Virus record (IMG/VR): IMGVR_UViG_3300005471_000012 | Location: 1 to 64,000 of that record | DNA: 64,000 nucleotides | Direction: 5' to 3' (one strand) | From: a virus | Shown here: positions 1 through 64,000 of the stretch, piece after piece | Numbering within the stretch: the first letter of the stretch is position 1 | Layout of the letters: the number at the start of each line of letters is the position of its first letter | Program-made: the position numbers and the translations under genes | The notes under the pieces: generated by a model | What the model was told of the DNA's origin: nothing | The model's database searches: none | What the model saw: the letters and a program-made list of their open reading frames with translations, nothing else

Positions 1-1
1 G

Positions 2-193
2 TGCGCGCAGACCGATCCGGAGGCGTTCTTCCCGGAGAAGGGCGGATCGACCAGGGAAGCCAAGAGAGTGTGCCGGAGCTGCGAGGTACGGGCCGAGTGC
101 CTGGAATACGCGCTGGAGCACGGTGAGCGCTGGGGTATCTGGGGCGGCCTTTCCGAACGCGAGCGTCGCCGCGTGAAGCGCGAGGCCGCGTGA
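2..193 (+). CDS. whiB: WhiB-family Fe-S transcription factor (WhiB2/WhiB-like), 5' end outside window
   Basis: Not in the ORF track. Frame 2 reads CAQTDPEAFFPEKGGSTREAKRVCRSCEVRAECLEYALEHGERWGIWGGLSERERRRVKREAA*, with four Cys and the GIWGG motif. Confidence 0.97.
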   Translation, partial: CAQTDPEAFFPEKGGSTREAKRVCRSCEVRAECLEYALEHGERWGIWGGLSERERRRVKREAA

Positions 194-708
194 TGGCCAT
201 CGCAGACACGCTGACCGCCGAGGCAGGCCGCGAGCGCCGGGCCATGCAGGCAGCCCGGGTCACCGATGAGGAACGGGCCGCGTGCCGGGGCGCCCTGGAC
301 AAGCCCGCCGAACGGCTGGGCTTCGCTGACCTGGTCCTGCTGGTGCGCTACTACAGGGCCGCAGCCCGGCTGCAGCCATCAGCAGCGGCCGCGAGCATGC
401 TGCACACGGCCATCGGCCACCTGGCATTGCTTGGAGGCGGCCGTATGAAGACTCGCGGGCTGCTCGTGCCATCCCCGGCAGAGGCGCAGCAGAGCAGGGT
501 CATGGTCCTGGCTGACTTCACGCCAGCGGAAGCCGACGCGTATAAGCGGGCTCGCACGATTCCCGCAGGCCAGCTGACCGTCGAGCAGGCCCGGCTGCGG
601 GTCCGCTACCACGCAGCGGAGGTCGGCAGGCTGCGCGAAGCCGAACAGAGGCTGGCTCGGGCTGAGCACGACCTGGCCATGGCCGAATTCACTCAGGCGG
701 TGGCGTGA
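190..708 (+). CDS. hypothetical protein with an internal two-fold repeat
   Basis: Start overlaps the whiB stop. Two similar halves (T.EE.A...A...P...L......L.VRY). Confidence 0.7.
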   Translation: MMAIADTLTAEAGRERRAMQAARVTDEERAACRGALDKPAERLGFADLVLLVRYYRAAARLQPSAAAASMLHTAIGHLALLGGGRMKTRGLLVPSPAEAQQSRVMVLADFTPAEADAYKRARTIPAGQLTVEQARLRVRYHAAEVGRLREAEQRLARAEHDLAMAEFTQAVA

Positions 709-1181
709 TGGCAAGCGGCTACCGGACCCCCATCGTCATTGCCGCCGTGCTCGTGACTGCGGCCGGCCTCTCGGGTCACGGTTACAACTCGCAGCTGTGG
801 CACGCCGGCGAGCTGTCGGCTTCTGGCCCTCATTCGCACGGCAAGATCGTCCGGATGGGCCGTCACATGGCCGCGCAGTACGGCTGGACGGCCGGCAACG
901 GCCAGTTCGCCTGTCTCAACGAACTGTGGACGCGCGAGTCTGGCTGGGATCCGTACAACACCTACCCGAGCCACGACACGTCTCCGTCGACGCCCTCCTC
1001 GGCGATCACGACGGCGTACGGCATCCCGCAGGCACTGCCCGCGCAGAAGATGGCCACCGCCGGCCCGGACTGGCAGGCGAACCCGCGCACGCAGATCAAA
1101 TGGGGGCTCGGCTACATCAAGGGCAGGTACGGCAGCCCGTGCGCAGCCTGGAACTTCGAGCTAGCGAACAACGGGTACTGA
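705..1181 (+). CDS. secreted lytic transglycosylase-like (SLT/lysozyme-like) protein
   Basis: N-terminal signal/TM, then QFACLNELWTRESGW (catalytic Glu), AYGIPQALP, NPRTQIKWGLGYIKGRYGSPC: typical actinobacterial transglycosylase domain. Confidence 0.85.
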   Translation: MMASGYRTPIVIAAVLVTAAGLSGHGYNSQLWHAGELSASGPHSHGKIVRMGRHMAAQYGWTAGNGQFACLNELWTRESGWDPYNTYPSHDTSPSTPSSAITTAYGIPQALPAQKMATAGPDWQANPRTQIKWGLGYIKGRYGSPCAAWNFELANNGY

Positions 1182-1182
1182 C

Positions 1183-1410
1183 ATGGCCGCTCCCGATCCC
1201 CCGCCGCACTACGCAGACGACAGTCCCGCAGGGCTGGCCCGCCGCAACCACGCAACTGTCGCGCACGGGCTTGACGAACTGCGTCGGGAGATGGCACTGA
1301 ATCCGCCGGGCCGCAGGCGCATCCGCAGGGAACTGAAGCAAGAAGTGGCCAGGCTTGAAGCGCTAATGGACGTGCTTCTTGCGCAACTCAACGGAAAGGC
1401 GAACCTGTGA
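1183..1410 (+). CDS. small coiled-coil hypothetical protein
   Basis: Fills the operon gap and overlaps the next start (GTGA). Confidence 0.55.
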   Translation: MAAPDPPPHYADDSPAGLARRNHATVAHGLDELRREMALNPPGRRRIRRELKQEVARLEALMDVLLAQLNGKANL

Positions 1411-2354
1411 ATAACGAAAAGCGGCGCTTTCCCCGCTGGCCGATATTCATAATCGCCGCGCCGGCTGCCATTGCTATCTGGTCGGGCTGGGTCGGCCTAG
1501 GCGCCATGTGCGGGTTCGGCGTCGTTCACCCGCTGCCAGGAATCGTGCCAGGCTTCAAGCTGAACACCGCTATCACTCTGCCAGTTGGCGTTGAGGCATA
1601 CGGCGGCTACGCGCTGGCAGCGTGGCTGCGAGGGAACCTGCCGGCCGAGGTCCGCAAATTCGCTAAGGTGTCGGCGTTCAGCGCGTTTTTCCTTGGCGTT
1701 CTGGGCCAGGTTGCTTATCACCTGCTTGACGCGTCCGGCGTAACCCGCGCGCCGGTACCGGTCATCATCCTGGTGTCGTGCCTGCCGGTCGTGGCCCTGG
1801 CCCTGGGAACCGCGCTGGCGCACCTGCTGCCCGACGGTTCCGCGGTTCCGGGGCGCGCCCCGGTTCCCGGCCCGGAACCAGTTCCCGCCGCAGCGCCGGT
1901 TCCCGCACGCGCTACGGTTCCCGTGCCCGGGCTGGTTCCCGCTCCGGTGCTGGTTCCCGCCGCCGCGCCGGTTCCGCCCGCAGTCAGTTCCGGTGCCGCA
2001 GCGCCAGCAGTTCCCGCCCCGCCCGCCGAGAAAGCCATCACGGGCGGTCCTGGCGCCAGGACCGCCGGCCGCCGGGCGCAGCCGGGCCGGGGACGCGGAA
2101 GCGCCGGCCCGTGGCTGCCCGGCCGGATCGACCGGCGCGGCGTGCACGACCTGAACGCGCTGTTCGCCGCCATCCGGAAGGCCGCCGCGCAGTTTGAGGA
2201 GAAGAACAGCCGGGCGATCACCGGGGAGCTGATGGGAAAGGTGCTCGAATGCCGCAAGGGCGAAGCGATCGACCTCATGAGGCAAGCCGGTGTTCCGCTA
2301 AAGCGCAAGACCAGGGCTGTCGGGCAGGCGCAGGACGAGGCGGCAGGCGGATGA
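1407..2354 (+). CDS. Spd-like (plasmid spread) membrane protein, about 4 TM plus Pro-rich linker and C-terminal helical domain
   Basis: TM helices with LPVGVEAY...W and LVSCLPVVAL motifs typical of DUF2637/Spd-type proteins of actinomycete conjugative elements; lies upstream of an FtsK ATPase. Confidence 0.65.
   Translation: MNNEKRRFPRWPIFIIAAPAAIAIWSGWVGLGAMCGFGVVHPLPGIVPGFKLNTAITLPVGVEAYGGYALAAWLRGNLPAEVRKFAKVSAFSAFFLGVLGQVAYHLLDASGVTRAPVPVIILVSCLPVVALALGTALAHLLPDGSAVPGRAPVPGPEPVPAAAPVPARATVPVPGLVPAPVLVPAAAPVPPAVSSGAAAPAVPAPPAEKAITGGPGARTAGRRAQPGRGRGSAGPWLPGRIDRRGVHDLNALFAAIRKAAAQFEEKNSRAITGELMGKVLECRKGEAIDLMRQAGVPLKRKTRAVGQAQDEAAGG
1836..2015 (+). repeat. GTTCC repeat array with 18-nt period (candidate clt/TraB recognition sites)
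   Basis: GTTCC at 1845, 1863, 1881, 1899, 1917, 1935, 1953, 1971, plus 1837, 1987, 2010. Confidence 0.75.
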
Positions 2355-2478
2355 CACGCGAAGGGAAACGGGCCCGCAGCGCCGCGGGCACCCTCTCCGG
2401 AGGGCCGTCCCGTGACGGGAGCATGCGCAACGCTTATGCGCGTTGCGCATGCGCGCAACGCGCGCGCGAGGCACAGCC

Positions 2479-2781
2479 ATGATGATACCCGGGCCATTCA
2501 AGGACGCGCTACTGCGCCAGATCAGCCGGCGCGCCGAAATCGGCGGCCTGCAGAAGCAGGAACTCTACCGGCAAGCGCTCAACATCGCCGTCGGCGGCCT
2601 GCAGAAGGAACTTATCGTCGTGGCGAAGCGCGAGCCGCCGGCGAAGTCGCGGGCGGCATACCTGAAGGCGACGAAGTACGTGCAGGAACTGACCGACAAG
2701 GTAGCCGGCGTCAAGTCCGACCCGGGCTCGGTCGGCGACCTGGCTGAGCAGCTGGCCGCAATCGAGGGAGGCGCGGGATGA
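2479..2781 (+). CDS. hypothetical protein (transfer-like operon)
   Basis: MMIPGPFKDALL... with high-GC3 codons; ATGA overlap with the next gene. Confidence 0.65.
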   Translation: MMIPGPFKDALLRQISRRAEIGGLQKQELYRQALNIAVGGLQKELIVVAKREPPAKSRAAYLKATKYVQELTDKVAGVKSDPGSVGDLAEQLAAIEGGAG

Positions 2782-3407
2782 GTGCTGACAACGACTGGGT
2801 CATGCCGGAGTTCGAGCTGCTTGACCCGGAACCGGGAACCGCCCGCGCCGCGCCGGTTCCCGGCATGGTTCCGGCTCCCAGGTGGCAGCCGGTTCCGGGC
2901 CCGCGCCTGGTTCCCGCGTCAGTTCCCGGCTCGGTTCCCGCGCCGGTTCCGGTTCCCGCGCCGGCCCCGGTTCCCGGTTCCGGGCCAGGGCCGGGAACCG
3001 GCAGCGACGTGGTTCCGTATCAGGTTCCCGGCATGCCCGCCGTGCCGGACTTCGCCGACCTCGGGCCCGCGGAAATCGCCCTGGAAACCGTGCGGCACTG
3101 GGTCGGGCAAGGGCGCAAGACCGTACGTGACATGAAAGCCAGCGATAGTAATCCGCTCGGCGGCGCGGTCAAGGGCCGGCCCGGTTCCATCGAAGACCTC
3201 TTCAAGTACGCCGAGTCTGAGGAATGGGTGCCGCCGGCCAGCAACGGAAAGTATCTCGCTGCGGCCGGGAAAGCAGACTGCTACACGATCGGGCTGGCGC
3301 TGAAGATAATCGGCGGTGCCATTTCAGGTGCAGGTGACCGGCCGATGCGGCACTGGCTGCCGATCATCGCCATAGCCATAGCCATTATCTTCATCAAGTT
3401 CCACTGA
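2778..3407 (+). CDS. Pro-rich protein with C-terminal TM anchor (Spd-like)
   Basis: VP-rich N-terminus; C-terminal WLPIIAIAIAIIFIKFH. Confidence 0.65.
   Translation: MSADNDWVMPEFELLDPEPGTARAAPVPGMVPAPRWQPVPGPRLVPASVPGSVPAPVPVPAPAPVPGSGPGPGTGSDVVPYQVPGMPAVPDFADLGPAEIALETVRHWVGQGRKTVRDMKASDSNPLGGAVKGRPGSIEDLFKYAESEEWVPPASNGKYLAAAGKADCYTIGLALKIIGGAISGAGDRPMRHWLPIIAIAIAIIFIKFH
2828..3029 (+). repeat. second GTTCC/GGAACC repeat cluster (candidate clt)
   Basis: About 12 forward GTTCC copies (2856-3024) and three inverted GGAACC copies (2828, 2835, 2994). Confidence 0.7.
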
Positions 3408-3422
3408 CCGGAGGAACCCGAA

Positions 3423-4187
3423 ATGCATTTCCTGCTCGCATCAATGCGGAACCCGCTGGACATCGGGGCGATCTTGCTGCTCATCGCCCTGGCGTGCGTA
3501 TGGAAGGATTCCGCTCCGCGGTTCGCGGCATGCGCGGCGCTCGCCGGCGCCGGCATGGCCGCCTGGGAGTTCAAGGTGGCCATCAACCCGTACGCCGGGA
3601 TCCAGGTTCTCGGCGCCGGGGTGCTGCTGATCGTCGCGCTGATCACGTCAATGATCTGGGTTCTCGAGGTGATCCACGGCAAGGACCCGCACCCGTGGCG
3701 GACTCCGGCCGTGTCGGTGATCGCCGGCGCGGCCGACGCGCTGTGCATCGGGCTGCCGCACGTGATTCTCGGGACGCTCGGCGTCGGCGCGTTCGGCATG
3801 CTGTTCCTGCTCGCCGCGATCGTGCTGATGGTGAAGAAGTCCGCTGACCGGCTGGTCGCCGTGCTGGGCCTGGCCGGCGCCGGCATGGTGGCGTGGGCGG
3901 TCGGCGCGATCCTCGTCCCGTATGCCAGGTTCCGGGTCGGCGGCATCAGCGCGCTGCTCGCCGTCGACGCCGTGTTCGCCGTGATCTTGTTCTTCGAGGT
4001 GGCGAAGGGCCGCAGCCCGCACCCGTGGCGGACCCCGGTCACCGCGATGATCCTCGGCGTGGCGATGGCGCTGACGATCGGCGTCGGCGGGCATGCCGCG
4101 AACATCGGCCACCTGAGCAAGCCAGTGGTAACGGGCTTCTACCAGGCTACTCACGCGGGTCACGGCAGCAACAGGCACAAGCACTAG
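3423..4187 (+). CDS. polytopic membrane protein made of two tandem repeats
   Basis: Two ~110-aa hydrophobic halves, each containing LAGAGM.AW and EV..G..PHPWRTP. Confidence 0.75.
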   Translation: MHFLLASMRNPLDIGAILLLIALACVWKDSAPRFAACAALAGAGMAAWEFKVAINPYAGIQVLGAGVLLIVALITSMIWVLEVIHGKDPHPWRTPAVSVIAGAADALCIGLPHVILGTLGVGAFGMLFLLAAIVLMVKKSADRLVAVLGLAGAGMVAWAVGAILVPYARFRVGGISALLAVDAVFAVILFFEVAKGRSPHPWRTPVTAMILGVAMALTIGVGGHAANIGHLSKPVVTGFYQATHAGHGSNRHKH

Positions 4188-4221
4188 GGCCGGCGCAGCC
4201 GAGCAGGACAAGGGGCAACTG

Positions 4222-5349
4222 ATGATCATCTTCATCCCGTGGCTGGGGGCGTTCTTCTACTGGGCGTGGCAGCACGGCCGCGCCCAGGGTGAATCGGAAT
4301 GGCGCCGGGCCCGCACGATCATCGCCGATCATGCCCGCCGCGCCGGCCGGGCCGCGCCGCGGACCGTGCGGCAGTGGCTATGGGAGGCGTGGCGCGGGCG
4401 TGGCGTGCTGCGCCGCGGGATGCGCGGGCCGCGGCCGGGCTCGCCGCCAGGATCGGCGCCGCCGGCCGGCGGCCCGTTCCGGCGTATCGGCCGGGCGATC
4501 CGTCGAGGCCGCCGCCGTGCCGGTGCCGCGCGCCCGGCCAGTGGCCGGCTGGGGGTTTGCGACAACTGCGGCCTGCCCGTCGCCGCTCCGGCGCTGAAGC
4601 CGCAGGACCGGGAAGTAGGCGGCCGCCGTGAGCGGTGGATGGTGTGCCCGCGGTGCATGGCCGGCTTCCAGCCGTACACGGCCGACGTGACGGTCACCCG
4701 CCCGGCCCCGCTGGCGCGGCAGGTGACCGGGCCGCCAGCCGCAGCCTCCCTGCCGGTATCAGCCGTGCCCGCGCCTGTGCCGCCGGGCACGACGCCGGCG
4801 GGCCTGCCCGCCGGCACAGGCGCCGCGCCGCTGCCCGCCGCGCCGCCCGCCGCCCCCGGTAGCGCGATCACCGGCCCGGCCGCCGGCCCGCCCCTGGCGA
4901 TCGCCCCGCCCGCCGGGAACATGCCCGCCACTTCCGATCATTTCCCGGCGGCGCTGCCGCCGGCATCACAGCCAGGAGCACTCATGCCGTACCAGCCGTC
5001 CAAGCCCGGTGCCATTGCCCGCCGCAGCCCGGCCGGCGCGGTCAGAAGCGCAGCGGACAGCACCACGCACGGGCAGTGGCAGCAGACAACGACTGCGATC
5101 GCCACCGCCGTAGCGCAGGTGCCACCCGCGCTGCAGGCCATGCTCCAGGCGCTGCGGAACGCCGACGCTAGCGACCGGCAGCGCCGGGCAGTCATCGCCT
5201 GGACCGACCGGCACCTGCAGCTCATCGCCCGGGCGAAGGCAACGCTCGCCGGGGTGGACGCCAAGGTGATGCCGGTCCTGAACGCGATCGAGAGCGTGGG
5301 CGGCACGAAGGAAGTCGCCGGCATCGCCTACCACCGGAACGTCGGCTAA
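4222..5349 (+). CDS. protein with TM, Cys4 Zn site, Pro/Ala linker and C-terminal helical domain
   Basis: CDNC...CPRC; C-terminal THGQW...PV..AI..VGG..EVA domain paralogous to the next two genes. Confidence 0.65.
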   Translation: MIIFIPWLGAFFYWAWQHGRAQGESEWRRARTIIADHARRAGRAAPRTVRQWLWEAWRGRGVLRRGMRGPRPGSPPGSAPPAGGPFRRIGRAIRRGRRRAGAARPASGRLGVCDNCGLPVAAPALKPQDREVGGRRERWMVCPRCMAGFQPYTADVTVTRPAPLARQVTGPPAAASLPVSAVPAPVPPGTTPAGLPAGTGAAPLPAAPPAAPGSAITGPAAGPPLAIAPPAGNMPATSDHFPAALPPASQPGALMPYQPSKPGAIARRSPAGAVRSAADSTTHGQWQQTTTAIATAVAQVPPALQAMLQALRNADASDRQRRAVIAWTDRHLQLIARAKATLAGVDAKVMPVLNAIESVGGTKEVAGIAYHRNVG

Positions 5350-5396
5350 CCCGGGGCGCCCCGGGCCCCCGGAAAACCAGCGAAAGGGACCACGAG

Positions 5397-5702
5397 ATGA
5401 CAGTCAATGGCTACACCCACGGTGACTGGAAGATGGAGATGGCCGCGGTCCTGGGCCTTGACGGCGCGATCTACAAGGCGCTGGACGAAATGCTGGCCGT
5501 GCTGCGCGGCCCCGCGGTACGCGCAGGCCGCACGCACCTGAAGCTCGTCGCCAGCCTGCAGAAGGAATTCGCTGACGGGATCGCCGAAGGGGCGGCGGCG
5601 GTCGGCGTCGAAGACGCGCACGCGATCCCCGTCCACGAGGCGATCCAGCGCGTCGGCGGCCTCGCCGAAGTCGCCCGGGAAAAGCGTTACCACGAGAGGT
5701 AG
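5397..5702 (+). CDS. ~100-aa helical protein, paralog 2
   Basis: RBS AAAGGGA; THGDW...EDAHAIPVHEAIQRVGGLAEVAR. Confidence 0.75.
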   Translation: MTVNGYTHGDWKMEMAAVLGLDGAIYKALDEMLAVLRGPAVRAGRTHLKLVASLQKEFADGIAEGAAAVGVEDAHAIPVHEAIQRVGGLAEVAREKRYHER

Positions 5703-6264
5703 CAGCCCGGCTCCGCTTGGGAGCCGAACGGAAAGGATGCCATGCCTGCGGACCTGCTAGGCGCATACGACGTGATGCTGCGAGGCCTGACGGCGGCGGA
5801 CGCGAGCCGCCGCCAGCTCAACGGCGTTATCGGCTGGGCCTGGCATGTGGCAGCCGCCTGCCGGGCCGGCGAGGGCTGCGGCAGCACGGCAGGCATGACA
5901 GTGAACCTGGCCGGCGGCGAATACGACCACGGCTCATGGAAATCGGACTGCCGGCAGATCCTGAGCGCATTGCTGCGGCAGCAGGCGGCAGCGGAACGGA
6001 TCCGGCTAGCCGAGCTTGCCGCGGCAGCCCGCGAGGAAGCAGCCGCTGCCGCGGCCCGCAGAAGAGGCGAGCCGGGGATGGCGGCGCGCCACGACCGTGA
6101 GGCGGCCCGGCACCGGGATCGCGCCGCCCGTGCCCTGAAATGGCAGCTGGCGGCATCTGATGCCCGCGGACAGGGGTGGCTGCTGATCCGGGCCGAAGAC
6201 GCGCACGCGATCCCCGTCCACGAGGCGATCCAGCGCGTCGGCGGCCTCGCCGAAGTCGCCCGGG
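5609..6264 (+). repeat. 71-bp identical direct repeat (5609-5679 and 6194-6264)
   Basis: cgaagacgcgcacgcgatcccc...gaagtcgcccggg is identical in two adjacent genes. Confidence 0.95.
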
Positions 6265-6320
6265 TGAAGGCCTACTACCAGCTCGCCGGGCACCCGGCCG
6301 CAACGCGAGGCGCGGCATGA
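5742..6320 (+). CDS. helical protein, paralog 3
   Basis: DHGSW...EDAHAIPVHEAIQRVGGLAEVAR; ATGA overlap with the ATPase gene. Confidence 0.7.
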   Translation: MPADLLGAYDVMLRGLTAADASRRQLNGVIGWAWHVAAACRAGEGCGSTAGMTVNLAGGEYDHGSWKSDCRQILSALLRQQAAAERIRLAELAAAAREEAAAAAARRRGEPGMAARHDREAARHRDRAARALKWQLAASDARGQGWLLIRAEDAHAIPVHEAIQRVGGLAEVARVKAYYQLAGHPAATRGAA

Positions 6321-8668
6321 AACCGCCGCCGCCGGGCATGTACCGCCACCCGCGCGGCCCGGACGGCAAGCGGCTGACCCGCCAGCCGGAAGGCCCGCCA
6401 GCGGAAGGCCAGGAGCCGGAGGCAGGCCGCCGGCCGCGCCGCCGGAATGCGCTGTGGCTCGAAACAGGCCCCGGAGCCGGTGACGATGCCGCGGCGGGCA
6501 GTGAGGCGGCTGCCCGCCCGCCGGGGCCGGCCCGGGAAACCGGGACCACATGGGCCGAGCACGGCCGCGTGCTGGCCCCGTTCGCCGCCATCGCGGCCGG
6601 TGACGGGATTGCGGCCGCAGGCCAGTACCTAACCCACGGAGCCGCCGCCCTGTACCTGGCCGGCTCGGCGGTCGCCGGGGCATGGCTGGCCGTGCGTCGG
6701 CACAACAAGCGCCGCAAGTCCGCTGCGGCGTACCGGAAGAAGTCGTACTGGCTGTGGGCAGCCTGGTCGGCATGGCTGGCGCTCGCCAGCCTGGTGACGT
6801 TCTCCGGCTGGCTTGGCCTGGTGCAATGGGCGTACCTTGCCGGCGGGCTGGTGCTGAGCACTACGCCGCTATGGCGGGAGCATCAGCGGCGGAAAGCCCG
6901 CCGCGAGGCGGCCCGGGCCGTCGCCGAGGCCGCCGCGAAACTCGCCGCCGAGGCCGCCGCGAAACCGCCGGCGCTGCCGCCTGCACCAGACCCGCGGCTG
7001 ACCTTGTTCAGGGACAAGTTCTGCCACGGAGACCTGGCGGGCGCTGAACTGGAGAACTTCGCCGGCCTCGACGGCGGCTTCCGCCTCGACGTGCACCTCG
7101 ACGGCCGGTCACGCAAAGGCACCCGCCAGTTCGCCGACGACACCAGCCTGCGCGTGGAGGTCGCCAAGCTGTACGACGTGTCCTACGACCAGGCGCACAT
7201 CGAGTACGTCCCCGGCTACAGCTCGGAGCGGCGGTTCCGGGTGACGGTGATGACCCGCCGCGAGGTGCTCCGCAAGGCGGTCCGCTGGGACGGGAAGTCG
7301 ACCTTCCAGCCGTACACCGGGTCGGTGATCCTCGGCCATTACATGGACACCCGCCCGTACCGCTGGCAGCTGTGGGCCCCCCGTTCGGGCGCCCTCGGCG
7401 GCGCGATAGCCGGCATGCCCGGCCGGGGCAAGACCGGCGTGGCGCACCGGCTGGCCGGCGAGGCCGGCCTGGCGAAGATGTGCCGCGCCTGCGGCCCGGC
7501 GCGAACCTGCCAGGCCTGTGACATGGCGCGCATCGCCGCGATCTGGATGGCGGACCCGCAGATGCACGGGTTCGCGCCCTGGTACGGCAAGGCCGACGTC
7601 ATGGCGTGGGGCCCCGCCGCCACCGTGGAACTGCTGCGCTGGATCAAGGAGGCCAGCAAGTCGCGGTCCGCGGCGAACAGCGAGCACGTGTGGACCGATC
7701 ATCGTGGCCGCACTCACGAGCGCGGCAAGGGGTTCTTCGACCCGTGGCCCGGTCTCCCGCTCATCGTCGCGATCTTCGACGAGTGGGCGAAGCTGGTCGC
7801 CGATCCGGTGCACGGCCCCGAAGCGGTGGCGCTCATGGAGGAACTGCCGCTGCAGGTCCGCAAGGCCGGCCTGTGCCTGGTCCCCGTCTTCCACGCCGCC
7901 GACGTGGACGAGATCGGCGGCCGGATCATCCGCGACGCGCTGGCGAGCTGGAACGCGGTGGCCCTGCATACCGACAAGCTGTCCACCAACATGCTCAACC
8001 TGATCGGCGATCCGACCGAGCTCCCGCAGGACCTGTGGGGTGTCGCCTACGCCAAGTCAGGCCTCGAGGATCGTTCCGGCGTGCAGATGCGGACGGATGA
8101 GTTTCCCGAGATCGCCGAGCCCGGCGACGGCGAAGCCGACGTGCATGACATCGCGGCGATCATCGCTGCGGACCCGGTCGAATACGACGACGCGGTGCTG
8201 CGGGTCCTGCGCCACGAACTATTCGGCTGGACCGGCCCCGGCCATGTGATCACCGATGACAACATCGTGCCGCCCGGCGGGCTAGCGCAGCCGGCGCAGG
8301 GCGGCGGCACGGCCACGCTGATCCGGCCCGCCGCCGGGCCAGAGTCCTCGCCGCTGGCTGACTTGGCGCGGGGCATCAGGGAAGGCCTGATCCAGCCGAA
8401 CCCGGACGACCCGGATGGCGCGGCGATGCTGCTGCAGGCGCTCGAGCTGGAAGAAGCCCGGCAGGGCGCCGCGGCGTCCCTGGACACGGCCGGGCGGATA
8501 CGGCGGGCCGTCGCCGCGGCCCCCGGCCGGGACCTGTACGGCGTCATGAAAGACACCGGGCTGGACGCGTTCACCGCGATGCGCGAACTCGGCCTGCTCG
8601 TCGAATGCGGGCAGGTCACGCTCGACGCCGCCGGGACATACCGGGCGGCAGCAGGAAAGGACACCTGA
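6317..8668 (+). CDS. FtsK/SpoIIIE-family ATPase, TraB-like conjugative DNA translocase
   Basis: N-terminal TM helices, Walker A GMPGRGKT, Walker B IVAIFDE, RKAG motif, C-terminal winged-helix-like segment (LVECGQVTLDAAGTY). Start placed at the ATG overlapping the upstream stop. Confidence 0.85.
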   Translation: MKPPPPGMYRHPRGPDGKRLTRQPEGPPAEGQEPEAGRRPRRRNALWLETGPGAGDDAAAGSEAAARPPGPARETGTTWAEHGRVLAPFAAIAAGDGIAAAGQYLTHGAAALYLAGSAVAGAWLAVRRHNKRRKSAAAYRKKSYWLWAAWSAWLALASLVTFSGWLGLVQWAYLAGGLVLSTTPLWREHQRRKARREAARAVAEAAAKLAAEAAAKPPALPPAPDPRLTLFRDKFCHGDLAGAELENFAGLDGGFRLDVHLDGRSRKGTRQFADDTSLRVEVAKLYDVSYDQAHIEYVPGYSSERRFRVTVMTRREVLRKAVRWDGKSTFQPYTGSVILGHYMDTRPYRWQLWAPRSGALGGAIAGMPGRGKTGVAHRLAGEAGLAKMCRACGPARTCQACDMARIAAIWMADPQMHGFAPWYGKADVMAWGPAATVELLRWIKEASKSRSAANSEHVWTDHRGRTHERGKGFFDPWPGLPLIVAIFDEWAKLVADPVHGPEAVALMEELPLQVRKAGLCLVPVFHAADVDEIGGRIIRDALASWNAVALHTDKLSTNMLNLIGDPTELPQDLWGVAYAKSGLEDRSGVQMRTDEFPEIAEPGDGEADVHDIAAIIAADPVEYDDAVLRVLRHELFGWTGPGHVITDDNIVPPGGLAQPAQGGGTATLIRPAAGPESSPLADLARGIREGLIQPNPDDPDGAAMLLQALELEEARQGAAASLDTAGRIRRAVAAAPGRDLYGVMKDTGLDAFTAMRELGLLVECGQVTLDAAGTYRAAAGKDT

Positions 8669-9030
8669 TGAGGTCAGCTTTGGACGCCGGGCTGCCGGGC
8701 ACCGACTGGAGATTCCCGCCGCCCAACCGGGAGTATGCCGACCGGATCCTGGCCCTGTACGTCGCCCGGCAGATGCTCCCCGCGCCGTCGATGCGGTTCC
8801 TGTCGTGGGGCGTGCCGGGCGACGTCAGGAAATACGCCGGGAAACTGTACGACTGGCTGCAGAAAAACCCGTTCGACGACACCGACGGGTACACCCGCCG
8901 CGCGCAGCTCGCCCTCGCCGCCGACATGGTGCCGTCACGGACGAACGCGGACCGGCTGCTGGCGATGGCGAAAGCCAACTACGACTACGTGATGGAACCC
9001 GTCCGCGCCGCCGAGCGAGCCGCCAGCTGA
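8668..9030 (+). CDS. hypothetical protein
   Basis: TGATG overlap; RBS GGAAAGGA; GC3 bias. Confidence 0.65.
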   Translation: MRSALDAGLPGTDWRFPPPNREYADRILALYVARQMLPAPSMRFLSWGVPGDVRKYAGKLYDWLQKNPFDDTDGYTRRAQLALAADMVPSRTNADRLLAMAKANYDYVMEPVRAAERAAS

Positions 9031-9115
9031 AGACGCCGTGCCCCGCTGCACCGCCAGGCCGGCGGCGGGGCACGGACCCAAAGCCAGCAGGCCCGGCGGG
9101 AGAAAGAAGGAAGCC

Positions 9116-9475
9116 ATGGATGCCAGGCCCGCGCCGTGCAAGTTCGATGACATCTGCCGCGCCTGCGGCAACCCCGGCACGAAAGACAACCCGGTGGTGC
9201 TCCGCGCCGACGGCGGCGGCGATGAGCCGGTGCCGATCCACCGGAGCCACCCGGCCGGCCGGTCACCGTTCCCCCGGAACTGGCAGGACTTCATGGACGG
9301 CAAGATCGGGCTGCACCAGCTGGAATGCGTGCTGTGCGGCCGGGCGCCCTGTGCTTGCCGGGTCTGCGAAACGCATCAGATGACCAGCTGCGGCTGCGCC
9401 GGAACTGGCCCTCCGCTTCCGCTGACCGCGATCCTCGATGCTGCGGCGAGGGTCCGCGGCAACCCCCGCGCCTAG
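9116..9475 (+). CDS. Cys-rich putative Zn-binding protein
   Basis: RBS AAGGAAG; CRAC, CVLC, CACRVC, SCGC. Confidence 0.6.
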   Translation: MDARPAPCKFDDICRACGNPGTKDNPVVLRADGGGDEPVPIHRSHPAGRSPFPRNWQDFMDGKIGLHQLECVLCGRAPCACRVCETHQMTSCGCAGTGPPLPLTAILDAAARVRGNPRA

Positions 9476-9521
9476 CCGGCGCGCGCCAGCTAGCCCAGCT
9501 ACGACCGGAGGAACCACGGCA

Positions 9522-9881
9522 ATGCCAGTCACGTCGCTCACCGCAGAAGAAACGATTAGCCTGATCCTCGGCCTGGACGACATCGTCCTGGCCGGCGGCC
9601 GGGCGGTCGCCGTGCACCGCCCCGGCGACGTCAAGGTTAACTGGGAAAGCATGCGGCGCTCCCTCGTGCCCCCGGCGGTCAGCGACCGGCTGCTGCAGGC
9701 ACGCGCGGTCATCTGTGCCGGCCTGTCCCGCGACGGCAACTTGCACCGGGCCCCGCAGCTGGTCATCACCGACTGCGGTGGCTACGCCATCGAACTGCAC
9801 GGCGGGACGCTCGGCGTCGTGCAGCCCGCCAAGAGCCCGGGCTCGCCGGCGGTCAGCCGCGCCGGCCGGGGCAGAGCATGA
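9522..9881 (+). CDS. hypothetical protein
   Basis: RBS GGAGG; coding-like codon usage. Confidence 0.6.
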   Translation: MPVTSLTAEETISLILGLDDIVLAGGRAVAVHRPGDVKVNWESMRRSLVPPAVSDRLLQARAVICAGLSRDGNLHRAPQLVITDCGGYAIELHGGTLGVVQPAKSPGSPAVSRAGRGRA

Positions 9882-10091
9882 GCGGCTACAGCCCGCACGC
9901 CCACGTCCAGCTGCTCTACGGCGGCCGGGTCAGGGAGCAGGCGTGGAAGTGCCCCGTCAAGCGCTGCGGGGAGACCTACTACGGCACGCGGCCCCCGGCC
10001 TGCCCGTTCCATCGCGGCACGCTGATGGTCCCGAAGCGGGGGCGGCGATGAAGCCCGCCCGAACCGCCGGGCAAAGAAGAAAGGCAATCTG

Positions 10092-10526
10092 ATGCGACTG
10101 TTCACGCGCAAACAGGAGCCGGCAGGCTGGTACCCCGCCAAGCCGACGTGCCACGCCGGCAAGCCCCCGGCGGTCTTGTATTTCCACCCGGGCATGCCCG
10201 CCGCCGTGATCTACGTGACCGTTGCCCCGGTCACCGACGACGCAGGGCAGCCCCGCGTGCAGGTCACGGCCGACTGGCAGATCCGCCGGCCGCCACGCTA
10301 CATTGCCGCCCGCCCGGAGTGGCGTCTCACTCACAGCGAACTGCTGTCACCACCCATTTACGAGTCGCCGGAGGAAGCCGCTCGCGTCGCTGCCGTGATC
10401 GTGAAGCGGCTTCTCCGGGGAGCGCCTCCCTCCGGCATCATGATCGAACTTGACAGGCGCTTCGTCACCCTGATCTGCAACTGGGATGGCCGGCCGTTCG
10501 AGATGGATGCGGAGGCCGGCCAGTGA
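10092..10526 (+). CDS. hypothetical protein
   Basis: RBS AGAAAGG; coding-like codon usage. Confidence 0.6.
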   Translation: MRLFTRKQEPAGWYPAKPTCHAGKPPAVLYFHPGMPAAVIYVTVAPVTDDAGQPRVQVTADWQIRRPPRYIAARPEWRLTHSELLSPPIYESPEEAARVAAVIVKRLLRGAPPSGIMIELDRRFVTLICNWDGRPFEMDAEAGQ

Positions 10527-10859
10527 GGCCGCCGCTGTCGGCAACAGGGTCGCAGCGCCGCCGTACCCCCCATCGTGCTGCACGACTGCGGCAGGGAAGT
10601 GCGGCTGAAGGCCGACGGCTGGGGTTACTGCACCGTCTGCCGTTGCGAGTTCGACGGGGCGGGTTGCTACGAGGTGCCCCGGCCGAAGGGTGCGGCCAGG
10701 CGGAGTGGGCGTGGGTGGCACCCCAGTGCCCGCTGCACCGCAGGCGGATGAAGCTAGCCGGGCAAGGCCAGGGGTAGCCAGGCCTTCCGCCTCCCCGTGC
10801 TCGAAGCCGCCGCATCGCCTCCCGCGGCGGCGGCTTCGTCATGCATACTGGTCCCGCTG

Positions 10860-10873
10860 GTTTCACGTGAAAC
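10860..10873. promoter_or_regulatory. parS: parS centromere-like site
   Basis: Perfect palindrome GTTTCACGTGAAAC, the chromosomal parS consensus of Streptomyces and Bacillus, just upstream of the 10919 gene. Confidence 0.85.
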
Positions 10874-10918
10874 AACGTGGCGGTACGTGGTAGCACATGA
10901 CCTGGGGGAGCACGGCCG

Positions 10919-11851
10919 ATGAAGCGCTATCAGCGATACTGGGTTCACTCCGACCCGGAAGCCCCGCCCGCCGGCGACACGAAACGCCGCTGCGCCCGAG
11001 GTGAGCGGTGCCTCGACGCGATACCAGGCGAGGCCGAGGGCACTCTCGCCGCCGGGTACGCCGAGCCGGGGCTGCCGTTCTGCCGCCGGGACGCCTCCGC
11101 GGTCGGCCGGGCGCTGGCCGGCGTCCCCGAACGGTACGTTCACCTGCGCACCGTCATCGGCGTCAAAGGCCAGTCCGGCGGCGACAAGGTCACCATGTCC
11201 CGGTCCGCCCCGCTGCCGGTCCGCCTTGACGTGGACGCCCTGATCCGCGACATGATCCTCATCTTGTGCTCCTGGGATGAGCGGATCGCCGACCTGGCGC
11301 AACTCACCCGGCCGTCCGCGCAGCTGTCCCGCTGCCGCCGCGACGAGACGGTCATCCCGGCCGCGGTGGCCGCGCTCGCCCCGCGAATGGACATGCTGTT
11401 GAAACTCCAGCCGGCGGCCATGTGGCGGGTGCTGCCGATCCGGTTCCGCCGCGGCCAGCCACCGGAAATCCCCGGCCTGGCCGGGCACGCGAACCCGGCC
11501 GGATATGCCCACCCGCACGCCGGCTACGCCGAGGTGAACATCGACCTGGACGGAGCGGCCGCCGGCCTGGAGCTCCTGCAACTGGAACGCCGCTGCAGGC
11601 GCACGCTCGGGCTCACCCTCCCGCCGCCCGTGACCCTGGACGGGATACCGTGCCGCCGTTGCGAGCACCTGGCGCTGGAGGCAGCCCCCGAGCCGCAGTA
11701 CAAGTCGGCGTGCGCCGACTGCGGCGACCTGCTCACCCCGGAGGAGTACCGGACGTGGACGCGCACGTACGAGGCGTGGGCCAGGGCTCAGGTCCTCGCC
11801 GGCGAACTGGAGCCGAGCGACCCGGCCGGATTCAGCAAGCTCGCCGCGTAG
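10919..11851 (+). CDS. phage protein with N- and C-terminal Zn-binding motifs, possible late-gene regulator
   Basis: C..G.RC...C, P+PVRLD, W...+, C-terminal CRRC...CADCG; followed by an HTH gene ahead of the virion genes, an arrangement common in actinophages. Confidence 0.6.
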   Translation: MKRYQRYWVHSDPEAPPAGDTKRRCARGERCLDAIPGEAEGTLAAGYAEPGLPFCRRDASAVGRALAGVPERYVHLRTVIGVKGQSGGDKVTMSRSAPLPVRLDVDALIRDMILILCSWDERIADLAQLTRPSAQLSRCRRDETVIPAAVAALAPRMDMLLKLQPAAMWRVLPIRFRRGQPPEIPGLAGHANPAGYAHPHAGYAEVNIDLDGAAAGLELLQLERRCRRTLGLTLPPPVTLDGIPCRRCEHLALEAAPEPQYKSACADCGDLLTPEEYRTWTRTYEAWARAQVLAGELEPSDPAGFSKLAA

Positions 11852-11980
11852 TCGGCTGGTGACTTGCGGTGGCCGATCACCGACGCGTAAACTCTTGAAC
11901 GGCCTTAAGATCACTGTGCCCTGGGACCGCCGCCGTGGCGCGGACCAGGGCATTCTGCATGCCCGGGGGGTGCGCGCCAG

Positions 11981-12226
11981 ATGCGGATCACCCGCGCGGA
12001 CGGGCTTATCGACGCCGAGCAGGCCGCCGCGATGTGCCGCGTCCGGCAGAAGACCATCCACCAGTGGGTGGCCCGCGGGCACCTGGCGAAAGCGGGCATC
12101 GGCGAGCGCACGGGCCGCAACGGCAGAACCTACAAGGTGAGCCTGTTCGACCCGGCCGCGGTACGTGCGGCCGAGCTGAAACTCCGCGGCCCGGCCCGGC
12201 GGATCATCCTGACTCGCGCCGCCTGA
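11981..12226 (+). CDS. MerR/excisionase-like HTH DNA-binding protein
   Basis: LIDAEQAAAMCRVRQKTIHQWVARGHL...LFDPAAV. Confidence 0.8.
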   Translation: MRITRADGLIDAEQAAAMCRVRQKTIHQWVARGHLAKAGIGERTGRNGRTYKVSLFDPAAVRAAELKLRGPARRIILTRAA

Positions 12227-12408
12227 TCGTCAGGCAAGGGGTATCTGACTTCCCGGCCGCGCGAGCCGTGTCAGGACGCGTATTTCCCGGAATTTCTTTT
12301 GGCCTCGCGCGCGCGCGCGAGTGGCGCCCGGCGCCTGCCCCGGGCGGAGGTGGCCGCAGGTTGCCTGCTCACCGTGCGCGCCCGGTCACCCGCGCCGTCG
12401 TCTCCCAT

Positions 12409-12612
12409 GTGATCGTCCGTGCCTGCCAGGGCTGCGGCCACCCCCGCGAGGCCGGCGCGCCGTGCGCTGGCTGCGGCCTGGCCGACCCGCCCGTAATGCA
12501 CGAGCTCGGCGTGCAGGCGGCCACCTACCGGAACCCGGTCAAGCGGCTGTGGTGGCACCTGATCGGCCAGCGCGCCGCCGCGCGCCGGGCACGCCGGGCC
12601 GCTCAGAGCTAA
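12409..12612 (+). CDS. small Zn-ribbon protein
   Basis: CQGCG...CAGCG; precedes the RBS of the next gene. Confidence 0.45.
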   Translation: MIVRACQGCGHPREAGAPCAGCGLADPPVMHELGVQAATYRNPVKRLWWHLIGQRAAARRARRAAQS

Positions 12613-12619
12613 GGAGCAT

Positions 12620-13279
12620 GTGGCCAACACCGTAATCGTGGTGCGCAAAGGCGACGACATCGTGGCTGCGCGGATGATCGGCACCAGCCCGGCGCAGGCA
12701 GAGCCGAAGCAGCTCGGCTGGGGAACCGGCGGCGTCGGCACAGGCGCTCCGTACACCGCGGCCAAAACCGACGTGGCGGCCTTCCGGGAAGCCGCCGAGG
12801 CGAGGGTCACGGGCACGTCCAGCCAGGTGACCACCACCTACGCGAATGACACCTACCAGGTCGTCGCGACGATTACCTCAGCGGGCGTGCAGACGATCGC
12901 CGAAGTGTTCCTGTCCGACTCGTCGGCCAAGCCGTTCAGCACGACGGTGGCCGGCGGGTCCGGGGTCATCGGGTCGAGCTCGAGCACGAACCTGGTCACC
13001 GCCGCGGCCTATACCCCGGCGAACGGCACCTATATCCAGGTGGACACCGAGGTCATGCAGGTCACGGCCGGGACCGGGACGACGACGCTGACCGTGGCCC
13101 GCGGGCAGAACGGCTCCGCGGCCATTTCCACGATCTCCGCCGCCGACGTGGTGACCCTCGGGAACCCGCCAGGCGTCTCCACCGCAAATGCGACATTGTT
13201 CGTACACGCGACGTTTTCGGGCCTTCCGCTCAATTCGGGCGATAGTCTCCAGAGTACGGTGCAGGTCTCCTTCAACTAG
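12620..13279 (+). CDS. virion structural / minor tail protein
   Basis: T/S/G-rich beta protein; GWGTG, DTYQVVATIT, FSGLPLNSGDSLQSTV motifs typical of phage tail-associated proteins. Confidence 0.65.
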   Translation: MANTVIVVRKGDDIVAARMIGTSPAQAEPKQLGWGTGGVGTGAPYTAAKTDVAAFREAAEARVTGTSSQVTTTYANDTYQVVATITSAGVQTIAEVFLSDSSAKPFSTTVAGGSGVIGSSSSTNLVTAAAYTPANGTYIQVDTEVMQVTAGTGTTTLTVARGQNGSAAISTISAADVVTLGNPPGVSTANATLFVHATFSGLPLNSGDSLQSTVQVSFN

Positions 13280-13293
13280 CCCGCATTCCCGCT

Positions 13294-13326
13294 AGCCCCC
13301 TGCCACGCCCCCGGCAGGGGGCTTTC
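13294..13326 (+). terminator. intrinsic terminator-like hairpin
   Basis: AGCCCCCTGCC-8 nt-GGCAGGGGGCT followed by TTC, just after a stop. Confidence 0.6.
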
Positions 13327-13355
13327 GCGCATCTGCCCCAGAAGGAGGAAAGCCC

Positions 13356-13889
13356 GTGCCTTACCAGAGCTGGCGGAGCGTGCTCAATGCGCCGGGTGTC
13401 GGCGCCGGCTCCGCGCTCGCGTCGTCCGCGACGCTGACCGACATTTCCCCGGCCCCTCAGCTGGTGTTCCCGGCTAACTACCTGTATGTCGGGCAGCGGC
13501 TGCGCCTCGTCGGCCACGGGATCTTCTCGACGACGGGCACCCCGACGCTGCTGATCGGCGGCTACTACGGCGGCGTCGCCGGGACGCTGCTCGCTGCGAT
13601 CACGGCCACGGCCACCGGCAACAACGCGGCGTCGTGGCCGTGGCGGATCGAATTGGACATCTACGTCCGGTCCACCGGATCCTCCGGCACCGTGTGGTGC
13701 AACGGGTGGGTGGACCTCGGCACCGCCCTGGCCACGGTGTCGCATGTGCCGGTCCCGAGCACGCAGACACAGCCGGTCACGGTCAACACGACCACCGCGA
13801 ACGCCCTGACCGTCGGCGCGCAGTGGGGCACGAGTTCCGCCTCGAACACGATCACCTGCGAAGACGCCTACGTCGAGGCGCTGAGCTAA
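13356..13889 (+). CDS. virion structural protein (beta-sandwich)
   Basis: RBS AGGAGG; T/S/G-rich all-beta character. Confidence 0.6.
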   Translation: MPYQSWRSVLNAPGVGAGSALASSATLTDISPAPQLVFPANYLYVGQRLRLVGHGIFSTTGTPTLLIGGYYGGVAGTLLAAITATATGNNAASWPWRIELDIYVRSTGSSGTVWCNGWVDLGTALATVSHVPVPSTQTQPVTVNTTTANALTVGAQWGTSSASNTITCEDAYVEALS

Positions 13890-13911
13890 CCCCCGCCCGG
13901 CAGGCGGCTAG

Positions 13912-16227
13912 ATGGCGCTCCTGACGAACAACGCCGAAGGCGGCACCAGCGGCACCACCGTCACCACCGCGAACTCAGGCGCCCCGTCCGGGAACGCCTG
14001 GGATACCGTCACCATCGGCACGACGGGGACGCTGGCATACGACAGCACGCATACCGCGCACGGCGGACTGTCCTACAAATTCCAGTTCGGCGGCACCGCC
14101 GCCGACGTGCTCGCGCAATGGGACACGACGCTCGGGTCCGGGATCGCCCAGCTGTGGTTCCGGGTCTACGCATATTTCACGGCAAACCCGGGTGTCGCCA
14201 CCCCGCTGTGGTCGTGTTCACCCGCGTCGGGGCTGTCGGCGCGGCTATTCGTCAACACGGCCGGAAAGCTGATCTTCAACAACTCGGCCGGGTCCACGAT
14301 CCTGACCAGCACGGCCACGGTGCCGCTGAACGCATTTTTCAGGGTTGAAGGATTCTGCGTCGGGTCGGCCACCGTGGGCCAGCTGGAATTCAAGCTGTTC
14401 ACGGCGATGGACTCGCTGGCGCCGGCCGAGACCCAGACGTCGTCGGCGGCGCAGAACACCAGCGGCACGATGGCGAAGGCCTCGTTCGGGAACTCCGGGA
14501 CGACTATCGCCAACGTCGGCCCGTTCTGGCTGGACGACGTAGGCGTATCGACCACGGGCTACCTCGGCCCGTCGGTGGCCCCGGCCGCCGCGTACGCGAC
14601 CTCGCTGCCGCCCGGGTTCCTGTCGCCCGCCGCGTGGCCGTTCATCCCGTCGGCATTCCCCGACGACGCGCCGCCGGTCACCCCGCAGCCGTACTACGTC
14701 GCGTCCGGCGCGGCCACGGGCACCGGGACCACGGTCACGATCGGCGTCCAGAACCCGACCGCCCGCGGCGACGCGATCGTGGTCGCCGCGACATCCTCCA
14801 ATGCAGGCGGCCTCCCGGTGTCCTGCACCGACAGCCAGGGCAACATCTACAGCCAGGTCGCCGCCCAGGCCGCGACCAAGGTTTCCGCGCTGTACGTCGC
14901 GCAGAACACGATCCCGCTGGGTACCTCGGACACGATCACGGCCACGTCGGCGTCGGCGAACACGACCAGGGCCGCGGTCGCGCTCGGCGTGCCCGCGACC
15001 GCGGTGGTCACGTCCCCGGGCGGGTCGTTCCTCACCTATGACCTGGCCAATGCGGCCGGCACCGGGGCACCGTTCGTGTCGGCGGCCACCCCCGCGGGGA
15101 AGGGCATCGCCGGGATACCGGAAATGGTGATCGCGGCGGCGGTCGACGGGACCGCGAATACCGGCGGCCCGCAATACGGGCAGGGCTGGACGGTTCCCCG
15201 CCCGTTCCAGGCCACCAGCGGCAGCGGCGACTACGTGACCGTGGCGTATAAGCCGCTGTCCCGGATCACCGCGGGGTCGACGGTGGTCGCCGTGACGCAG
15301 CCAACCAGCGGGAACATGGCCGTGCTGTACGTGACGCTGCGGCTTGAGGACCGTTTCGCGCCGTCCCGCTACCCGGACATGCCGCCGGGGAACCTGTCGC
15401 CGGGCGCGTGGCAGTTCCAGCCGCTGCCCCGCGGCGGCGCGGTCACCGGCACTGCGTCCCTTGCCTCGCAGGCGGTCGCGTCCGCGGCGGTCACCCGGCA
15501 GCCGCAGGCCACCGGGGCCGCCACGGTGACCACGACCGGGTCGGTGACCCGGCGGGCAGCAGTCACCCTGTCCGGCGCCGCGGCGGCGAGCGCCGTGCTG
15601 GCCCGCCAGCTAGCCCGGTCCCTGGCCGGTGCCGCGACGACGGCCGCTGGACTTGCCCGGCAGCCTGCCCGGACCGTAGCCGACGCGGTCACGGCCAGCG
15701 GGACGCTGGGGCTGCTCCCTGCCCGGGTACTCGCCGCCACTGTCGCAACGTCCGGGTTCCTGGGCCGCGCGCTGGCCGCCAGTTACACGGCGGCAGCCGC
15801 GGCGTCCGGTGCGGTGTCCCGGCAAACTGGGCGCGCTTTCACTGCCACGGTGACCGCCGGCGTCGCGCTGGCCCGCCAGTGCGGCAGGCCACTGGCCTCT
15901 GCGGTGGCCGCCGGCGGCGCGCTGGCACGTCAGGCAGCCGTCACGCTGGCCGCCGCGACGGCCACGGCCGGAACGCTTGCCCGGGCGGTCATGCGGCAGC
16001 TGAGCACCGCGGTCGCCGCGACGGCCACGGCCCTCATCGGCCGGGCATACCTGCGCGCCTTCGCAGCCGCCGTCGCGGCCGCCGCCGCGGCCGTCCTGCT
16101 GGCTCACCGGCCTGTCCGCGCGGCGGTCCGCGCAGCCGCGCCAGTGCTCTCGTGGGCTGCCCGCACCCCGCTGGTCCGGTGGATCACCGGGGCCCCGGGC
16201 GGCGACTGGGACAGCCCGGACGATTAG
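13912..16227 (+). CDS. tail fibre / receptor-binding-like protein
   Basis: N-terminal ConA/LamG-like beta domain, a TDSQGN.Y domain, two PPG.LSP.AW linkers and C-terminal ~19-aa Ala-rich repeats. Confidence 0.6.
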   Translation: MALLTNNAEGGTSGTTVTTANSGAPSGNAWDTVTIGTTGTLAYDSTHTAHGGLSYKFQFGGTAADVLAQWDTTLGSGIAQLWFRVYAYFTANPGVATPLWSCSPASGLSARLFVNTAGKLIFNNSAGSTILTSTATVPLNAFFRVEGFCVGSATVGQLEFKLFTAMDSLAPAETQTSSAAQNTSGTMAKASFGNSGTTIANVGPFWLDDVGVSTTGYLGPSVAPAAAYATSLPPGFLSPAAWPFIPSAFPDDAPPVTPQPYYVASGAATGTGTTVTIGVQNPTARGDAIVVAATSSNAGGLPVSCTDSQGNIYSQVAAQAATKVSALYVAQNTIPLGTSDTITATSASANTTRAAVALGVPATAVVTSPGGSFLTYDLANAAGTGAPFVSAATPAGKGIAGIPEMVIAAAVDGTANTGGPQYGQGWTVPRPFQATSGSGDYVTVAYKPLSRITAGSTVVAVTQPTSGNMAVLYVTLRLEDRFAPSRYPDMPPGNLSPGAWQFQPLPRGGAVTGTASLASQAVASAAVTRQPQATGAATVTTTGSVTRRAAVTLSGAAAASAVLARQLARSLAGAATTAAGLARQPARTVADAVTASGTLGLLPARVLAATVATSGFLGRALAASYTAAAAASGAVSRQTGRAFTATVTAGVALARQCGRPLASAVAAGGALARQAAVTLAAATATAGTLARAVMRQLSTAVAATATALIGRAYLRAFAAAVAAAAAAVLLAHRPVRAAVRAAAPVLSWAARTPLVRWITGAPGGDWDSPDD

Positions 16228-16241
16228 GGGGGCCGCCCGGC

Positions 16242-16565
16242 GTGGCAAGCATCGCCAAGTCCCGGCTGGACACAAGTTTCGTCCAGGTGCCGGTGCAGGC
16301 CATCGTCGACGGCAAGTCCTATGACCCGACCGCCGACGTGGTCAAGCTGGCGTTCATGGCCGGCTGGGCGCTGCCCGGCTCCGGCGACTGGCACGCCGGG
16401 CAGTGGAGCACGTCGGCGGCCGCCGGGATCTACCTGGCACAGTGCCTGGTCGGCCCGGGCACCGGGGGCCTGAACCTGGCCGCCGGAACTTACACCGTGT
16501 GGGTGCAGATCACCGACAACCCTGAGGTCCCGGTCATCAACGCCGGCACGCTCGCCGTCACCTGA
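16242..16565 (+). CDS. small tail-associated Ig-like protein
   Basis: CLVGPG..GL.LAAGTYTVWVQITDNPEVPV motif of actinophage virion proteins. Confidence 0.6.
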   Translation: MASIAKSRLDTSFVQVPVQAIVDGKSYDPTADVVKLAFMAGWALPGSGDWHAGQWSTSAAAGIYLAQCLVGPGTGGLNLAAGTYTVWVQITDNPEVPVINAGTLAVT

Positions 16566-16583
16566 CCGGGAAAGGGCCGCCGG

Positions 16584-17285
16584 ATGCCGCAGGTCGCCGT
16601 CAAGCTAGTCGACATCATGAGCTCGTCGCGCTGGGAGTTCCGCGACACCGGCCCGACATGGCAGCACCCGGTCTACGGCGGCGGCCGGGCGAAATGGGAT
16701 CCGTTCCCGTGCTACCGGCACGAGATGGACGCCGCGATAGCGGCAGCCGAGCATGTGGCCCGGGTGTGCCCGCCGCCCTGGCCGGTCACCATATACCTGG
16801 CCGACCTTGAGGAAACGTCCCGCACCAACGCCTACTCCTACCTGCACGAGACCGGGCACTACGAGGACGGCACGTGGGTTGACGACGAGCCGTCGGGGCT
16901 GATCATGCTGGCCGGGAAGAGAATCCCGCCGCACCCGGCGGTCACCGCCTACCTGATCGGCCACGAATACGGCCACCAGGCCGAATGGATGATCAACTTC
17001 GCGGCCGGGCGGGAACGCCTGCATTCCCCGCTGGCAGCCCGCGACTACATCAAGGTTCGCGGCCTGCCCGACGAGGCGGACCATCATGGCAGCGGCGGCG
17101 CGTGGCACGATTCCGTGCACGAGATCCTGGCCTGCGACTTCCGCATCCTGGCGTGCGGTCTCGAACCCGGCTACTGGCCCCATCCAGGCGTCCCGCGTCC
17201 CGAGGACATCCCGGGCCTGCCCGCCTGGTGGGAAGAAACCCTCGCCGCGATCGAAGCCGCGGGCACCCGGCCAGCCGCGGCCTGA
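16584..17285 (+). CDS. zincin-like metallopeptidase-fold protein
   Basis: IGHEYGH (HExxH) and downstream HEILA.DF. Confidence 0.65.
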   Translation: MPQVAVKLVDIMSSSRWEFRDTGPTWQHPVYGGGRAKWDPFPCYRHEMDAAIAAAEHVARVCPPPWPVTIYLADLEETSRTNAYSYLHETGHYEDGTWVDDEPSGLIMLAGKRIPPHPAVTAYLIGHEYGHQAEWMINFAAGRERLHSPLAARDYIKVRGLPDEADHHGSGGAWHDSVHEILACDFRILACGLEPGYWPHPGVPRPEDIPGLPAWWEETLAAIEAAGTRPAAA

Positions 17286-17320
17286 GGGCAGCGGCACGCC
17301 GGCCGGTACGCTACCTGCCC

Positions 17321-17629
17321 ATGGGTGCTCGCGGATGCAAGCACAAGCCAGCGCGGATCGTCACCCGTTACTCGGTGCTGGGCGACGTCGAGGTGACGGG
17401 ACCGGATTACCGGAACTGGTGGCGCACAGACGGCGTCTGCGAATACGGCAACTGCACCGAGCTCCTCTGCCCGGTCTGCGGATGCGGCCAGGGCGGCTGG
17501 GGCCCGATGGAATGCCCGTGCGAAGACTGGATCGGATATCACGACATGCGCCGTGAACCCGTGCCAGCGGCGGTCAAACCATCCGCTGCCCGCCCCGGGC
17601 GCCGCATTCACCGACGCCGCATCCGCTAA
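17321..17629 (+). CDS. Cys-rich hypothetical protein
   Basis: MGARGCKHK...CPVCGC...CPC; possible TACGCT -10 element upstream. Confidence 0.45.
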   Translation: MGARGCKHKPARIVTRYSVLGDVEVTGPDYRNWWRTDGVCEYGNCTELLCPVCGCGQGGWGPMECPCEDWIGYHDMRREPVPAAVKPSAARPGRRIHRRRIR

Positions 17630-17743
17630 GCCTATTCCCGGCGCATTACCGGACGTCCCGTTAAACGGGCGCGCCGCCTGCGGTTCCCCGGTGCTATTCT
17701 TCCCGCTGCACCATTCACGGGGAAACTTAGCGGGGGACTAGGA

Positions 17744-18478
17744 ATGCCACGGCTCAGCCAGGTTGTCGCCGCCGAAGCGGGCACGAAAACCCGCACATAC
17801 GCGGAACTGACCGAATATTACAAGAAGCTCCAGAAGCCGGCGCTCGTGTCCGGTATCAGCCGCACCTACCAGCCTATCGCCGAAGGCGGCGAGCCGCTGC
17901 CCGCCGAATCGACCCGCGTCCAGATCATCGCCGAGGATGTCATCCGCGCGATGGTCACGTCGATGACGAAACTGTTCGACGTGACCGCAACCAAGGACTG
18001 GGCGAACTGCCGTGCCAGGGCACCCGTCCTGGTTGACGGCGAAGTGCTGCTGGAAGGCGTGCCGGTCACCTACCTGCTGTTCCTCGCCAAGCAGCTCAGG
18101 GACCTGCGCGCCGTCATCGTCAAGCTGCCGGTGCACGACCCGGCCGACCGCTGGGAATACGACCCGTCGCAGCGGTGCTACCGCACCGAGCCCCCGGTGG
18201 TCACCTACCGGTCGAAGAAAGTGCCCCGCAACCACGTCAAAGCCGAGGCCACGGACAAGCATCCCGCGCAGGTCGACGTGTACTTCGAAGACGTCAACGT
18301 CGGCGCGTGGACTGCCGTCAAATTCACGGGCGGCATCCCGGCGCAGCGGCAGGCCGAACTGCTCGGCCGGGTGGACACGCTGATCGAGGCGGTCGGCGCG
18401 GCCCGCGAGGAAGCCAACGCGATGCAGGCCGAAGACGTGCACATCGGAACCGACATCCTCGGCTGGCTGTTCCGCTGA
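17744..18478 (+). CDS. conserved hypothetical protein (actinobacterial/phage family), candidate partner of the downstream structured RNA
   Basis: Motifs GISRTYQP, LFDVTATKDWANC.A.A, VPV.YLLFL.KQL, KKVPRNHVKAEATDKHPAQV, AREEAN; recognised as a widespread family of unknown function. Confidence 0.85.
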   Translation: MPRLSQVVAAEAGTKTRTYAELTEYYKKLQKPALVSGISRTYQPIAEGGEPLPAESTRVQIIAEDVIRAMVTSMTKLFDVTATKDWANCRARAPVLVDGEVLLEGVPVTYLLFLAKQLRDLRAVIVKLPVHDPADRWEYDPSQRCYRTEPPVVTYRSKKVPRNHVKAEATDKHPAQVDVYFEDVNVGAWTAVKFTGGIPAQRQAELLGRVDTLIEAVGAAREEANAMQAEDVHIGTDILGWLFR

Positions 18479-18504
18479 CCATCACCGCGGGTAAGGACAC
18501 GGGC

Positions 18505-18720
18505 ATGAACTTCGGTCACGCGCTGGTCGCGCTGCGAACTGGCAAACGGGTCAGCCGCGCCAACTGGAACGGCCCCGGCCAGTGGATCGCATTGCAAGTA
18601 CCCGACGCGGAATCGAAGATGACACTGCCCTACATCTACATCAAAACAGTGCAAGGTGACCTTGTGCCCTGGCTGGGCAGCCAGACGGACCTGCTGGCAG
18701 ACGACTGGGAAGTCCGCTAG
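18505..18720 (+). CDS. DUF2829 / Tad2-like immune-signal sponge protein
   Basis: MNFGHAL..L..GKRV.R..WNG...LPYIYIKT.QGDLVPW..SQTDLLADDW signature; RBS TAAGGA. Confidence 0.85.
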   Translation: MNFGHALVALRTGKRVSRANWNGPGQWIALQVPDAESKMTLPYIYIKTVQGDLVPWLGSQTDLLADDWEVR

Positions 18721-18724
18721 GATC

Positions 18725-19171
18725 ACCGGCGAGCGTAAACTGAATCTGAACCTGAGACTCGGTCAATCCGGTATAGGAACATGGTGGAGGTTCGACCCCT
18801 CCCCGGGGCACGACGGCGGGAACGCCGCAAACCACCGGCCCCGGTAGCCCAATTGGAAGAGGCATCCCATTCCGGGCGAAACTTAGGCTCTCGCTCCAGA
18901 CTCGGTCCTGAAGCTCACCGCCAGATCCACTGGCCGCAGGCAAGTCCATGGAGAGGTTGCCGGTTCGAGTCCGGCCCGGGGAGCGCAGCACCAGCATCAC
19001 CCACAGTCCCCGGTAGCTCAACAGGCAGAGCAATCCGGCTAAGAAATGACTTGCGGTCTTAAACGCCGCTGGCAGCACGTTTCGTGTCTTTGAACAACAC
19101 GACACGGGCCCCTTGCACGGGGTTCATATCCCTTTACCGAGGGCCCGCGACTGGCTACGTCGCGGGCCCTC
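18725..19171 (+). ncRNA. structured RNA with two circularly permuted tRNA-like domains
   Basis: T-arms GGAGG-TTCGACC-CCTCC (18786-18802) and GCCGG-TTCGAGT-CCGGC (18959-18975). Each is followed by a 7-bp acceptor-like hairpin (CCGGGGC/GCCCCGG; CCGGGGA/TCCCCGG), then TA and a D-arm. Boundaries approximate. Confidence 0.85.
19139..19171 (+). terminator. 13-bp perfect hairpin, probable 3' end of the ncRNA
   Basis: GAGGGCCCGCGAC-tggctac-GTCGCGGGCCCTC. Confidence 0.65.
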
Positions 19172-19522
19172 CTGGGGTTTAACGGGGGTACGGCGTGAAC
19201 ATGGGCCTCAAGCCGGCGCCGATCGAGGCGGCCGGCGTCCCGGGCCGGGGCATCCGGCCGGGCACGGTGCACGAGATGATGCTCGACGTTCAGCGCGAAC
19301 GCGGCGACCCGGACGCGCCTGCCGCGGCCGACCCTGAGCACGACAGTAAGAACGCGCGGCCCGGAGAGGTTCCCCCCTCTTGACCGGGGCCGCGCCGGCT
19401 CCCCGTACCCCCGGCGTGGCATCCCCGGGCGCGCGTGCGGAGAGCCAGCAGCGGTCCTCGCCGCGCGGCAACGCGCGCAGCTCCCGCCGCGCGGCGGGGA
19501 CCGCCATCTGCCGTCCGGGCTG

Positions 19523-19993
19523 CTAATCCCCGCTCAGGAACCATTGCTGGTCCGGCCAGTGCACGGCTCCGAACCGGCGGCAGGGCCGCATCCGCATCGG
19601 CCCGCCGATCGTGCCGGGGATGGTCAGGCACCGCCCGGCCTGGCTGCGCAGTGCCCGGCTGGCGTAGCCGCGGCGCCGGATCCGGTCCCACCGCTGCCGT
19701 GCGCCGCCCCGGCAGGCCGTCGTCCGCGGGCCGCTGCGGCTCGCGGTCAGGCACAGCCCTGACGCCGACCTGATCGCGTGGCCTGCGATCGTCCACAGTT
19801 CGGCCTGGCTGGCCGGCTGGCCCGGCTGCGGGCACTGCGAGACCACCAGGCCGCCGCGAACGGGCGCTGAGGCGCAGATGCCGACGTCCGTGGACTGGAT
19901 CAGGTGCGGCCGGGGCGCAGCGGCTGCGATGCCCGGCGCTACGGCAACGGCTACGCTAGCGGCGGCGGCAGGCAGCCAGGCGGCATGTTTCAT
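19523..19993 (-). CDS. secreted ricin-B (beta-trefoil) lectin-like protein
   Basis: Signal peptide; repeated G.CL...C...(Q/E).W units (ELW, QRW, QQW); TAGCAT -10 element 6 nt before the ATG. Confidence 0.75.
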   Translation of the reverse strand: MKHAAWLPAAAASVAVAVAPGIAAAAPRPHLIQSTDVGICASAPVRGGLVVSQCPQPGQPASQAELWTIAGHAIRSASGLCLTASRSGPRTTACRGGARQRWDRIRRRGYASRALRSQAGRCLTIPGTIGGPMRMRPCRRFGAVHWPDQQWFLSGD

Positions 19994-20166
19994 GGCTGAA
20001 TGCTAAACCCCGAGACCGGGCCGCGGGCGTCAAAGCCGTCCTCCGGCTCCATGGCATCCGGCCGGCGGGAAGCCAAGGGAATTACGGGAGACCGGCCCCC
20101 TTTCGCCCGGTCGCATGCACCAGCCCTGCGCCCGCGGCCCGCCGCAAGCCCGACCGGAAGGCCACC

Positions 20167-20448
20167 GTGATCTCCCCGCACGAACTGCCGACCCACCAGG
20201 TCACCATTACCGGCGGGCAGGCCATCGGCCGCACCCTCGTCGCCATCGACGGCCACGAGATCCGCACCTGCACCAAGGCGACCCTGAATCTCACCGCCGA
20301 CACCGCGCCAGTTCTCGAACTGTCGCTGCTGGTGCTGAACGACCTGGACACCGGCCTGCCCGCCCTGGTGGTGCTCGACGGCCCGGCCCGGGCCGCGCTC
20401 CGGGCGATGGGCTGGACCCCGCCACCAGGCGAGACTGAGGAGGAATAG
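20167..20448 (+). CDS. hypothetical protein
   Basis: RBS GGAAGG; GC3 bias. Confidence 0.6.
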   Translation: MISPHELPTHQVTITGGQAIGRTLVAIDGHEIRTCTKATLNLTADTAPVLELSLLVLNDLDTGLPALVVLDGPARAALRAMGWTPPPGETEEE

Positions 20449-20751
20449 ATGGCTGCCATTACCGGCGACGGCGACTACGGCGGCGGGTGGATCAACGCCG
20501 TCGGCGCGGTTACGAGCGTGGCTGCGGGCGCGCCGGGAATCAGCACCTACACCTACCAGTGGCCGCCGGCTGCGGTCACGCAGCAACCGCCGATGCCGCT
20601 CGGCTGGAAATGCGCCGACTGCGGCACGGTCATGGCGCCGTGGATGCCGTCGCATAAATGCCCGGTGACGACAACGGCCACCGAGACGGCGACGGGAAAC
20701 GCGGCCACGCAAGTCTTGTACAAGACCGGCAGCGAAGGAGACGCTCCATGA
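20449..20751 (+). CDS. small protein with GW.C..C Zn-ribbon
   Basis: RBS GAGGAGG; GWKCADCGTVMAPW...C. Confidence 0.65.
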   Translation: MAAITGDGDYGGGWINAVGAVTSVAAGAPGISTYTYQWPPAAVTQQPPMPLGWKCADCGTVMAPWMPSHKCPVTTTATETATGNAATQVLYKTGSEGDAP

Positions 20752-21167
20752 ACCGCATCCGCAGCCTGTTCCCGCGAACGCACTGGACGACTTACGGCAA
20801 GGCCGGCGATGAACGGCGGCTGGTGATCTGGCGGCAGTGGCTCGGCTACGTCTGGGATGTCACCGACGTCAAGGTCGCATGACCCGGTTCCGCGCATTCG
20901 GCCGCGACCTGGCCCGGTTCGGCCGCATAGTCCTGCTCTGCGGCATAGCAGCCGTCCTGATCGTAATTCTTGAAACAATCCTGACCCACCTTTAACAGAT
21001 AGCCGGGAAACACGGGAATGGCGTGACGAGGCGGGGCTACCATCGGCCGGTGGTGAGCGCCCCCTTATGCCGGGGCGCTGGCCGGCGCCGGCGATCTGCG
21101 CCCGGGCAGCACGCCCCTGCTGCGGGCGGCTGGTCAGCGCCCGGCCAGCGCCCCGGTTTCCAGGACG

Positions 21168-21563
21168 TCAGTCCCAGGAACGGACTACCTCAACGTCGAT
21201 CGTGTTGCCCGGCACGCCGAGCGCCGCCGCCATCAGGTCGCGGACCGTGCTCGCGGCACCGTCCGGGTGGCGGATGGCGAGCGGCGACCCGAAACCCTCG
21301 ACGTGCAACTGCCAGGCGGGTCCTTCGCGTTTCTCCCGGTCTTCTACGAGGACCTGAAACCGCCACCGCAGCGCTACGGTCACCGGGTCCGCGTCAAGGA
21401 CGGTGGCCACCAGGTCCCGGGCCATGCGCGCCGCGTCGGCCGCGCCGGCGGACTGGGTGACGCCGATTCCGTCTACGTGCATCTCCCAGCCGCCTGACCA
21501 CCGTTCGGCGCGCACCTCGAAGACCCTGGCGCCTGCCCCGGCTGGTTCCCCCTCCGCGTCCAC
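21168..21563 (-). CDS. tandem HicB-like antitoxin-fold protein (orphan)
   Basis: FEVRAERWSGGWEMHVDGIGVTQS...AARMARDLVA, then a second similar unit (WQLHVEGFG...A..TVRDLMA). Confidence 0.65.
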   Translation of the reverse strand: MDAEGEPAGAGARVFEVRAERWSGGWEMHVDGIGVTQSAGAADAARMARDLVATVLDADPVTVALRWRFQVLVEDREKREGPAWQLHVEGFGSPLAIRHPDGAASTVRDLMAAALGVPGNTIDVEVVRSWD

Positions 21564-21588
21564 GCGCCGGAGCGTACAGGAGGGGATC

Positions 21589-21840
21589 TTGGCTGACCTG
21601 CCCGCCACGCCGGTACCCGCCGAAGACGCGATCGCCGCGCTGCGCGACCGGGTGGCCGCTGCCGGGCCGGCCGACACCCTGGTCATCCGGGTGCCGTGGG
21701 ATATTACCCCGGCGCAGTTCAGCGACTTCGGCGACTGGCTCAAAGCCGTCACCGACGACATGGGGATTACTAACCGGGTGCTGCTGCTGCCCGCCGAGCA
21801 GCTCGGCGTACTGGCCGGCGCCGAGGACGAAGGCCAGTAG
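21589..21840 (+). CDS. hypothetical protein
   Basis: RBS AGGAGG before TTG; GC3 bias. Confidence 0.5.
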   Translation: MADLPATPVPAEDAIAALRDRVAAAGPADTLVIRVPWDITPAQFSDFGDWLKAVTDDMGITNRVLLLPAEQLGVLAGAEDEGQ

Positions 21841-22287
21841 CTAGGCGTTTTTCTTCGGCCGGCCAGGGTTGGCATGCCGGCCGTCCCGCACCTGCACGTC
21901 AGCGGTTTCGCGCAGCACCTTGCAAACTAGCGAGTACGTGCGCCCGGTCTGCCCGGCGATGCCTGCGCGGGTCGCCCCGGGGGCCGCGGCGGCGGCGAGG
22001 ATGGCGGCGCGGGCGCGGCTGCGTTCCTGCTGCGCCAGCCGTCCTCGCTGGGTGCGGCTCGGCCGCCCGGACGCCCTGGCGGCGGCGCGGGCCATGGTCA
22101 TGCGCTCTGACCATCCGGGGTCACCGCCGTTGCATCCGGGTGCGCGCCGCGGTATCCCGTCACGCTTCATCCTGCGCTGGATCGTCTTCCCGGCGGCGCC
22201 GAGTCTGGCGCCGATCTGCCGGGTGGACATGCCCGCGTCGTACAGCCGGGCGACCTCGCCCATGTCGAGTGGCCTGAGTTTCCCCAT
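21841..22287 (-). CDS. HTH DNA-binding protein
   Basis: LYDAGMSTRQIGARLG...TIQRRM..GIPRR plus a second HTH-like segment; TATTTT 6 nt before the ATG. Confidence 0.7.
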   Translation of the reverse strand: MGKLRPLDMGEVARLYDAGMSTRQIGARLGAAGKTIQRRMKRDGIPRRAPGCNGGDPGWSERMTMARAAARASGRPSRTQRGRLAQQERSRARAAILAAAAAPGATRAGIAGQTGRTYSLVCKVLRETADVQVRDGRHANPGRPKKNA

Positions 22288-22335
22288 GCCCGGAAAATAC
22301 CAGATGCGACACGCCGCAGGACGGAAGGAAACCGC

Positions 22336-22605
22336 ATGTCCTTCAGCTTCACCGCTGTCGGCAGCCGCGACGAGGTCATCGAGCAGCTGGGCCACGTCAC
22401 GGAAGGCACGCACGGGACCGGCGCGCTCGGCCCGGAACTGGCCGCGCTGCTCGCGAAGCACCTGGCGGCCGATGAGGTCACCGCGCCTAGCCCGCGTTAC
22501 CGCATTGCCTACGTGGTCACCGCAAGCGGTCACAGCGGCGGCGGGAGCGCCACCAGCCTGACCGTCAGCCTGGCTTCGCACTACCTGCAGTGGTCGCGGG
22601 CCTGA
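22336..22605 (+). CDS. hypothetical protein
   Basis: RBS GGAAGGA; GC3 bias. Confidence 0.6.
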   Translation: MSFSFTAVGSRDEVIEQLGHVTEGTHGTGALGPELAALLAKHLAADEVTAPSPRYRIAYVVTASGHSGGGSATSLTVSLASHYLQWSRA

Positions 22606-22644
22606 CGCAGGCGCCTTAGCGCCGGCGGGGGAAGGTGGTCAGGC

Positions 22645-23148
22645 TTGGTGCTTCCCGGCGGCATTACGACGATCACCGTCACCGGGTCCTACCTGGACGC
22701 GCTCGGCAGCCCCGCCCAGGGCGTGGTCATGTTCACGCCAGGATCTGCGCTCACCGACCCGTCCGGCAAGGTCATCCTCGCAGGCACCCCGGTCCAGGCC
22801 CGGCTGTCCGCCGGCGCATTCAGCGTCGTCCTGCCGTGCACTGACAGCGCGGTGCTCAGCCCGTCGCCGTTCTACTACACCGTCACCGAAGCTGTCGCCG
22901 GGGTAGCGCAGGCCCCGTTCACCATCTCGCTGCCCTCGTCCCTCGGCTCCACGGTCGACATGTCCGCGCTGACCCCGGCCCCGGTGCTGCCGGCCCCCCT
23001 GTCCGGGCTGTACGTGATCAGCGTCGACGGCCAGTCGGGCGCGGTGAAAGTGACCCAGGTCAGCGGCGTCACCGTCACCGGCACCCCTGTGGCCGGGCAG
23101 GTGCTGAAAGCTACCTCGGCCACGACGGCCAGCTGGCAGAACCCGTGA
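22645..23148 (+). CDS. minor tail / virion protein
   Basis: TITVTGSYL...G.P..G.V.FTP...L..G.FSV.LP.TD...YTVTE motif of actinophage tail proteins; SVDGQSGAV. Confidence 0.65.
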   Translation: MVLPGGITTITVTGSYLDALGSPAQGVVMFTPGSALTDPSGKVILAGTPVQARLSAGAFSVVLPCTDSAVLSPSPFYYTVTEAVAGVAQAPFTISLPSSLGSTVDMSALTPAPVLPAPLSGLYVISVDGQSGAVKVTQVSGVTVTGTPVAGQVLKATSATTASWQNP

Positions 23149-23396
23149 CCGAACTAGACCTGCCGGGTCCGGAGTTCACTGACGCCGAGGCCCGGGAAGT
23201 GTGGGCCAGGTTCCGCGAGAACCGCTGCCAGCATTGCGGGGCAACCCATGCCAGGGCGTGCCCCCGGGTGAAACGCCTCGAATTCCATCAGAACGGCAAC
23301 CTGGCGTCCGTCGAGTTCTGGCCCGCCGGGAAATGGCCGGACGAACATGTCGTGTGGCCCGAAACACTGCCACCCGAACCCGGAGACACCCTTTGA
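23145..23396 (+). CDS. small Zn-binding protein
   Basis: CQHCG..H...CPRVKR.EF. Confidence 0.6.
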   Translation: MTELDLPGPEFTDAEAREVWARFRENRCQHCGATHARACPRVKRLEFHQNGNLASVEFWPAGKWPDEHVVWPETLPPEPGDTL

Positions 23397-23614
23397 ATGT
23401 GAAGGTTACGTCTAATCCGTCCGGCGCGCTCCCCGGCGAGGTGGTCGGCCGGCCGATCCGCCTGCCAGCCGTGCTGCTGTGCACGAACGGCGAGCGGTTC
23501 TGCGGGAAGACGTGGACAGCGAACAGCCAGTGGCAGCTGACCGCGGCCATGAAAGAACGCCGGGCTCACGAGCAGTCGTGCCGGGGCGGCCTGATCGTCG
23601 TAGGCAGTTCGTGA
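23393..23614 (+). CDS. hypothetical protein
   Basis: TTGA overlap with the upstream stop; C...C...H...C. Confidence 0.45.
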   Translation: MNVKVTSNPSGALPGEVVGRPIRLPAVLLCTNGERFCGKTWTANSQWQLTAAMKERRAHEQSCRGGLIVVGSS

Positions 23615-23995
23615 AACCAGGCAAGGACGGCCCGCCCGGGAACCTGGACGCGATCGGGGAACGGCTCGACCCCGGCGCGGCGGAACGGATGTGGAAGCTC
23701 CGCAACGACCTGCTGACGTCGCAAGCATGTGATCCTGGCGCGGTTAAGGCCGCAGAGCCGGACCTTCGGCAGGCCGCCGTTCAGGCTGCCCGTGAGCGTG
23801 GCCCGCGCCCCCGCCCGGAACCGCGGCGGTGGCGGAATCCGTCGTCCGGGATTCCGGTGACGGGCAGGAGTCGGGCCATGCGCAGCCGAGCGGGAATGCC
23901 GGGCACTGGCACGCAAGACGGTAATTCTCGTCCATAGGCGGACGGTAACGCCCGGCACCGACACCTGCGGCTAGTGCCCTGGCCCGCCCGTACGG

Positions 23996-24916
23996 TCAGG
24001 GCCGGGCCGCCTCGATGAAGGTCAGTAGCGGGTCAAGATCGTGTGCCCAGATGAGGCTCAGGCCATTATCCTGCGCGTACTTGAGGTTGGCGAGAGCAAA
24101 CACTCCGGAGAGTACCGCAGCCGGTACGACATTTGCCGAGCCGAACTCCCGGCGCCACGAAACGGCCTTGACGGCCGCATCGTTGTTGATGCGCTTATAG
24201 CTATTGGTAGTGCTATTGGACACTTTGCACTCGATCGGCATGAGTCGACCGTCCTGTAGGCGCACGGAGATGTCTGCCTTCCGAGTTCCAACGTCACATT
24301 CCCCGCAGAACTCGCCCGGGCCCGGCGCCATGCTGATATTAGTGATCGGCCGGCGCGGCACCTCGGTGAAGCTGCATTGTTCAACGAGGTAAGTCTTGAC
24401 CTGCTGCTCCTGGCTCGTCTTGCCTTCCTGGCGCCGCCACGTCTCGACCTTCCGGAACGCCAGCATTGCCGCAGTGGATACCGCGGCTGTGCCGCGCTCC
24501 GCCTCAGTCGCCTCCCGGTGCTCGCTGAGCCAGGGGAACCGCTCCCGGTCAAGCCCGAGCAGAATCGTGTCCATCAGTCGGCCGGCACGCGCCGGGTCGG
24601 CCCGAATTAGCGTTGGGGCAAGCGTGACCCCGGCGACTGTTTCAAGGTCATCCGTGCTGATCGGCGGCGAGGCGATGTACCTGGCTGCGTCTACTAGCTG
24701 GTCGTCAGCGAGGAGTTCGACAGCCATCTCGCGGACCCGGAGCAGGTCGCCGGTCATCTCAAGGACTGCGTCGATGGCGACCCTGGCAGCCTGGAAATAG
24801 GTCAGATACCGTTCGAGGGGTTCGCCGACGCGCTCATGCCTGAACGCGGCGATGCTCGCCTGACGCGCATCCTCCAGGTGCTCAACGTCCCACTCGGGCG
24901 GGACTGCCTGCGTCAT
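23996..24916 (-). CDS. XamI-family type II restriction endonuclease
   Basis: RKAD...DGR.MPIECKVSNS..NSYKRINNDAAVKA..W...FG...PAAVLSGVF: PD-(D/E)xK signature of the XamI family; adjacent to an MTase. Confidence 0.9.
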   Translation of the reverse strand: MTQAVPPEWDVEHLEDARQASIAAFRHERVGEPLERYLTYFQAARVAIDAVLEMTGDLLRVREMAVELLADDQLVDAARYIASPPISTDDLETVAGVTLAPTLIRADPARAGRLMDTILLGLDRERFPWLSEHREATEAERGTAAVSTAAMLAFRKVETWRRQEGKTSQEQQVKTYLVEQCSFTEVPRRPITNISMAPGPGEFCGECDVGTRKADISVRLQDGRLMPIECKVSNSTTNSYKRINNDAAVKAVSWRREFGSANVVPAAVLSGVFALANLKYAQDNGLSLIWAHDLDPLLTFIEAARP

Positions 24917-26510
24917 CGCGCAGAAGTACCTCCGGGCTCGGGACCGGCAGCCGCTCCATCTCGCGCGGCTCGAACTTGGTCAGGCCGCCAGCATAGGTGC
25001 GGCCCTGCCCGGCGCGGACGGAGACGCGCAAATACGCCAAGAGATCGTCTAGTACATCGTCGGCCAGGGGCTGCCGCGGGTAAAGGCCGTGGGCGATATT
25101 GATATGCCGGGCATTGACCACGTTCCGCACGAATGCTGGCGGCCGACGTGCCATGTACGTTGCCAGCACAGGAGCTGGACGCCTTAGCCCCACCCTCCAC
25201 CATGGCCGGCGGGTTCGGGCAATATACCCGTCCGCAGCGCCGGCCCTCCGCGCCTGCGCCAGGAATCTCTCGACTAGTTTCCGCTCCCCGGCCAGAAGCT
25301 CGTCAAGATCCTCTGGCAGGTCGATGACCAGCCGCAATGCCGTCGCGTCCGCAAGAGCAGGCCCCGCATTGAACAATTCAAGGGACCGCGTCACTGACGG
25401 GAACAGGACGCTGACGGGCAGGTCCGTGGCGCCAGCCCGCGTGATCCAAACCGAGTTCGCGCCAGTGACCTGGCCACGGTGAACGCGGCATAGCTCACCG
25501 AGTTCCACGTAGCCTTCGGCGAGCTTCGGCGTTCCTCTTACCAGAGGCCCCCAGCGGCCCGCTTCGCTGAGCGTTGCCCTGGAAACCCTCCGGCCGCCTG
25601 ACAATGCCCCCAGGTCCTGGACCCGCCTGACTTGGCGTAGCCGCATCGAGGTCGGCTGGCGCCCCAGGTGGAAGCATGACACTGCGGTCGTTGTCACAGC
25701 GTCCGCAAATGCCGCGGTTGTGGGGTCTAGGACGTGAACCGAATGGCCGCCCAGGCCATCCAGTAGCAACGCTCGTACTAGCCGGCCATAGTTCACGTCC
25801 ATCCATTCAGCTGACGTGACGAACGTCCCGAAGTCACCAGGCTTGCCGTGGCTTGCCGTGGCGAGGAAGAAGTGAACGTGCAGGCCAGCCAGCTGGCTGG
25901 CGGCAAGGCCGTGCTGGCGGGCCGTGTCTACTAGCCATTTCTTCCACTCGCCGGCGATCTGGTGATGGCGTACGTACGGCGGGTTGCCCACGTAGAGGGT
26001 CCGGCCGCATATCGGATCCGGACTCAATGCCCGGTAGTCGGTTACGGTCACGAGTGATCGGTCACCTGCTCCGGTGGCCGCCAGGTTGGCCCTAGCCGTG
26101 ATAGTCGCTACCGGATCAATGTCGACGCCGACCAGGTTAGCCCGGGGCCAGCGCCGGCCGGCCGCCATGAGGAATCGGCCTGAGCCAACGCCCGGGTCGA
26201 TCACTCGTGCCGGCTCCTCCTGGGCCTCGGCCCACTGAATCATGCTCGCGACGATGAGGGGCGGCGTGTAGGTCTGACCGAGCGGTCGGCGTTCCTCTGC
26301 GCCGCGGATCGCACAGAAGGCATCGCCGAGCGGGTCCTGGCCCGCGCGTATGCGTTCGCGCAGCTCAGCGATGTTGAGCGCGTACTTAGGCACGTCGCTC
26401 AGAAGCCGGCGCTCGTCGCCTGACCAGCCTGGCACCTCTCCTGCGCCGAGTTGCAGGGCCGCGCTGAGCAGCGTCGGCAAGTCGTTGAGCGAAGTCGTCG
26501 CGCCGCTCAC
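24882..26510 (-). CDS. N6-adenine DNA methyltransferase (gamma class), cognate of the REase
   Basis: GQTYTP, motif I IDPGVGSGRFL, motif IV GNPPYVR. GTG start overlaps the upstream stop. Confidence 0.92.
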   Translation of the reverse strand: MSGATTSLNDLPTLLSAALQLGAGEVPGWSGDERRLLSDVPKYALNIAELRERIRAGQDPLGDAFCAIRGAEERRPLGQTYTPPLIVASMIQWAEAQEEPARVIDPGVGSGRFLMAAGRRWPRANLVGVDIDPVATITARANLAATGAGDRSLVTVTDYRALSPDPICGRTLYVGNPPYVRHHQIAGEWKKWLVDTARQHGLAASQLAGLHVHFFLATASHGKPGDFGTFVTSAEWMDVNYGRLVRALLLDGLGGHSVHVLDPTTAAFADAVTTTAVSCFHLGRQPTSMRLRQVRRVQDLGALSGGRRVSRATLSEAGRWGPLVRGTPKLAEGYVELGELCRVHRGQVTGANSVWITRAGATDLPVSVLFPSVTRSLELFNAGPALADATALRLVIDLPEDLDELLAGERKLVERFLAQARRAGAADGYIARTRRPWWRVGLRRPAPVLATYMARRPPAFVRNVVNARHINIAHGLYPRQPLADDVLDDLLAYLRVSVRAGQGRTYAGGLTKFEPREMERLPVPSPEVLLRDDAGSPARVGR

Positions 26511-27271
26511 GGCGCCTCCGCTGCAGGTTCGGCCTGGTCGTGAGGCTTCCGCCCGGGCGGCAGGTCCACGCTGACGTACTCGACCGGCTCCCGGAGGCTG
26601 CGGTAGATGCGGCCGCAGCGCAGCTGAACGTACCCGGGAGCGCCGAGCCGGTTGAGTTTCACCCAGGCAACCGACTTCAGCTTCCCGGCCGCCGCCGCAA
26701 TGTCGTCGAGCGCCACGAGGCCCTCCGGCGCCGGGCGCCAGTCCGCCAGCCCGAGCTCGGCCAGGTAGGCGTCCTTCTCGCCGCGCAGGTAGGCGACGCC
26801 GTCGGAGAACCACCAGATGCGGGTCGTCCCGTTGCTGACAAGGGCCGGAAGCGGCGCCCCGGCGCTCCGCATCCGGTGCCAGGTCGCCGCCTTCTTCAGC
26901 CCGGCCGCGTGAGCTAGCTCGCCGATGCTGGCCAGCCGCGTCGATGCCGCGCCGATCGCGGCCGTCACCTCGGCGAGGCACGCCTCGGCGTCGGGCCGCC
27001 AGCGCGGAATCCCGGCAGCCCATTCGCCGGCCTCGAGATCGAAGACCCAGACATGCCAGCCGTCCCGATCGCCGCCGTACCGCGCGGGCCCGAACGCGAT
27101 CCGCGCCTGGCGGGCTGCCCAGATCCAGCAGTCCGCTCCTCCAGGGCCCGGCTCCCGGGTCACGTGCCGGATGTCAAGGCCGGCGGCACCGATCGAGCCA
27201 AGGCCGATCGCCCCGCTGCCGGGGCTGGCCAGCTTGCTGCGCCGTGTCATCGTCTCGCCGCCTCCCGTCAT
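26507..27271 (-). CDS. protein with two HTH-like repeats, possible regulator of the RM operon
   Basis: RBS AAGGAGG; LASIGELAHAAG...W..M...GAP and LVALDDIAAAAG...W.KL...GAP. Confidence 0.6.
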   Translation of the reverse strand: MTGGGETMTRRSKLASPGSGAIGLGSIGAAGLDIRHVTREPGPGGADCWIWAARQARIAFGPARYGGDRDGWHVWVFDLEAGEWAAGIPRWRPDAEACLAEVTAAIGAASTRLASIGELAHAAGLKKAATWHRMRSAGAPLPALVSNGTTRIWWFSDGVAYLRGEKDAYLAELGLADWRPAPEGLVALDDIAAAAGKLKSVAWVKLNRLGAPGYVQLRCGRIYRSLREPVEYVSVDLPPGRKPHDQAEPAAEAP

Positions 27272-27349
27272 CGCGCCGCCGCCCTCCTTGATCACGATAT
27301 GCCATCGGGTTAATGGCGTCGGGGCCGACCCGGACGCGCCGCTACGCCG

Positions 27350-27378
27350 ATGATACGCGATTCTGATAACGCTGTCTA
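27350..27378 (-). promoter_or_regulatory. sigma70-type promoter (repeated family)
   Basis: TAGACA-N17-TATCAT on the minus strand. Confidence 0.75.
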
Positions 27379-27401
27379 GTATCCTCCGAGGAGGTGCCGC
27401 C

Positions 27402-27935
27402 ATGCCGCGCAGCCGCACCGTCGCCGATCGTGAACGCGATGCCAAAGCCCTGTCCCTGCGCGCCCGCGGGTACACGCACCGGCAGATTTCCGCGCAGCTC
27501 GGCTGGAAATCACCCGCGTCCGCCGTCGGCGCCTGCACCCGCGCCATGCAGGACATGTACCGGGAGGATATAGACAAATGGCGCCAGATTGAGCTGGACA
27601 AGCTCGATGACCTGACCCGCGAGGCCTGGGACGCGATGCAGGAAGCCCACTACCTCGTCTCCCAGGGCAAGGTGGTCAAGGACGACGACGGCACGATGCT
27701 CGTCAACGCCGTCGACAAAGTCAGCCAGCTCGGCACGCTTCTGCTGAAGATCAGCGAGTCCCGCCGAAAGCTGCTCGGCATCGACGCCCCGCCGCAGAAG
27801 GCGCCGACGCCCGATAATCTTGATGCCGAGATCGAGACGCTGGTCAAGCAGCTTTCGGGTCTGGGCGACGTGCCGAAGCAGGTGGCGGACGGCACGGTGG
27901 CCGCTATCGAGAGCGCGGCCCCGCCGGGGGCCTGA
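27402..27935 (+). CDS. terS: terminase small subunit
   Basis: N-terminal HTH (ALSLRARGYTHRQISAQLG), RRKLLGIDAP motif, RBS GAGGAGG, directly before terL. Confidence 0.8.
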   Translation: MPRSRTVADRERDAKALSLRARGYTHRQISAQLGWKSPASAVGACTRAMQDMYREDIDKWRQIELDKLDDLTREAWDAMQEAHYLVSQGKVVKDDDGTMLVNAVDKVSQLGTLLLKISESRRKLLGIDAPPQKAPTPDNLDAEIETLVKQLSGLGDVPKQVADGTVAAIESAAPPGA

Positions 27936-27942
27936 GGCCGCA

Positions 27943-30450
27943 GTGCCGCAGCCATCGTGGGATCAGCTTCCGCCTCATGCGAAGCAGCAGCTCCGCGACC
28001 GGCTCGCGGCTGAGCTGGCGGTGCGGCGCAGTACCACCCCCCGGCCGTGGCGGAAGCTGGCGCGGCCGAAGCAGCTGCCGCCGGACGACCCGCGGCACTG
28101 CCTGCCGGATGCGAACGGCTACAAATGCGGGTGCGACAAGCCCGATATGACCTTCAATGTCTGGCTCGTGATGGCCGGGCGCGGGCTGGGCAAAACGTGG
28201 CAAGGCGCCCAGTGGCTAACGGAACAGGCAATTCGGTATCCAGGGACAGAGTGGGCCGTGGTGGCCCCAACCTTCAGGGACGTGCGCAAAACGGCTATAG
28301 AGGGCACAACGGGCATTCTGGCAGCACTCCAGCCGGGCGAGCTGGCCAGCTATCACCGCAACGAGCTGATGATCACCCTCGCGGGAGGGTCCCACCTGTT
28401 CGGCTACTCGGCCGATAATCCGGAGCGCCTGCGGGGCGCCAACCTGTCCGGTGCATGGTGCGTCGCCCGGGGGGAACCCGTACTCACATCTCGCGGGCCC
28501 GTGCCGATTGAGGACGTGCGACCCGGCATGAGGGTGTGGACGCGGCAGGGATGGCGCCGGGTGCTCGCGCAGCGGCTGATGGCCCGCGCCGCGCCCGTTG
28601 TGCGCGTCGTTACAGACGGAGGGGCGAGCGTCCGGGTCACGGCAGGCCACCGGATTTGGACGCAACACGCCGGGTGGATGGAAGCACGAACGCTGGCCCC
28701 TGGCGATATTCTTAATGTATGGAATTCGCCTACGGGCCACCGGCCTGGATCGAATGGGAGGGCGTCCGCTTCTATCGCCGCAGCAAGAGCGGCCATTACG
28801 CGGATCGCACCGGCTGCCTGCTTCACGTCGCCGTCTGGGAGCGCGCCCATAAGCGACGGATACCTGACGGCCACGCTGTGCATCACAAGGACGAAGATAA
28901 GGTCAACAACGGCGCCGGCAACCTCGAACTGCTCACCAAGGCCGAGCACACCAGGCACCATAACCTCACCGAGCCCCGCGGCATTGCCGTCCTCGCCACA
29001 GCCGAGCGGTCCGGCATATCGCGCAACTCATGGGCCAACCGGCCGGAGCGCGATTTCGCCTGTAACGTCTGCGGCACCTCGTTCAAATCCAAGGGCCAGC
29101 GGGCCATGTACTGCTCGCCCAACTGCCGCGCCGCCGCCTTCCGCGCTGATCACCGCAAACGCGGACAGGACGCGCTGGCCGACCGGCAATGCGAATGGTG
29201 CGGCGACAGCTTCACCCCGCCAGACCGGCGCACCGTCTATTGCGGCCCCGCCTGCCGCCAGAGGGCAGGAGACGGCGCGAAGCGCGCCCGCAACCGCGCA
29301 CGGCTGGGAATTCCGGCCTGCGCAGCCTGCGGCAACCTGTTCACCCCCAAGGACGGTCGCCAGCGATTCTGCTCCGGTCTCTGCCGTCAGCGGCATGCGC
29401 GTCGCGAGGCTCGAGCCCGCTGGGCGGGCTGACGTATACGACCTCCAGGTCGAGGGCGTTCACGAGTTCGTCGTCGGCCGCATCCTGGTCCATAACTGCG
29501 ATGAGCTAGGTTCGTGGCGGTACCCGCAGACCTGGTACGAGGGCCTCATGCCCGCCTTGCGGGTAGGCGAGTTCCCCCGGGTGGTCGTCACGACGACCCC
29601 CCGACTCGTCCCGCTGATCAGGGACCTGGTCGGCCGCGATGACGGCTCTGTGCACATTACCCGCGGGTCGACGTGGGAGAACGCCGACAACCTGTCTGCG
29701 GCGGCGCTCGCGGAACTCCGGCACCGCTACGGCGGCACGAGGCTGGGCCGGCAAGAGCTCGAAGGCGAGCTCCTCGAGGACGTTGATGGCGCACTGTGGG
29801 CCCGCGATGACATTGACGCGGCCCGCGTGAAGCTCGGCGAGGTGCCGCAGCTGCACCGCGTCGTCGTCGCGATCGACCCGGCCACCACGTCGGGCGAGGA
29901 TTCCGACCAGACGGGCATCGTGGTCGTCGGGGAGGGCCCGGGCGGGCACGGCTACGTGCTGGCCGACCTGACGTTCCGGGGCACCCCGGATGCGACGATG
30001 CGCAAGGCGGTCGGCGCCTACCATCAGTACCAGGCCGACTCGGTCGTGGCAGAGGTCAACAACGGCGGGGATTACATCCGGTCCCTGCTGCGGACCGTTG
30101 ACCCGCAGATCCCGTACCGGTCGGTGCGGGCGACCCGCGGCAAGCGGACCCGGGCCGAGCCGGTGTCTGCGCTGTACGAACAGCGCAGAATGCACCATGT
30201 CGGGGTGTTCCCGGAGCTAGAGGACGAGATGTGCTCGTGGACTCCGGATAGCCTCCTGGGCAGCCCGGACCGCATGGACGCACTTGTCTGGGGGTGTACC
30301 GAGCTGCGCGGCCTGTCGGTCGGCTCGTGGCGTGAAGCATACGGCGTGATCATTTGCGCTACCTGCCAGGAGCCATACATGCCGGAAGGCAAGACGGCCT
30401 GCCCGTGGTGCGGCGCCGACGTTCCGGGTGAGGCCGAGGTGCCAGCGTGA
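27943..30450 (+). CDS. terL: terminase large subunit containing an intein
   Basis: Walker A GRGLGKT, RLRG, split Walker B GAW|CDEL, VVTTTP, GRQELEGE, nuclease VAIDPA...DQTGIVV...SPDRMDA. Confidence 0.95.
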   Translation: MPQPSWDQLPPHAKQQLRDRLAAELAVRRSTTPRPWRKLARPKQLPPDDPRHCLPDANGYKCGCDKPDMTFNVWLVMAGRGLGKTWQGAQWLTEQAIRYPGTEWAVVAPTFRDVRKTAIEGTTGILAALQPGELASYHRNELMITLAGGSHLFGYSADNPERLRGANLSGAWCVARGEPVLTSRGPVPIEDVRPGMRVWTRQGWRRVLAQRLMARAAPVVRVVTDGGASVRVTAGHRIWTQHAGWMEARTLAPGDILNVWNSPTGHRPGSNGRASASIAAARAAITRIAPAACFTSPSGSAPISDGYLTATLCITRTKIRSTTAPATSNCSPRPSTPGTITSPSPAALPSSPQPSGPAYRATHGPTGRSAISPVTSAAPRSNPRASGPCTARPTAAPPPSALITANADRTRWPTGNANGAATASPRQTGAPSIAAPPAARGQETARSAPATAHGWEFRPAQPAATCSPPRTVASDSAPVSAVSGMRVARLEPAGRADVYDLQVEGVHEFVVGRILVHNCDELGSWRYPQTWYEGLMPALRVGEFPRVVVTTTPRLVPLIRDLVGRDDGSVHITRGSTWENADNLSAAALAELRHRYGGTRLGRQELEGELLEDVDGALWARDDIDAARVKLGEVPQLHRVVVAIDPATTSGEDSDQTGIVVVGEGPGGHGYVLADLTFRGTPDATMRKAVGAYHQYQADSVVAEVNNGGDYIRSLLRTVDPQIPYRSVRATRGKRTRAEPVSALYEQRRMHHVGVFPELEDEMCSWTPDSLLGSPDRMDALVWGCTELRGLSVGSWREAYGVIICATCQEPYMPEGKTACPWCGADVPGEAEVPA
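28459..29496 (+). mobile_element. intein (346 aa) inserted in the TerL Walker B motif
   Basis: Block A CVARGEPV, block B VTAGH, blocks F/G VYDLQVEGVHEFVVGRILVHN, with Cys at +1. Confidence 0.93.
28719..29432 (+). CDS. HNH homing endonuclease nested in the intein in an alternate frame
   Basis: LHVAVWE...IPDGHAVHHKDEDKVNN...NLELL...H..HH plus three CxxC...C...C Zn ribbons. Confidence 0.88.
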   Translation: MEFAYGPPAWIEWEGVRFYRRSKSGHYADRTGCLLHVAVWERAHKRRIPDGHAVHHKDEDKVNNGAGNLELLTKAEHTRHHNLTEPRGIAVLATAERSGISRNSWANRPERDFACNVCGTSFKSKGQRAMYCSPNCRAAAFRADHRKRGQDALADRQCEWCGDSFTPPDRRTVYCGPACRQRAGDGAKRARNRARLGIPACAACGNLFTPKDGRQRFCSGLCRQRHARREARARWAG

Positions 30451-30746
30451 CGCGAACCCCGGGCACCGGCACCTGGACCGAGGCGTACACGCCCCCTGCG
30501 CGGACCTACACGGGCGTCTGCAAGGGCGGCCCGGCGGACGGGCAGCGTCATACCCTCCCGGCCCGGCTGCCCCCGCAGGTGCGGTTCTACGCCCTCCCGG
30601 AGGCCCGCCGCGGCCGGTCCGTGGTCCTGTCCAGGTACGTGCTGATTGGCATGTTCACGGCCGGGGAACTGACGTACAACTACCAGGGGACTTACGAAAA
30701 GCCCGGCCCGGTACTCGGCGACAAGGCCAACCCCGCATGGTCGTGA
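30447..30746 (+). CDS. hypothetical protein
   Basis: GTGA overlap; CKGGPADG motif. Confidence 0.55.
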   Translation: MTRTPGTGTWTEAYTPPARTYTGVCKGGPADGQRHTLPARLPPQVRFYALPEARRGRSVVLSRYVLIGMFTAGELTYNYQGTYEKPGPVLGDKANPAWS

Positions 30747-31411
30747 CCGCCGTGACGGCGAAGACGTGCCCACGGTGCGGCCTCGACAAGCCGCTTAGCT
30801 ACTTCCACCGCGACGACAGTCGGCGCGATGGCCTGCAGCCCTACTGCAGGAAGTGCAAGCGGGAACTCGGCAGGGCGCTAGCAGCCGGCCGCGCCGCCCG
30901 GCCGGCGGAAGTCGACCTGACCACTACCAAGCGATGCTGTCGCTGCGGCGAGACGAAGGCGCTAGCCGAGTTCCACCGGAACCGCCGGACTGCGCACGGC
31001 GTCCAGACTTACTGCAAGCCCTGCATGAAAACGGTCAACAAGGCATGGTCCGAAGCTCACCCTCGCCGACGGCAGGAGATCAGTCGGCAGGCTGCCGAGC
31101 GGCGCTGGGAGAAACGGCTGCTAGCAGCAGCCGGCCGCCGCGCCGCCCGCGACGGGATCGCGTTCACGATCACCGAGGCCGACGTCACCATCCCGGAGAC
31201 CTGCCCCGTCCTGGGCATGCCGCTTGTGATGGGTCACGGCCGGCACGGACCTGATAGCGCCAGCCTCGACAAGATCGACCCAATGCTCGGCTACATCCCC
31301 GGAAACGTGCACGTCATCAGCTTGCGGGCAAACATGCTCAAGTCGAACGCAACCCCCGGCGAACTGCTGAAACTCGCCGAATGGGTCTTGCAAGGAGAAT
31401 CCCCCAGATAA
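30737..31411 (+). CDS. free-standing His-Me finger (HNH-like) endonuclease with Zn fingers
   Basis: Two K.C..C...K...F...YC+.C repeats; CPVLG...SLDKIDP..GYIPGNV..IS..AN..K. Confidence 0.8.
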   Translation: MVVTAVTAKTCPRCGLDKPLSYFHRDDSRRDGLQPYCRKCKRELGRALAAGRAARPAEVDLTTTKRCCRCGETKALAEFHRNRRTAHGVQTYCKPCMKTVNKAWSEAHPRRRQEISRQAAERRWEKRLLAAAGRRAARDGIAFTITEADVTIPETCPVLGMPLVMGHGRHGPDSASLDKIDPMLGYIPGNVHVISLRANMLKSNATPGELLKLAEWVLQGESPR

Positions 31412-31589
31412 GGGGGGGCGCTCAGGGATGGGTGTCCGGCCTGGCAAACGCTGCGGCGGCAAGGCCGGCGGGCGGCCACAGCCCGGAAGTGGCTCCCTGC
31501 CCTCCCGTCGTCACGGTAAAAGCCGGCGGGGCGCCAGCCGCCTGCGCGGCTGGCGTCCCGTCAGCCACGGCAACTGAAAGGCTGGCCAG

Positions 31590-31784
31590 ATGGCAGACGC
31601 AACCGCCGCGAAGGTGATCGCAGCGCTCCGCACCCGGTCCGACGCCCTCCTGGCCGGCGCGCAGCATCTTTACGACAGCGAGATCACCGCCGGTGACCTG
31701 GCGATGGTGCCGGTCATGCGGGAGCTAGCCGGCGAATTCTCCGCCCTGGCGCGCGAGATCGAAGGCCTCGCGGACGGGAAGTAA
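31590..31784 (+). CDS. small helical protein
   Basis: RBS GAAAGG; GC3 bias. Confidence 0.5.
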   Translation: MADATAAKVIAALRTRSDALLAGAQHLYDSEITAGDLAMVPVMRELAGEFSALAREIEGLADGK

Positions 31785-31813
31785 GCAATGGCCGGCGCCG
31801 TGACGGGGGCAAC

Positions 31814-32194
31814 GTGACCTGGGACGGTGACCTGGACGCCACGCCGCTCAGCGAGGACATGGCCCCGGCTGAGATCAACCGGGTGATGATCGCGACCCGG
31901 CGGATCGCGTGGGCCAAAGTCAGCGAGCTGCGGGACCTGGCGGCCCGGAAAGCTGAGGCGAAACGCGCGGCGAAAGTCGCTTACGCGAAAGCGCTGCTTT
32001 CCGCGGACGGCCCGGTGGAGATCCGCAAAGCACATGCGGTGATCGCCGCGGCGGACGCGCAGTTTGACTACGACGTGGCCGAGGAACTGGTGACGGCGTG
32101 CCGGGAGGCGCTGGACGCCGTGCACGACGACTTCGAGGCGGTCCGCTCGATTAACGCCGACTACCGGGCCGAGCGGTCAGGCCGGGCTTCCTGA
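31814..32194 (+). CDS. coiled-coil phage protein, possibly UvsY-like
   Basis: All-helical, A.A.AY..A.L...G.VE.RK...RS..A..R pattern. Confidence 0.5.
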   Translation: MTWDGDLDATPLSEDMAPAEINRVMIATRRIAWAKVSELRDLAARKAEAKRAAKVAYAKALLSADGPVEIRKAHAVIAAADAQFDYDVAEELVTACREALDAVHDDFEAVRSINADYRAERSGRAS

Positions 32195-32244
32195 GCGCGA
32201 CCTGCATCCGGCTGGTGGCCGGCCTGACCGCAGCGCGTGCGGAT

Positions 32245-32871
32245 TCAGCGGTACAGGTTGCCCGGGTTGCGGTCGGTGACCATGCCCAGGATGTCGACCG
32301 GCACCAGCGCGGTAAGGTCCGGCGTGTCATCAGCAGCGGCGATGATCTCGCCGGACGGCCAGCCGCCCATGGGCAGGCTGAACAGGATGTTCCAGCCGGA
32401 TCGGTCCAGCGGGCTGATCATCTCCACGAACCGCCGGGCCGGGCCCGACATCTTGAAGCTGGGCGTCAGCTCCACTGGCGGGCCGCCCCGGCTGACCGGC
32501 TTGCCAGCGTCCCAGATGCTGCCGGAACCGTGCGGGCGCAGTTGCATGGCAATCGCCGGGCCGACCCGGATACCGGGCAGGTGGTCGACGTAGGACCAGA
32601 TGGTGGGGTCCACGCAGGCCGCCAGCGGGTCATACACGTCATCGCCGAGGACGATCCATGAATGCTGGCTGCCGACACCGGGGGCGAATCCGCGGGCGAT
32701 CCGCCCGGGGCCGAAGACGCCGGTGCGGAGAAGCCGCAGGGAGATGTGGTGGCAGCCATGGGCCCACTTGGCGAACGGGGTGTCGATAAGTTCGGCGAGA
32801 CGGTCAGTATCGGCCGCGATGGCATGGAGTTGCACGAGCGTCAGGGGGGTTCTCGCGGCTGGCTGGGTCAT
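32245..32871 (-). CDS. hypothetical protein
   Basis: RBS AGGAGG; C...QHSW...D motif, possibly a transglutaminase-like Cys-His-Asp set. Confidence 0.6.
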   Translation of the reverse strand: MTQPAARTPLTLVQLHAIAADTDRLAELIDTPFAKWAHGCHHISLRLLRTGVFGPGRIARGFAPGVGSQHSWIVLGDDVYDPLAACVDPTIWSYVDHLPGIRVGPAIAMQLRPHGSGSIWDAGKPVSRGGPPVELTPSFKMSGPARRFVEMISPLDRSGWNILFSLPMGGWPSGEIIAAADDTPDLTALVPVDILGMVTDRNPGNLYR

Positions 32872-32955
32872 CTTTCCTCCTAGTTAGTCCGGTCCGGGTG
32901 GGTCGGGTTCCCTGATCGCAGCGCGCACGGCGGACCCGTGAACGCTGGCGGCGGG

Positions 32956-33231
32956 TCAGCCGGCTAGGCGGGCCGCCGCGCCTGGTTCGCACAGGCAGCA
33001 AAGATCGCCGGGGGCGCGATCCGGATCCCGCCCGCAGCGCCACGAGCACGGCTGGGAGATGCAGTCGCCGTAGGTGCGGTGAACGCGCTCGGTCTTCCAG
33101 CTCTGGTAGCCAATCCCGCCGGCGGGCGGTATTTTCCACTCCTGGTAGCGCGTGCCCGGCTCGATCGGCAGCCGGCAGCGGGAGCACCTGTGCCGCTGGC
33201 GAGCTGTCCGCTCGCAGACGATGGCGCTCAT
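32956..33231 (-). CDS. Cys-rich small protein
   Basis: TAR..HRCSRC..PIEPG..Y motif. Confidence 0.6.
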   Translation of the reverse strand: MSAIVCERTARQRHRCSRCRLPIEPGTRYQEWKIPPAGGIGYQSWKTERVHRTYGDCISQPCSWRCGRDPDRAPGDLCCLCEPGAAARLAG

Positions 33232-33785
33232 GGCGCGGCCAGGAGCGTGTCGATTTCCGCGATGCGGGCCGCGAGGCGCTTACGCTCGGCGGCCAGCGCG
33301 GCAATGTCAGCCTGCTCGCCGGTGATCGCGTATGTTCCCGGGTTCACGACGCTGAGCGCGGCCCGGGGGATGTCCCGGATCTCGGCGATCACGTTGTAGT
33401 CGATAGCAAGCGCGGGGTTTTTCATGCTGCCGCCGCTGGACGGCACCCGGCCCTCGACGACAACGACGCCGTCCGCGAAGCGGACCCCTTGGTCGCGGCC
33501 TGGGCGCTCGGCGATCCGCCGCCCGGCGAACGTCGCGTGCTGATAGTCAGCGAAGTCCTTCAGCTTGATGCGAACGGTGACCAGGTCGGCCGCGTCGGCG
33601 GCGCAGCCGTCAGTGCCGAAGATTTCGCGGGCAAGGTCGCGTACCCGGTCTTCGTCACGGGCGTCGAACTGCCAGCTGGCCCCGTTCCACGACCCGCCCA
33701 TGGGCTTGGCACGGTTGATGATGCCGGTGTTGTACGGGCAGGTTAGGGTGACGGTCGTGCCGTTGTTCTCAACGTTTACGTACAT
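33228..33785 (-). CDS. conserved phage/plasmid hypothetical protein
   Basis: PYN...AK.MGG.W...W.F..RDE..VR.L..IFG.DG and SGGS.KNP; C-terminal coiled coil. Confidence 0.75.
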   Translation of the reverse strand: MYVNVENNGTTVTLTCPYNTGIINRAKPMGGSWNGASWQFDARDEDRVRDLAREIFGTDGCAADAADLVTVRIKLKDFADYQHATFAGRRIAERPGRDQGVRFADGVVVVEGRVPSSGGSMKNPALAIDYNVIAEIRDIPRAALSVVNPGTYAITGEQADIAALAAERKRLAARIAEIDTLLAAP

Positions 33786-33800
33786 GGCATTCCCCTTTCT

Positions 33801-34118
33801 CTAGCTGTCGCTCCTGGCTGACTGGTGAGCCGGGCGGACCGAGGCCTGCCCGAGTGCGGTGAGTTCATAGACGGTATGCGTGCCCTCTGGCGCATGGGCC
33901 TCGCGGCAGCTGACGAGTTTCCGGCCGATCAGGTCGGCCAGGATCTTCTTGACGGCGTCTTCTTTCAGGGGGCTTTCGCCCGGCCGCCAGGCCATCCTGG
34001 TAATCTTGCGGGCGCTCGCGGGACGGCGGCGGGAGATGCTGTCAATGGCATTCATCACCCTCTCCGCCCGTGCGCGGACCACGACCTTGCTGGCATCGTG
34101 GTCATCGTTTGCGTACAT
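33801..34118 (-). CDS. winged-helix DNA-binding protein
   Basis: VKKILADL...LV...YELTALG. Confidence 0.6.
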   Translation of the reverse strand: MYANDDHDASKVVVRARAERVMNAIDSISRRRPASARKITRMAWRPGESPLKEDAVKKILADLIGRKLVSCREAHAPEGTHTVYELTALGQASVRPAHQSARSDS

Positions 34119-34127
34119 GTCCCCTCG

Positions 34128-34727
34128 CTAGCTGCCGGCCAGGTCGCTGGCACGTACGGTGATCCCCTCTTCGTCCCCGGCCGGGTCGTAGTCCCAGGCG
34201 AGCCATCCGGAGCCTTCCCGGAACACGCCGGGCTCGACTTCGCCGCCGGTCGTCACCTCGTGCTCCCGGTCTTCCGCGGTCTCGCCGTTCTCAAGCGGCT
34301 CGGCGAGACGGGCGAGCGCTTCCCGCAGGTTCCTCTCAAGCCGCCGGCGGATCTTCTGCCGCCCGTCGCGGATCTCTTCGGCGTGCGCGACGGCGAGCGC
34401 CTCGGCGCACAGGCTGATCGCCGCGCCGCTCGTGTCCGCCGCGGTGAACCAGTCGACGGACAGCCACTCGCCGCAGCCATGTTGCTTGGACCACTCTTCG
34501 ATCGCGCCGCCTTGCCCGGCGCCGGTGTCGAGCAGCACCGGGCAGCGGTCGATGACCCGGGCGACCGGCTGACCGCACTGCGGGCAGGTGTCACCGACCC
34601 GGTCGGCCCAGACGATCGCGTAGGCGAGATGCCCGCCGGTGACGATGTCGCGGCCGGCGAGGATCTCGGCGTGGATGCCCGGCGGCAGCTTCACGGTCAC
34701 CTGATAGTCGTCATCGTTCATGATCAT
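34128..34727 (-). CDS. hypothetical protein
   Basis: RBS GGAGGG; CPQCG...HGCG. Confidence 0.6.
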   Translation of the reverse strand: MIMNDDDYQVTVKLPPGIHAEILAGRDIVTGGHLAYAIVWADRVGDTCPQCGQPVARVIDRCPVLLDTGAGQGGAIEEWSKQHGCGEWLSVDWFTAADTSGAAISLCAEALAVAHAEEIRDGRQKIRRRLERNLREALARLAEPLENGETAEDREHEVTTGGEVEPGVFREGSGWLAWDYDPAGDEEGITVRASDLAGS

Positions 34728-34739
34728 CCCCTCCGTTCG

Positions 34740-34958
34740 TTAGGCCGCGAGCTGGGAGGCGGGATACGGCCACCGCGCACCCTTCCTGCTGTTACAGGGC
34801 CAGCAGGCTGGCCGCTGATTCGCGGGCCACGCCGATCCACCGCGGGCAAGTGGCTTGACGTGATCCATTAGCGTGGCTGGTGCCTGGCACATCCAGCATC
34901 GGCCACCGTAGTAAGCCCAGCGAGCCGCCAGTTGCTCTGGCGTTGCGCTCCCTGCAGC
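34740..34958 (-). pseudogene. 5'-truncated HNH endonuclease fragment
   Basis: Not in the ORF track. Reads ...ATPEQLAARWAYYGGRCWMCQAPATLMDHVKPLARGGSAWPANQRPACWPCNSRKG...*; an in-frame TGA lies immediately upstream. Confidence 0.8.
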
Positions 34959-35217
34959 TCAGCCGGGAACCGTGCTCGTACCGGACGCAAGTCCACGGGT
35001 CACCATCCGGGCCGCCGTCAGAGCAGTGATCGAGCCGGTAGCCGATCTCGTAATAGTCCCTGTCGCTCCTGGGCGCCTGGACCGCGTACGTGACCGTGAG
35101 CAGCGAGCCGGGCAGGTCCGGGCGGATGAACCGGACGCTGAAGGACTCCCCGGCCTGGATGTCGCCGTCGGGCTGCACGCCCGTGCAGTCAGTGCGCCAC
35201 TGGCCATCGGGCGCCAT
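34792..35217 (-). CDS. hypothetical protein whose 3' end runs out of frame into the HNH remnant
   Basis: RBS GGAGG; first ~87 codons coding-like. Confidence 0.5.
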   Translation of the reverse strand: MAPDGQWRTDCTGVQPDGDIQAGESFSVRFIRPDLPGSLLTVTYAVQAPRSDRDYYEIGYRLDHCSDGGPDGDPWTCVRYEHGSRLSCRERNARATGGSLGLLRWPMLDVPGTSHANGSRQATCPRWIGVARESAASLLAL

Positions 35218-36715
35218 ATCAGATCACCTCCAGGAATCTGACCGCATCCATGCCGTACTGGTCCAGCAGGTCCATAACCTGCGCCGCCTTAAGCCCTCTG
35301 CGCTGCGCACCTTCCCAGACCGGCTTGGGCGGAAATCCCCAGTCCGCAGCCAGTAGCTCAATGGTTACCGCCATAACCGCAGCATTCGCGGTGGCACCAT
35401 TACGTCCGGCCCGAAGGGCTCTTTCGTAGGTCACGATCCGGCCGTAAACGCCCATCACATTGCCTCCCTTAGTCCGGCTTCCTCCAGCAGTTGCTCGGTG
35501 CGTTCCCAGCGCTCCTGAGCGGCCCCCTCGTCGTCGCCGTAGTACTGGCACTGGTGCTCAAGGCAGAACAGGTCCGGGTCGTCACCCCCGGTATCGGTGA
35601 TCTCCCGCCCGCAGTAGATGGCGCTGCCGTCCCAGCCATTGGGCCGGATCTGCCACGGGCAGCGGCCCTGCTTGCGCAGGCGCCGCTCAACCTTGCTCGG
35701 GCGCCCGTTGTCGATTACCTCGCAGGCAGCGTTGTCGGCCCTGACCACGCGCTCGCAGACGGCATGGGCCCAGCCATCGTGGTCACCGGAAAGGGGGTGA
35801 CCGCAGTACATGCAGTCGTTCTCCGCGGCGGCCATCACATCGCCTCTCGTAGTGCGGCTACCGCCGCGTCCTTGTCGTCTGGCCTCACCAGCACCTCGCG
35901 GGGACCGGCCCCGTTGTCGTAGACGATCTTGCTCAGCCATTGCGTTGTGGCCAGGTGCCGGTCGCCGTGCTCGGTGAACTCGACGAAGTGGCGGCCGATG
36001 CGGGCGAGGACCGTGCCGTAAAGGCTGAACATCACGTGCTCGTCATCCCGCCACACGTGCACCGTGGTGCCGATGTCGAGCGTGTCGTGACCCTCAATCC
36101 AGGCGGTCAGTCCTTCGTGCGTTAGCTCCGGCGTGTTCTCCGGCATCTTGAAAATGTACGGTGGCATCTGATTCCCTCCTGGCTGGTAGTGCGTTAAAGG
36201 GGCCGGGCTAGCCGCCCGTGATGAGTTCCGCGGCCTGGCCGAAGACCCTGAGTGCCTCGGCGTGACTGGTCCACGGGGTAAGCGCCCACTTGGCGCTGGC
36301 TTCGCGCTGACTGTCCCAGGCGACGACCTGGAACTCGCGCTCGCCTGTCGCGCTGCGCGGCTTCTCCTGGTCCTCAATGCGGATGTAGGCCACGTGGCGC
36401 GGGTTCAGTACCACACGGCCGTTGTCTGCGCTGAGCATGTTCCTGGCCATCAGCCCTCCTGGCTGCCGTCGGCGAAGGTGCGGGCCGCCTCTGCGAGGTG
36501 GGGAGCGCAGGCGTACTCGTCAAAGCCGCGCTCGCCCTGATGGCCGTGCGTGGCCGGGGAATCGCAGGTGGAGTTCCAGCCTGCCCCCGTGCGATCGGCG
36601 CGCCCGCAGAGCGGGAGGACCGGCGGGGCCAGGCCGGGGATCACGTACCCGGCGGGCAGCGGCTGCCAGCCTTCCGGCATCTCGGTGGTCATGGGGGATC
36701 AGCCTTCCTGGCCGT

Positions 36716-37297
36716 TCAGGCCCGGGGTGCTTTCGCGGCGATCTCGATGATGCGCAGCGCCACGTCGGGGGGCAGCCAGCGCAGTTCGAGGTTGACCGAG
36801 TCGGCCCTGTAGCCGATCCGCGCGTTCTTGCCCTGGCCAAAGTCCGCATAGCTGGCGGACTGGTCATGGGTCGCCGTTGCGCCTGGCGCGATGCGCAGGA
36901 TCTTCGCGGCGAAGGCGTCGCGCCGGCGGCGCATCTCCTCTTCCTCGCCCAGCTCGGCGTGGTACCCGGCAAGGATCTTCCGGTACTCGGGGAGCACCCG
37001 GCGTTCGATCTCGCGCGCGATCGCGTCGGGGCCGCGGGAGGCGGCGACGGTGATCTCGACCCGCTTAAGCCGGGTTCCTGCGTGCCGGCCGGGAATGTAC
37101 GGGTAGGTGCCGTGGATGGCGAGCCGCCCGGCTTTGCGGCCGGGCTCGATGCAGATCCGCATGCCCTCGGGGCCGTCGGCCATGATGTTGTGCCGGTACT
37201 CTTTCGCCCACTCGTGGTCGACAGTCCACGTGCCCAGTGCGACCACGATCTCGGTGCCGATAAAGTCCAGTTCGGCGCCTGTCACCCTGTCCCGCAT
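36716..37297 (-). CDS. hypothetical protein
   Basis: RBS AAGGGAG, directly after a promoter; RGPDAIAREIERRVLP.Y motif. Confidence 0.65.
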   Translation of the reverse strand: MRDRVTGAELDFIGTEIVVALGTWTVDHEWAKEYRHNIMADGPEGMRICIEPGRKAGRLAIHGTYPYIPGRHAGTRLKRVEITVAASRGPDAIAREIERRVLPEYRKILAGYHAELGEEEEMRRRRDAFAAKILRIAPGATATHDQSASYADFGQGKNARIGYRADSVNLELRWLPPDVALRIIEIAAKAPRA

Positions 37298-37341
37298 GCT
37301 GCGTGCTCCCTTGGCTAGGTTAGGCTGTGCCCGATACTTCG

Positions 37342-37370
37342 ATGATACGTCATCATCCGAATCTTGTCTA
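37342..37370 (-). promoter_or_regulatory. sigma70-type promoter (repeated family)
   Basis: TAGACA-agattcggatgatgacg-TATCAT. Confidence 0.8.
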
Positions 37371-37766
37371 GCCCAGCCTGGCGTAGACGTATTCGGCGAT
37401 GACATCGAGCGCCGCCTCGTCCAGGGAATCCCGGCCCGGCCCGCGGACGGGCTCCCCGCCGCACGCGAGCGCCTCGCCCTGCCAGCGGTCCCCGATCGGC
37501 ACGACGTCGCCGATACGCGACGACTGGCCGTCCGGGACCACGCCATGCACCGTCACGGGAATGCTGCCCCGGCCGGGCACGAAACGGCGGTCCGCGTAGG
37601 CGGGCAGGGCATAGCCGGGCGGGTCAGCTGCTACGGCCTCGCGGATGGCCGCCTTGCGGGCCTTCTGCGCATCAACCATGCGGCTGATCGCGTCCTGTTC
37701 TTCGGCGGTGTAGGGCCGGTCTTTGAATAGCAGGCCCATGAGCTGTTCCGTGCTGTTGATTTCCAT
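37368..37766 (-). CDS. hypothetical protein
   Basis: RBS AGGAGG. Confidence 0.6.
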   Translation of the reverse strand: MEINSTEQLMGLLFKDRPYTAEEQDAISRMVDAQKARKAAIREAVAADPPGYALPAYADRRFVPGRGSIPVTVHGVVPDGQSSRIGDVVPIGDRWQGEALACGGEPVRGPGRDSLDEAALDVIAEYVYARLG

Positions 37767-38564
37767 GAGACGAGTTCCTCCTAGCTGCCCGGCCGGCTGG
37801 CCGTGGTCGGCGTGTCGCAGTAGCACGGTGCTAGCCGGCGCTTGCCTGGCTTGCCGTCCGAGCGGTGGTAGTGCGCTTCCGCCGGGTCCGGCTCATCGTC
37901 GTTGACCAGCTGGCCGCTCGTGTAGCCTTGCGCGGCCAGCTCGGCGACCCGAGCCCAGTCAGCTTCGGTCGGCTCGCCGAAGTAGGTGATCTCAAACCCT
38001 GTGGCCATCGTCTTGCGCTCCCTTCGTGTCGTCTTCGCGGGCCAGGGCTAGCGCGGGCCCCGGGGTTGCCGCCGCCCGCTTTCGCTTCAGCACGTACCGC
38101 TTCCTGTGCCCCATCTTCTTCGTCAGCCGCTTCCGCTGCGGACCCGTCAGCCCGCCTTCCGAGCCGAGGGAATGGGTACGCACGCCGCCGGGCTGCGACA
38201 GGTAGTTGCGCCTGCGCTCGGCGTGGTTCAATCTGTTGCCGCCTTCCGCGCGCTGCTCGATGCGGATTCGCTGGCCAGCAGGGCTAGCGCTTTCCGCTCC
38301 CACTCGCCGCATGCGGCCGTGCCAGGCCTGAGCGACCGGGCGTAACGCGCCACCCCGGCCGCGGCCTCCTGGCGGCTAACCTCTATGACTTCGCCGCTGT
38401 CGGCGTCGTAGACCAGCATCACAGGACGTCTCCTCCGGCCCCGGGCATGTGCTTGACGCACGCGATCACCCGGGCCCAGCTCAGGACGTTCGCCGTCCAC
38501 ATGCCGTACTGACTCACGCACCCGCACCGGAGGCGGCGCGTGGTGCCGATCAGCAGGCGGGCCA

Positions 38565-39131
38565 TCACGCGCCGTCCTTGCTCTGCCCGGACGTCAGGCC
38601 GCACGGGCAGTGCGGCTCTACGTGCTGCCAGGGCTTGTCGCTCCGGGTCCGCTTCACCTTGCCGTTGTCCCAGAGGATGTCTTCGTCGCTGATCCCGGCA
38701 CGCCAGGCGGCAAAGGACTCATCGTCGTGCACGTGGTGCTGCCCGGTCATCCCGGCCAGGATGTTGGTGACGTGGATCAGCCCGTCGCCGTTGCGGGTAC
38801 AGCAGAACGTCATCCGCGGGGCGAACGGGTCGTAGCGCGGCGTGATGTCTTTCGCCTGCCATGACTGCATGACCTGCCGTGAGGCTTCCCAGCGCGGATC
38901 GAGTTGCAGCCGCCCCGGGTTGCCGTGCTCGTCACCGCGGCCATACGGCCGGGTGAAGTCGCATCCGGTGGCCAGGAGCTCGGCGCGGAACTGCCGCGCT
39001 TCCTTCTGGTATTTCAGCGTCACCCCGGCGCTCAGGCCGGAGCCGTCGTGCACGACGCGCCACCCGGGCGCGGTACCGGGCGAGCGCCGGACGCTCAGCC
39101 CCCGGTCGGTGTCCTCTGGCATTCTGCTCAT
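38565..39131 (-). CDS. hypothetical protein
   Basis: RBS GGAAGG, directly after a promoter. Confidence 0.6.
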   Translation of the reverse strand: MSRMPEDTDRGLSVRRSPGTAPGWRVVHDGSGLSAGVTLKYQKEARQFRAELLATGCDFTRPYGRGDEHGNPGRLQLDPRWEASRQVMQSWQAKDITPRYDPFAPRMTFCCTRNGDGLIHVTNILAGMTGQHHVHDDESFAAWRAGISDEDILWDNGKVKRTRSDKPWQHVEPHCPCGLTSGQSKDGA

Positions 39132-39160
39132 CTGCCTTCCGTGGTCCAGGTCGCATCTTG

Positions 39161-39189
39161 ACGATACGCCATCATGCGAATTGTGTCTA
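39161..39189 (-). promoter_or_regulatory. sigma70-type promoter (repeated family)
   Basis: TAGACA-caattcgcatgatggcg-TATCGT. Confidence 0.8.
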
Positions 39190-39227
39190 CTGCGATCCGC
39201 GTTCCGTGTAGGTCGTGCAGGTTGTGT

Positions 39228-40472
39228 TTACGCAGGTAGCGCGAGCGGGCCGCGCGGCGAGGTTGTGTAGCTTGTGCGGGCCGGGATCTCCTCGACCTCG
39301 TCCGGGTCGGACATGTCCACGTCTGCGAGATCGGTGACAGTCCCCGCGGGGGCGCGGCGTTCCCATTCGGCCCGCAGCAGGGCGACGACGTATCCGCGTC
39401 CGCGTCGCTGGCCGACGATCCCGGTCCGCTGGCCGTGCTCCGGGGCGACCTCGGCCATCATCATGGACAGGGCCCGGTCGGGCAGTGCTTCATACATCGG
39501 CTCGCCGAACCGGCGCATTTCGTCACGCAAGTCGGCGCCGAGCGCGAACCCGTCGCTGACCAGCCCGGCCGGGATCATGATGTCGCTCGCCCGGCACATG
39601 TCCCTGAGAACGGTCTGCCGCGGGGTGAGCACAGGCTCGCTCGCCGCGTCCAGGGCGAGGTCCAGGAACGCGGCGAGGATGCGCCTCGGCCACATGCCGC
39701 CGGCGGCGCCGGCGATCGCGAACAGCGGCTCCCAGATTTCCCGCTTGCGGCCTTTCAGCTTCGGGTGCAGTCCGCGAGCGCGGAACGCCCGGATCAGCCC
39801 GGCGTTCTCTTTTGCCCATTGCCCGAGTGACGCCCGGTACTTGAGTGCCTGCGGGTCGTGCTCGCGGACAAGGTAATCCTCGGCCGGCTCGCCGGGGGCC
39901 ATGGTGATCACGACACTCCGGGACCGGACGTCGTTGGGCACCGCGGCGCCGCGGCCGGCCATCGCCGCGGCGGCGAACACGTTGACGTCCTCCGCGACCA
40001 GGCTGGACGCGAAACTATCGGTCGCGCCGTACTTGTAGCCTTCGCGCAGCAGCGTGCCGAGCGGGTGAGTGGTGCCGGATCTGCCGGACCGGCCGAACAC
40101 GTCGGACACCTCGTCCACGATGAACGTGGGGCGCTCGGGCTCGTCCAGTTTCGCGCGGACCGCATACCGGGTGCCCTTCCCGCCGGCCCAGGAGTTGCGT
40201 GACAGGTCACGCACCCTGGCCAGGGTCTCGGACTTGCCGGCTTCGGGGTCCTGGGACGTGATCAGCAGCCGCGGCGTCACCACGAAGCACGCCTCTAGCA
40301 CGTGCGTGTGAGCGCACCATGCGGCGATCGCGTCGAGCTGCGCGGGACTGGCGTCGATGAACCTGGCCAGGAATTCGCGGGTGTCGTCCAGGACTGAGGG
40401 GCCCGGCGCTACCGGGCCGGGCATGCTGGCGGGCGGGGCTGCCGCCGGCTCCCATGCGTGCCGTGTGTCCAC
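39228..40472 (-). CDS. DUF3631-like P-loop protein (replication-associated in actinomycete mobile elements)
   Basis: FL.RF...AI..W..HTH...TPRLLITS..PEAGKS, FIVDE, RSRS..I.M, W.PL.AIA..AGG.WP. Confidence 0.75.
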   Translation of the reverse strand: MDTRHAWEPAAAPPASMPGPVAPGPSVLDDTREFLARFIDASPAQLDAIAAWCAHTHVLEACFVVTPRLLITSQDPEAGKSETLARVRDLSRNSWAGGKGTRYAVRAKLDEPERPTFIVDEVSDVFGRSGRSGTTHPLGTLLREGYKYGATDSFASSLVAEDVNVFAAAAMAGRGAAVPNDVRSRSVVITMAPGEPAEDYLVREHDPQALKYRASLGQWAKENAGLIRAFRARGLHPKLKGRKREIWEPLFAIAGAAGGMWPRRILAAFLDLALDAASEPVLTPRQTVLRDMCRASDIMIPAGLVSDGFALGADLRDEMRRFGEPMYEALPDRALSMMMAEVAPEHGQRTGIVGQRRGRGYVVALLRAEWERRAPAGTVTDLADVDMSDPDEVEEIPARTSYTTSPRGPLALPA

Positions 40473-40586
40473 TGTTACTGCCTCCCTAGGGGTTGCTGAG
40501 GCAGGGCCGTCGCCCTGTCGCGCGCGCCCGGGGCTCGCACCCGGGATGCCGCTAAGTTCACGCTGGCCGCCCTGCGGCCCGTTCAG

Positions 40587-40898
40587 TCAGCCGTCGTCGC
40601 TGCGGAGTGCAGCCGCCCTGGCTCCGGCGGCGTCCTTCGGGGTGCGAAGGCGCACGGTCAGCCGGTAGGAGTACGGCGCGCTTTCCAGTTCGCGCCTGAG
40701 CGCTGCGTACTCACCCGGCACCGCGGGCCGCGTCCGGGACATTACGCCTGCTAGGTCCGCGGCGCCGTGCTGGCCGAAGTGGATGAATGACTCGCACATC
40801 GCCGGGTCGGGTGACGCGGGGAGGTATGGGAACAGGGCGATGACGTCGCCATCGGCAAACTTGCGGAAGATCACGACGGTGGCGCCCGGCTCGCTCAC
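40587..40898 (-). CDS. conserved phage hypothetical protein
   Basis: VIFRKF.DG.VIALFP...HFGQH..AD...EY..L..EL. Confidence 0.7.
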   Translation of the reverse strand: MSEPGATVVIFRKFADGDVIALFPYLPASPDPAMCESFIHFGQHGAADLAGVMSRTRPAVPGEYAALRRELESAPYSYRLTVRLRTPKDAAGARAAALRSDDG

Positions 40899-41185
40899 GA
40901 CCGCACCGGCCCGTCAATGTCGTAGCCGAGCGCGGGGAACCACTCCGTCAGGATGTCCACCACGTCACCGCCCGGCCACCCGCCGTCGTTGCGCGCCTCC
41001 ATGCTGCGAATGCGCGCCAGGAGATCGGTGACCTCGGGCGCCCGCTCCTGCACGGGCGCCCTGGCGGCCTCCTCGGCGAGCATGACCGCGATCTCCCGCA
41101 CGCTCATGTCGTCACGGGACAGCGCCTCACCGAGCAGCCCCTTGAAGCGGTCAGCCAGGTTCTTCGGCCCTTTTTGTCGTGGCAT
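40895..41185 (-). CDS. hypothetical protein
   Basis: RBS AAGGGA; GWPGGDVV motif. Confidence 0.6.
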   Translation of the reverse strand: MPRQKGPKNLADRFKGLLGEALSRDDMSVREIAVMLAEEAARAPVQERAPEVTDLLARIRSMEARNDGGWPGGDVVDILTEWFPALGYDIDGPVRS

Positions 41186-41233
41186 CGTCCTGATTCCCTT
41201 CTCTCGCTTGCCGTCAGCCCGAGCGTGGCGCGC

Positions 41234-41623
41234 TCAGCCGCGGGCCCAGTAGGTAACCCCGCCGAAATCGACGCTCGCGTAGTCCTGCTTGAGCGCATCG
41301 GCGTACGCCTGCCAGTCGACATAGGCGGACACGGAGCCTTCGTCCCGGCAGTCCCCGGTGTCGTCGGCCAGGTCCCGGGCGTAGTCCCCGAAATGCGAGT
41401 CGCGGATCAGGGTGACGCTGCCCGGCCAGGACAGCAGGCCGCTGCCTGCCAGGCCCCGGGCGTCGTCGCGCAACTCGCGCAGCGCGGCTAGTTCTTCCGC
41501 GTCCCAGTCCTCAAGGTCGTTGCCATGCCGCCGGAGTCCTTTCTGCGTGGTCTCCAGGTCGGCGATCCGTGCGTCAACGTCGGTGGCGTTAATGAAGTCC
41601 TCGCCGTTGTCGATCGCATCCAC
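41234..41623 (-). CDS. acidic ArdA-like antirestriction / DNA-mimic candidate
   Basis: Very D/E-rich; F.DYARDL.DD.G...YVDWQAYA..L..DY..VDF.G resembles the ArdA C-terminus. Confidence 0.55.
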   Translation of the reverse strand: MDAIDNGEDFINATDVDARIADLETTQKGLRRHGNDLEDWDAEELAALRELRDDARGLAGSGLLSWPGSVTLIRDSHFGDYARDLADDTGDCRDEGSVSAYVDWQAYADALKQDYASVDFGGVTYWARG

Positions 41624-41709
41624 GTCCTTGCTCCCTTCCTTCGGTGGTCCTAGCGTGCATCCCAGCCCTGACGTGACCTGCTGACAGCGCCTCGCCGGCT
41701 GGGGGCGCG

Positions 41710-42156
41710 CTAGCGCCTTGACGCGATATGCCCGTCCAGGTCGGCGAGCAGCTGATTGCCGGCGCTGACCGCCTCGCGGAGCACGGCGAGAGCGGCGTCC
41801 GCGCCCCGCCCGGGCTCCTGGCCGCCGAGGTGCCGGATCTTGGAGTAGTAGGTGAACAGCTTGAGGCTCCCCGGCCCGTCCAGGTAAACCAGCCACGTGT
41901 AGCCGATCTCGCCTTCGCTGTCGTCGTCGTAGTCGAAAGCGATCTCGCCCGGCCCGGTGATCAGCCCGCTCGCCTTGGCCCCGGCGACGATGTCGTACGT
42001 CGTCGCCCCGCCGTCGTCCTCGTGCGGGTCATAGCTCGCGCTCAGTTCCAGCTCGGGTGCCTGGCTGGTCTCACCCGCGGACCGCGGCTCGAACTGCGCT
42101 ACGGCACGGGCAAGCCATGCGGCGGCGCGCTTCTCGTCTAGCGTGAATTCCTGCAT
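41710..42156 (-). CDS. acidic hypothetical protein
   Basis: RBS GGAGG. Confidence 0.6.
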   Translation of the reverse strand: MQEFTLDEKRAAAWLARAVAQFEPRSAGETSQAPELELSASYDPHEDDGGATTYDIVAGAKASGLITGPGEIAFDYDDDSEGEIGYTWLVYLDGPGSLKLFTYYSKIRHLGGQEPGRGADAALAVLREAVSAGNQLLADLDGHIASRR

Positions 42157-42170
42157 TGCGGTGATCCTCC

Positions 42171-42635
42171 CTAGCGCTTGCGCTCAGCGCGCTTGATTGC
42201 CTGCCCGGCCGCCTTGAGGTCCGCGGCGAGCGCGGGCAGTTTCGCCGCCATGTCCGCCCGCGCTTCGGCGATCATCTCTGGCACCGGGTAGCCGGGGTCA
42301 TCGTCAGGCATCCCGGCGATCATGTAATCCAGGTCGATCATGCGGATGCCGGTAACGTTGTCGTCCTCATCGGTCAGGGTGACCCGGCCGTGCTCCACCC
42401 CGCCGAGCACCTGACGGAAGCGGTCAAGGTCCAGCCCGGCCAGCCGCGGCGTCACGACAACGATCACGTACTCCCAGTCGCCGGCCCTGAACGCGGCCAC
42501 CTGGGCCGGGGTGTAGCCGTCGCCTTCGGGCTCGCCCATCGCGTTCAGCGACTCGTCGGGCTCAAGCTGGACATGCCAGGTCAGTCCGGGCACGTCCTTG
42601 TCAGGTATGACCTTGCTCTTGATCACGTACGTCAC
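42171..42635 (-). CDS. acidic hypothetical protein
   Basis: GDW.YV.V.V...LGGVE motif. Confidence 0.6.
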   Translation of the reverse strand: MTYVIKSKVIPDKDVPGLTWHVQLEPDESLNAMGEPEGDGYTPAQVAAFRAGDWEYVIVVVTPRLAGLDLDRFRQVLGGVEHGRVTLTDEDDNVTGIRMIDLDYMIAGMPDDDPGYPVPEMIAEARADMAAKLPALAADLKAAGQAIKRAERKR

Positions 42636-42638
42636 GGG

Positions 42639-43244
42639 TCAGCCTTCCTCGCGTAGCTCGCCGGTCACGTGCAGCGCCCGGCTCCTGGTAACGAATGCGT
42701 CGTCGTCACTTTCCGGCCAGCCGAGATAAGTGCCGTCCGTGTCGTGATCGCACTCGTGCCACTGGTAGCGGTCCGGGTGTACGGCGACGCGGCGCAACAT
42801 GAATGTCCAGTCAGCCCGCCATCCGGCTGTACCGAAGTCCGCTTGCCCGCGGTGCGGGGCATCCAGCCACGCGGGGTCAACCTCAATTACGGTGTAGACC
42901 AGCACGCCATCCTCGCGCCGGGCGAAGATCAGCCAGTCGTCGGCGCCGAGCACCCGGAGGATCGCGGGCGGCATCAGGCCAGCGGGGATCGTGTCGGCCC
43001 GCACGTCGTAGAAGCTGTCACCGTAGAACGGCAGGCAGCCGTCAGGCTCGCCCGCTGAGCTGCTCACAGCCGCCCGGCGGCCATGACGCTCGCCGGGCTT
43101 GTCCAGCCACCGCGTGATCGCGTAGCACCGGCCGCCCGTCTTCACGACCATGCCCGGGGCGAGCTGTAGCGCGTCAACCGAGCGGTAGCGGATGCGGTCG
43201 ACCTTGACGCCGAGCGCATCGTACTGGGCGGGCTTCCTGGTCAT
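42639..43244 (-). CDS. hypothetical protein
   Basis: ATGA overlap with the upstream gene. Confidence 0.55.
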   Translation of the reverse strand: MTRKPAQYDALGVKVDRIRYRSVDALQLAPGMVVKTGGRCYAITRWLDKPGERHGRRAAVSSSAGEPDGCLPFYGDSFYDVRADTIPAGLMPPAILRVLGADDWLIFARREDGVLVYTVIEVDPAWLDAPHRGQADFGTAGWRADWTFMLRRVAVHPDRYQWHECDHDTDGTYLGWPESDDDAFVTRSRALHVTGELREEG

Positions 43245-43699
43245 GACTGCCCCGCCTTCGCCGGCTCGTCGTTGTCGTGCGCGTTCGCCCACTTGCGGGC
43301 GGCGCTCTTGCTCGCGGTGTACTCGCTGACCCACGGGCACCGGGTGCACCGGGCGTAGAACCCGGCGCGGTTAAGTACGATCTCGCAGTTGACCGTGGTG
43401 GCCACGACCGCGGAGCCAGGCCACGCCTGGCCCGCGGCATCCGCCGGCTCTTGCTCGTGCACGGTCAGCTTCACGGCGGCGATGTTCGCCCGGTAGCTTC
43501 CCCGGCGCGGCCGGTCATTGATCACGGGCATCCCCTCCAGCGTGATCCGCTGGCCCTTGACGGGTGCCTCCGTGAAAGACTTGAGGTAGGTCATGGTGAC
43601 CGGCCCGGCGTCCCCGCGGTCGATCGTGACCGACAGGAACACGGAGCCGTGCGCAGTCGTGCGGCGCACCACCCGGGTAACCGTCCCGGTGATCGTCAT
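43241..43699 (-). CDS. OB-fold-like protein with C-terminal Zn-finger-like segment
   Basis: ITGTV..V....T..G..F....I.D..G.V...KGQRI.LEG; CTRC.W...H. Confidence 0.5.
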   Translation of the reverse strand: MTITGTVTRVVRRTTAHGSVFLSVTIDRGDAGPVTMTYLKSFTEAPVKGQRITLEGMPVINDRPRRGSYRANIAAVKLTVHEQEPADAAGQAWPGSAVVATTVNCEIVLNRAGFYARCTRCPWVSEYTASKSAARKWANAHDNDEPAKAGQS

Positions 43700-43926
43700 G
43701 TCTGCCGCCTCGCCCCGGCCTGCTTCTCGTAGAGCAGGCTGGCGACTTCATCAGCGCTGTCCATCGTCAGGCCAGCCGCATCGGTGATCAGTTCGATCAG
43801 CGCCCGGCTGTACTCGGGGTTGTCTTCGGCCGTACCGGGCCGCGCCAGCCCCGCGCTGTCAGGTCCCAGCTTGCGTGCCAGCCTGATCAGCTCACCGATG
43901 GTGACCCTGCGCGTAGTGTCGATCAT
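43696..43926 (-). CDS. hypothetical protein
   Basis: NPEY.RA..ELI motif; follows a promoter. Confidence 0.6.
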   Translation of the reverse strand: MIDTTRRVTIGELIRLARKLGPDSAGLARPGTAEDNPEYSRALIELITDAAGLTMDSADEVASLLYEKQAGARRQT

Positions 43927-43971
43927 GACCGTGTCCCATCCCTCTGGCTAGACTTCCGATCCCTACACGAC

Positions 43972-44000
43972 ACGATACGCCATTAGGCGAAACGTGTCTA
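43972..44000 (-). promoter_or_regulatory. sigma70-type promoter (repeated family)
   Basis: TAGACA-cgtttcgcctaatggcg-TATCGT. Confidence 0.8.
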
Positions 44001-44096
44001 CCTTTTAGCGTGCCGGATGCCTGCCGTGTTCACCGAACACACGCATGCTGAACGGCGGCGGCCTCGCGCGAGTGGGCTGGCGCCCGCGCGGGCAGC

Positions 44097-44131
44097 GGAA
44101 AGCCCCGCCCGGGGGCTGTCCGGGCGGGGCT
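44097..44131 (-). terminator. terminator after the resolvase gene
   Basis: 12-bp stem AGCCCCGCCCGG/CCGGGCGGGGCT followed by TTCC on the minus strand. Confidence 0.65.
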
Positions 44132-44147
44132 CCTGGTGGCGTGGTGC

Positions 44148-44732
44148 CTAGCTGGCCGCCCTAGCCCGCGCTATCGTGCGGTACACGGTCGGCCGCGAGA
44201 CGTCGAACAGCTCGGCCAGCTCGGTAATGTTGTGGCCGCCGGCCCGGTGCAGGGTGAGCAGGTGCGCTTGCCTGGTAGCGGACAGCTTGGGCGGCTTGCC
44301 CCTGAGGTGCCCTTTGGCCCGTGCGATGGCCATGCCCTCGCGGGTGCGCATGCGGAGCAGGTCGACCTCGAATTCGGCGAAGATCGCGAGTATGGCGAAG
44401 AACATCTTGCCCATCGGGTCGGCCGGGTCGTAGATGGTGCCGCCGAGTGAGAGTTTCACCCCGCGGGCCGTCAGGTCGTCGGCGATGTCCTGGAAATCGC
44501 GCACCGATCGCGCGAGCCGGTCCAGCTTGGGCGTCACGAGCGTGTCCCCGCTTCGCACGGCGGCTAGCGCTTTGCCTAGTTCCGGCCGGTCGCGGTTGGT
44601 GCCGGTTAGCCCGTGGTCCAGGTAGATGCGCCCGGGAGTCACCCCCAGGTCGCGGAGGGCCGCTTTCTGGGCGGCAAGATCCTGCTTTACGGTACTGCAC
44701 CGGGCGTAGCCCGTAAGCGTGTCGTTTCCCAT
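44148..44732 (-). CDS. small serine recombinase (resolvase/invertase) with C-terminal HTH
   Basis: GYARCST (catalytic Ser), G....RP.L, GDTLV.PKLDRLARS, ERT-like MRTREG, VSRPTVYR; TACACT 6 nt before the ATG. Confidence 0.95.
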   Translation of the reverse strand: MGNDTLTGYARCSTVKQDLAAQKAALRDLGVTPGRIYLDHGLTGTNRDRPELGKALAAVRSGDTLVTPKLDRLARSVRDFQDIADDLTARGVKLSLGGTIYDPADPMGKMFFAILAIFAEFEVDLLRMRTREGMAIARAKGHLRGKPPKLSATRQAHLLTLHRAGGHNITELAELFDVSRPTVYRTIARARAAS

Positions 44733-46101
44733 GCGGGGAGTGTACGGTAAGCGGGGCTGAGCGGTCAAATCCACCGTACACCCTATCTGAGACGGTCTTT
44801 CGGCAGGTCGGCACCTGACGGCAAGTGCATTTGGCGGCGTCCGCTGAAGGTTCCCCTACCGGACGCTTCGTAAACGGACATACCGGGCGCCCGTGCGCGG
44901 GGCTGAGCGGGCCGGTGCCGAGCCGGCGCCGGCAGGTACCCGGGCATACGGAAAGCCCGCCGATCGACCGCGTACGGCCAGATCAGCGGGCTAGTTCCGG
45001 GCGGATGATCAGTTTCTGCCCGCGGTGCGCCGCATCTCGCGCGGCAGGGTGAGCGACACGAGCCACACGACAGGCCACATGGCCGCGCAGAATGCGGCCA
45101 GCAGCCGGCCCGGCTTGTCCGGGCTCACGCTTCGGCGCTCTTGGCGAACCGCGCGGCCAGCCATGCCGTGTCCGCCTGGGCGAGCTGCGACCAGGCTAGG
45201 TAATCGGCGGGGTCGCCGGTAGCCTGCCAGCGGAGAAACATGGCGTGCTCGGCGTGGCGGGCCCTGATCGAGTCGGCCAGCAGGTTACGGGCCTGCTTTC
45301 GCGAGATGCGCCGGCGTCCGATGTACGGCCGTGCGGTCGCCTCCCGGGCGGCGTCGCCGGCAGGCGCGTATGCTTGGGCGTGGCGCCCGCGGCGGCCTGC
45401 GATCACCGGGCTTGGGCTGGTGGTCATGGGTCTGGTCCTTTCATCCTTGGCTAGGATTCCGATCGGCCGGCCTGGCCGTCGCGGCGCCGTCCCGGCAGGA
45501 CCGGGGCGGCACCGTGACAGCCCGCCTAGCGGCTGAGCCGCTTGTCGCGCTGCTCGTTGTTCTCGCACCGCCAGATGTGGCCGTCCGGGGTTGGCACCCG
45601 GACTAGCCGTTTCCCGACGTCGCCGGCCTGGACGTAGCCGATCACGTCGCCAACGGGGATCAGGCCCTCGGTCGTGCGGATGCGGAGCTTGCCGACGTCA
45701 TCCGCCGTGATCGTGTAGAACACCCGCTCGGCAGGCCGGGGCTCGGCCTCGGGCTCGGGCTTGAATATTTCCCGCATGGTCTCTCTGTCCTTCCGTGCCG
45801 TGGTGCGGTCGGGATGCCGGGCGGTTACCGGCTGTACTTGAGATAGTGGGCGGGCTTCTCGCCCGTGGTGACCTTGCGGATTGCCGCGTCAATCTCGGCG
45901 CGGTTCTCCTGAATGAACTTGCGCATCGACAGGCCCGACGACTGCCACCAGTCGTAAAGCCCTTCATCGTTGTTAATCCAGCCCTCCCGGCTGTCGCCAC
46001 CTCGCGGCATCGCTGGCCGTCCTTTCACGCTGGCACCCTGCCAGTCATCAGCGCGGGTAGGGTGAGGTTCCCGCGGACGCCGGGCGGGCCGGCGTTTCGG
46101 C

Positions 46102-46632
46102 TTAGCGCCCGGGCAGGTAGCGCCTGACCATGTCAAGGAATCCGGCGGGCAGCTCCCGGACCAGCCACGCCGAGCCGTAGCGGTAGCCGGTGACCGGGCA
46201 CGGCGGCGTTAGGTCCAGGCTCGGCACCGTGCGGCCGTAGCCGTCCGTTTCCATGACTGGCGCCACGTGATCGCAGCCGGCCGTCATGCCGTTCAGGTGC
46301 CATCCGGCCAGCTTGACTAGCGCGGTTGCCTTGCCGGCGTCGAATCCGGGCGCGTACCCGGTTAGCTCGGCCAGCGGTTCCACAGTCGCGCCGCCTGACA
46401 CAATGTCGCGCCAGTCCGGGTGCCAGACTGCGGTTGTGATGGAGAAATCCAGCGGCCGCCGCACTTTGCGATGGTCGGTCGTCTCGTATTCGTCGCGCCG
46501 GTCCAGGCGTTCCATCGTGACCGTCACGGTAACGCGGAGATTCCGCTTGTATCCGTAGCCGGTGCCGGGCACCGTGCCCACGTAGACATCCTCACGGCTG
46601 AGCGCAATCTCGCCGTTTAGCCCTCTGGTCAT
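46102..46632 (-). CDS. conserved phage hypothetical protein
   Basis: WHLN.M.AGC.H...CPVTGYRYGSAWL..ELP. Confidence 0.7.
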   Translation of the reverse strand: MTRGLNGEIALSREDVYVGTVPGTGYGYKRNLRVTVTVTMERLDRRDEYETTDHRKVRRPLDFSITTAVWHPDWRDIVSGGATVEPLAELTGYAPGFDAGKATALVKLAGWHLNGMTAGCDHVAPVMETDGYGRTVPSLDLTPPCPVTGYRYGSAWLVRELPAGFLDMVRRYLPGR

Positions 46633-47317
46633 TTCGTGATCCTTTCCCGTGCCTGTCTGGGCTGGCTGCCGCTAGCTGTTACCCGGCGCTCTCGGTGATG
46701 CCGTATTCGCCGATCGTGTTCCCGTTGCCGTCAAGGATCTTGCCTGAGCCGTGGCCGGCCCGGATGCGCCGCGAGACGTTAGCGACGTAATCCGCCACGG
46801 CATCGGGCCCCGATTCGGCCGCCTCGGCATTGTCCAGGTTCATCGTCAGAGTGAAGATCATTTTCGTCCGGCCTCCGGTCGTTTGCCCTGCCTTCGTCAG
46901 TGCCAGGCGGGCAGTCCTGGCAGACACCCGCGCGGCGGGTGTTTCGGCTCAGCCCTCGGCCGGGAAGCAGTCCGCATAGGTGAATTCGGAAGCCTCGGAC
47001 TTCCACGGAATGTCTATCGTGTCGTCGCCGGACTCGATTGAGGCTTCGAAGTCGGTCACGTTTGAGAAGTCGCCGGCGTGCGTGTCAAGCCACGCCTGCA
47101 CCGATTCGCGCGTGATCTTGCCATCGCCGTGCTGGCGCACGTTGTCAACGTCATGCCCGCTTAGCTCGTACGTCTGGGCAGCGGTAACGCTCGCCATCCA
47201 TATGGTCCCGATCACCCGGATAACCGACTTGCGGACCGTGTAGCGCATCGTCTTGCCTTCCGTTCGGTTGCCGCTAGAAACTCCGCACCGCGCGCCGTGG
47301 CGCGCGATACGCAACCG

Positions 47318-47740
47318 CTAGGGCGTGCTGTCCTCTGCGGCGAACATTCCAAGCCGCTCATACTCGGCGGCCAGCCATTCCGCCTCGGCCGCGCTGTACT
47401 CCGCCTCGCGGGAAGAGTCGCCTGCATACTCGGAAGCCTCGCCGCGCAATGCGAACGACTCGCCAGCGGCGGACAGGAACGATGCGAGCGCCCGTGCCAT
47501 CTCGGCGTGACCGGCGGGCCGGCCCTGGGGTGACCTGAGGTCGGACCCTTCGAGCACTGTCCGCCCGTCGGCCACGACCAGGTAATCCCATCCGTTGCCG
47601 GCGTACGCCTTGCCTACGGTGCCGCCACCGTGCGCCGACAGGTAGAGCGAGATCTCGCCGGCGCCGGCCATGATCGGCGGTACCTCTACCGCGTACTCAT
47701 GCTCGCTAGCGTCGTATCCGTAGATTTGCTGTCCGGTCAT
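47318..47740 (-). CDS. hypothetical protein
   Basis: RBS GCAACGGAGG; GGGTVGKAY.G.W.Y motif. Confidence 0.65.
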   Translation of the reverse strand: MTGQQIYGYDASEHEYAVEVPPIMAGAGEISLYLSAHGGGTVGKAYAGNGWDYLVVADGRTVLEGSDLRSPQGRPAGHAEMARALASFLSAAGESFALRGEASEYAGDSSREAEYSAAEAEWLAAEYERLGMFAAEDSTP

Positions 47741-47770
47741 GACATCCTCCGTTGCTCTGCCTATATCGCC

Positions 47771-47799
47771 ATGATACACGGTTAGGCGAATGGCGTCTA
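47771..47799 (-). promoter_or_regulatory. sigma70-type promoter (repeated family)
   Basis: TAGACG-ccattcgcctaaccgtg-TATCAT. Confidence 0.75.
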
Positions 47800-48050
47800 G
47801 TTGTTAGGCGTGGTGACCAGCCATCGCGCGGCATCGTCGCGCGTGACCTCATGTAGCCGGCTGTTGCCGTCCGTCACTGTGAGGCGCCGGCCGTGCGCAT
47901 GCACCGCGGCAACAGTGACAGGCCCGTGAGCTGCCGTCTCGACAGTCGCGCCTATCGCCGGCTGCCGGACGCGGCGGGTACGTGCTGCCATGCTGATCAC
48001 TCCGTTTCGCTGGTCTCGAACGGGCCGGACTGTCCGGCCGGCCCGGTAGC

Positions 48051-48356
48051 TCAGCCGCGCGGCTGGATCGCGGCGTGATTCTTCCGGTAGGTGAACGCGC
48101 GGAAACGCACGATCGGCGGATCATCATCTGTCGCGACAGATGAGCCGGACACGGTCTCAACTGACACGTACCCGGTAACAGTCTTGCCGTGCACCTCCAC
48201 TGCGGCGGGAACACTAAAATACGTGTCCGCCGTTGCCGCTATGCGCTTGAGCGCGCGAACCTTACCGTCAGCGCATTCCGCCCGCCCGCCCGTGAAAACA
48301 TCCCACATGCCGCCGGTAGTGAGACTTGTACCGTTCGCATACTGCCTGATTCCCAT
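48051..48356 (-). CDS. conserved phage hypothetical protein
   Basis: C.DG..R...ADTYFSVPA.V...GK.V.GYV motif. Confidence 0.7.
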   Translation of the reverse strand: MGIRQYANGTSLTTGGMWDVFTGGRAECADGKVRALKRIAATADTYFSVPAAVEVHGKTVTGYVSVETVSGSSVATDDDPPIVRFRAFTYRKNHAAIQPRG

Positions 48357-48705
48357 TGCCCTAACCTCCGGTTGCGTTGCCCGTAATGATCAGTCCGGCC
48401 ACGTGCCAGCGTTCAGAACGCGGCCGGGAGCTCACGGCGAGACGGATGCGCTATCCGGCAGGTACTGACGTACGCGATTGATGAAAACGCGGTGCGCTTC
48501 GGCCTGGTCGGCGAAGATCTTTGCCGGCCACCTCGGGTCGGTTTCGTCGCCGTGTGCCGTGACGTTGCGAGAGCTGATCTGCACTAGCGCGCGGCCATCG
48601 GGATGCACCGCGTAAAAGATCCGCGCGGAACCTCCGCCAGTGTGATCCTCGAACACGCCAAGGATCTTGAATCCTTGTATCCGCTGGTATTGCTCCACTG
48701 CTCTG

Positions 48706-49178
48706 ACCTCCGTTGCCCTGTACCTCGCACCGTACGGTCGGACGGTGCGCCATGGCCGGCGCCAGACTGGGGAGGCTGGCGCCCGCCATGATCAGCTTGT
48801 GATTTTCCAGAACGATACGGCGTGACGTTCGCCGCCGAGATTGCTGCCGCACACATCGCAGGCGGACCAGCTGAACGACTCTGTCTCGCAGTCGCACTCG
48901 CTGCCAGCCTCGCCGGCCGTCTGGCCGTCAAAGTCGTCCGTGCATGAGTGCTCGCTGCGGAGTAGCCCTAGCGTGATCCTGTAGCCGGCGTTGCGCGTGT
49001 CAATCTCTGCCTGCCAGGCGGTAACGTGCGCCGCGCTCCAATCGGCCGGCGTCTCGCCGTTTGCCAGCAAAAACAGGCAGTCCGTGCACGCCCAACCGCT
49101 GCACGTGTACTCATCTGTTGCCATTGCCTTACCTCCGTTGCCCTGCACTCGCACCGTACGGTCGCACGGTGCGCCATG
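48706..49178 (-). repeat. ~48-bp intergenic direct repeat, hairpin plus RBS (48706-48754 and 49131-49178)
   Basis: acctccgttgccctg(tac/ca)ctcgcaccgtacggtcg(g/c)acggtgcgccatg. Confidence 0.9.
48792..49124 (-). CDS. small Zn-binding protein
   Basis: CTDC...ANG...FSWSACDVCGS.LGGERH. Confidence 0.7.
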   Translation of the reverse strand: MATDEYTCSGWACTDCLFLLANGETPADWSAAHVTAWQAEIDTRNAGYRITLGLLRSEHSCTDDFDGQTAGEAGSECDCETESFSWSACDVCGSNLGGERHAVSFWKITS

Positions 49179-49221
49179 AAGCGCGGCAGGCCTGCCGGAC
49201 TGTCACGCAACATGATCAGCG

Positions 49222-49506
49222 TTAGGCGTTCGGGTTGGGGCCCGTCCGCCATGCGTAGGCCGGCGAGATACGGCCAATGCCGGCCCGGTAGTGATGCTTG
49301 GAACGCGGCACGATGCGAGCGGCATAGTTGCCGGCGATGACCTCGCCGCGCCGGTAGGCACCGCGCGTTGCCGTGACCTTAACGGTGATACTGCCGGACA
49401 GTTCGTGTCCGGCAGCTCCGGCAACTACCTCGGTAACCTTTACCGGCACCATGCCGTTACGCATCGTGTCGATATACGCCAACTCGCCTGCATAGTGGTC
49501 AGTCAT
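49222..49506 (-). CDS. hypothetical protein
   Basis: Shared RBS GCAACGGAGGTAGGGCAATG. Confidence 0.7.
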   Translation of the reverse strand: MTDHYAGELAYIDTMRNGMVPVKVTEVVAGAAGHELSGSITVKVTATRGAYRRGEVIAGNYAARIVPRSKHHYRAGIGRISPAYAWRTGPNPNA

Positions 49507-49573
49507 TGCCCTACCTCCGTTGCGTTGCCGTATCGATCACGGCCGGCACGTGCGAGACGTGCCGGCGAGTCCG

Positions 49574-49873
49574 CTACGCCGACTCTGAGCAGTCATCCTC
49601 AGCGCACGACGTAACCCACCAGGCGGTAGGTATGTCATGCGCCGAGTCGGGGTTCGTCGCCGTGTAGACCAGGAAGTCCTGACCTGCCGTTGCGCCGTGA
49701 ATCGCAGTGTGCGCTTCGAGGTACTGTTCGTCCGTGCCGTCATCCCATGCGCGCTCAAGATCCTCACGCAGAGCTGACAGCGCATCGGACCAATCCGCGT
49801 ACGGGTAGCCCGCATCATCCGACTCGGGCAGGTAGCCTGCCACGTTGTGGCCAGCGTGCCAGTGCATCGCCAT
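49574..49873 (-). CDS. acidic hypothetical protein, first gene of the array
   Basis: GHNVAGYLPESD motif; shared RBS; directly after a promoter. Confidence 0.7.
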   Translation of the reverse strand: MAMHWHAGHNVAGYLPESDDAGYPYADWSDALSALREDLERAWDDGTDEQYLEAHTAIHGATAGQDFLVYTATNPDSAHDIPTAWWVTSCAEDDCSESA

Positions 49874-49905
49874 TGCCTTACCTCCGTTGCTTGCCGATAC
49901 TCGGC

Positions 49906-49934
49906 ACGATACAGCATCATGCGAACGCTGTCTA
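49906..49934 (-). promoter_or_regulatory. sigma70-type promoter (repeated family)
   Basis: TAGACA-gcgttcgcatgatgctg-TATCGT. Confidence 0.8.
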
Positions 49935-50216
49935 GCTATCTGGCGAGGCAACGTGCGGACGCTGCCGGCCTGGCAGGCAGGTACGGATGCGCAGGGCACA
50001 AGGCTTGACCCCCCCCTCGGGGGGTCCCCAATCGCCCGAAGTCGCATAGGCGAATGCAGAAACCCCGGCTAGCCCGGTCCCTGACGAGCCTCGCGCGCGC
50101 GTGCGAGTGGCATTTCGTCCCGGTTTGATTCCCCCTGATTTTTTTGGTGGCAGTCAGCTGCCGCGCGAGTGGCGGCTGACTGCCGCTGAACGCCGACCTA
50201 CCGGGGCGGGGGTTGC

Positions 50217-53200
50217 ATGCCGGCCGCCGAGATGACCGCCCGTACCCGCGAGATCATGCGCGCGCTGAAGTCAACGGCGCAGCCGGGCTCGCAGAGCGGC
50301 GGGTTCGGCGCCGTGACGGGCCCGTCTATCTCGCCCGGGCCGAGCCCGCTGGTCATGTCGTACGGCGAATGGACGTCCGGGCGGGCATCAGGCACCAGGT
50401 ATTCCCTGCCCCGTGACCCTGAGACGTTCCTGTCGGGCATGTTCGGGCCGCTCGCGCCTATTCAGACCATCCCGATCGACGTGCCCCGCGAGGGCGAGGA
50501 ACGGCCCGAGCCGCGGCGGTGGCAGTACCCGGTCGGCTGGAACATGCCGATGGGCATGCCCGGCACCGAGGGGATCGGGAAACTCGCCGATTTCCAGACG
50601 CTGCGCACGATCGCCGACCTCTACTCGGTGGCCAGGGCCTGCATCGAACTGCGGAAAGCCGAGCTACGGGGGGTCGGCTGGGACATCGTGCTGACGAAGC
50701 AGGCGGCTAAGGCGCTGCGCGGCGACCACAAGGGGATGGCCGACTTCGCGAAGAGGCGCGCCGAGGCGGTGCGGTGGTGGCGGCGTCCCGACCACGATTA
50801 CGCCGATTTCAGCACTTGGTTCGATGCGCTGCTGGAAGAGGTGTTCGTCACCGACGCGCTGGCGCTGTACGCGCAGCCGTCGCTCGGCACCCGCAAGGGA
50901 CTGCTGGGCAGCAGCCTGGCCGCCCTCGACCTCATCGACGGGACGCTGATCAAGCCGCTCGTTGACATCCGGGGCAGCAGGCCGCAGCCGCCGAATCCTA
51001 GCTACCAGCAGTTCTCCTACGGGGTTCCGCGCGTCGACCTGATGACGCTGCTCACCCACCATGAGACCCCCGATGAGCGGGAACTGGTCGCCGAGTACCG
51101 CGGCGACCAGCTGTTCTACCTGCCCTACAGCCAGCGGACGTGGACGCCGTACGGGATGGCGCCGATCGAGCGGGCGATCATCCCGATCATGGCGGGGCTG
51201 AACAAGCAGGCCTACCAGCTGAATTTCTTCCAGGAAGGCAGCATTCCGGGCCTGTTCGTGTCACCGGGCGACATGAACATGACCCCCAGCCAGATCCGCG
51301 AGCTGCAGGACGCCCTGAACGCGCTGGCGGGGGACCAGTCGTGGAAACACAAGATCATCGTGCTGCCGGGCGGCAGCAAGGTTGACCCGCAGAAGCCCGC
51401 GGCGCTCGCCGACCAGTTCGACGACGTGATCATGGCGCAGACCTGCATGGCCTTCGGGGTCATGCCGATGGAGCTGGGCATTTCGCCGCAGGTCAGTTCA
51501 AGTCAGTCATCTGCGGCAGCTAACCAGATGGCCAAAGCCAGCCAGGACATCCAGGAACGCAAGTCAACCGTCCCGCTGCTGCTGTGGCTCAAGACCGCGA
51601 TCTTCGACCGGATCCTGCAGGGCGTCTGCGGCCAGGCAGACATGGAATGGCAGTTCGAGGGCCTCGAAGAGGACGAGGACGCCGAGACGGTCACCAGCCT
51701 GCTGGTGCAGCAGGTCGGCACCGGCATGCGGTCGATCGACGAGGCCCGGCAGGAACTTGGCCTGGACCCGTGGAACCTGCCGGTCACCTCCGATCCGGGC
51801 TGGTCGACCGAGCGGACCGGGTTCGTGTCTTTCACGGCGACCGGGGCGTTCCCGACCGCGGGCGGCGCTTCGCAGGGCGACACGCAAACCGACAGCCAGT
51901 CTGGCTCGGTGGCGCTGCCTGCCGCCGATCCGCGGCAGGCGATCACCGCGCCGAAACCACCCGATGACGGCAAGCCGTCCACGCCGGCGCATTCCGCGGC
52001 GCATGCCACCCCCGACGCGACCCGGAGCAAGCCGGCATCCGGCAACGGCCGCGCCGGGAAAGCCGCGAGCCTCGGCCAGTGGCGAGCCCGCGACATCCCC
52101 GCGCATGTCATGGCGATCATGGCCGAGGACCTGGGCAAGGGGCTGACCGCCGATGAGGTGTGCGCCAGCGTCCGGCCGCTGCTCGCCGGCAGCAAGCCGG
52201 CGCTCCGCGAACTGGGCCTGATCCGCTCATGGCTGCGCAAGTCGCACACGAATGTGACAACCCGGCACGGGCACGGCGACCAGACCCACGAGGTGTACGC
52301 CTACCTCGGGCGGCACTACCCGGCGTCGGTACTCGAATGGGTCAAGGAAGCCCGCTGGGACGAGCCGAGAAAAGTGGCACTGTCGAAAATCGACATGGCA
52401 CGCCGTCCGGGTGGCGCCCGCGACGAGCAGAAAGTTGCCCTGATCGCCGCCGCGATCAGGGCAGGCGTGCACCTGCCCCCGGTCGTCCTGGTGAACGTGC
52501 CCGGCAAGAACCTGTACGAGATCGCCGACGGATGGCATCGCACCCTGGCCATCAAGCACGCAGGCGGCAAGACGGCACTGGCATGGGTCGGCAAAGCCGG
52601 CGCGAAAACCGGGCCCTGGGACGGCGAGATGAACCGGGCCAAGCTGAACAAGGCCGCCGGGGGTGGTGCCGGCCCAAAAGCGGGTAACCCGGCCTGGGAC
52701 CACGACCAGGTCCTGGCCGCCGAGTTCGCCCGTCAGCTGGCGCGTGGCCTGCAAGCCTCGGTGCACGCCGGGCCGTTCGCGCACGCGTGGCTGCAAGCCC
52801 GCCGGCAAGGCGCAAGCGCGCCGCAGGCCAGCCCAGCGGTCCGGGCGGCCGTCAGGCACGCTCTGGCGAGCGTGCTGTACGCCCTGTGGGCACGGGCCTG
52901 GGGCCTGGGCTGGCGGGCCGCGCTGACCCTGCTTGCCGCGCAGCTGCGTCGTTTGCTGACCGGTGACCCCGGCGTATCTGCCCGGGGGCTGCGGCAGTTG
53001 CTCTTGCAAGCCGAACAGCGCATCGGCGCGATGACGCAAACCCGCATCGGCCGCCTGGAAAGGCTGCTCGGCGAAACCCCGGAAAACATCAGCGCCGCTG
53101 AGCTGGCCTCGCTGATCGACGCCGAGCTCGGCTCGTTTGACGCGGCGCTGCTGGTTACCCAGACCGAGACGACATGGGCGGTCAGCGAAGCGATGGTCAC

Positions 53201-53387
53201 CGCCTACCTTGACGCCGGGATCACGGAAGCGCGGTGGCAGACAGCCGACGACGACGTCACCTGCCTCAGGTGCCTGGCCAACGAAGCGCAGGGCGCTCTG
53301 CCCGTCGGCGATCAGTACGCCAGCGGCGACACCAGCCCGCCGGCGCACCCGAGGTGCAGGTGCGGACTACTGCCCGCTGGCAACTGA
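50217..53387 (+). CDS. portal protein fused to a ParB/Srx-like domain and a MuF (gpF-like) domain
   Basis: Portal: PYGMAPIE, F..G.IP, AFGV.P.ELG, SIDEARQELGLDP. ParB-like: LPPVVLV...YEIADGWHR..A. MuF: W.T..D...C..C...PPAHPRCRC. Confidence 0.88.
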   Translation: MPAAEMTARTREIMRALKSTAQPGSQSGGFGAVTGPSISPGPSPLVMSYGEWTSGRASGTRYSLPRDPETFLSGMFGPLAPIQTIPIDVPREGEERPEPRRWQYPVGWNMPMGMPGTEGIGKLADFQTLRTIADLYSVARACIELRKAELRGVGWDIVLTKQAAKALRGDHKGMADFAKRRAEAVRWWRRPDHDYADFSTWFDALLEEVFVTDALALYAQPSLGTRKGLLGSSLAALDLIDGTLIKPLVDIRGSRPQPPNPSYQQFSYGVPRVDLMTLLTHHETPDERELVAEYRGDQLFYLPYSQRTWTPYGMAPIERAIIPIMAGLNKQAYQLNFFQEGSIPGLFVSPGDMNMTPSQIRELQDALNALAGDQSWKHKIIVLPGGSKVDPQKPAALADQFDDVIMAQTCMAFGVMPMELGISPQVSSSQSSAAANQMAKASQDIQERKSTVPLLLWLKTAIFDRILQGVCGQADMEWQFEGLEEDEDAETVTSLLVQQVGTGMRSIDEARQELGLDPWNLPVTSDPGWSTERTGFVSFTATGAFPTAGGASQGDTQTDSQSGSVALPAADPRQAITAPKPPDDGKPSTPAHSAAHATPDATRSKPASGNGRAGKAASLGQWRARDIPAHVMAIMAEDLGKGLTADEVCASVRPLLAGSKPALRELGLIRSWLRKSHTNVTTRHGHGDQTHEVYAYLGRHYPASVLEWVKEARWDEPRKVALSKIDMARRPGGARDEQKVALIAAAIRAGVHLPPVVLVNVPGKNLYEIADGWHRTLAIKHAGGKTALAWVGKAGAKTGPWDGEMNRAKLNKAAGGGAGPKAGNPAWDHDQVLAAEFARQLARGLQASVHAGPFAHAWLQARRQGASAPQASPAVRAAVRHALASVLYALWARAWGLGWRAALTLLAAQLRRLLTGDPGVSARGLRQLLLQAEQRIGAMTQTRIGRLERLLGETPENISAAELASLIDAELGSFDAALLVTQTETTWAVSEAMVTAYLDAGITEARWQTADDDVTCLRCLANEAQGALPVGDQYASGDTSPPAHPRCRCGLLPAGN

Positions 53388-53602
53388 CACGTCATACGCC
53401 GTAATACAGCAATGGGGGTCCGGGTGGACGCATCACAGGAATACGGCCTGGTTAACACGGCGTGCATAGCGCAGCACGAATGGTACGCGGCGCTCCGCTC
53501 AGCCGGGTTCACCCGCTCGGAAGGCCTGTACATCATCACCCGGCCGTCCGTGGAGTCGTCGCGGCTGGAATGGCTGGCCATGCACCCTGACAGCCAGGCC
53601 AC

Positions 53603-53860
53603 ATGAAACGGGTCGTCGGCTTCGCGTACTGGCTGACCCGTGACAGCCGCAAAGTGTCCCCGCTGGACGAATACCTGTGGATGTTCCTGATCTGGTGGCT
53701 GGCCACCGCGCATTACGGCTTCGTGGTCAAGATTCAGGTAGCCGTGCTGGGTTCCGTGGCCGCCGTATTCGGCTCAGAGTTCGCCGCCAGTTTCGTCGCC
53801 GAGGCCAGGAAGGACCTGGCTGGCCGGGACCGGAACGGTCGCGGCGTTGAGGACCTGTGA
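53603..53860 (+). CDS. small membrane protein
   Basis: Two hydrophobic segments; ATGA overlap. Confidence 0.45.
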   Translation: MKRVVGFAYWLTRDSRKVSPLDEYLWMFLIWWLATAHYGFVVKIQVAVLGSVAAVFGSEFAASFVAEARKDLAGRDRNGRGVEDL

Positions 53861-53866
53861 CGACCT

Positions 53867-54652
53867 GTGTGCCTGAACTGCGGCTGCCTCATGCCCAATG
53901 CGGACCACGGTCATCCCGGCAATTTCCTGCTGGCCGAACTGGAGAAGGCCGCCGCGGCAGGCGGCACCAGCGCCGCTGAGGCAGCCTGGAACATTCCCCG
54001 CACCCTCACGGTGGCCACGTCGCCCGCGTGGCCACCTGAGCCGTATCACGCGGCCTCGCGGCCCACCCTGGCATGGGACGTGGACGGCATCCTCGCGTTC
54101 ACCGCCGAAGCGATCGTCGCCGCGCTGAACGCCCGGTTCGACACCGGCTACGACGCCATGTCGCAAGGATTCTTCCCCGGCACGTTCGTCTCCTCGGCGC
54201 TCCCGGCCGAGGAGGCCGCCTGGCTCGGCCAGCAACTCAGCTCAGGCGAGTTCGGCATCTACGGGGCGTGCGCACCAGACTGGCACGCGATCGACACGAT
54301 GCTTGACGCGTCTGCGGCGGGCTACCCGACGGTGATCATCACAGAACGGCCCGCCGTGGTGGCCGACCAGACACGTTCGTGGCTGCGGTCGTGGACCGGG
54401 CAGCAACCGCCGCAAGTCGTAGCCGTCGGCCGCGGCAACAAGCCCGCCTACATGGGAGCCCGGTTCGGGCCCGGCAACCCCGCCATCCTGGTCGACGACA
54501 ACCCGGCCGTCAGGATGACCATCGCCCGTGAGGGCATCGAGGTGTGGACCCCGCAGCGGCCGTACACGCCGGCGCCCGGCCGGCCGCATGCGCGGACATT
54601 CGGCAACTGGCCGGCAGCACGGTACTGGCTCGGGATCAGCCCCGCCAGCTAA
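53867..54652 (+). CDS. HAD-superfamily phosphatase (5'-nucleotidase-like) with N-terminal Cys/His motif
   Basis: WDVDGIL (DxD), IITER, K, LVDDNP; N-terminal MCLNCGC....DHG. Confidence 0.75.
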   Translation: MCLNCGCLMPNADHGHPGNFLLAELEKAAAAGGTSAAEAAWNIPRTLTVATSPAWPPEPYHAASRPTLAWDVDGILAFTAEAIVAALNARFDTGYDAMSQGFFPGTFVSSALPAEEAAWLGQQLSSGEFGIYGACAPDWHAIDTMLDASAAGYPTVIITERPAVVADQTRSWLRSWTGQQPPQVVAVGRGNKPAYMGARFGPGNPAILVDDNPAVRMTIAREGIEVWTPQRPYTPAPGRPHARTFGNWPAARYWLGISPAS

Positions 54653-54975
54653 CGCGTCCGGTTCCGCCTGTTTCTCGCCGTGGCGGCTACCGTTTCCGCC
54701 CAGACCGGCCGGTTCGGAGAGATCACCATGACGCCCCGCCGGCGGTCTACCGGCCGGCCGCCGCACCTGGGACACGGCCTGGTGGCCCACGGGATGAACG
54801 GGTGCCTTACTTCGCCGGAACCATGACACCGGCGGCAGCCGGGAGAGTGCGGGTGCGTCCGCAGTGACAGCAGGTAGACCACCAGGGCGGCGAGCGCCAA
54901 GACGACCGTGGCGCCGGCCAGCCCGACCTGGCCGCCCAGCCAGCCATATCCGAGCAAGACCAGCAGCCACCGCAT
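54649..54975 (-). CDS. membrane protein with DnaJ-type CxxCxGxG finger
   Basis: TM helices; CRRCHGSG...CPRCGG. Confidence 0.65.
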   Translation of the reverse strand: MRWLLVLLGYGWLGGQVGLAGATVVLALAALVVYLLSLRTHPHSPGCRRCHGSGEVRHPFIPWATRPCPRCGGRPVDRRRGVMVISPNRPVWAETVAATARNRRNRTR

Positions 54976-55069
54976 GCCACCGATGATGACATTTCGTGGC
55001 CGTCGCGGCTAGTCCCGCAGGAAAAGGTTCCTGACCACCGCTTTACCCCCAACCGCCTACTGGAGGCAT

Positions 55070-58000
55070 GTGGCGACAGCCATTGATGAGCTGACCTACG
55101 TCAGTTTCCCCATCGTCAAGTTCGAGAAGACGGACGACGGCGACCTGATCGTGGTCGGCAAGGCCACCGATGGCTCCGTCGACTCAGATGAGCAGATCGT
55201 AGACCCGACCTGGTCGGCGAAAGCGCTGGGCGACTGGCTGGACACGGGCGGCAACGTCCGGGTGCAGCACCAGGCGATGCGCGACCCGGCCGGCAAGGGC
55301 CTCCAGGTCGAGATCGACAAGGACGGCGACGGGGGGCACTGGGTCCGTTCGCTCGTCGTCGAGCCCGTCGCCAAGCGGCTCGTGGAAAAGGGCGTCCTCA
55401 CCGCCTACAGCGTGGGGATCGCACGGCCCGTGATCACCCGTGACCCGACCGGGAAGGCACGCGGCGGGATCGTCACCGGCGGCCACCTGGCGGAACTCTC
55501 CCTCGTCGACCGGCCGGCGAACAAGAACTGCGGCCTGATGATCGCCAAGGCCGAGAACGGCGCGAAGGGCGGCATGGAACTGGTGGGCGAAGTGTTCGGC
55601 GACCCCGAGTTCCTGGCCAAGGCCGCCGAGGATGACCTGCTGGCCAAGGCCGACAGCAACGACGACACCGTGTCCGGCAACGACGGTGACGCAGACGATG
55701 TCCCGGAAAGCGAGGAGCAGGCTGGCGGCGACGACGTCAACCCGACCGGCACCGACGAGAAGGCGGAGAAGGCCAGCGAGACGATCGCCCAGTCGGTGGA
55801 CGCCGAAACCGCGGCACTGTACAAGTCGCAGCGCGCCATGTGGCTGGCCGCAGAGCCGTCGGTGAAGGGCATCGCCGGAGGCACTGAGTACCTGGCCAGG
55901 CGCGCCGACTGGATGCGGTGGCATTCCGAGGGCGAAGCCGCGGGCCTCGACGGTACCAAGGACGGCGCCGAGCGGTGGCTGGCCAAGCGTGACTTCAGCG
56001 CCTCCGAGCGCCGGTCTGCGGCCAGCAGCGGCGCGGCTATGTCCGACGGGTCTTTCCCGATCAAGAACGGATCGGACCTGGCCAACGCGATCCACCTGGC
56101 GGGCCACGCCAAGGACCCGGCGAAGGCACGCGCGCACATCAAGCGCCGCGCCGCCGCGCTCGGCCTGTCCGACAAGATTCCCGACAGCTGGAAGGCGGTC
56201 AGTACCGAAGAACTGGCCAAGATGATCGCTGACGGCGTGATGGCGGTCCAGGCCGCACAGGCCATGCTCGGCCCGGCCTGGCCTGGCCTGGACCTGGCCA
56301 AGGCCGGCTCCGACGGCGACGGCGGTAAGGACTGCCCGACGTGCAAGGGCACCGGGAAGATCAAGGGCGGCAACGTTAAGTGCCCGGCGTGCGGCGGCAG
56401 CGGCAAAATGTCGTCCAAGGCCGATAGCGACGGGGACGGCGACAGCGCGGCGGTGGAAGACGCCGACGTTGAGAAGACGGCTGCCCGGACCTGCGGCGGC
56501 TGCGGCAAGGGCTTCGGCGAGGAGTCGCTGGCCAAGTTCTGCGACGGCTGCGGAACCAAACTGGCCTCGGCGGACGATACGGCAAGGAAAGCCGCCGCCG
56601 AGGCCGTGGCCCTGCTCGCCGAGACGGTCAGCAAGTCCGTCGGCGCCGGCCTGATCTCCCAGGAGGCAGCCGACGCGATCATCGCGCGGGCCGCGCTCGC
56701 TGCGGCCAAGGCCAACGACCCGCCGCCCCCGGACACTAAGCCAGTTGGCGCGCACCGGGAACCAGACGGCAGCTTCGTTGAGGCATTCGAGCAGGACGCC
56801 GGGCTGCCCTCCGACGGTGACGGGACCTCGGACAAGATCCCCGAATCCACGGTGGTCAGCGACATGGGCGGCAAGACGGGCAAGCCGGGCAAGACGGGCA
56901 AGCCGACGCCGTACGCGGTCGGCCGGCTGCACGACGTCACTTGCGCCGCATACGACCCCGCCGCCGCCCTGGCCCTGTACCCGACGCTGAAGTCGGCGGC
57001 CGACGCCGTGGACGAGGACTGGTTCGCTGCCCGCGCCGCCAAGGCGGTCGCCGCCGGGAAAACCAAGAAGGCCGCCAGGCTGACCAGGCTGGTCGAAGCC
57101 GCGCAGGCGGTCAAGGCAGCCGACCCGGCCGCCGTCGCCGACGGCCAGGCGCAACTGCGCAAGGCCTTCACCGACCTGTACCCCAACTTGCGCATCTCCC
57201 CGTCGGACCCGCCGAAGCCAGGCAGCTACCAGCGGCCGTACCTGACCGCCGGCCACGCCGCCGAGAACGCCTCAGTGAACGGCGGATCCAACATCCCGCG
57301 GTCCAGCCACACCCCAGACGCGGAAGATTTCCGCCGGCCGCTGATCACCGCCGGGCACCAGTCCGACTCCCCGGCCAACAAGAACGACATCCGCGGCGGC
57401 GCGCCAACCGCAACCGGCGCGGCCCGCACCTACTACAGCAACGCGCAGCGTGAAGCGGCCAGGGTCGCGCTCGCCTCAATGCACGACCACATCGCGGCCG
57501 TCTACCCGCACCTGTGCCCGATGGCCGCCTCGAAGTCAGTGCTGCCACCCGACATGGGCACCACGAATGTCCCTGCCGCCGTGCGGCCAGCGGACACCGG
57601 CGGCGTCCCCGGCGTTGGCAAGACCACCGTGGCCCCCGCGGTCACCGGCGGCCAGGACCTGCAGGCCCTCATCGCCGGCGCGGTGGAGCGGTACACCGCC
57701 CGCAGCGCCCCGCAGATGACCGCCGAGCAGCTGCAGAAGGCCGCCGCAGGGCTCGGACTGGCGGTCACGCCGGCGCCCGTCCCGCAGCCAGCCCAGATCG
57801 GGCTGTCCCCGGCCGAGATGAAGGCCCTGCTCGCCGAGCAGATCACCCCGCTCGCAGAGCGGTACGAAACCCAGTTCACAGACCTGCGTAAGCAGATTGA
57901 CGACATCGGCTCACAGCCCGACCCTGCGATGGCCCCCGTCCGGGGCGCGCTGGCCCGGGCACCGCTGACAGACACCGTTCCCGTGGAACGCCGGTCACTG

Positions 58001-58159
58001 GTCGATGAGGCAGCTGAGAACGCACGCAAGATGGCCGCAGACGACGACACCCGCTACCGCGAGTACGTCCAGCTGCTGGCCAAGTCCCCGGACCCAGGCG
58101 TACGCGAGTCCGCCATGGCCGTCCTCGACAAGATGGCCGCGCCCGCGGCCGCCAGCTGA
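55070..58159 (+). CDS. capsid maturation protease / scaffold multidomain protein
   Basis: HK97-type protease (G.AT...D...Q.VD, QH, YSVG, ELSLVDRPAN), AMSDGSFPI.N..DL.NAI domain, DnaJ-like Zn finger, Zn ribbon, C-terminal coiled coil; sits before the MCP. Confidence 0.85.
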   Translation: MATAIDELTYVSFPIVKFEKTDDGDLIVVGKATDGSVDSDEQIVDPTWSAKALGDWLDTGGNVRVQHQAMRDPAGKGLQVEIDKDGDGGHWVRSLVVEPVAKRLVEKGVLTAYSVGIARPVITRDPTGKARGGIVTGGHLAELSLVDRPANKNCGLMIAKAENGAKGGMELVGEVFGDPEFLAKAAEDDLLAKADSNDDTVSGNDGDADDVPESEEQAGGDDVNPTGTDEKAEKASETIAQSVDAETAALYKSQRAMWLAAEPSVKGIAGGTEYLARRADWMRWHSEGEAAGLDGTKDGAERWLAKRDFSASERRSAASSGAAMSDGSFPIKNGSDLANAIHLAGHAKDPAKARAHIKRRAAALGLSDKIPDSWKAVSTEELAKMIADGVMAVQAAQAMLGPAWPGLDLAKAGSDGDGGKDCPTCKGTGKIKGGNVKCPACGGSGKMSSKADSDGDGDSAAVEDADVEKTAARTCGGCGKGFGEESLAKFCDGCGTKLASADDTARKAAAEAVALLAETVSKSVGAGLISQEAADAIIARAALAAAKANDPPPPDTKPVGAHREPDGSFVEAFEQDAGLPSDGDGTSDKIPESTVVSDMGGKTGKPGKTGKPTPYAVGRLHDVTCAAYDPAAALALYPTLKSAADAVDEDWFAARAAKAVAAGKTKKAARLTRLVEAAQAVKAADPAAVADGQAQLRKAFTDLYPNLRISPSDPPKPGSYQRPYLTAGHAAENASVNGGSNIPRSSHTPDAEDFRRPLITAGHQSDSPANKNDIRGGAPTATGAARTYYSNAQREAARVALASMHDHIAAVYPHLCPMAASKSVLPPDMGTTNVPAAVRPADTGGVPGVGKTTVAPAVTGGQDLQALIAGAVERYTARSAPQMTAEQLQKAAAGLGLAVTPAPVPQPAQIGLSPAEMKALLAEQITPLAERYETQFTDLRKQIDDIGSQPDPAMAPVRGALARAPLTDTVPVERRSLVDEAAENARKMAADDDTRYREYVQLLAKSPDPGVRESAMAVLDKMAAPAAAS

Positions 58160-58199
58160 ATCCTCGAACGATTCTCCTAGCACGCAAATTTGGAGGCGT

Positions 58200-60065
58200 G
58201 TGACAGGCACTGAAGTCCTGCCTTTCGGCACTGCCGCAAGGCCAGCGCTCGAGCGCGCGGACGCGAACCCGTCGTGGTACGCCGACGCTGACGCAGGCGC
58301 ATACCGGGCACCCGACGCGATGCTGTCGGACAAAATGCCCACCCTGGTCAAAGGCGCCGGCTACTGCCGGCCGGGAGGCAACCGCCCCCTGGACGACGAC
58401 GACCAGGTTTTCCGCCGCTCGATGAAAGCCGAAGTGGCTTTCCGGTCGGCGATCAAGCAGGGCATCGAGAACCCCGGCCAGGTCCTCAAGGGCATGTCCC
58501 CGGAGTTCGCCGGCCAGTTCGGCGCCTTCATGGCCGCCGCCCCGGCCAACCAGGCGATGAACCAGCTGGTCACCCAGCTCAACTCGCAGCTGTCCGACCA
58601 GCTCGGCAAGTCGATCACCCTGACATCGCCGCTCTCGACGGGCTTCGTGCCTTTCGACCTCGTGGCGCCGAGTTCGCTTATCTACCCGGTCTATTCCCCG
58701 ATCCGCAACAAGCTCCCTCGTAGCCCCGGTCAGGGCACCAGCCGGATCCGCAAGGTGATCACTGGCGTTTCCGGTTCGCAGACCGGCCCGTCGGGCGGCA
58801 AGTTCGTCCGGCTCGCCATCCCTGAACTGGTGCAGTCCGGCGGCGCCATTTCCGGTGCAAGCACGGCGGTTAACTGGCCGCTGAACTTGCCAGGAACCGG
58901 CACGCAGGACGCCGTCGACCTGACCATCCCTTACCGTTTCTGGGGACTGTCCGAGAACCTGTCGTGGCTTGCCCAGTTCTCCGGGCAGGGATTCGAGGAC
59001 ATTTCTGCGCTCGCGAATCTCCTGCTGCTCCAGGAGTTCATGCTGAATGAAGAGGCAGCCCATCTGGGTGCCACTTCCACGGCACTTACCGCGCCTGCCG
59101 CGCCGACGCTTACGGCGCGTGCGGCGAATAGCGGCGAGTCTCCGCTGACCGGTATTACCACGAACGTGTTCGTAAAGGTCAGCGCGAATACGTTCTTCGG
59201 GGAAACGGCAGTCGTCGCCTCGGGCGCGTCCGTGGCCTGGTCGACCGGCCAGGTCGTCGACGTGCAGATCGCCCCGGTCGCCGGGGCCCAGTGGTACACG
59301 ATCTACGCCACTACAGGGTCTTCTGCGGGTACGTATCACCTGTTCGCGGCCAATGTCGGCGGGCAGATGTACACCCTGCAGGGCGCGCTGCCGACCACGT
59401 CGGCGCAGCCGCAGGCCTCGGACAGCGGTACGTCGTCCGCCAACGACCAGGAGGGCCTGACCTCGGTCCTGTCCGGCCACTCGGCGGGCGGCATCTACCC
59501 TTCGAACTGGCAGGCCGGGTACTTCTCCCAGACAACAGGTGACACGCTTAAGACAAGCGTTCTCAACAACGCATTCCAGCAGCTCTGGGATGGCACCGGG
59601 AACGTTTACGGAGCATTCAGGGCGGACCCGGCCGAGATCATCGCCGAGGGCGGCGACGTCATGCGCCTGTCGAACGACATCGTTCAGCAGGGCGCCGCCA
59701 CGAACTACCGCCTGTTCGTCGAGCAGTCGGAAGTGCCCGGCGTCCGCGTCGGCGCGGCCGTGTCCGAGTTCCAGAACCCGATCACACGGTCCGTGGTGCG
59801 CATTGTCGTGCACCCCTGGACCCCCCAGGGCTCGGCTTACCTCATGTCCTACACCATGCCATTCGCATGGTCGAACGTGAGCAACGTTGTCGAATTCGTG
59901 GCCGTGCAAGATTACCTCAGCATTAGCTGGCCGGTAATTGACGCGAGCTTCCGCTACAGCATGTTCCTGTTCGGCAGCCTAGTAGTCAATGCGCCTTTTT
60001 ATTGCGGGTTGATCCAAGGTATCCAGAAGTCCGACCGCTCCGGGTCTATCGGGACCTGGTCGTAA
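58200..60065 (+). CDS. major capsid protein with an inserted Ig/FN3-like domain
   Basis: RBS GGAGG; FDL.APS...YP..SPIRN.LPR, EE...LG, central APAAPTLT beta insert, VHPW.PQG; follows the protease and precedes a strong hairpin. Confidence 0.85.
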   Translation: MTGTEVLPFGTAARPALERADANPSWYADADAGAYRAPDAMLSDKMPTLVKGAGYCRPGGNRPLDDDDQVFRRSMKAEVAFRSAIKQGIENPGQVLKGMSPEFAGQFGAFMAAAPANQAMNQLVTQLNSQLSDQLGKSITLTSPLSTGFVPFDLVAPSSLIYPVYSPIRNKLPRSPGQGTSRIRKVITGVSGSQTGPSGGKFVRLAIPELVQSGGAISGASTAVNWPLNLPGTGTQDAVDLTIPYRFWGLSENLSWLAQFSGQGFEDISALANLLLLQEFMLNEEAAHLGATSTALTAPAAPTLTARAANSGESPLTGITTNVFVKVSANTFFGETAVVASGASVAWSTGQVVDVQIAPVAGAQWYTIYATTGSSAGTYHLFAANVGGQMYTLQGALPTTSAQPQASDSGTSSANDQEGLTSVLSGHSAGGIYPSNWQAGYFSQTTGDTLKTSVLNNAFQQLWDGTGNVYGAFRADPAEIIAEGGDVMRLSNDIVQQGAATNYRLFVEQSEVPGVRVGAAVSEFQNPITRSVVRIVVHPWTPQGSAYLMSYTMPFAWSNVSNVVEFVAVQDYLSISWPVIDASFRYSMFLFGSLVVNAPFYCGLIQGIQKSDRSGSIGTWS

Positions 60066-60066
60066 C

Positions 60067-60121
60067 ACCATTCTGCGGAATGGCCGTGCAAGTATTGGCG
60101 GCCATTCCGCAGAATGGTTTC
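60067..60121 (+). terminator. 20-bp perfect hairpin after the MCP
   Basis: ACCATTCTGCGGAATGGCCG-12 nt-CGGCCATTCCGCAGAATGGT followed by TTC. Confidence 0.75.
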
Positions 60122-60157
60122 ACCGCATTATTCCGACGCGACTTAGGAGCGTTTGTC

Positions 60158-60493
60158 ATGCCCTTGAACCCGCCTGCGGGCACCGCAATCCAGGCCGGGC
60201 CGATCATCTACACCAACCCGCCGCAGATGCCGGGCATCACGACAGCCCCGCCAACGGTGACAACGCCAGCATTCCCGAACACGACTGTCGCGGTCGCCAA
60301 CACAACGGGCGTGGACGTGATGGTTTACGCCCTCGCGGGCGCGGCCGGGTTCACCGTGATCGCGGTCAACGGGGTCACGACTGGCCTGGTGACCGCTGCC
60401 ACCGCGAGCGCGAGCATCTACCTGCCTGCCGGGCAGACGATCGCGTTCACCTACGCGTCGGGCACGCCTTCCTGGGTGTGGCAGGCGGTCTGA
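60158..60493 (+). CDS. small virion/decoration protein
   Basis: RBS AGGAG; beta-rich, N.TG..V.VY...LPAGQTI..TY...PSWVW. Confidence 0.6.
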   Translation: MPLNPPAGTAIQAGPIIYTNPPQMPGITTAPPTVTTPAFPNTTVAVANTTGVDVMVYALAGAAGFTVIAVNGVTTGLVTAATASASIYLPAGQTIAFTYASGTPSWVWQAV

Positions 60494-60496
60494 GCA

Positions 60497-60769
60497 GTGG
60501 CCGGCGCGCAGCAGTACACCGTTGCCACCACGCCGGTGCTGATCGCCTCGGCGCCGGCCACCGTCACCAACGGCCCGTCCGGGTGGTTTTACCTGTCGAA
60601 CACCGGCGCGACCGTCTACCTCGCCGGCAGTTCCGCGAACGCCACCGCCACCACGGGGGCGGCCGTGGTCACAACTGGCACGTTCACCGGGTTCCTGTTC
60701 CCCGGCGACCAGATATGGGCGTTCTGCGCCACCAGCACCGTGGTCACAGTCCTGCAGACGGGGGCGTGA
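60497..60769 (+). CDS. small virion protein
   Basis: V.TTP..I...N.G.TVYL.G...T..TG motif. Confidence 0.6.
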   Translation: MAGAQQYTVATTPVLIASAPATVTNGPSGWFYLSNTGATVYLAGSSANATATTGAAVVTTGTFTGFLFPGDQIWAFCATSTVVTVLQTGA

Positions 60770-60773
60770 GCCT

Positions 60774-61070
60774 GTGACCACGGTTCAGTTGCCAGACGGC
60801 TGCTACGGCCTCGACATGGCCAACGGCCGGCAGTACACCGCAGACAAGCCCGGCGGCAAAGTCGAAGTCTCCGGCCGGGACGCCCGGTTCATCGACACCT
60901 CGTATTACGGCCAGGGCCAGGCCGGGATCATGCGCGGCGGCCCGCAGTTCACCATCGGCACCCGCAAGGGCCGCTGGTGCGAGCCGTGCCGCCGCCTGTG
61001 GAACGCCTGGTCTCATCTCTGCCCGCGCTGCGGCGCGGCCACAACCGAGCACAACCCAGGAGGCATGTGA
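60774..61070 (+). CDS. Zn-ribbon protein
   Basis: LPDGC.G...CEPC...W...CPRCG. Confidence 0.65.
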   Translation: MTTVQLPDGCYGLDMANGRQYTADKPGGKVEVSGRDARFIDTSYYGQGQAGIMRGGPQFTIGTRKGRWCEPCRRLWNAWSHLCPRCGAATTEHNPGGM

Positions 61071-61636
61071 CCACAGTCGCATACGCAATGACAGACCTCG
61101 GGCCGTCCAGTGACGGCCAGGTCGACGCCGGGACGGTCAGCGTCTCGGAAGCCAACGGCGGCTGCGGGAAGCAGCACAAGGCGTTCCTCAACGAGGACGG
61201 CAGGCCGTGCATCGAGTGCGCCGTGTGCGCGCCGGTCCTGATCGGCGGCCATTACGGCTGGTCGGCGACCCCTAACGGGGTGCCGCTGACTCCAGACGAG
61301 ATCGCCGAGCGGGAGCTCGCCGAGCGGGACGGCATCGCCATGCAGCGCGTGATGATGAAGTCTGTCACCGACCATTTCATCGAGTCGATGGCCGCGAAGG
61401 GTGCCGCCGGGCCGGCGCTGAGCGCGTCGACGCTGGCCGCGCAACTGGCCGCGCTGCCAGCCGCCGAGCGGGCCGAGATCGCCAAACTGCTCGCGCCAGG
61501 CGGCGTGCCGCCAGCGTCGCACCCGGCCACCTTGGCTGAGGGCAAGCCGGCCGAGCAGCCCGCGAAGGATCCATCAGTTCCGGCGGGGGCCGCGATGAAA
61601 CGGCCGCCGGGCCGGCCCCGCAAGACGGCTAACTGA
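61067..61636 (+). CDS. hypothetical protein with C-terminal AT-hook-like motif
   Basis: RBS AGGAGG; GGCG..H...C..C; PLTPDE; KRPPGRPRK. Confidence 0.65.
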   Translation: MTTVAYAMTDLGPSSDGQVDAGTVSVSEANGGCGKQHKAFLNEDGRPCIECAVCAPVLIGGHYGWSATPNGVPLTPDEIAERELAERDGIAMQRVMMKSVTDHFIESMAAKGAAGPALSASTLAAQLAALPAAERAEIAKLLAPGGVPPASHPATLAEGKPAEQPAKDPSVPAGAAMKRPPGRPRKTAN

Positions 61637-61826
61637 CCCGGTGCGGGCCCGCCGGCGGTCCCGGCCGCACTGCTCCAGGTGCGGCGGCCCGAAACGCCGT
61701 CCCTCGGACGCGTCGATCACCTGCCGGGCCTGCGGCGACCTGATCTGCCTCAAGCATGCCGTGGAGAACCCCGACTACGGCGGGTGGATCTGCACTCGCT
61801 GCGCGCGGTCAGCCGGGGGGTGACGT

Positions 61827-62783
61827 ATGCCCGAACTCAACCCGGGCGCCATCTCGGCGAGCCCCGGGACGCCGTACGTCACCCCATCGCTGCTGCTCTC
61901 GGCGCCTACAGGGATCGTGTGGTCGACGCTCGGACCCGGCGCGCGGCCGAACGAGCAGCAGCAGTTCGACGAGCAGCTGAACCTGTGCCGCCGCGCCACC
62001 AGCATGATCGACGGGTACTGCAACCAGCCGCTGCGGGCCACCCTGGACAGCGAGACGCTGTACGGGCCCGGTGAACTGCGTTTTCAGATGCAGCCCAACG
62101 GTAATGCGCGGCTGCTGCTGTCCCGTTCCCCGGTCACCGCGGTGCTCGGCGGCCAGGTGTCGATGGCCGCGTCGTTCCCGGCGCAGAACACCCCGATCCC
62201 CGCAGCCAGCTTCAAGATCGCAAATCCGCTGATCGGGGTGTACGGCGCGACCGTCCCCGGCGGGTCCGACAACTCCGGGCAGGCGGTGTTCCTCGCACCC
62301 GGAGTGGTCTCGTGGCTGGCCGGCCGGTTCGGGTACCAGGTGCAGGTCTCCTACATCAACGGCTGGCCGCACGGCTCCACGCAGGCGGCCGCCGCGGCAG
62401 GCGACGCGACGATCGAGATAGACGACTGCACCGGCTGGGGCGTTCCGCCCGGCGGCACTACCGGCGCGACAGGTACCTTGTATGACCCTGGCGCGCAGGA
62501 AACCATCACCGTGCTGGCCGCGTCTGCGACGTCCGGCCCGGGGGTCCTTGCGCTGTCAGCGCCACTGGCCTACAGCCATGCGGTCGGCGTCATGGCCAGC
62601 ACGTTGCCGAACACGGTCATCCAGGCCGCGATCTTGTATTGCGTCAGCCAGGCGCTGGTCCGGGGCACGACGTCGACGAGCATCCAGTCCCTTCCCGGCG
62701 GCGCCGCCGGCGGGGGGAAGTCGGGCGAGGAATACGCCACCGAAGCCGACCTGATGATCCACCCGTACAAGCGGGTCATATGA
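61827..62783 (+). CDS. head-to-tail adaptor/connector
   Basis: TPYVTP..L, RATSMIDGYCNQPL, V.Y..GW, LP..V.QA.I, A..MI.PYKRV. Confidence 0.75.
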   Translation: MPELNPGAISASPGTPYVTPSLLLSAPTGIVWSTLGPGARPNEQQQFDEQLNLCRRATSMIDGYCNQPLRATLDSETLYGPGELRFQMQPNGNARLLLSRSPVTAVLGGQVSMAASFPAQNTPIPAASFKIANPLIGVYGATVPGGSDNSGQAVFLAPGVVSWLAGRFGYQVQVSYINGWPHGSTQAAAAAGDATIEIDDCTGWGVPPGGTTGATGTLYDPGAQETITVLAASATSGPGVLALSAPLAYSHAVGVMASTLPNTVIQAAILYCVSQALVRGTTSTSIQSLPGGAAGGGKSGEEYATEADLMIHPYKRVI

Positions 62784-62803
62784 CGTATAAGCGGGTCATA
62801 TGA
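62764..62803 (+). repeat. 20-bp tandem duplication of a stop/start junction
   Basis: cgtacaagcgggtcatatga then cgtataagcgggtcatatga. Confidence 0.9.
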
Positions 62804-63501
62804 AGCCGCCGGGCGTCAACGTCCCGGCGCCGCTGCCAGGGGCAAGGCGGGGCCACCGGCGGCATCCGAGGATCACCAACCAGCTCGTGCCGGTCCCGCA
62901 CCATCATGCGCATAAACGCCGTCATCATGCGAAGAAACGCCGTCACCAGGCTCACGGCCGGCACCACGGCCTGACGTTGCCCGGCCCGCCGGCCGGGTCG
63001 TGGATTCTGGGCGGCAACGACCGTTACGGCAACTGCGCGGCGGTGGCCGCCGCGAACAGCCTGCTGGCCGTGACCGGCCGGCGGGCCTCCGGTCAGGACA
63101 TCCTGGCGCTGCACCAGGCCGCCTGCCGTGGCCACGACGCCGGCGCGGCGATAGCCGACGTGCTGCATGCCCTGGTCGCGACCGGGCTGGCCGGCGCGTG
63201 GCCCGGCGGCTTCGAAGAACTCGAGGACGGGGAACCGCTGGCCGGGACCGGGCTGATCGTCGGCCTGGCACTGGAAGAAGCGCAGAAACAGCAGGCCGTC
63301 TGGGATGACGTGCCATCCCCGCCGTGGGGGCCGCACGCGGCCGTGCTGGCCGGCGGCGCGGTGATCAGCTGGGGCCGGGAGATACCGGTCACCGGCGTGT
63401 TTCTCGCCGGGCAGGTCACGTCGGCGTGGCGGGTGCGGTGGCAGGGGGTGCCCGCCCGGTGCCGCTTAACTCTGTCAGTGAATACGTCCTCGGCTTGCTG
63501 A
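62800..63501 (+). CDS. papain-like Cys peptidase-fold protein with His/Arg-rich N-terminus
   Basis: GND.YGNC..AAAN...GPHA.V...ISWG pattern. Confidence 0.55.
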   Translation: MKPPGVNVPAPLPGARRGHRRHPRITNQLVPVPHHHAHKRRHHAKKRRHQAHGRHHGLTLPGPPAGSWILGGNDRYGNCAAVAAANSLLAVTGRRASGQDILALHQAACRGHDAGAAIADVLHALVATGLAGAWPGGFEELEDGEPLAGTGLIVGLALEEAQKQQAVWDDVPSPPWGPHAAVLAGGAVISWGREIPVTGVFLAGQVTSAWRVRWQGVPARCRLTLSVNTSSAC

Positions 63502-63971
63502 ACGGGCTGCCGTTGCCCGGCCCGGCCGGGGAAGGCGGTGCCCTGCAGTGCTTCATCACGCCTCCGGATCCGGGCACGCTGACCGTTCCGACCGCCTACC
63601 TGTGGCCAGGGACAGGCGCCGAGACACGGCTGACCCCGCCTAGGGCCGGGGGCCCGAACGTCGTCAAGCCAGGCTGGAAGAAGATCGCCCACCAGTTGCA
63701 ACTGTGGATCTCGTGGGTCGGCTCGGGCGACGACCCTTCGGCTGACACGAATTTCCCCGCCGTAGTCGACGCGATCATGGCGGCTTTGCGTCCGTCTGCC
63801 GACGAAGTCACGGTCACCGACCCGATCACGGGGGTGATCACTTCAGTGATCCTCGGGGTCGGCGAGCAGATGACCTACGACGTCGCGGTCGTGCACGCCC
63901 TCGAAGACCAGCGGTACCTACGGTACGACGCGCGGCTCACCCTTCCCGTTTCCGAGTATTTCCAGTCCTGA
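63459..63971 (+). CDS. tail completion/terminator-like protein
   Basis: Position after the adaptor; ITPPDP, P.AYLW, FP.VVDAIM..LR. Confidence 0.55.
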   Translation: MPLNSVSEYVLGLLNGLPLPGPAGEGGALQCFITPPDPGTLTVPTAYLWPGTGAETRLTPPRAGGPNVVKPGWKKIAHQLQLWISWVGSGDDPSADTNFPAVVDAIMAALRPSADEVTVTDPITGVITSVILGVGEQMTYDVAVVHALEDQRYLRYDARLTLPVSEYFQS

Positions 63972-64000
63972 CCCCCACCACGGAGGCATGTGGCGCAAGC

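Follow-up and report, generated by a model that had tools for sequence, protein, structure and literature searches.

Two plasmid-phages of Streptomyces have been described, pZL12 (phage ZL12; GQ919031; Zhong et al. 2010, J Bacteriol 192:3747) and pFP4 (Chen et al. 2012, Plasmid 68:170). Such elements are reported to form particles as well as to conjugate, transfer requiring the major tra gene and two neighbours; in pZL12 the tra genes 71c–73c adjoin head genes (Zhong et al. 2010). The 31-kb plasmid SCP2 (AL645771), whose major transfer protein is TraA (Brolle et al. 1993), lacks phage genes; the protein is annotated as two genes, traX and traA, and a GntR regulator heads the region. PhiNon1 (Nonomuraea gerenzanensis plasmid III, NZ_LT559120; PMC5431353) is a described plasmid-phage of 59 kb that integrates at a tRNA-Val attB. 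The spd genes are described as three to seven small genes in an operon adjacent to the translocase, whose stop and start codons frequently overlap, and Spd homologues often cannot be assigned.

The locus compared here with these systems opens a 64,000-nt window (positions 1 to 64,000 of IMGVR_UViG_3300005471_000012) of a tailed-phage genome record of ~91 kb, which is classed in IMG/VR as linear and 81% complete. The element is uncultured and comes from a rhizosphere metagenome, and its source organism would be a soil actinomycete. A whiB gene is truncated at the record start; its missing N-terminal part probably lies at the other end (90954–91148), as the WhiB peptides at the end and the start match the W-x5-C spacing of the L016 WhiB if ~11 nt are missing, and circular closure of the record is suggested by its sequence. 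Like pZL12 and pFP4, the element would be a circle of ~90 kb with tailed-phage and partition genes, an FtsK-like tra gene and same-strand membrane-protein genes by morphogenesis genes. Between pZL12 and the window there is, however, no nucleotide or close protein similarity: pZL12.71c is a remote relative of the window's ATPase family only (hhalign 95%, E 4e-8, 255 columns), and pZL12 has ParAB, an integrase and GntR regulation whereas in the window element whiB leads the operon, ParA is present on its own and an integrase is absent. A search of the window against a phage collection gave zero matches. The window element would be a new lineage of conjugative plasmid-phage, not a new kind; the novelty implied by the first-pass annotation is overstated in view of the earlier publication of pZL12 and pFP4, the principle having been established since 2010 (pZL12), and what the window adds is breadth, not a new concept.

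From whiB to 10526 every gene lies on the same strand, with gaps of at most 88 nt and five 4-nt stop/start overlaps (Table 1); the successive gaps from whiB to the ATPase are −4, −4, 1, −4, 88, −4, 15, 34, 47, 39 and −7 nt. The first-pass annotation had placed one tight operon at 705–8668, running from whiB through a transglycosylase and membrane proteins to the ATPase and on into phage genes. Order and coupling held up; the unbroken run into phage genes did not, as the tight operon stops at 10526 with a 392-nt intergenic gap, past which the first phage-family genes begin at 10919 (phrog_1568, phrog_2474), and whiB, cut by the record start, lies outside the earlier interval. The ATPase starts on the record at 6314 (its ORF had been given as 6176–8668), and all ORFs of the module are intact. 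It is whiB that heads the operon instead of a GntR-type TraR/KorA regulator, for which zero PF00392 matches above cut-off were found in the 91-kb record. The transglycosylase-like protein has a second match in NCBIfam NF052397 (AggPromo_Cterm; 2.3e-29) and a hydrophobic N-terminus. The paralog trio upstream of the ATPase is kept in L016 and L017, and inside the paralog region a 71-bp block is repeated identically at 5609 and 6194.

Table 1. Features of the putative transfer module and of phage and plasmid genes on the same record (positions counted from the first letter of the window).
Feature	Position	Strand	Basis or remark
whiB-like regulator, C-terminal 63 aa	2..193	+	PF02467 E 3.3e-24, profile positions 7–64 of 65
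172-aa protein	190..708	+	ORF; 4-nt overlap each side
Transglycosylase-like cell-wall hydrolase, secreted or membrane-anchored	705..1181	+	phrog_12661 'transglycosylase' 5e-30
75-aa ORF	between the transglycosylase-like and 315-aa protein genes	+	gene order
315-aa membrane protein, Pro/Val-rich linker	1407..2354	+	TM segments
Cluster 1, GGTTCC(C)G direct repeats, mostly 18 nt apart	1836..1975	+	candidate clt-like cis site, low confidence
112-aa ORF	between the 315-aa and 209-aa protein genes	+	gene order
209-aa Pro/Val-rich protein, C-terminal TM helix	2778..3407	+	homologue in Spirillospora module
Cluster 2, GGTTCC(C)G direct repeats	2855..3028	+	inside 209-aa protein gene
254-aa polytopic membrane protein, ~8 TM, internally duplicated, orphan	3423..4187	+	
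Three paralogous proteins, 375, 101 and 192 aa	4222–5349, 5397–5702, 5742–6320	+	common C-terminal helical domain
ATPase, 783 aa, TraA/TraB-type, FtsK superfamily	6314..8668	+	profile and fold
Five small, tightly packed genes closing the operon	8605..10526	+	no family assigned
parS-like palindrome GGTTTCACGTGAAACA	10859..10874	.	in 392-nt gap; 0.02 matches expected by chance
Large terminase (TerL)	27820..30450	+	phrog_979 6e-32
Small serine resolvase, plasmid-like multimer resolution	44148..44774	-	only recombinase found
Portal–MuF fusion	50217..53387	+	phrog_2662 6e-62

The ATPase belongs to the FtsK superfamily, as judged by a 109-homologue profile and an AlphaFold model (mean pLDDT 84.9). 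In this model, N-terminal helices 71–215 form a membrane anchor and a C-terminal winged helix (~735–780) is predicted with pLDDT above 90; the motor between them carries Walker A GMPGRGKT (K372) and Walker B DE (488–489), and the invariant motor residues (G371, K372, R450 and E489) are all present. Foldseek ranked FtsK motor domains on top (3e-14, 411–468 columns), followed by the conjugation coupling protein TcpA. Searched against the PDB, the profile matched EccC 4nh0 (5e-20), FtsK 2iuu (6e-15), HerA and TcpA, while its positions 586–646 matched winged-helix proteins. No Pfam, PHROG or NCBIfam model matched the ATPase alone, and the 'TM-FtsK-wHTH' architecture read by the first-pass annotation is borne out by profile and fold only.

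A phmmer search with the ATPase found 160 representative homologues. The family HMM matched SCP2 TraA over the full length (171.6 bits, E 6.5e-54) and SCP2 TraX in the N-terminal part (29 bits), and by hhalign the family aligned with pIJ101 Tra over 408 columns including the wHTH (98.8% probability, E 1e-16). With an HMM of the close subfamily, SCP2 TraA (34.7 bits) scored above pIJ101 Tra (20), E. coli FtsK (16) and also the canonical TraBs; compared directly by phmmer, the window ATPase and SCP2 TraA reached 16 bits at low identity. The pre-motor, motor and wHTH of pIJ101 Tra (KilA) and pSVH1 TraB are collinear with those of the window ATPase, yet pIJ101 Tra passes PF01580 (FtsK_SpoIIIE, the criterion of AICE surveys) with 38.8 bits, whereas the window ATPase has no match to it at E up to 10. 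In the tree, from which EccC sequences were left out, chromosomal FtsK splits off with a support of 100, SCP2 TraA is nested in the family (98), and the window ATPase sits in a 16-row clade (100) that is sister to the clade of the plasmid-phage PhiNon1 (97). These sequence comparisons place the ATPase in one family with SCP2 TraA, that plasmid's major transfer protein, and leave chromosomal FtsK outside. The TraB-like reading of the first-pass annotation is upheld in that the ATPase groups with Streptomyces plasmid translocases (SCP2 TraA, pIJ101 Tra) rather than chromosomal FtsK; of the phylogeny against TraB, FtsK and EccC that had been proposed with that reading, the FtsK part stands and EccC is separated by domain architecture only. 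Five plasmids with family members carry no other PF01580 gene, that is, the member is their sole translocase. PGAP names members 'helix-turn-helix domain-containing' or 'hypothetical'.

The gene order whiB…DUF2637…ATPase is found in pPZG101, the HUAS 15-9 plasmid, the NBC_01643 plasmid and PhiNon1. SCP2 has membrane and DUF2637 proteins upstream of its ATPase, a position taken in the window by membrane proteins, and PhiNon1 carries the same ATPase family (A2 HMM, 217 bits) with an upstream DUF2637 gene, its phage genes being unrelated to those of the window. The closest homologous module lies on a Spirillospora chromosome, with whiB, the 209-aa protein, the paralog trio and the ATPase in common; it ends with a tyrosine integrase in AICE-like fashion and is without partition genes.

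The small, overlapping genes beside the translocase agree with the description of spd genes in systems of the pIJ101/pSVH1 type, and the membrane proteins of the module are labelled putative Spd-like proteins only from their position, coupling and hydrophobicity. Spd proteins are without Pfam models; tblastn and hhalign revealed no homology of the module membrane proteins to SpdA, SpdB, SpdB2, SpdB3, Spd79 or KilB, and the ~8-TM protein is an orphan. The 315-aa protein holds the position of the DUF2637 proteins in plasmid tra loci. By Atlas features, DUF2637 accounts for 22 of its 30 nearest clusters (score 0.90), which is no more than a lead; it had no Pfam match, and hhalign against four plasmid DUF2637 proteins was negative.

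In addition to the phage and plasmid features of Table 1, the record encodes a minor tail protein, a GH25 lysin and ParA; no major capsid protein was identified with PHROGs in the record. Packaging and virion genes share one record with plasmid maintenance genes, an integrase being absent. Because ParA, the parS-like site and the resolvase stand beside phage genes without an integrase, the record looks like a phage-plasmid, and the sequence argues for a tailed phage most likely maintained as a plasmid prophage. A BldC-like gene is also found on the record that holds ParA and the parS-like site. The absence of an element boundary, as read by the first-pass annotation, is supported: no tyrosine integrase was found in the record and the longest direct repeat flanking the module is 15 nt, on which grounds a separate att-bounded AICE inside the record was set aside.

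We consider it moderately probable that the stretch from whiB to ~10.5 kb is a dsDNA transfer module of the actinomycete plasmid/AICE type within a tailed-phage genome; as phage genes and a plasmid-type transfer module are on one molecule, the element would have two routes of spread, virions and virion-independent hyphal contact. Homology, architecture, synteny, intact catalytic motifs, phage and partition genes and assembly continuity are the observed basis of this reading. At the core of the module would be the membrane-anchored, hexameric-type FtsK-like motor, presumably expressed in lysogeny, whose C-terminal winged helix, by analogy with TraB of pSVH1 and pIJ101, would recognise a cis site carried by the element. 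The transglycosylase would open the peptidoglycan, the motor would drive unprocessed dsDNA across the hyphal envelope and into the next hypha, and the co-translated membrane proteins may act as Spd-like partners that spread the DNA across septa. The module may be a recent, maybe unused acquisition, since no close ATPase homologues were found in viral contigs.

The same genes could instead move or segregate the plasmid prophage within the mycelium, across septa into spores and together with WhiB, ParA and the parS-like site, rather than serve conjugation proper. This is unlikely in our judgement: a developmental WhiB regulator does head the operon, ParA, the parS-like site and the BldC-like gene are on the same record, and spreading within the mycelium is likewise driven by these proteins in Streptomyces plasmids, yet intermycelial transfer is the defining role of SCP2 TraA, a member of the family, and the nearest module belongs to an AICE-like island with an integrase and without partition genes. 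Intramycelial and intermycelial roles are not mutually exclusive. The higher GC content at 4–8 kb (73% versus 68–70% elsewhere), the location of the module at the record edge and its nearest relatives in non-phage contexts, with none found in viral contigs, would fit a recently captured AICE or plasmid fragment without a role in the life cycle, or a nested AICE with a boundary beyond the record or undetectable. Such an origin is hard to reconcile with the intact ORFs, the full set of invariant motor residues, the tight translational coupling, the lack of an integrase and of flanking direct repeats >15 nt, and the occurrence of identical element sequence in three studies, and we regard it as distinctly improbable.

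An assembly chimera, in which the contig of a conjugative plasmid or AICE was wrongly joined to a phage contig, is scarcely credible, even though the contig is metagenomic and its ends fall within the conserved core of whiB, a place where de Bruijn graphs become tangled. In the source run, Logan contigs span 77–5638 and 6235–17109 at a depth of 11.4; a single 10,875-nt contig of this second assembler over 6235–17109 joins the ATPase to the downstream genes, so that the continuity check proposed in the first-pass annotation came out in favour of one molecule. Depth is 11.4–11.7 on module and downstream pieces alike, the assembly is interrupted only at whiB and at the internal 71-bp duplicate, and identical pieces of both parts are present in two other studies. 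Export of the type VII kind, with an EccC/EssC-like secretion ATPase and the three helical paralogs as its substrates, is very improbable. It would account for EccC 4nh0 as the best PDB sequence-profile match and for the three small helical proteins, paralogs that share their C-terminus, directly upstream of the ATPase; against it, FtsK and TcpA head the Foldseek ranking, SCP2 TraA falls inside the family, and the paralogs have no WXG100 or other T7SS match at E up to 10. An EccC/EssC identity was set aside by architecture only: one motor domain plus a DNA-binding winged helix at the C terminus versus three tandem domains without a DNA-binding domain.

If the transfer module works, the phage-plasmid would reach new hosts by infection as well as by hyphal contact, its receptor-limited host range would be relaxed, and the prophage could spread without killing the donor. 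As judged from sequence searches, the whole transfer-ATPase family is missed by Pfam, PHROGs and NCBIfam, and therefore the conjugative capacity of actinomycete plasmids, AICEs and phages has probably been undercounted. A further-reaching proposal, which we put forward tentatively and hold to be somewhat doubtful, is that the SCP2 TraA-type family, missed by standard FtsK/TraB HMMs, gives tailed phage-plasmids of mycelial actinomycetes routine virion-free spread as a second route, with the GGTTCCCG repeats inside Pro-Val stretches as clt. Were this proposal true, dual-mode elements would systematically escape phage-plasmid surveys in which mobility is scored from relaxase, MPF or PF01580.

A cognate clt is expected to carry direct 8-bp repeats; the GGTTCCCG repeats, a low-confidence clt candidate, lie in the coding sequence of two spd-like genes. 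GGTTCCCG occurs in 11 copies over the two module genes (maximum of 9 in 500 synonymous resamplings), with a mixed picture in relatives, and the top 8-mer of cluster 2 occurs in 7 copies (maximum of 6 in 500 such resamplings). The repeats could stem from slippage in Pro-Val coding repeats. GTT accounts for 79% of Val codons there, versus 9% genome-wide.

Between whiB and position 10526, all genes lie on the + strand with gaps of no more than 88 nt, and five of the junctions are 4-nt stop/start overlaps (see table). A single coupled operon leading from whiB to the ATPase had been claimed by the first-pass annotation; the coupling stands, but whiB falls outside the range then assigned to it (705-8668). 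The ATPase had also been described as running straight into phage genes, which did not hold: the genes directly downstream of it are unknowns, not recognisable as phage. Beyond the 392-nt gap that closes the operon follow a phage-family DNA-binding protein and then a MerR/Xis-like protein. A scan for promoters and terminators returned results at chance level.

Features of the operon and of the rest of the record (window positions unless marked G000, the whole record)
Feature	Position	Strand	Remark
whiB	2-193	+	operon head
172-aa protein	after whiB	+	function unassigned
Transglycosylase-like hydrolase	705-1181	+	phrog_12661 5e-30; NCBIfam NF052397 2e-29
75-aa protein	after transglycosylase-like hydrolase	+	
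315-aa membrane protein	after 75-aa protein	+	Pro/Val-rich linker; language-model nearest clusters mostly DUF2637
112-aa protein	after 315-aa membrane protein	+	
209-aa protein	after 112-aa protein	+	Pro/Val-rich; one C-terminal TM helix
Internally duplicated protein	after 209-aa protein	+	about 8 TM helices
Three paralogs	directly before ATPase	+	common C-terminal helical domain
71-bp identical DNA block	5609-5679 and 6194-6264		
ATPase, 783 aa	6314-8668	+	
Cys insert of ATPase	about 7469-7523	+	residues about 386-403
Five small proteins	between ATPase and 10526	+	function unassigned
parS-like palindrome GGTTTCACGTGAAACA	10859-10874		inside 392-nt gap
XamI-family restriction endonuclease	23996-24916	-	PF09572 2.6e-38
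318-aa protein	61827-62783		similar to viral proteins without assigned function
ParA	G000 88602-89552	-	

Among the products encoded upstream of the ATPase, the 315-aa membrane protein is DUF2637-like by its language-model clusters, which is a lead only, and hhalign against plasmid DUF2637 proteins was negative. The 'Spd' identity proposed for the membrane proteins is positional only. The protein of about 8 TM helices had zero relatives among 5.8 billion proteins. An HMM of the domain common to the three paralogs had no match in Streptomyces plasmids; the trio is kept in the Spirillospora and Streptosporangiaceae modules described below. Two of the three paralog genes also have in common a 71-bp block of identical DNA.

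In single-sequence searches the ATPase matched nothing in Pfam, PHROGs, NCBIfam or PDB, and PF01580 had no match in the six-frame translation of the record. Exhaustive phmmer retrieved 160 representative homologues, and the family profile built from 109 of them matched EccC (4nh0, 5e-20), FtsK (6e-15), HerA and TcpA, a coupling protein of conjugation, with its last 60 positions matching winged-helix proteins. AlphaFold was uninformative on the single sequence (pLDDT 42) and reached a mean pLDDT of 84.9 with the family alignment; in the predicted structure, four long helices at the N-terminus precede an alpha/beta motor, and a winged helix forms the C-terminal end. For this model, Foldseek gave FtsK motor domains as the top matches (3e-14, 411-468 aligned columns), followed by TcpA and EccC. 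The Walker A motif GMPGRGKT, the Walker B residues DE (488-489) and every invariant column of the family are intact. The TM-FtsK-wHTH architecture originally read from the sequence is thus borne out by profile and structural matches, and the homology and architecture claims for the module are solid. A side feature of the close subfamily is a conserved C-x2-C-x(5-6)-C-x2-C insert just past Walker A ('LAKxCxxCGxxxxCxxCD'), which resembles a zinc ribbon and is absent from FtsK and pIJ101 Tra.

The placement of the ATPase among TraB, FtsK and EccC proteins, on which the conjugation reading had been made to depend, came out on the side of plasmid transfer proteins. By hhalign, the family aligned with pIJ101 Tra (KilA) from the pre-motor domain through the winged helix (98.8% probability, E 1e-16, 408 columns), and tblastn with the family member of pPZG101 found SCP2 traA, annotated as 'major plasmid transfer protein'. 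The family HMM scored SCP2 TraA at 171.6 bits over its full length and the upstream SCP2 TraX at 29 bits over the N-terminal part; on FtsK of E. coli and Streptosporangium it scored 47-49 bits, limited to the Walker core. With an HMM of the 18 closest homologues, SCP2 TraA (34.7 bits) ranked above pIJ101 Tra (20) and E. coli FtsK (16), with PF01580-positive plasmid TraBs at 7-15. In the maximum-likelihood tree, the two FtsK sequences are apart from all plasmid proteins (support 100), SCP2 TraA lies within the family beside pPZG101 (98), and the window ATPase is inside a 16-row clade (100) whose sister clade (97) includes the plasmid-phage PhiNon1; the branches of pIJ101, pZL12 and the canonical TraBs are long, making their exact positions unsafe, and the tree was built without EccC sequences. 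An EccC identity is ruled out by architecture, because the ATPase has one motor domain rather than three, plus a DNA-binding wHTH. None of the five examined plasmids with a family member carries a second PF01580-like gene, and the family member is therefore the only candidate translocase on them. Together these proteins represent a transfer ATPase family unrecognised by current HMM libraries. In SCP2 (8057-10368), traX and traA are annotated as two abutting genes; a full-length family member aligns with traX over its N-terminal part and with traA over its C-terminal part, and the pair may be one translocase gene that has been split or frameshifted.

A recurring gene order (whiB, small genes, a membrane protein with DUF2637, two to four further proteins and then the ATPase) was found in S. 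rimosus pPZG101, the HUAS 15-9 plasmid, the NBC_01643 plasmid, a 58-kb Kitasatospora plasmid and PhiNon1; in canonical tra loci, too, TraB is accompanied by DUF2637 or by a lytic transglycosylase. A pattern scan run on 185,579 species genomes located the closest genomic relative on an 878-kb Spirillospora contig (NZ_JBICUD010000004). The module there has in common with the window whiB, the ATPase (40% identity), the 209-aa protein and the full set of three paralogs, with a tyrosine integrase ~2 kb downstream and host-like genes thereafter; by gene order, this is the layout of an AICE. In a second relative, from a Streptosporangiaceae MAG, the ATPase is preceded by DUF2637 and followed by ParB. 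These nearest modules point to a possible Streptosporangiales host for the element. The recurrence in plasmids and in the AICE-like island places the module in the plasmid/AICE gene pool. A search of viral contigs found no close homologues of the ATPase. The Spirillospora island is compact (about 368-14694 of the extracted locus), comprising an HTH_31-DUF5753 regulator, WhiB, membrane proteins, the paralog trio, the TraA-family ATPase and the tyrosine integrase, and adjoins a TROVE/Ro60-VWA gene.

A module of this origin next to phage genes could reflect a chimeric contig or a separate att-bounded AICE, the two alternatives raised at the outset. The run from which the record probably derives, of a rhizosphere sample, yields Logan contigs that cover 77-5638, 5650-6223, 6235-17109 and 17083 onwards with zero differences and a depth of 11.4-11.7, spanning the module into downstream genes, and their breaks are confined to whiB and the duplicated 71-bp block (5609, 6194). 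Identical short pieces of the module and downstream genes also occur in runs of two other studies; the runs listed as containing the sequence include no RNA run. No direct repeat >15 nt flanking the module and no tyrosine integrase in the record were found. Given the Logan continuity and the lack of such repeats, a mis-join or an att-bounded AICE within the record is therefore unlikely, and continuity of the module with the phage part is well supported. The protein database places the ATPase on a contig of 162,122 nt, as against 91,148 nt for the record, whose first 64 kb make up the window, and an exact-pattern scan of metagenome contigs with the left flank gave zero matches. The record (GC content 65-73%; CheckV completeness estimate 81%) begins inside whiB, residues 1-57 corresponding to positions 7-64 of 65 in Pfam Whib (E 3.3e-24), and terminates in a stopless ORF ending '...TPWA'. 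With Spirillospora WhiB ('HWTELALCAQTDPD') as reference, its ends (window 1-193, G000 90954-91148) are compatible with a single whiB if about 11 nt are absent, a length also consistent with the reading frame. Since both ends fit one whiB gene in this way, we take the record for a probable circular or permuted genome that is nearly closed, with the assembly interrupted within the conserved core of whiB, despite its IMG/VR label 'linear'.

The record carries phage genes (large terminase, portal-MuF fusion, minor tail protein, tail-spike-like protein and GH25 lysin) as well as plasmid-like maintenance features (ParA ATPase, parS-like site and one small serine resolvase), and is a candidate phage-plasmid. 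No major capsid protein was identified via PHROGs, and no GntR regulator was found in the record. The window had zero megablast and tblastn matches to INPHARED phages, portal tblastn reached remote phages only, and neither the portal nor the ATPase has close relatives in INPHARED or PLSDB. The phage genome also encodes a XamI-family restriction endonuclease.

Published Streptomyces plasmid-phages conjugate as plasmids and also form particles: the transfer of pZL12 requires the major tra gene plus two neighbours, pFP4 is described as a further plasmid-phage, and the literature treats pSLE1 and PhiNon1 as relatives or analogues. The FtsK-like 71c of pZL12 and its partners 72c-73c adjoin head genes, comparable to the window layout. 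In sequence, 71c is no more than a remote relative of the window ATPase, and the two phage backbones are unrelated. From its sequence we infer a DNA transfer function for the module. The element is a new uncultured lineage, of a kind already described. A 2025 review of plasmid mobility has phage-plasmids moving by virions only, and the dual mode (virions plus conjugation) is therefore still little noticed.

The hexamer GGTTCC occurs in 20 copies within 1836-3183, as against 0.39 per kb elsewhere, mostly as GGTTCC(C)G, 18 nt apart and with variable flanks. The GGTTCC(C)G repeats form two clusters (1836-1975 and 2855-3028), each where a module gene has coding repeats for Pro-Val. Direct repeats of 8 bp within clt are the binding targets of TraB proteins, which makes these repeats a tentative candidate for a clt-like site, though one that we consider rather doubtful; the plain alternative is slippage within a coding repeat. 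The repeats encode Val-Pro of the PVP repeats through the rare codon GTT (79% of Val codons there versus 9% genome-wide), and the top 8-mer of the two genes reaches a count of 11, the maximum for any 8-mer in 500 synonymous resamplings being 9. Among relatives the outcome of the same test varied, with significance in the NBC_01643 plasmid, a marginal result in the Streptosporangiaceae locus and no significance in SCP2 or the Kitasatospora plasmid, on which account 8-mer clusters in DUF2637 genes were rejected as a general clt signature.

In current annotation, pIJ101 Tra and many family members carry the PGAP names 'helix-turn-helix domain-containing protein' or 'hypothetical protein' (for example, PLSDB plasmid entries L005, L002 and L008), and MOB-suite calls those plasmids non-mobilizable; annotation thus masks Streptomyces-type conjugative capacity.

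What the first reader, a model, noticed from the sequence alone, without database searches (positions are those of the whole stretch)
17744..19171. Candidate new ribonucleoprotein system: conserved 244-aa protein plus an RNA with two circularly permuted tRNA-like domains
Seen: the non-coding ~450 nt after the Tad2-like gene holds two tRNA-like units in permuted order (T-arm, acceptor 3' strand, loop, acceptor 5' strand, TA, D-arm). Unit 1: T-arm 18786-18802, CCGGGGC 18803-09 pairing with GCCCCGG 18838-44, D-arm 18847-63. It is closed where the anticodon stem would be by CCGGTATAGGA 18768-78 / TCCCATTCCGG 18865-75, and further by CCTGAG/CTTAGG and GAGCG/CGCTC. Unit 2: T-arm 18959-75, CCGGGGA 18976-82 pairing with TCCCCGG 19007-13, D-arm GCTC-AACAGGCA-GAGC, closed by GCAAGTC 18940-46 / GACTTGC 19048-54. 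The terminal pair covaries between units (G-C vs U-A), which supports the permuted pairing. There is no anticodon. Established: this topology resembles bacterial YrlA Y RNAs, which have one such domain and sit by Ro60/Rsr genes, and two-piece tmRNA. Here there are two domains, no Ro60/TROVE gene in the window and no G3:U70 Ala determinant. Inference: the upstream protein of unknown function is the RNA's partner. From memory, unverified, its homologs in actinomycete chromosomes are followed by similar sequence. The pair may act as a tRNA decoy, scaffold or anti-defence RNP.
Basis: partly seen in the sequence, partly recalled or inferred. Interest (0 to 1): 0.92.

Follow-up and report, generated by a model that had tools for sequence, protein, structure and literature searches.

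The report
Twin tRNA-mimic RNA with DUF7873 gene
This phage carries a gene of unknown function (DUF7873) followed by a folded RNA of about 430 bases with two back-to-front tRNA look-alikes, and the same gene-plus-RNA pair recurs in many phages and in about half of Streptomyces species, without the Ro60 protein that such RNAs normally serve, so it is probably an undescribed RNA-protein unit.

Summary
Window 18740-19171 (+) encodes a structured RNA with two circularly permuted tRNA-like domains (T arm, 7-bp acceptor stem closed by a loop, UA, D arm). Both match Rfam YrlA over the full model but below threshold (40.6 and 22.6 bits; cut-off 69). The gene at 17744-18478 is Pfam DUF7873.

The same gene-then-RNA arrangement is present in all 17 viral loci and 79 of 80 bacterial loci examined. 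In the exception, the RNA lies 110 kb from the gene. Covariation is strong: 67 of 87 pairs carry compensatory changes, with 92% of cells paired against 37-44% in slid controls. In 121 Streptomyces species, the gene and the RNA occur in exactly the same 64 genomes.

No Ro60 (TROVE) gene was found in any of 16 phage genomes, and the Ro60-binding motif is absent here. RNA-seq contigs from one Streptomyces study cover the RNA at 7-16 times the depth of the gene's contig.

DUF7873 gives a confident model with no clear known fold. Binding between protein and RNA is inferred, not shown. The Tad2-like gene between them is unique to this phage.

I found no paper or Rfam family that describes the pair. 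This scan has already noted the same module in at least 13 other genomes.

The parts
17744..18478 (+). DUF7873 protein gene (244 aa)
   Evidence: Pfam PF25283, 323.7 bits against a cut-off of 27. 4600 clusters of relatives. AF2 model with pLDDT 96.
18505..18720 (+). Tad2-like gene (71 aa) inserted between the DUF7873 gene and the RNA. Specific to this phage and not part of the conserved module.
   Evidence: Pfam PF11195, 89.3 bits. tblastn finds it in none of the other loci.
18740..18766 (+). 5' tract of CUGAAN hexamers that includes the 5' strand of the outer closing stem of unit 1 (H1, 18754-18766)
   Evidence: Alignment A3. H1 pairs with 18878-18890. This is the weakest helix, with 78.5% of cells paired.
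18768..18875 (+). tRNA-like domain 1: inner closing stem 18768-78/18865-75, T arm 18786-18802, acceptor stem 18803-09/18838-44 with a 28-nt loop, UA, D arm 18847-18863
   Evidence: Rfam YrlA 22.6 bits. Own model R1 65.4 bits. The acceptor stem is 99.5% paired with 7 of 7 pairs compensatory, and the D stem is invariant.
18878..18931 (+). H1 3' strand, near-invariant linker CUCUCGCUCCAG (18888-18899), and the 5' strands of the outer helices around unit 2 (GCCAG 18920-24)
   Evidence: Invariant columns in A3 and A4. Sequence-only model R2 scores 67.9 bits on 18838-18944. GCCAG pairs with CUGGC 19069-73 (helix 7, 99.4% paired).
18932..19058 (+). tRNA-like domain 2 with its closing stem: GGCCGC 18932-37/GCGGUC 19053-58, T arm 18959-75, acceptor stem 18976-82/19007-13 with a 24-nt loop, UA, D arm 19016-31, conserved GACU bulge from 19048
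   Evidence: Rfam YrlA 40.6 bits, E 1.5e-7. R1 93.8 bits. Helices 9-13 have compensatory changes in 30 of 33 pairs.
19059..19138 (+). Conserved UUAAACG (19059-65), CUGGC (19069-73), then window-specific hairpins that replace helix 6 of the relatives
   Evidence: Alignment A3. Mapping of the consensus onto the window. Read directly.
19139..19171 (+). Terminal GC-rich hairpin with the conserved 7-nt loop UGGCUAC. Likely the terminator and 3' end of the RNA.
   Evidence: Helix 14 has 11 of 12 pairs compensatory in relatives. The loop consensus UGGAYAY is kept across phyla. The window's copy is mis-aligned in A3 and was placed by eye.

Best explanation
The locus is one copy of a widespread, self-contained two-part module. 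It consists of the DUF7873 gene and, on the same strand just downstream, a structured non-coding RNA of about 430 nt.

The RNA carries two YrlA-like tRNA mimics. Each has a T arm, a 7-bp acceptor stem closed by a loop, and a D arm with the GG needed for the tRNA elbow. There is no anticodon arm. The mimics are joined by near-invariant linkers, a long composite stem and a terminal hairpin.

Shown:
- The RNA structure is under selection.
- Gene and RNA are gained and lost together.
- Ro60 is not part of the module.
- In one Streptomyces study the RNA region is covered at much higher depth than the gene.

Inferred:
- Gene and RNA are transcribed from one promoter in front of the gene.
- The RNA accumulates as a stable species.
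- DUF7873 binds its conserved non-tRNA parts (CUCGCUCC linker, GAUC/UUAAACG and GACUGA internal loops, UGGAYAY loop).
- The resulting particle presents tRNA elbows to host enzymes or machines that recognise tRNA shape (RNase P, CCA-adding enzyme, TruB, exonucleases or the ribosome). This would parallel the way Y RNA tethers Ro60 to PNPase.

In phages the module often sits in tRNA arrays, so it would serve tRNA or RNA handling during infection. In this phage a Tad2-like gene has been inserted between the two parts without disturbing them.
For: Identity of the parts: DUF7873 at 323.7 bits; both RNA units match YrlA over the full model.

Conserved linkage:
- Two tandem units lie right after the gene in 12 viral loci (L001-L004, L007, L010-L014, L016, and L015 behind an insertion). 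At least one unit follows in the other 5.
- Units follow the gene in 79 of 80 bacterial loci from five phyla; for about a dozen only one unit reached the threshold.

Structure: 14 helices and 87 pairs, 92.2% paired against 37-44% for slid partners. 67 pairs have compensatory changes, and 0 of 500 shuffles reach the observed values.

Co-occurrence: DUF7873 is in 64 of 121 Streptomyces genomes. The RNA linker model R2 hits exactly the same 64, always adjacent, and none of the other 57.

Trans-acting RNA: in genome G010 the single DUF7873 gene and a full RNA copy are 110 kb apart. The RNA lies between a globin gene and a luciferase-like gene.

Independence from Ro60:
- TROVE is in 0 of 16 phage genomes.
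- It is never adjacent in bacteria.
- Partial TROVE hits occur in 39 of 64 DUF7873-positive and 25 of 57 DUF7873-negative Streptomyces.
- The Ro60 motif GNCGAAN0-1G is absent from the window and present in 13 of 62 relatives.

Self-contained module: no other conserved neighbour. RtcB is in 1 of 15 and the CCA enzyme in 3 of 15 phage genomes.

Expression: in two RNA-seq runs of one study, contigs over the RNA have depth 74-229 against 11-14 over the gene, and the flanking intergenic DNA is uncovered. One contig bridges the gene and unit 1.

Precedent: M. smegmatis YrlA, which also has a 7-bp acceptor stem, is cut by RNase P and receives CCA (PMC4201824). Here, acceptor loops begin with N-CCA in 18 of 62 unit 1 copies and 8 of 62 unit 2 copies.
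Against: - No direct evidence that protein and RNA bind.
- DUF7873 has a near-neutral pI (6.5 here; median 6.25 over 69 relatives) and no recognisable RNA-binding fold.
- Adjacent loci are inherited together, so the perfect co-occurrence is partly trivial.
- The expression evidence comes from assembled contigs of one study, which cannot give true levels, ends or strand.
- tRNA-like domain 1 is dispensable in about a third of Streptomyces copies. The 'twin' display is therefore not essential.
- No host partner has been identified.
Confidence: 0.6

Rival explanations
1. The RNAs are ordinary YrlA-type Y RNAs that work with the host's Ro60 (Rsr). DUF7873 is either an accessory factor of that system or merely a neighbour.
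For: Both units align to the full YrlA model. About half of Streptomyces encode a divergent TROVE+vWA protein. A minority of relatives carry GNCGAAN0-1G before unit 2 (13 of 62).
Against: - No TROVE gene in 16 phage genomes.
- 11 of 20 and 25 of 64 DUF7873-positive bacterial genomes have no TROVE hit.
- TROVE is never adjacent, lying 70-130 kb away where it is on the same contig.
- The Ro60 motif is absent in the window.
- No tRNA-like RNA lies beside the Streptomyces TROVE-like gene.
- YrlA scores are below the gathering threshold.
Confidence: 0.08
2. A toxin-antitoxin or abortive-infection pair in the style of type III systems. DUF7873 would be harmful when free, and the abundant structured RNA would neutralise it.
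For: - Strict pairing of one protein gene with one RNA, patchy presence (64 of 121 species), and presence in phages.
- The RNA contigs appear deeper than the mRNA contigs.
- One genome has a frameshifted gene with an intact RNA (G137).
Against: - No PADLOC match.
- The gene order is the reverse of type III systems, and the two RNA units are not recent repeats.
- The protein is unusually conserved in sequence and length across phyla (40-60% identity, 243-250 aa), unlike fast-evolving defence genes.
- Neighbours are housekeeping genes, not defence islands.
- In one genome the gene sits 110 kb from the RNA.
Confidence: 0.1
3. A protein-independent tRNA decoy. The RNA alone soaks up or misdirects tRNA-targeting nucleases or tRNA-modifying enzymes (anti-defence in phages), and DUF7873 has a separate function.
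For: In phages the module sits in tRNA arrays. The tRNA elbow features are fully conserved. A Tad2-like anti-Thoeris gene is inserted here.
Against: - There is no anticodon loop, which is the usual target of defence nucleases.
- The chromosomal copies are single-copy in free-living bacteria.
- The coupling to DUF7873 would be unexplained.
- Tad2 is unique to this phage.
- The near-invariant non-tRNA linkers point to a dedicated partner.
Confidence: 0.12
4. A cis-acting 3' UTR element that only stabilises or regulates the DUF7873 mRNA.
For: It lies on the same strand within about 30-150 nt of the preceding stop codon. One RNA-seq contig bridges the gene and unit 1.
Against: - The RNA is 110 kb from the gene in G010.
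- It is separated from the gene by inserted genes here (Tad2) and in a Microcoleus phage (HEARO RNA plus an ORF).
- RNA contigs are far deeper than gene contigs.
- About 400 nt with 14 covarying helices is excessive for a stabiliser.
Confidence: 0.05

Closest known systems
YrlA-class bacterial and phage Y RNAs with Ro60/Rsr (Rfam RF02553; Chen et al. 2014, PMC4201824), especially M. smegmatis YrlA
   Same: - The same permuted tRNA mimic: T arm, acceptor-like stem closed by a loop, U8-A9-like spacer, and D arm.
- It is closed by a long stem where the anticodon arm would be.
- The acceptor stem is 7 bp, as in the M. smegmatis RNA that RNase P cuts and that receives CCA.
- Several Y RNAs can lie side by side.
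   Different: - No Ro60 gene in the phages, and none nearby in bacteria.
- No conserved GNCGAAN0-1G Ro60 site.
- Scores are below the Rfam cut-off.
- The two mimics are built into one roughly 400-nt architecture with extra covarying helices, near-invariant linkers and a conserved terminal loop.
- The obligate neighbour is DUF7873, which is unrelated to TROVE.
Two-piece (circularly permuted) tmRNA
   Same: Permuted order of the tRNA-like parts. Weak partial Rfam hits to tmRNA families occur in some relatives.
   Different: ARAGORN finds no tmRNA. There is no tag reading frame, no alanine identity pair, the acceptor stems are closed by loops, and there is no SmpB link.
GOLLD and ROOL large ornate RNAs of phages
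   Same: Large structured non-coding RNAs that sit in or beside phage tRNA arrays (my own knowledge, plus the mention in PMC9569102).
   Different: No Rfam match to them. This RNA is smaller, has an obligate protein-coding neighbour, and is common in bacterial chromosomes.
Type III toxin-antitoxin systems (ToxIN type)
   Same: One protein gene strictly paired with one structured RNA, found in phages and patchily in bacteria.
   Different: The gene order is reversed. The RNA is not an array of near-identical repeats. There is no match to known defence families, and the protein is highly conserved.

Membership tests
YrlA (Rfam RF02553) | Score at or above the curated gathering threshold (69 bits) | tested here: not met
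   40.6 and 22.6 bits, both full-length alignments. Relatives score 29-50 bits.
YrlA (Rfam RF02553) | Permuted tRNA-like domain: T arm, acceptor-like stem-loop, D arm | tested here: met
   Sequence. 14 of 16 pairs compensatory in A1. Helices 2-4 and 11-13 are 98-100% paired.
YrlA (Rfam RF02553) | Ro60-binding motif GNCGAAN0-1G on the 5' strand of the closing stem (PMC4201824) | tested here: not met
   Absent before either unit in the window. Present in 13 of 62 relatives before unit 2.
YrlA (Rfam RF02553) | Encoded within about 4 kb of a Ro60/TROVE gene | tested here: not met
   No TROVE in the 91-kb record (81% complete by CheckV) or in 15 other phage genomes. Not adjacent in bacteria.
YrlA (Rfam RF02553) | Bound by Ro60 in vivo | not testable with these tools
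   Needs immunoprecipitation.
tRNA | Cloverleaf with anticodon arm, open acceptor end | tested here: not met
   ARAGORN finds none in the window. 95 nt lie between D arm 1 and T arm 2. Cross-unit acceptor pairing is not conserved, whereas within-unit pairing is 99.5-100%.
tmRNA (including two-piece forms) | tRNA-Ala-like end plus tag reading frame | tested here: not met
   No ARAGORN tmRNA. No Rfam tmRNA hit in the window region at E up to 10. No G3:U70 pair.
DUF7873 (Pfam PF25283) | Full-length match above the cut-off | tested here: met
   323.7 bits against 27, residues 1-243 on profile positions 1-242 of 244.
Ro60/TROVE (as the protein partner) | TROVE ring plus vWA domain | tested here: not met
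   DUF7873 has no TROVE match. Fold searches list no Ro60 among the top rows, which by itself is inconclusive.
Known anti-phage defence or type III TA proteins | Match to a PADLOC family | tested here: inconclusive
   No hit at E up to 1. The library dates from 2023.

The most novel reading that the evidence does not exclude
DUF7873 and its RNA form a Ro60-independent ribonucleoprotein of a new class, shared by phages and bacteria. In this particle, the acceptor loops are opened by RNase P and given CCA ends. The RNA would then become a base-paired multi-piece molecule with one or two genuine tRNA-like acceptor ends. These ends would engage the translation or tRNA-maturation machinery.
Probability: 0.3. 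Interest if true: 0.92.

Novelty: new variant of a known kind. Interest (0 to 1): 0.8.

Why it matters
Bacterial tRNA-mimic Y RNAs are known only as partners of Ro60. Here the same mimic is built into a larger, strongly covarying RNA. That RNA is tied to a different, highly conserved protein with no clear match to a known fold.

The protein family is large (about 4600 clusters at 90% identity). It is carried by cultured Gordonia, Arthrobacter, Rhodococcus, Klebsiella, Vibrio, Rhizobium and cyanobacterial phages. In the eight GenBank records I inspected, the RNA region is unannotated.

If the pair is a particle, it opens a second tRNA-mimic RNP system in bacteria. It would also give a testable function to a large DUF family and to the unexplained gaps in phage tRNA arrays.

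Tried and rejected
RNA searches and folds:
- Single-sequence folding of 18740-19178 gives z = -0.98, which is uninformative in 63-69% GC sequence.
- blastn of the RNA against 50,697 phage records found no match; only structure-aware models find relatives.
- Extra R1 hits elsewhere in Streptomyces genomes are tandem tRNA-Asn genes, the known dimeric-tRNA artefact.
- An alternative cross-unit acceptor pairing is possible in the window but is not conserved in relatives (checked by eye on A3).
- The consensus promoter and terminator scan found nothing useful on the + strand near the locus.

Protein searches:
- Foldseek against PDB and BFVD gave nothing at E <= 1e-3.
- VIA-align's best match is 3kdq, an uncharacterised protein: Z 8.6, rmsd 7.5 over 147 residues, within the tool's stated background.
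- The PDB profile search gave only E 0.1 hits to designed proteins.
- PHROGs, NCBIfam and PADLOC gave nothing for DUF7873.
- The ESM Atlas gave only unnamed viral clusters.

Context checks:
- RtcB and CCA-adding enzyme genes are not co-carried by the phages.

Sequencing runs:
- Run X3 laid a single 156-nt contig on the RNA region at depth 2.7. X5 is of unknown library type. None of these four was used.
- Parts of the locus without contig cover are not interpreted.

- The look-up of encoding contigs.
- Complex prediction, so homo-oligomerisation of DUF7873 was not tested.

One review (PMC10870794) is not held.
Full report
**What is in the window.** The 64-kb window is the first part of a 91-kb IMG/VR virus record with 69% GC and an estimated completeness of 81%.
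- The ORF at 17744-18478 (+) is a full-length member of Pfam DUF7873, at 323.7 bits against a cut-off of 27.
- The small ORF at 18505-18720 is a Tad2-like domain protein.
- ARAGORN finds no tRNA or tmRNA in the window. The whole record has a single tRNA-Asn far away, at 70576-70648 on the minus strand.
- At curated thresholds, Rfam reports only a type II hammerhead elsewhere in the window.
- A permissive scan of 18650-19250 gives two full-length alignments to YrlA (RF02553). They are at 18931-19062 (40.6 bits, E 1.5e-7) and 18754-18895 (22.6 bits, E 0.025). Both are below the 69-bit cut-off.

**The pairing with DUF7873 is general.**
- Nine IMG/VR loci encoding DUF7873 relatives were collected (44-60% identity). 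Eight loci from cultured phages were added: Gordonia Phendrix and Fryberger, Arthrobacter Racecar, Rhodococcus NiceHouse, Pseudanabaena Pam2, a Microcoleus phage, Klebsiella KpLz-2_45 and Vibrio K479.
- In the cultured phages the gene is followed by an unannotated gap of 340-1160 nt, often inside a tRNA array.
- Rfam YrlA hits fall in that gap in 11 of the 17 loci.
- A covariance model built from 12 of these hits (R1) finds two tandem units after the gene in 12 of the 17 loci. It finds at least one unit in the other 5.
- In the Microcoleus phage the two units lie behind an inserted HEARO RNA and ORF.
- In 80 bacterial loci from Actinomycetota, Chloroflexota, Armatimonadota, Acidobacteriota and Myxococcota, R1 finds units after the gene in 79. 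They begin about 50-130 nt past the stop codon, except in L021, where they lie about 900 nt downstream. For about a dozen loci only one unit reached the threshold.

**The exception is informative.** In the remaining genome, the single DUF7873 gene and a complete RNA copy lie 110 kb apart. The RNA sits between a globin gene and a luciferase-like gene. The RNA can therefore be a gene in its own right.

**Structure.** A 28-sequence alignment of the whole region (A3) gives an RNAalifold consensus of 14 helices and 87 pairs.
- On that alignment, 92.2% of cells are paired, against 37-44% when the partners are slid by 1-3 columns.
- 67 pairs have changes on both sides, and no shuffle of 500 reaches the observed values.

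The architecture runs as follows:
- a 5' tract of CUGAAN hexamers feeding an outer stem;
- tRNA-like domain 1, whose D arm is invariant;
- a near-invariant CUCGCUCCAG linker;
- a long composite stem with conserved internal loops (GAUC, UUAAACG, GACUGA) that encloses tRNA-like domain 2;
- a GC-rich terminal hairpin whose 7-nt loop (UGGAYAY) is conserved across phyla.

In the window these map to 18740-19171. Its acceptor loops are unusually long (28 and 24 nt, against 6-8 in most relatives). One outer helix is replaced by window-specific hairpins at 19076-19122.

The Streptomyces locus L049 has no tRNA-like domain 1, only a plain hairpin in its place. In 22 of the 65 Streptomyces RNA matches, the linker model aligns only from about position 19-38 onward, which points to the same variant.

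**Co-occurrence.**
- In 121 sampled Streptomyces species, DUF7873 is present in 64, almost always as a single copy.
- A sequence-only model of the D arm 1 and linker region (R2) does not cross-react with tRNAs. It hits exactly the same 64 genomes, always next to the gene, and none of the other 57.
- Because the two loci are adjacent, this partly reflects joint inheritance. Still, there is no case of one without the other.
- One genome has a frameshifted gene with an intact RNA.

**No other conserved partner.**
- Clustering the flanking ORFs of the 80 bacterial loci shows no other conserved neighbour. The commonest neighbours are ordinary transport, regulatory and metabolic genes.
- Upstream of many actinobacterial genes, a -10-like TAnnnT box lies a few bases before the GTG start. 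This suggests a leaderless transcript and an own promoter (by eye).

**Ro60 is not part of it.**
- TROVE is absent from this record and from 15 other DUF7873 phage genomes, 6 of them at least 90% complete.
- In 20 bacterial genomes with DUF7873, 9 have a TROVE hit and none is adjacent.
- In Streptomyces the TROVE hits are partial. The one gene I checked encodes a protein with a partial TROVE match followed by a weak vWA match.
- These hits occur in 39 of 64 DUF7873-positive and 25 of 57 DUF7873-negative genomes.
- The one checked has no tRNA-like RNA within about 2 kb on either side.
- The Ro60-binding motif defined by Chen et al. (GNCGAAN0-1G; PMC4201824) is absent from the window. It is found before unit 2 in only 13 of 62 relatives.

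**Expression.** Two RNA-seq runs from one study hold the locus of a cultured Streptomyces (L083).
- Their contigs cover the gene at depth 11-14 and the RNA region (5875-6086) at depth 74-229.
- The intergenic DNA on both sides is uncovered.
- One contig bridges the gene and unit 1.
- Contig depth is a coarse measure and only one study is involved. I take this as support that the RNA is transcribed and accumulates, not as a measurement.
- Two contigs carry back-junctions at short microhomologies near the D arm of unit 1. I read them as reverse-transcriptase template switching at an RNA 5' end or an RT stop. They remain unexplained.

**The protein.**
- AlphaFold2 with a 69-sequence alignment gives a confident model (pLDDT 96, pTM 0.75). 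It has four long helices and a sheet with a long beta-hairpin at residues 152-191.
- Foldseek finds nothing at E <= 1e-3 in PDB or BFVD.
- The best VIA-align row is an uncharacterised Corynebacterium protein at Z 8.6 with rmsd 7.5, within the tool's stated background.
- The pI is near neutral.
- The family is large and tightly conserved in length, at 243-250 aa.
- So the protein's activity is unknown, and RNA binding is an inference.

**Interpretation.**
- I rate at about 0.9 that this is a real, functionally coupled gene-plus-RNA module related in style to Ro60/YrlA but independent of it.
- I rate at about 0.55-0.6 that the two form a particle that presents tRNA elbows to tRNA-recognising host factors.
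- Both acceptor stems are 7 bp. Many relatives' loops begin with a discriminator base followed by CCA: 18 of 62 for unit 1 and 8 of 62 for unit 2. Cleavage by RNase P and CCA addition, as shown for M. smegmatis YrlA, is therefore a concrete and testable possibility.
- The anti-defence reading is weak. There is no PADLOC hit and the neighbours are housekeeping genes. The Tad2-like gene is present in none of the other loci held at the time, about 105. It looks like an incidental insertion that happens to be co-transcribed.

**Novelty.**
- I found no paper containing 'DUF7873'. No paper links YrlA-like RNAs to another protein.
- There is no Rfam 15 family for the RNA.
- Earlier notes of this scan describe the same module in at least 13 other genomes, with the same conclusion.
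  - the exact phyletic match in Streptomyces;
  - the unlinked copy;
  - the variant without domain 1;
  - the RNA-seq contigs;
  - the Ro60-motif test;
  - the finding that Tad2 is peculiar to this phage.

Noticed in passing
window 46882-46949 (-): Type II hammerhead ribozyme above the Rfam threshold (51 bits against 37). Other first-reader notes on this genome already cover it.
   Followed up: no
window 18505-18720: A Tad2-like (PF11195) gene is inserted between DUF7873 and its RNA. tblastn finds no such gene in any of the other loci held at the time (about 105), so it is an insertion specific to this phage.
   Followed up: yes
L015:3950-5922 (Microcoleus phage My-WqHQDG): A HEARO RNA (129 bits) and the following 425-aa ORF are inserted between the DUF7873 gene and the twin tRNA-like units, which follow at 5570-5922.
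   Followed up: partly
L010:1072-1600 (Gordonia phage Phendrix): Rfam finds a tmRNA (89 bits, E 2.8e-33) in a gap of the tRNA array that carries no annotation in the GenBank record.
   Followed up: no
L021:6215-7029 and 642-745: A Ktedonobacterales contig carries two consecutive twin-RNA copies about 900 nt downstream of DUF7873, plus a further single unit upstream.
   Followed up: partly
L083:5875-6025: RNA-seq contigs contain back-junctions (6018 joined to 5875, and 5987 joined to 5877) at 4-7 nt microhomologies, and depth jumps about 16-fold at 5875, inside the D arm of unit 1. Possible causes are an RNA 5' end, an RT-blocking modification, or circular forms. This is unresolved.
   Followed up: partly
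L049:5780-5870 and about 22 of the 65 Streptomyces RNA matches: A variant of the RNA in which tRNA-like domain 1 is replaced by a plain hairpin. The outer stem, linker and domain 2 are kept.
   Followed up: partly
window 17718-17743: The leader of the DUF7873 gene contains GAAACUUAG, identical to 18879-18887 in the RNA (the 3' strand of the outer stem of unit 1). The RNA's 5' hexamer tract could therefore pair near the ribosome-binding site. Similar motifs appear in a few phage loci but not in bacterial loci.
   Followed up: partly
G137:C1:6017128-6018140: One Streptomyces genome has DUF7873 split by a frameshift (two matches, profile positions 1-162 and 160-242) next to the best-scoring RNA copy.
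   Followed up: no
L106:1117-2874: A Streptomyces TROVE-like protein has only a partial TROVE match (profile positions 290-351) and a weak vWA match below the Pfam cut-off. No tRNA-like RNA lies within about 2 kb on either side.
   Followed up: partly
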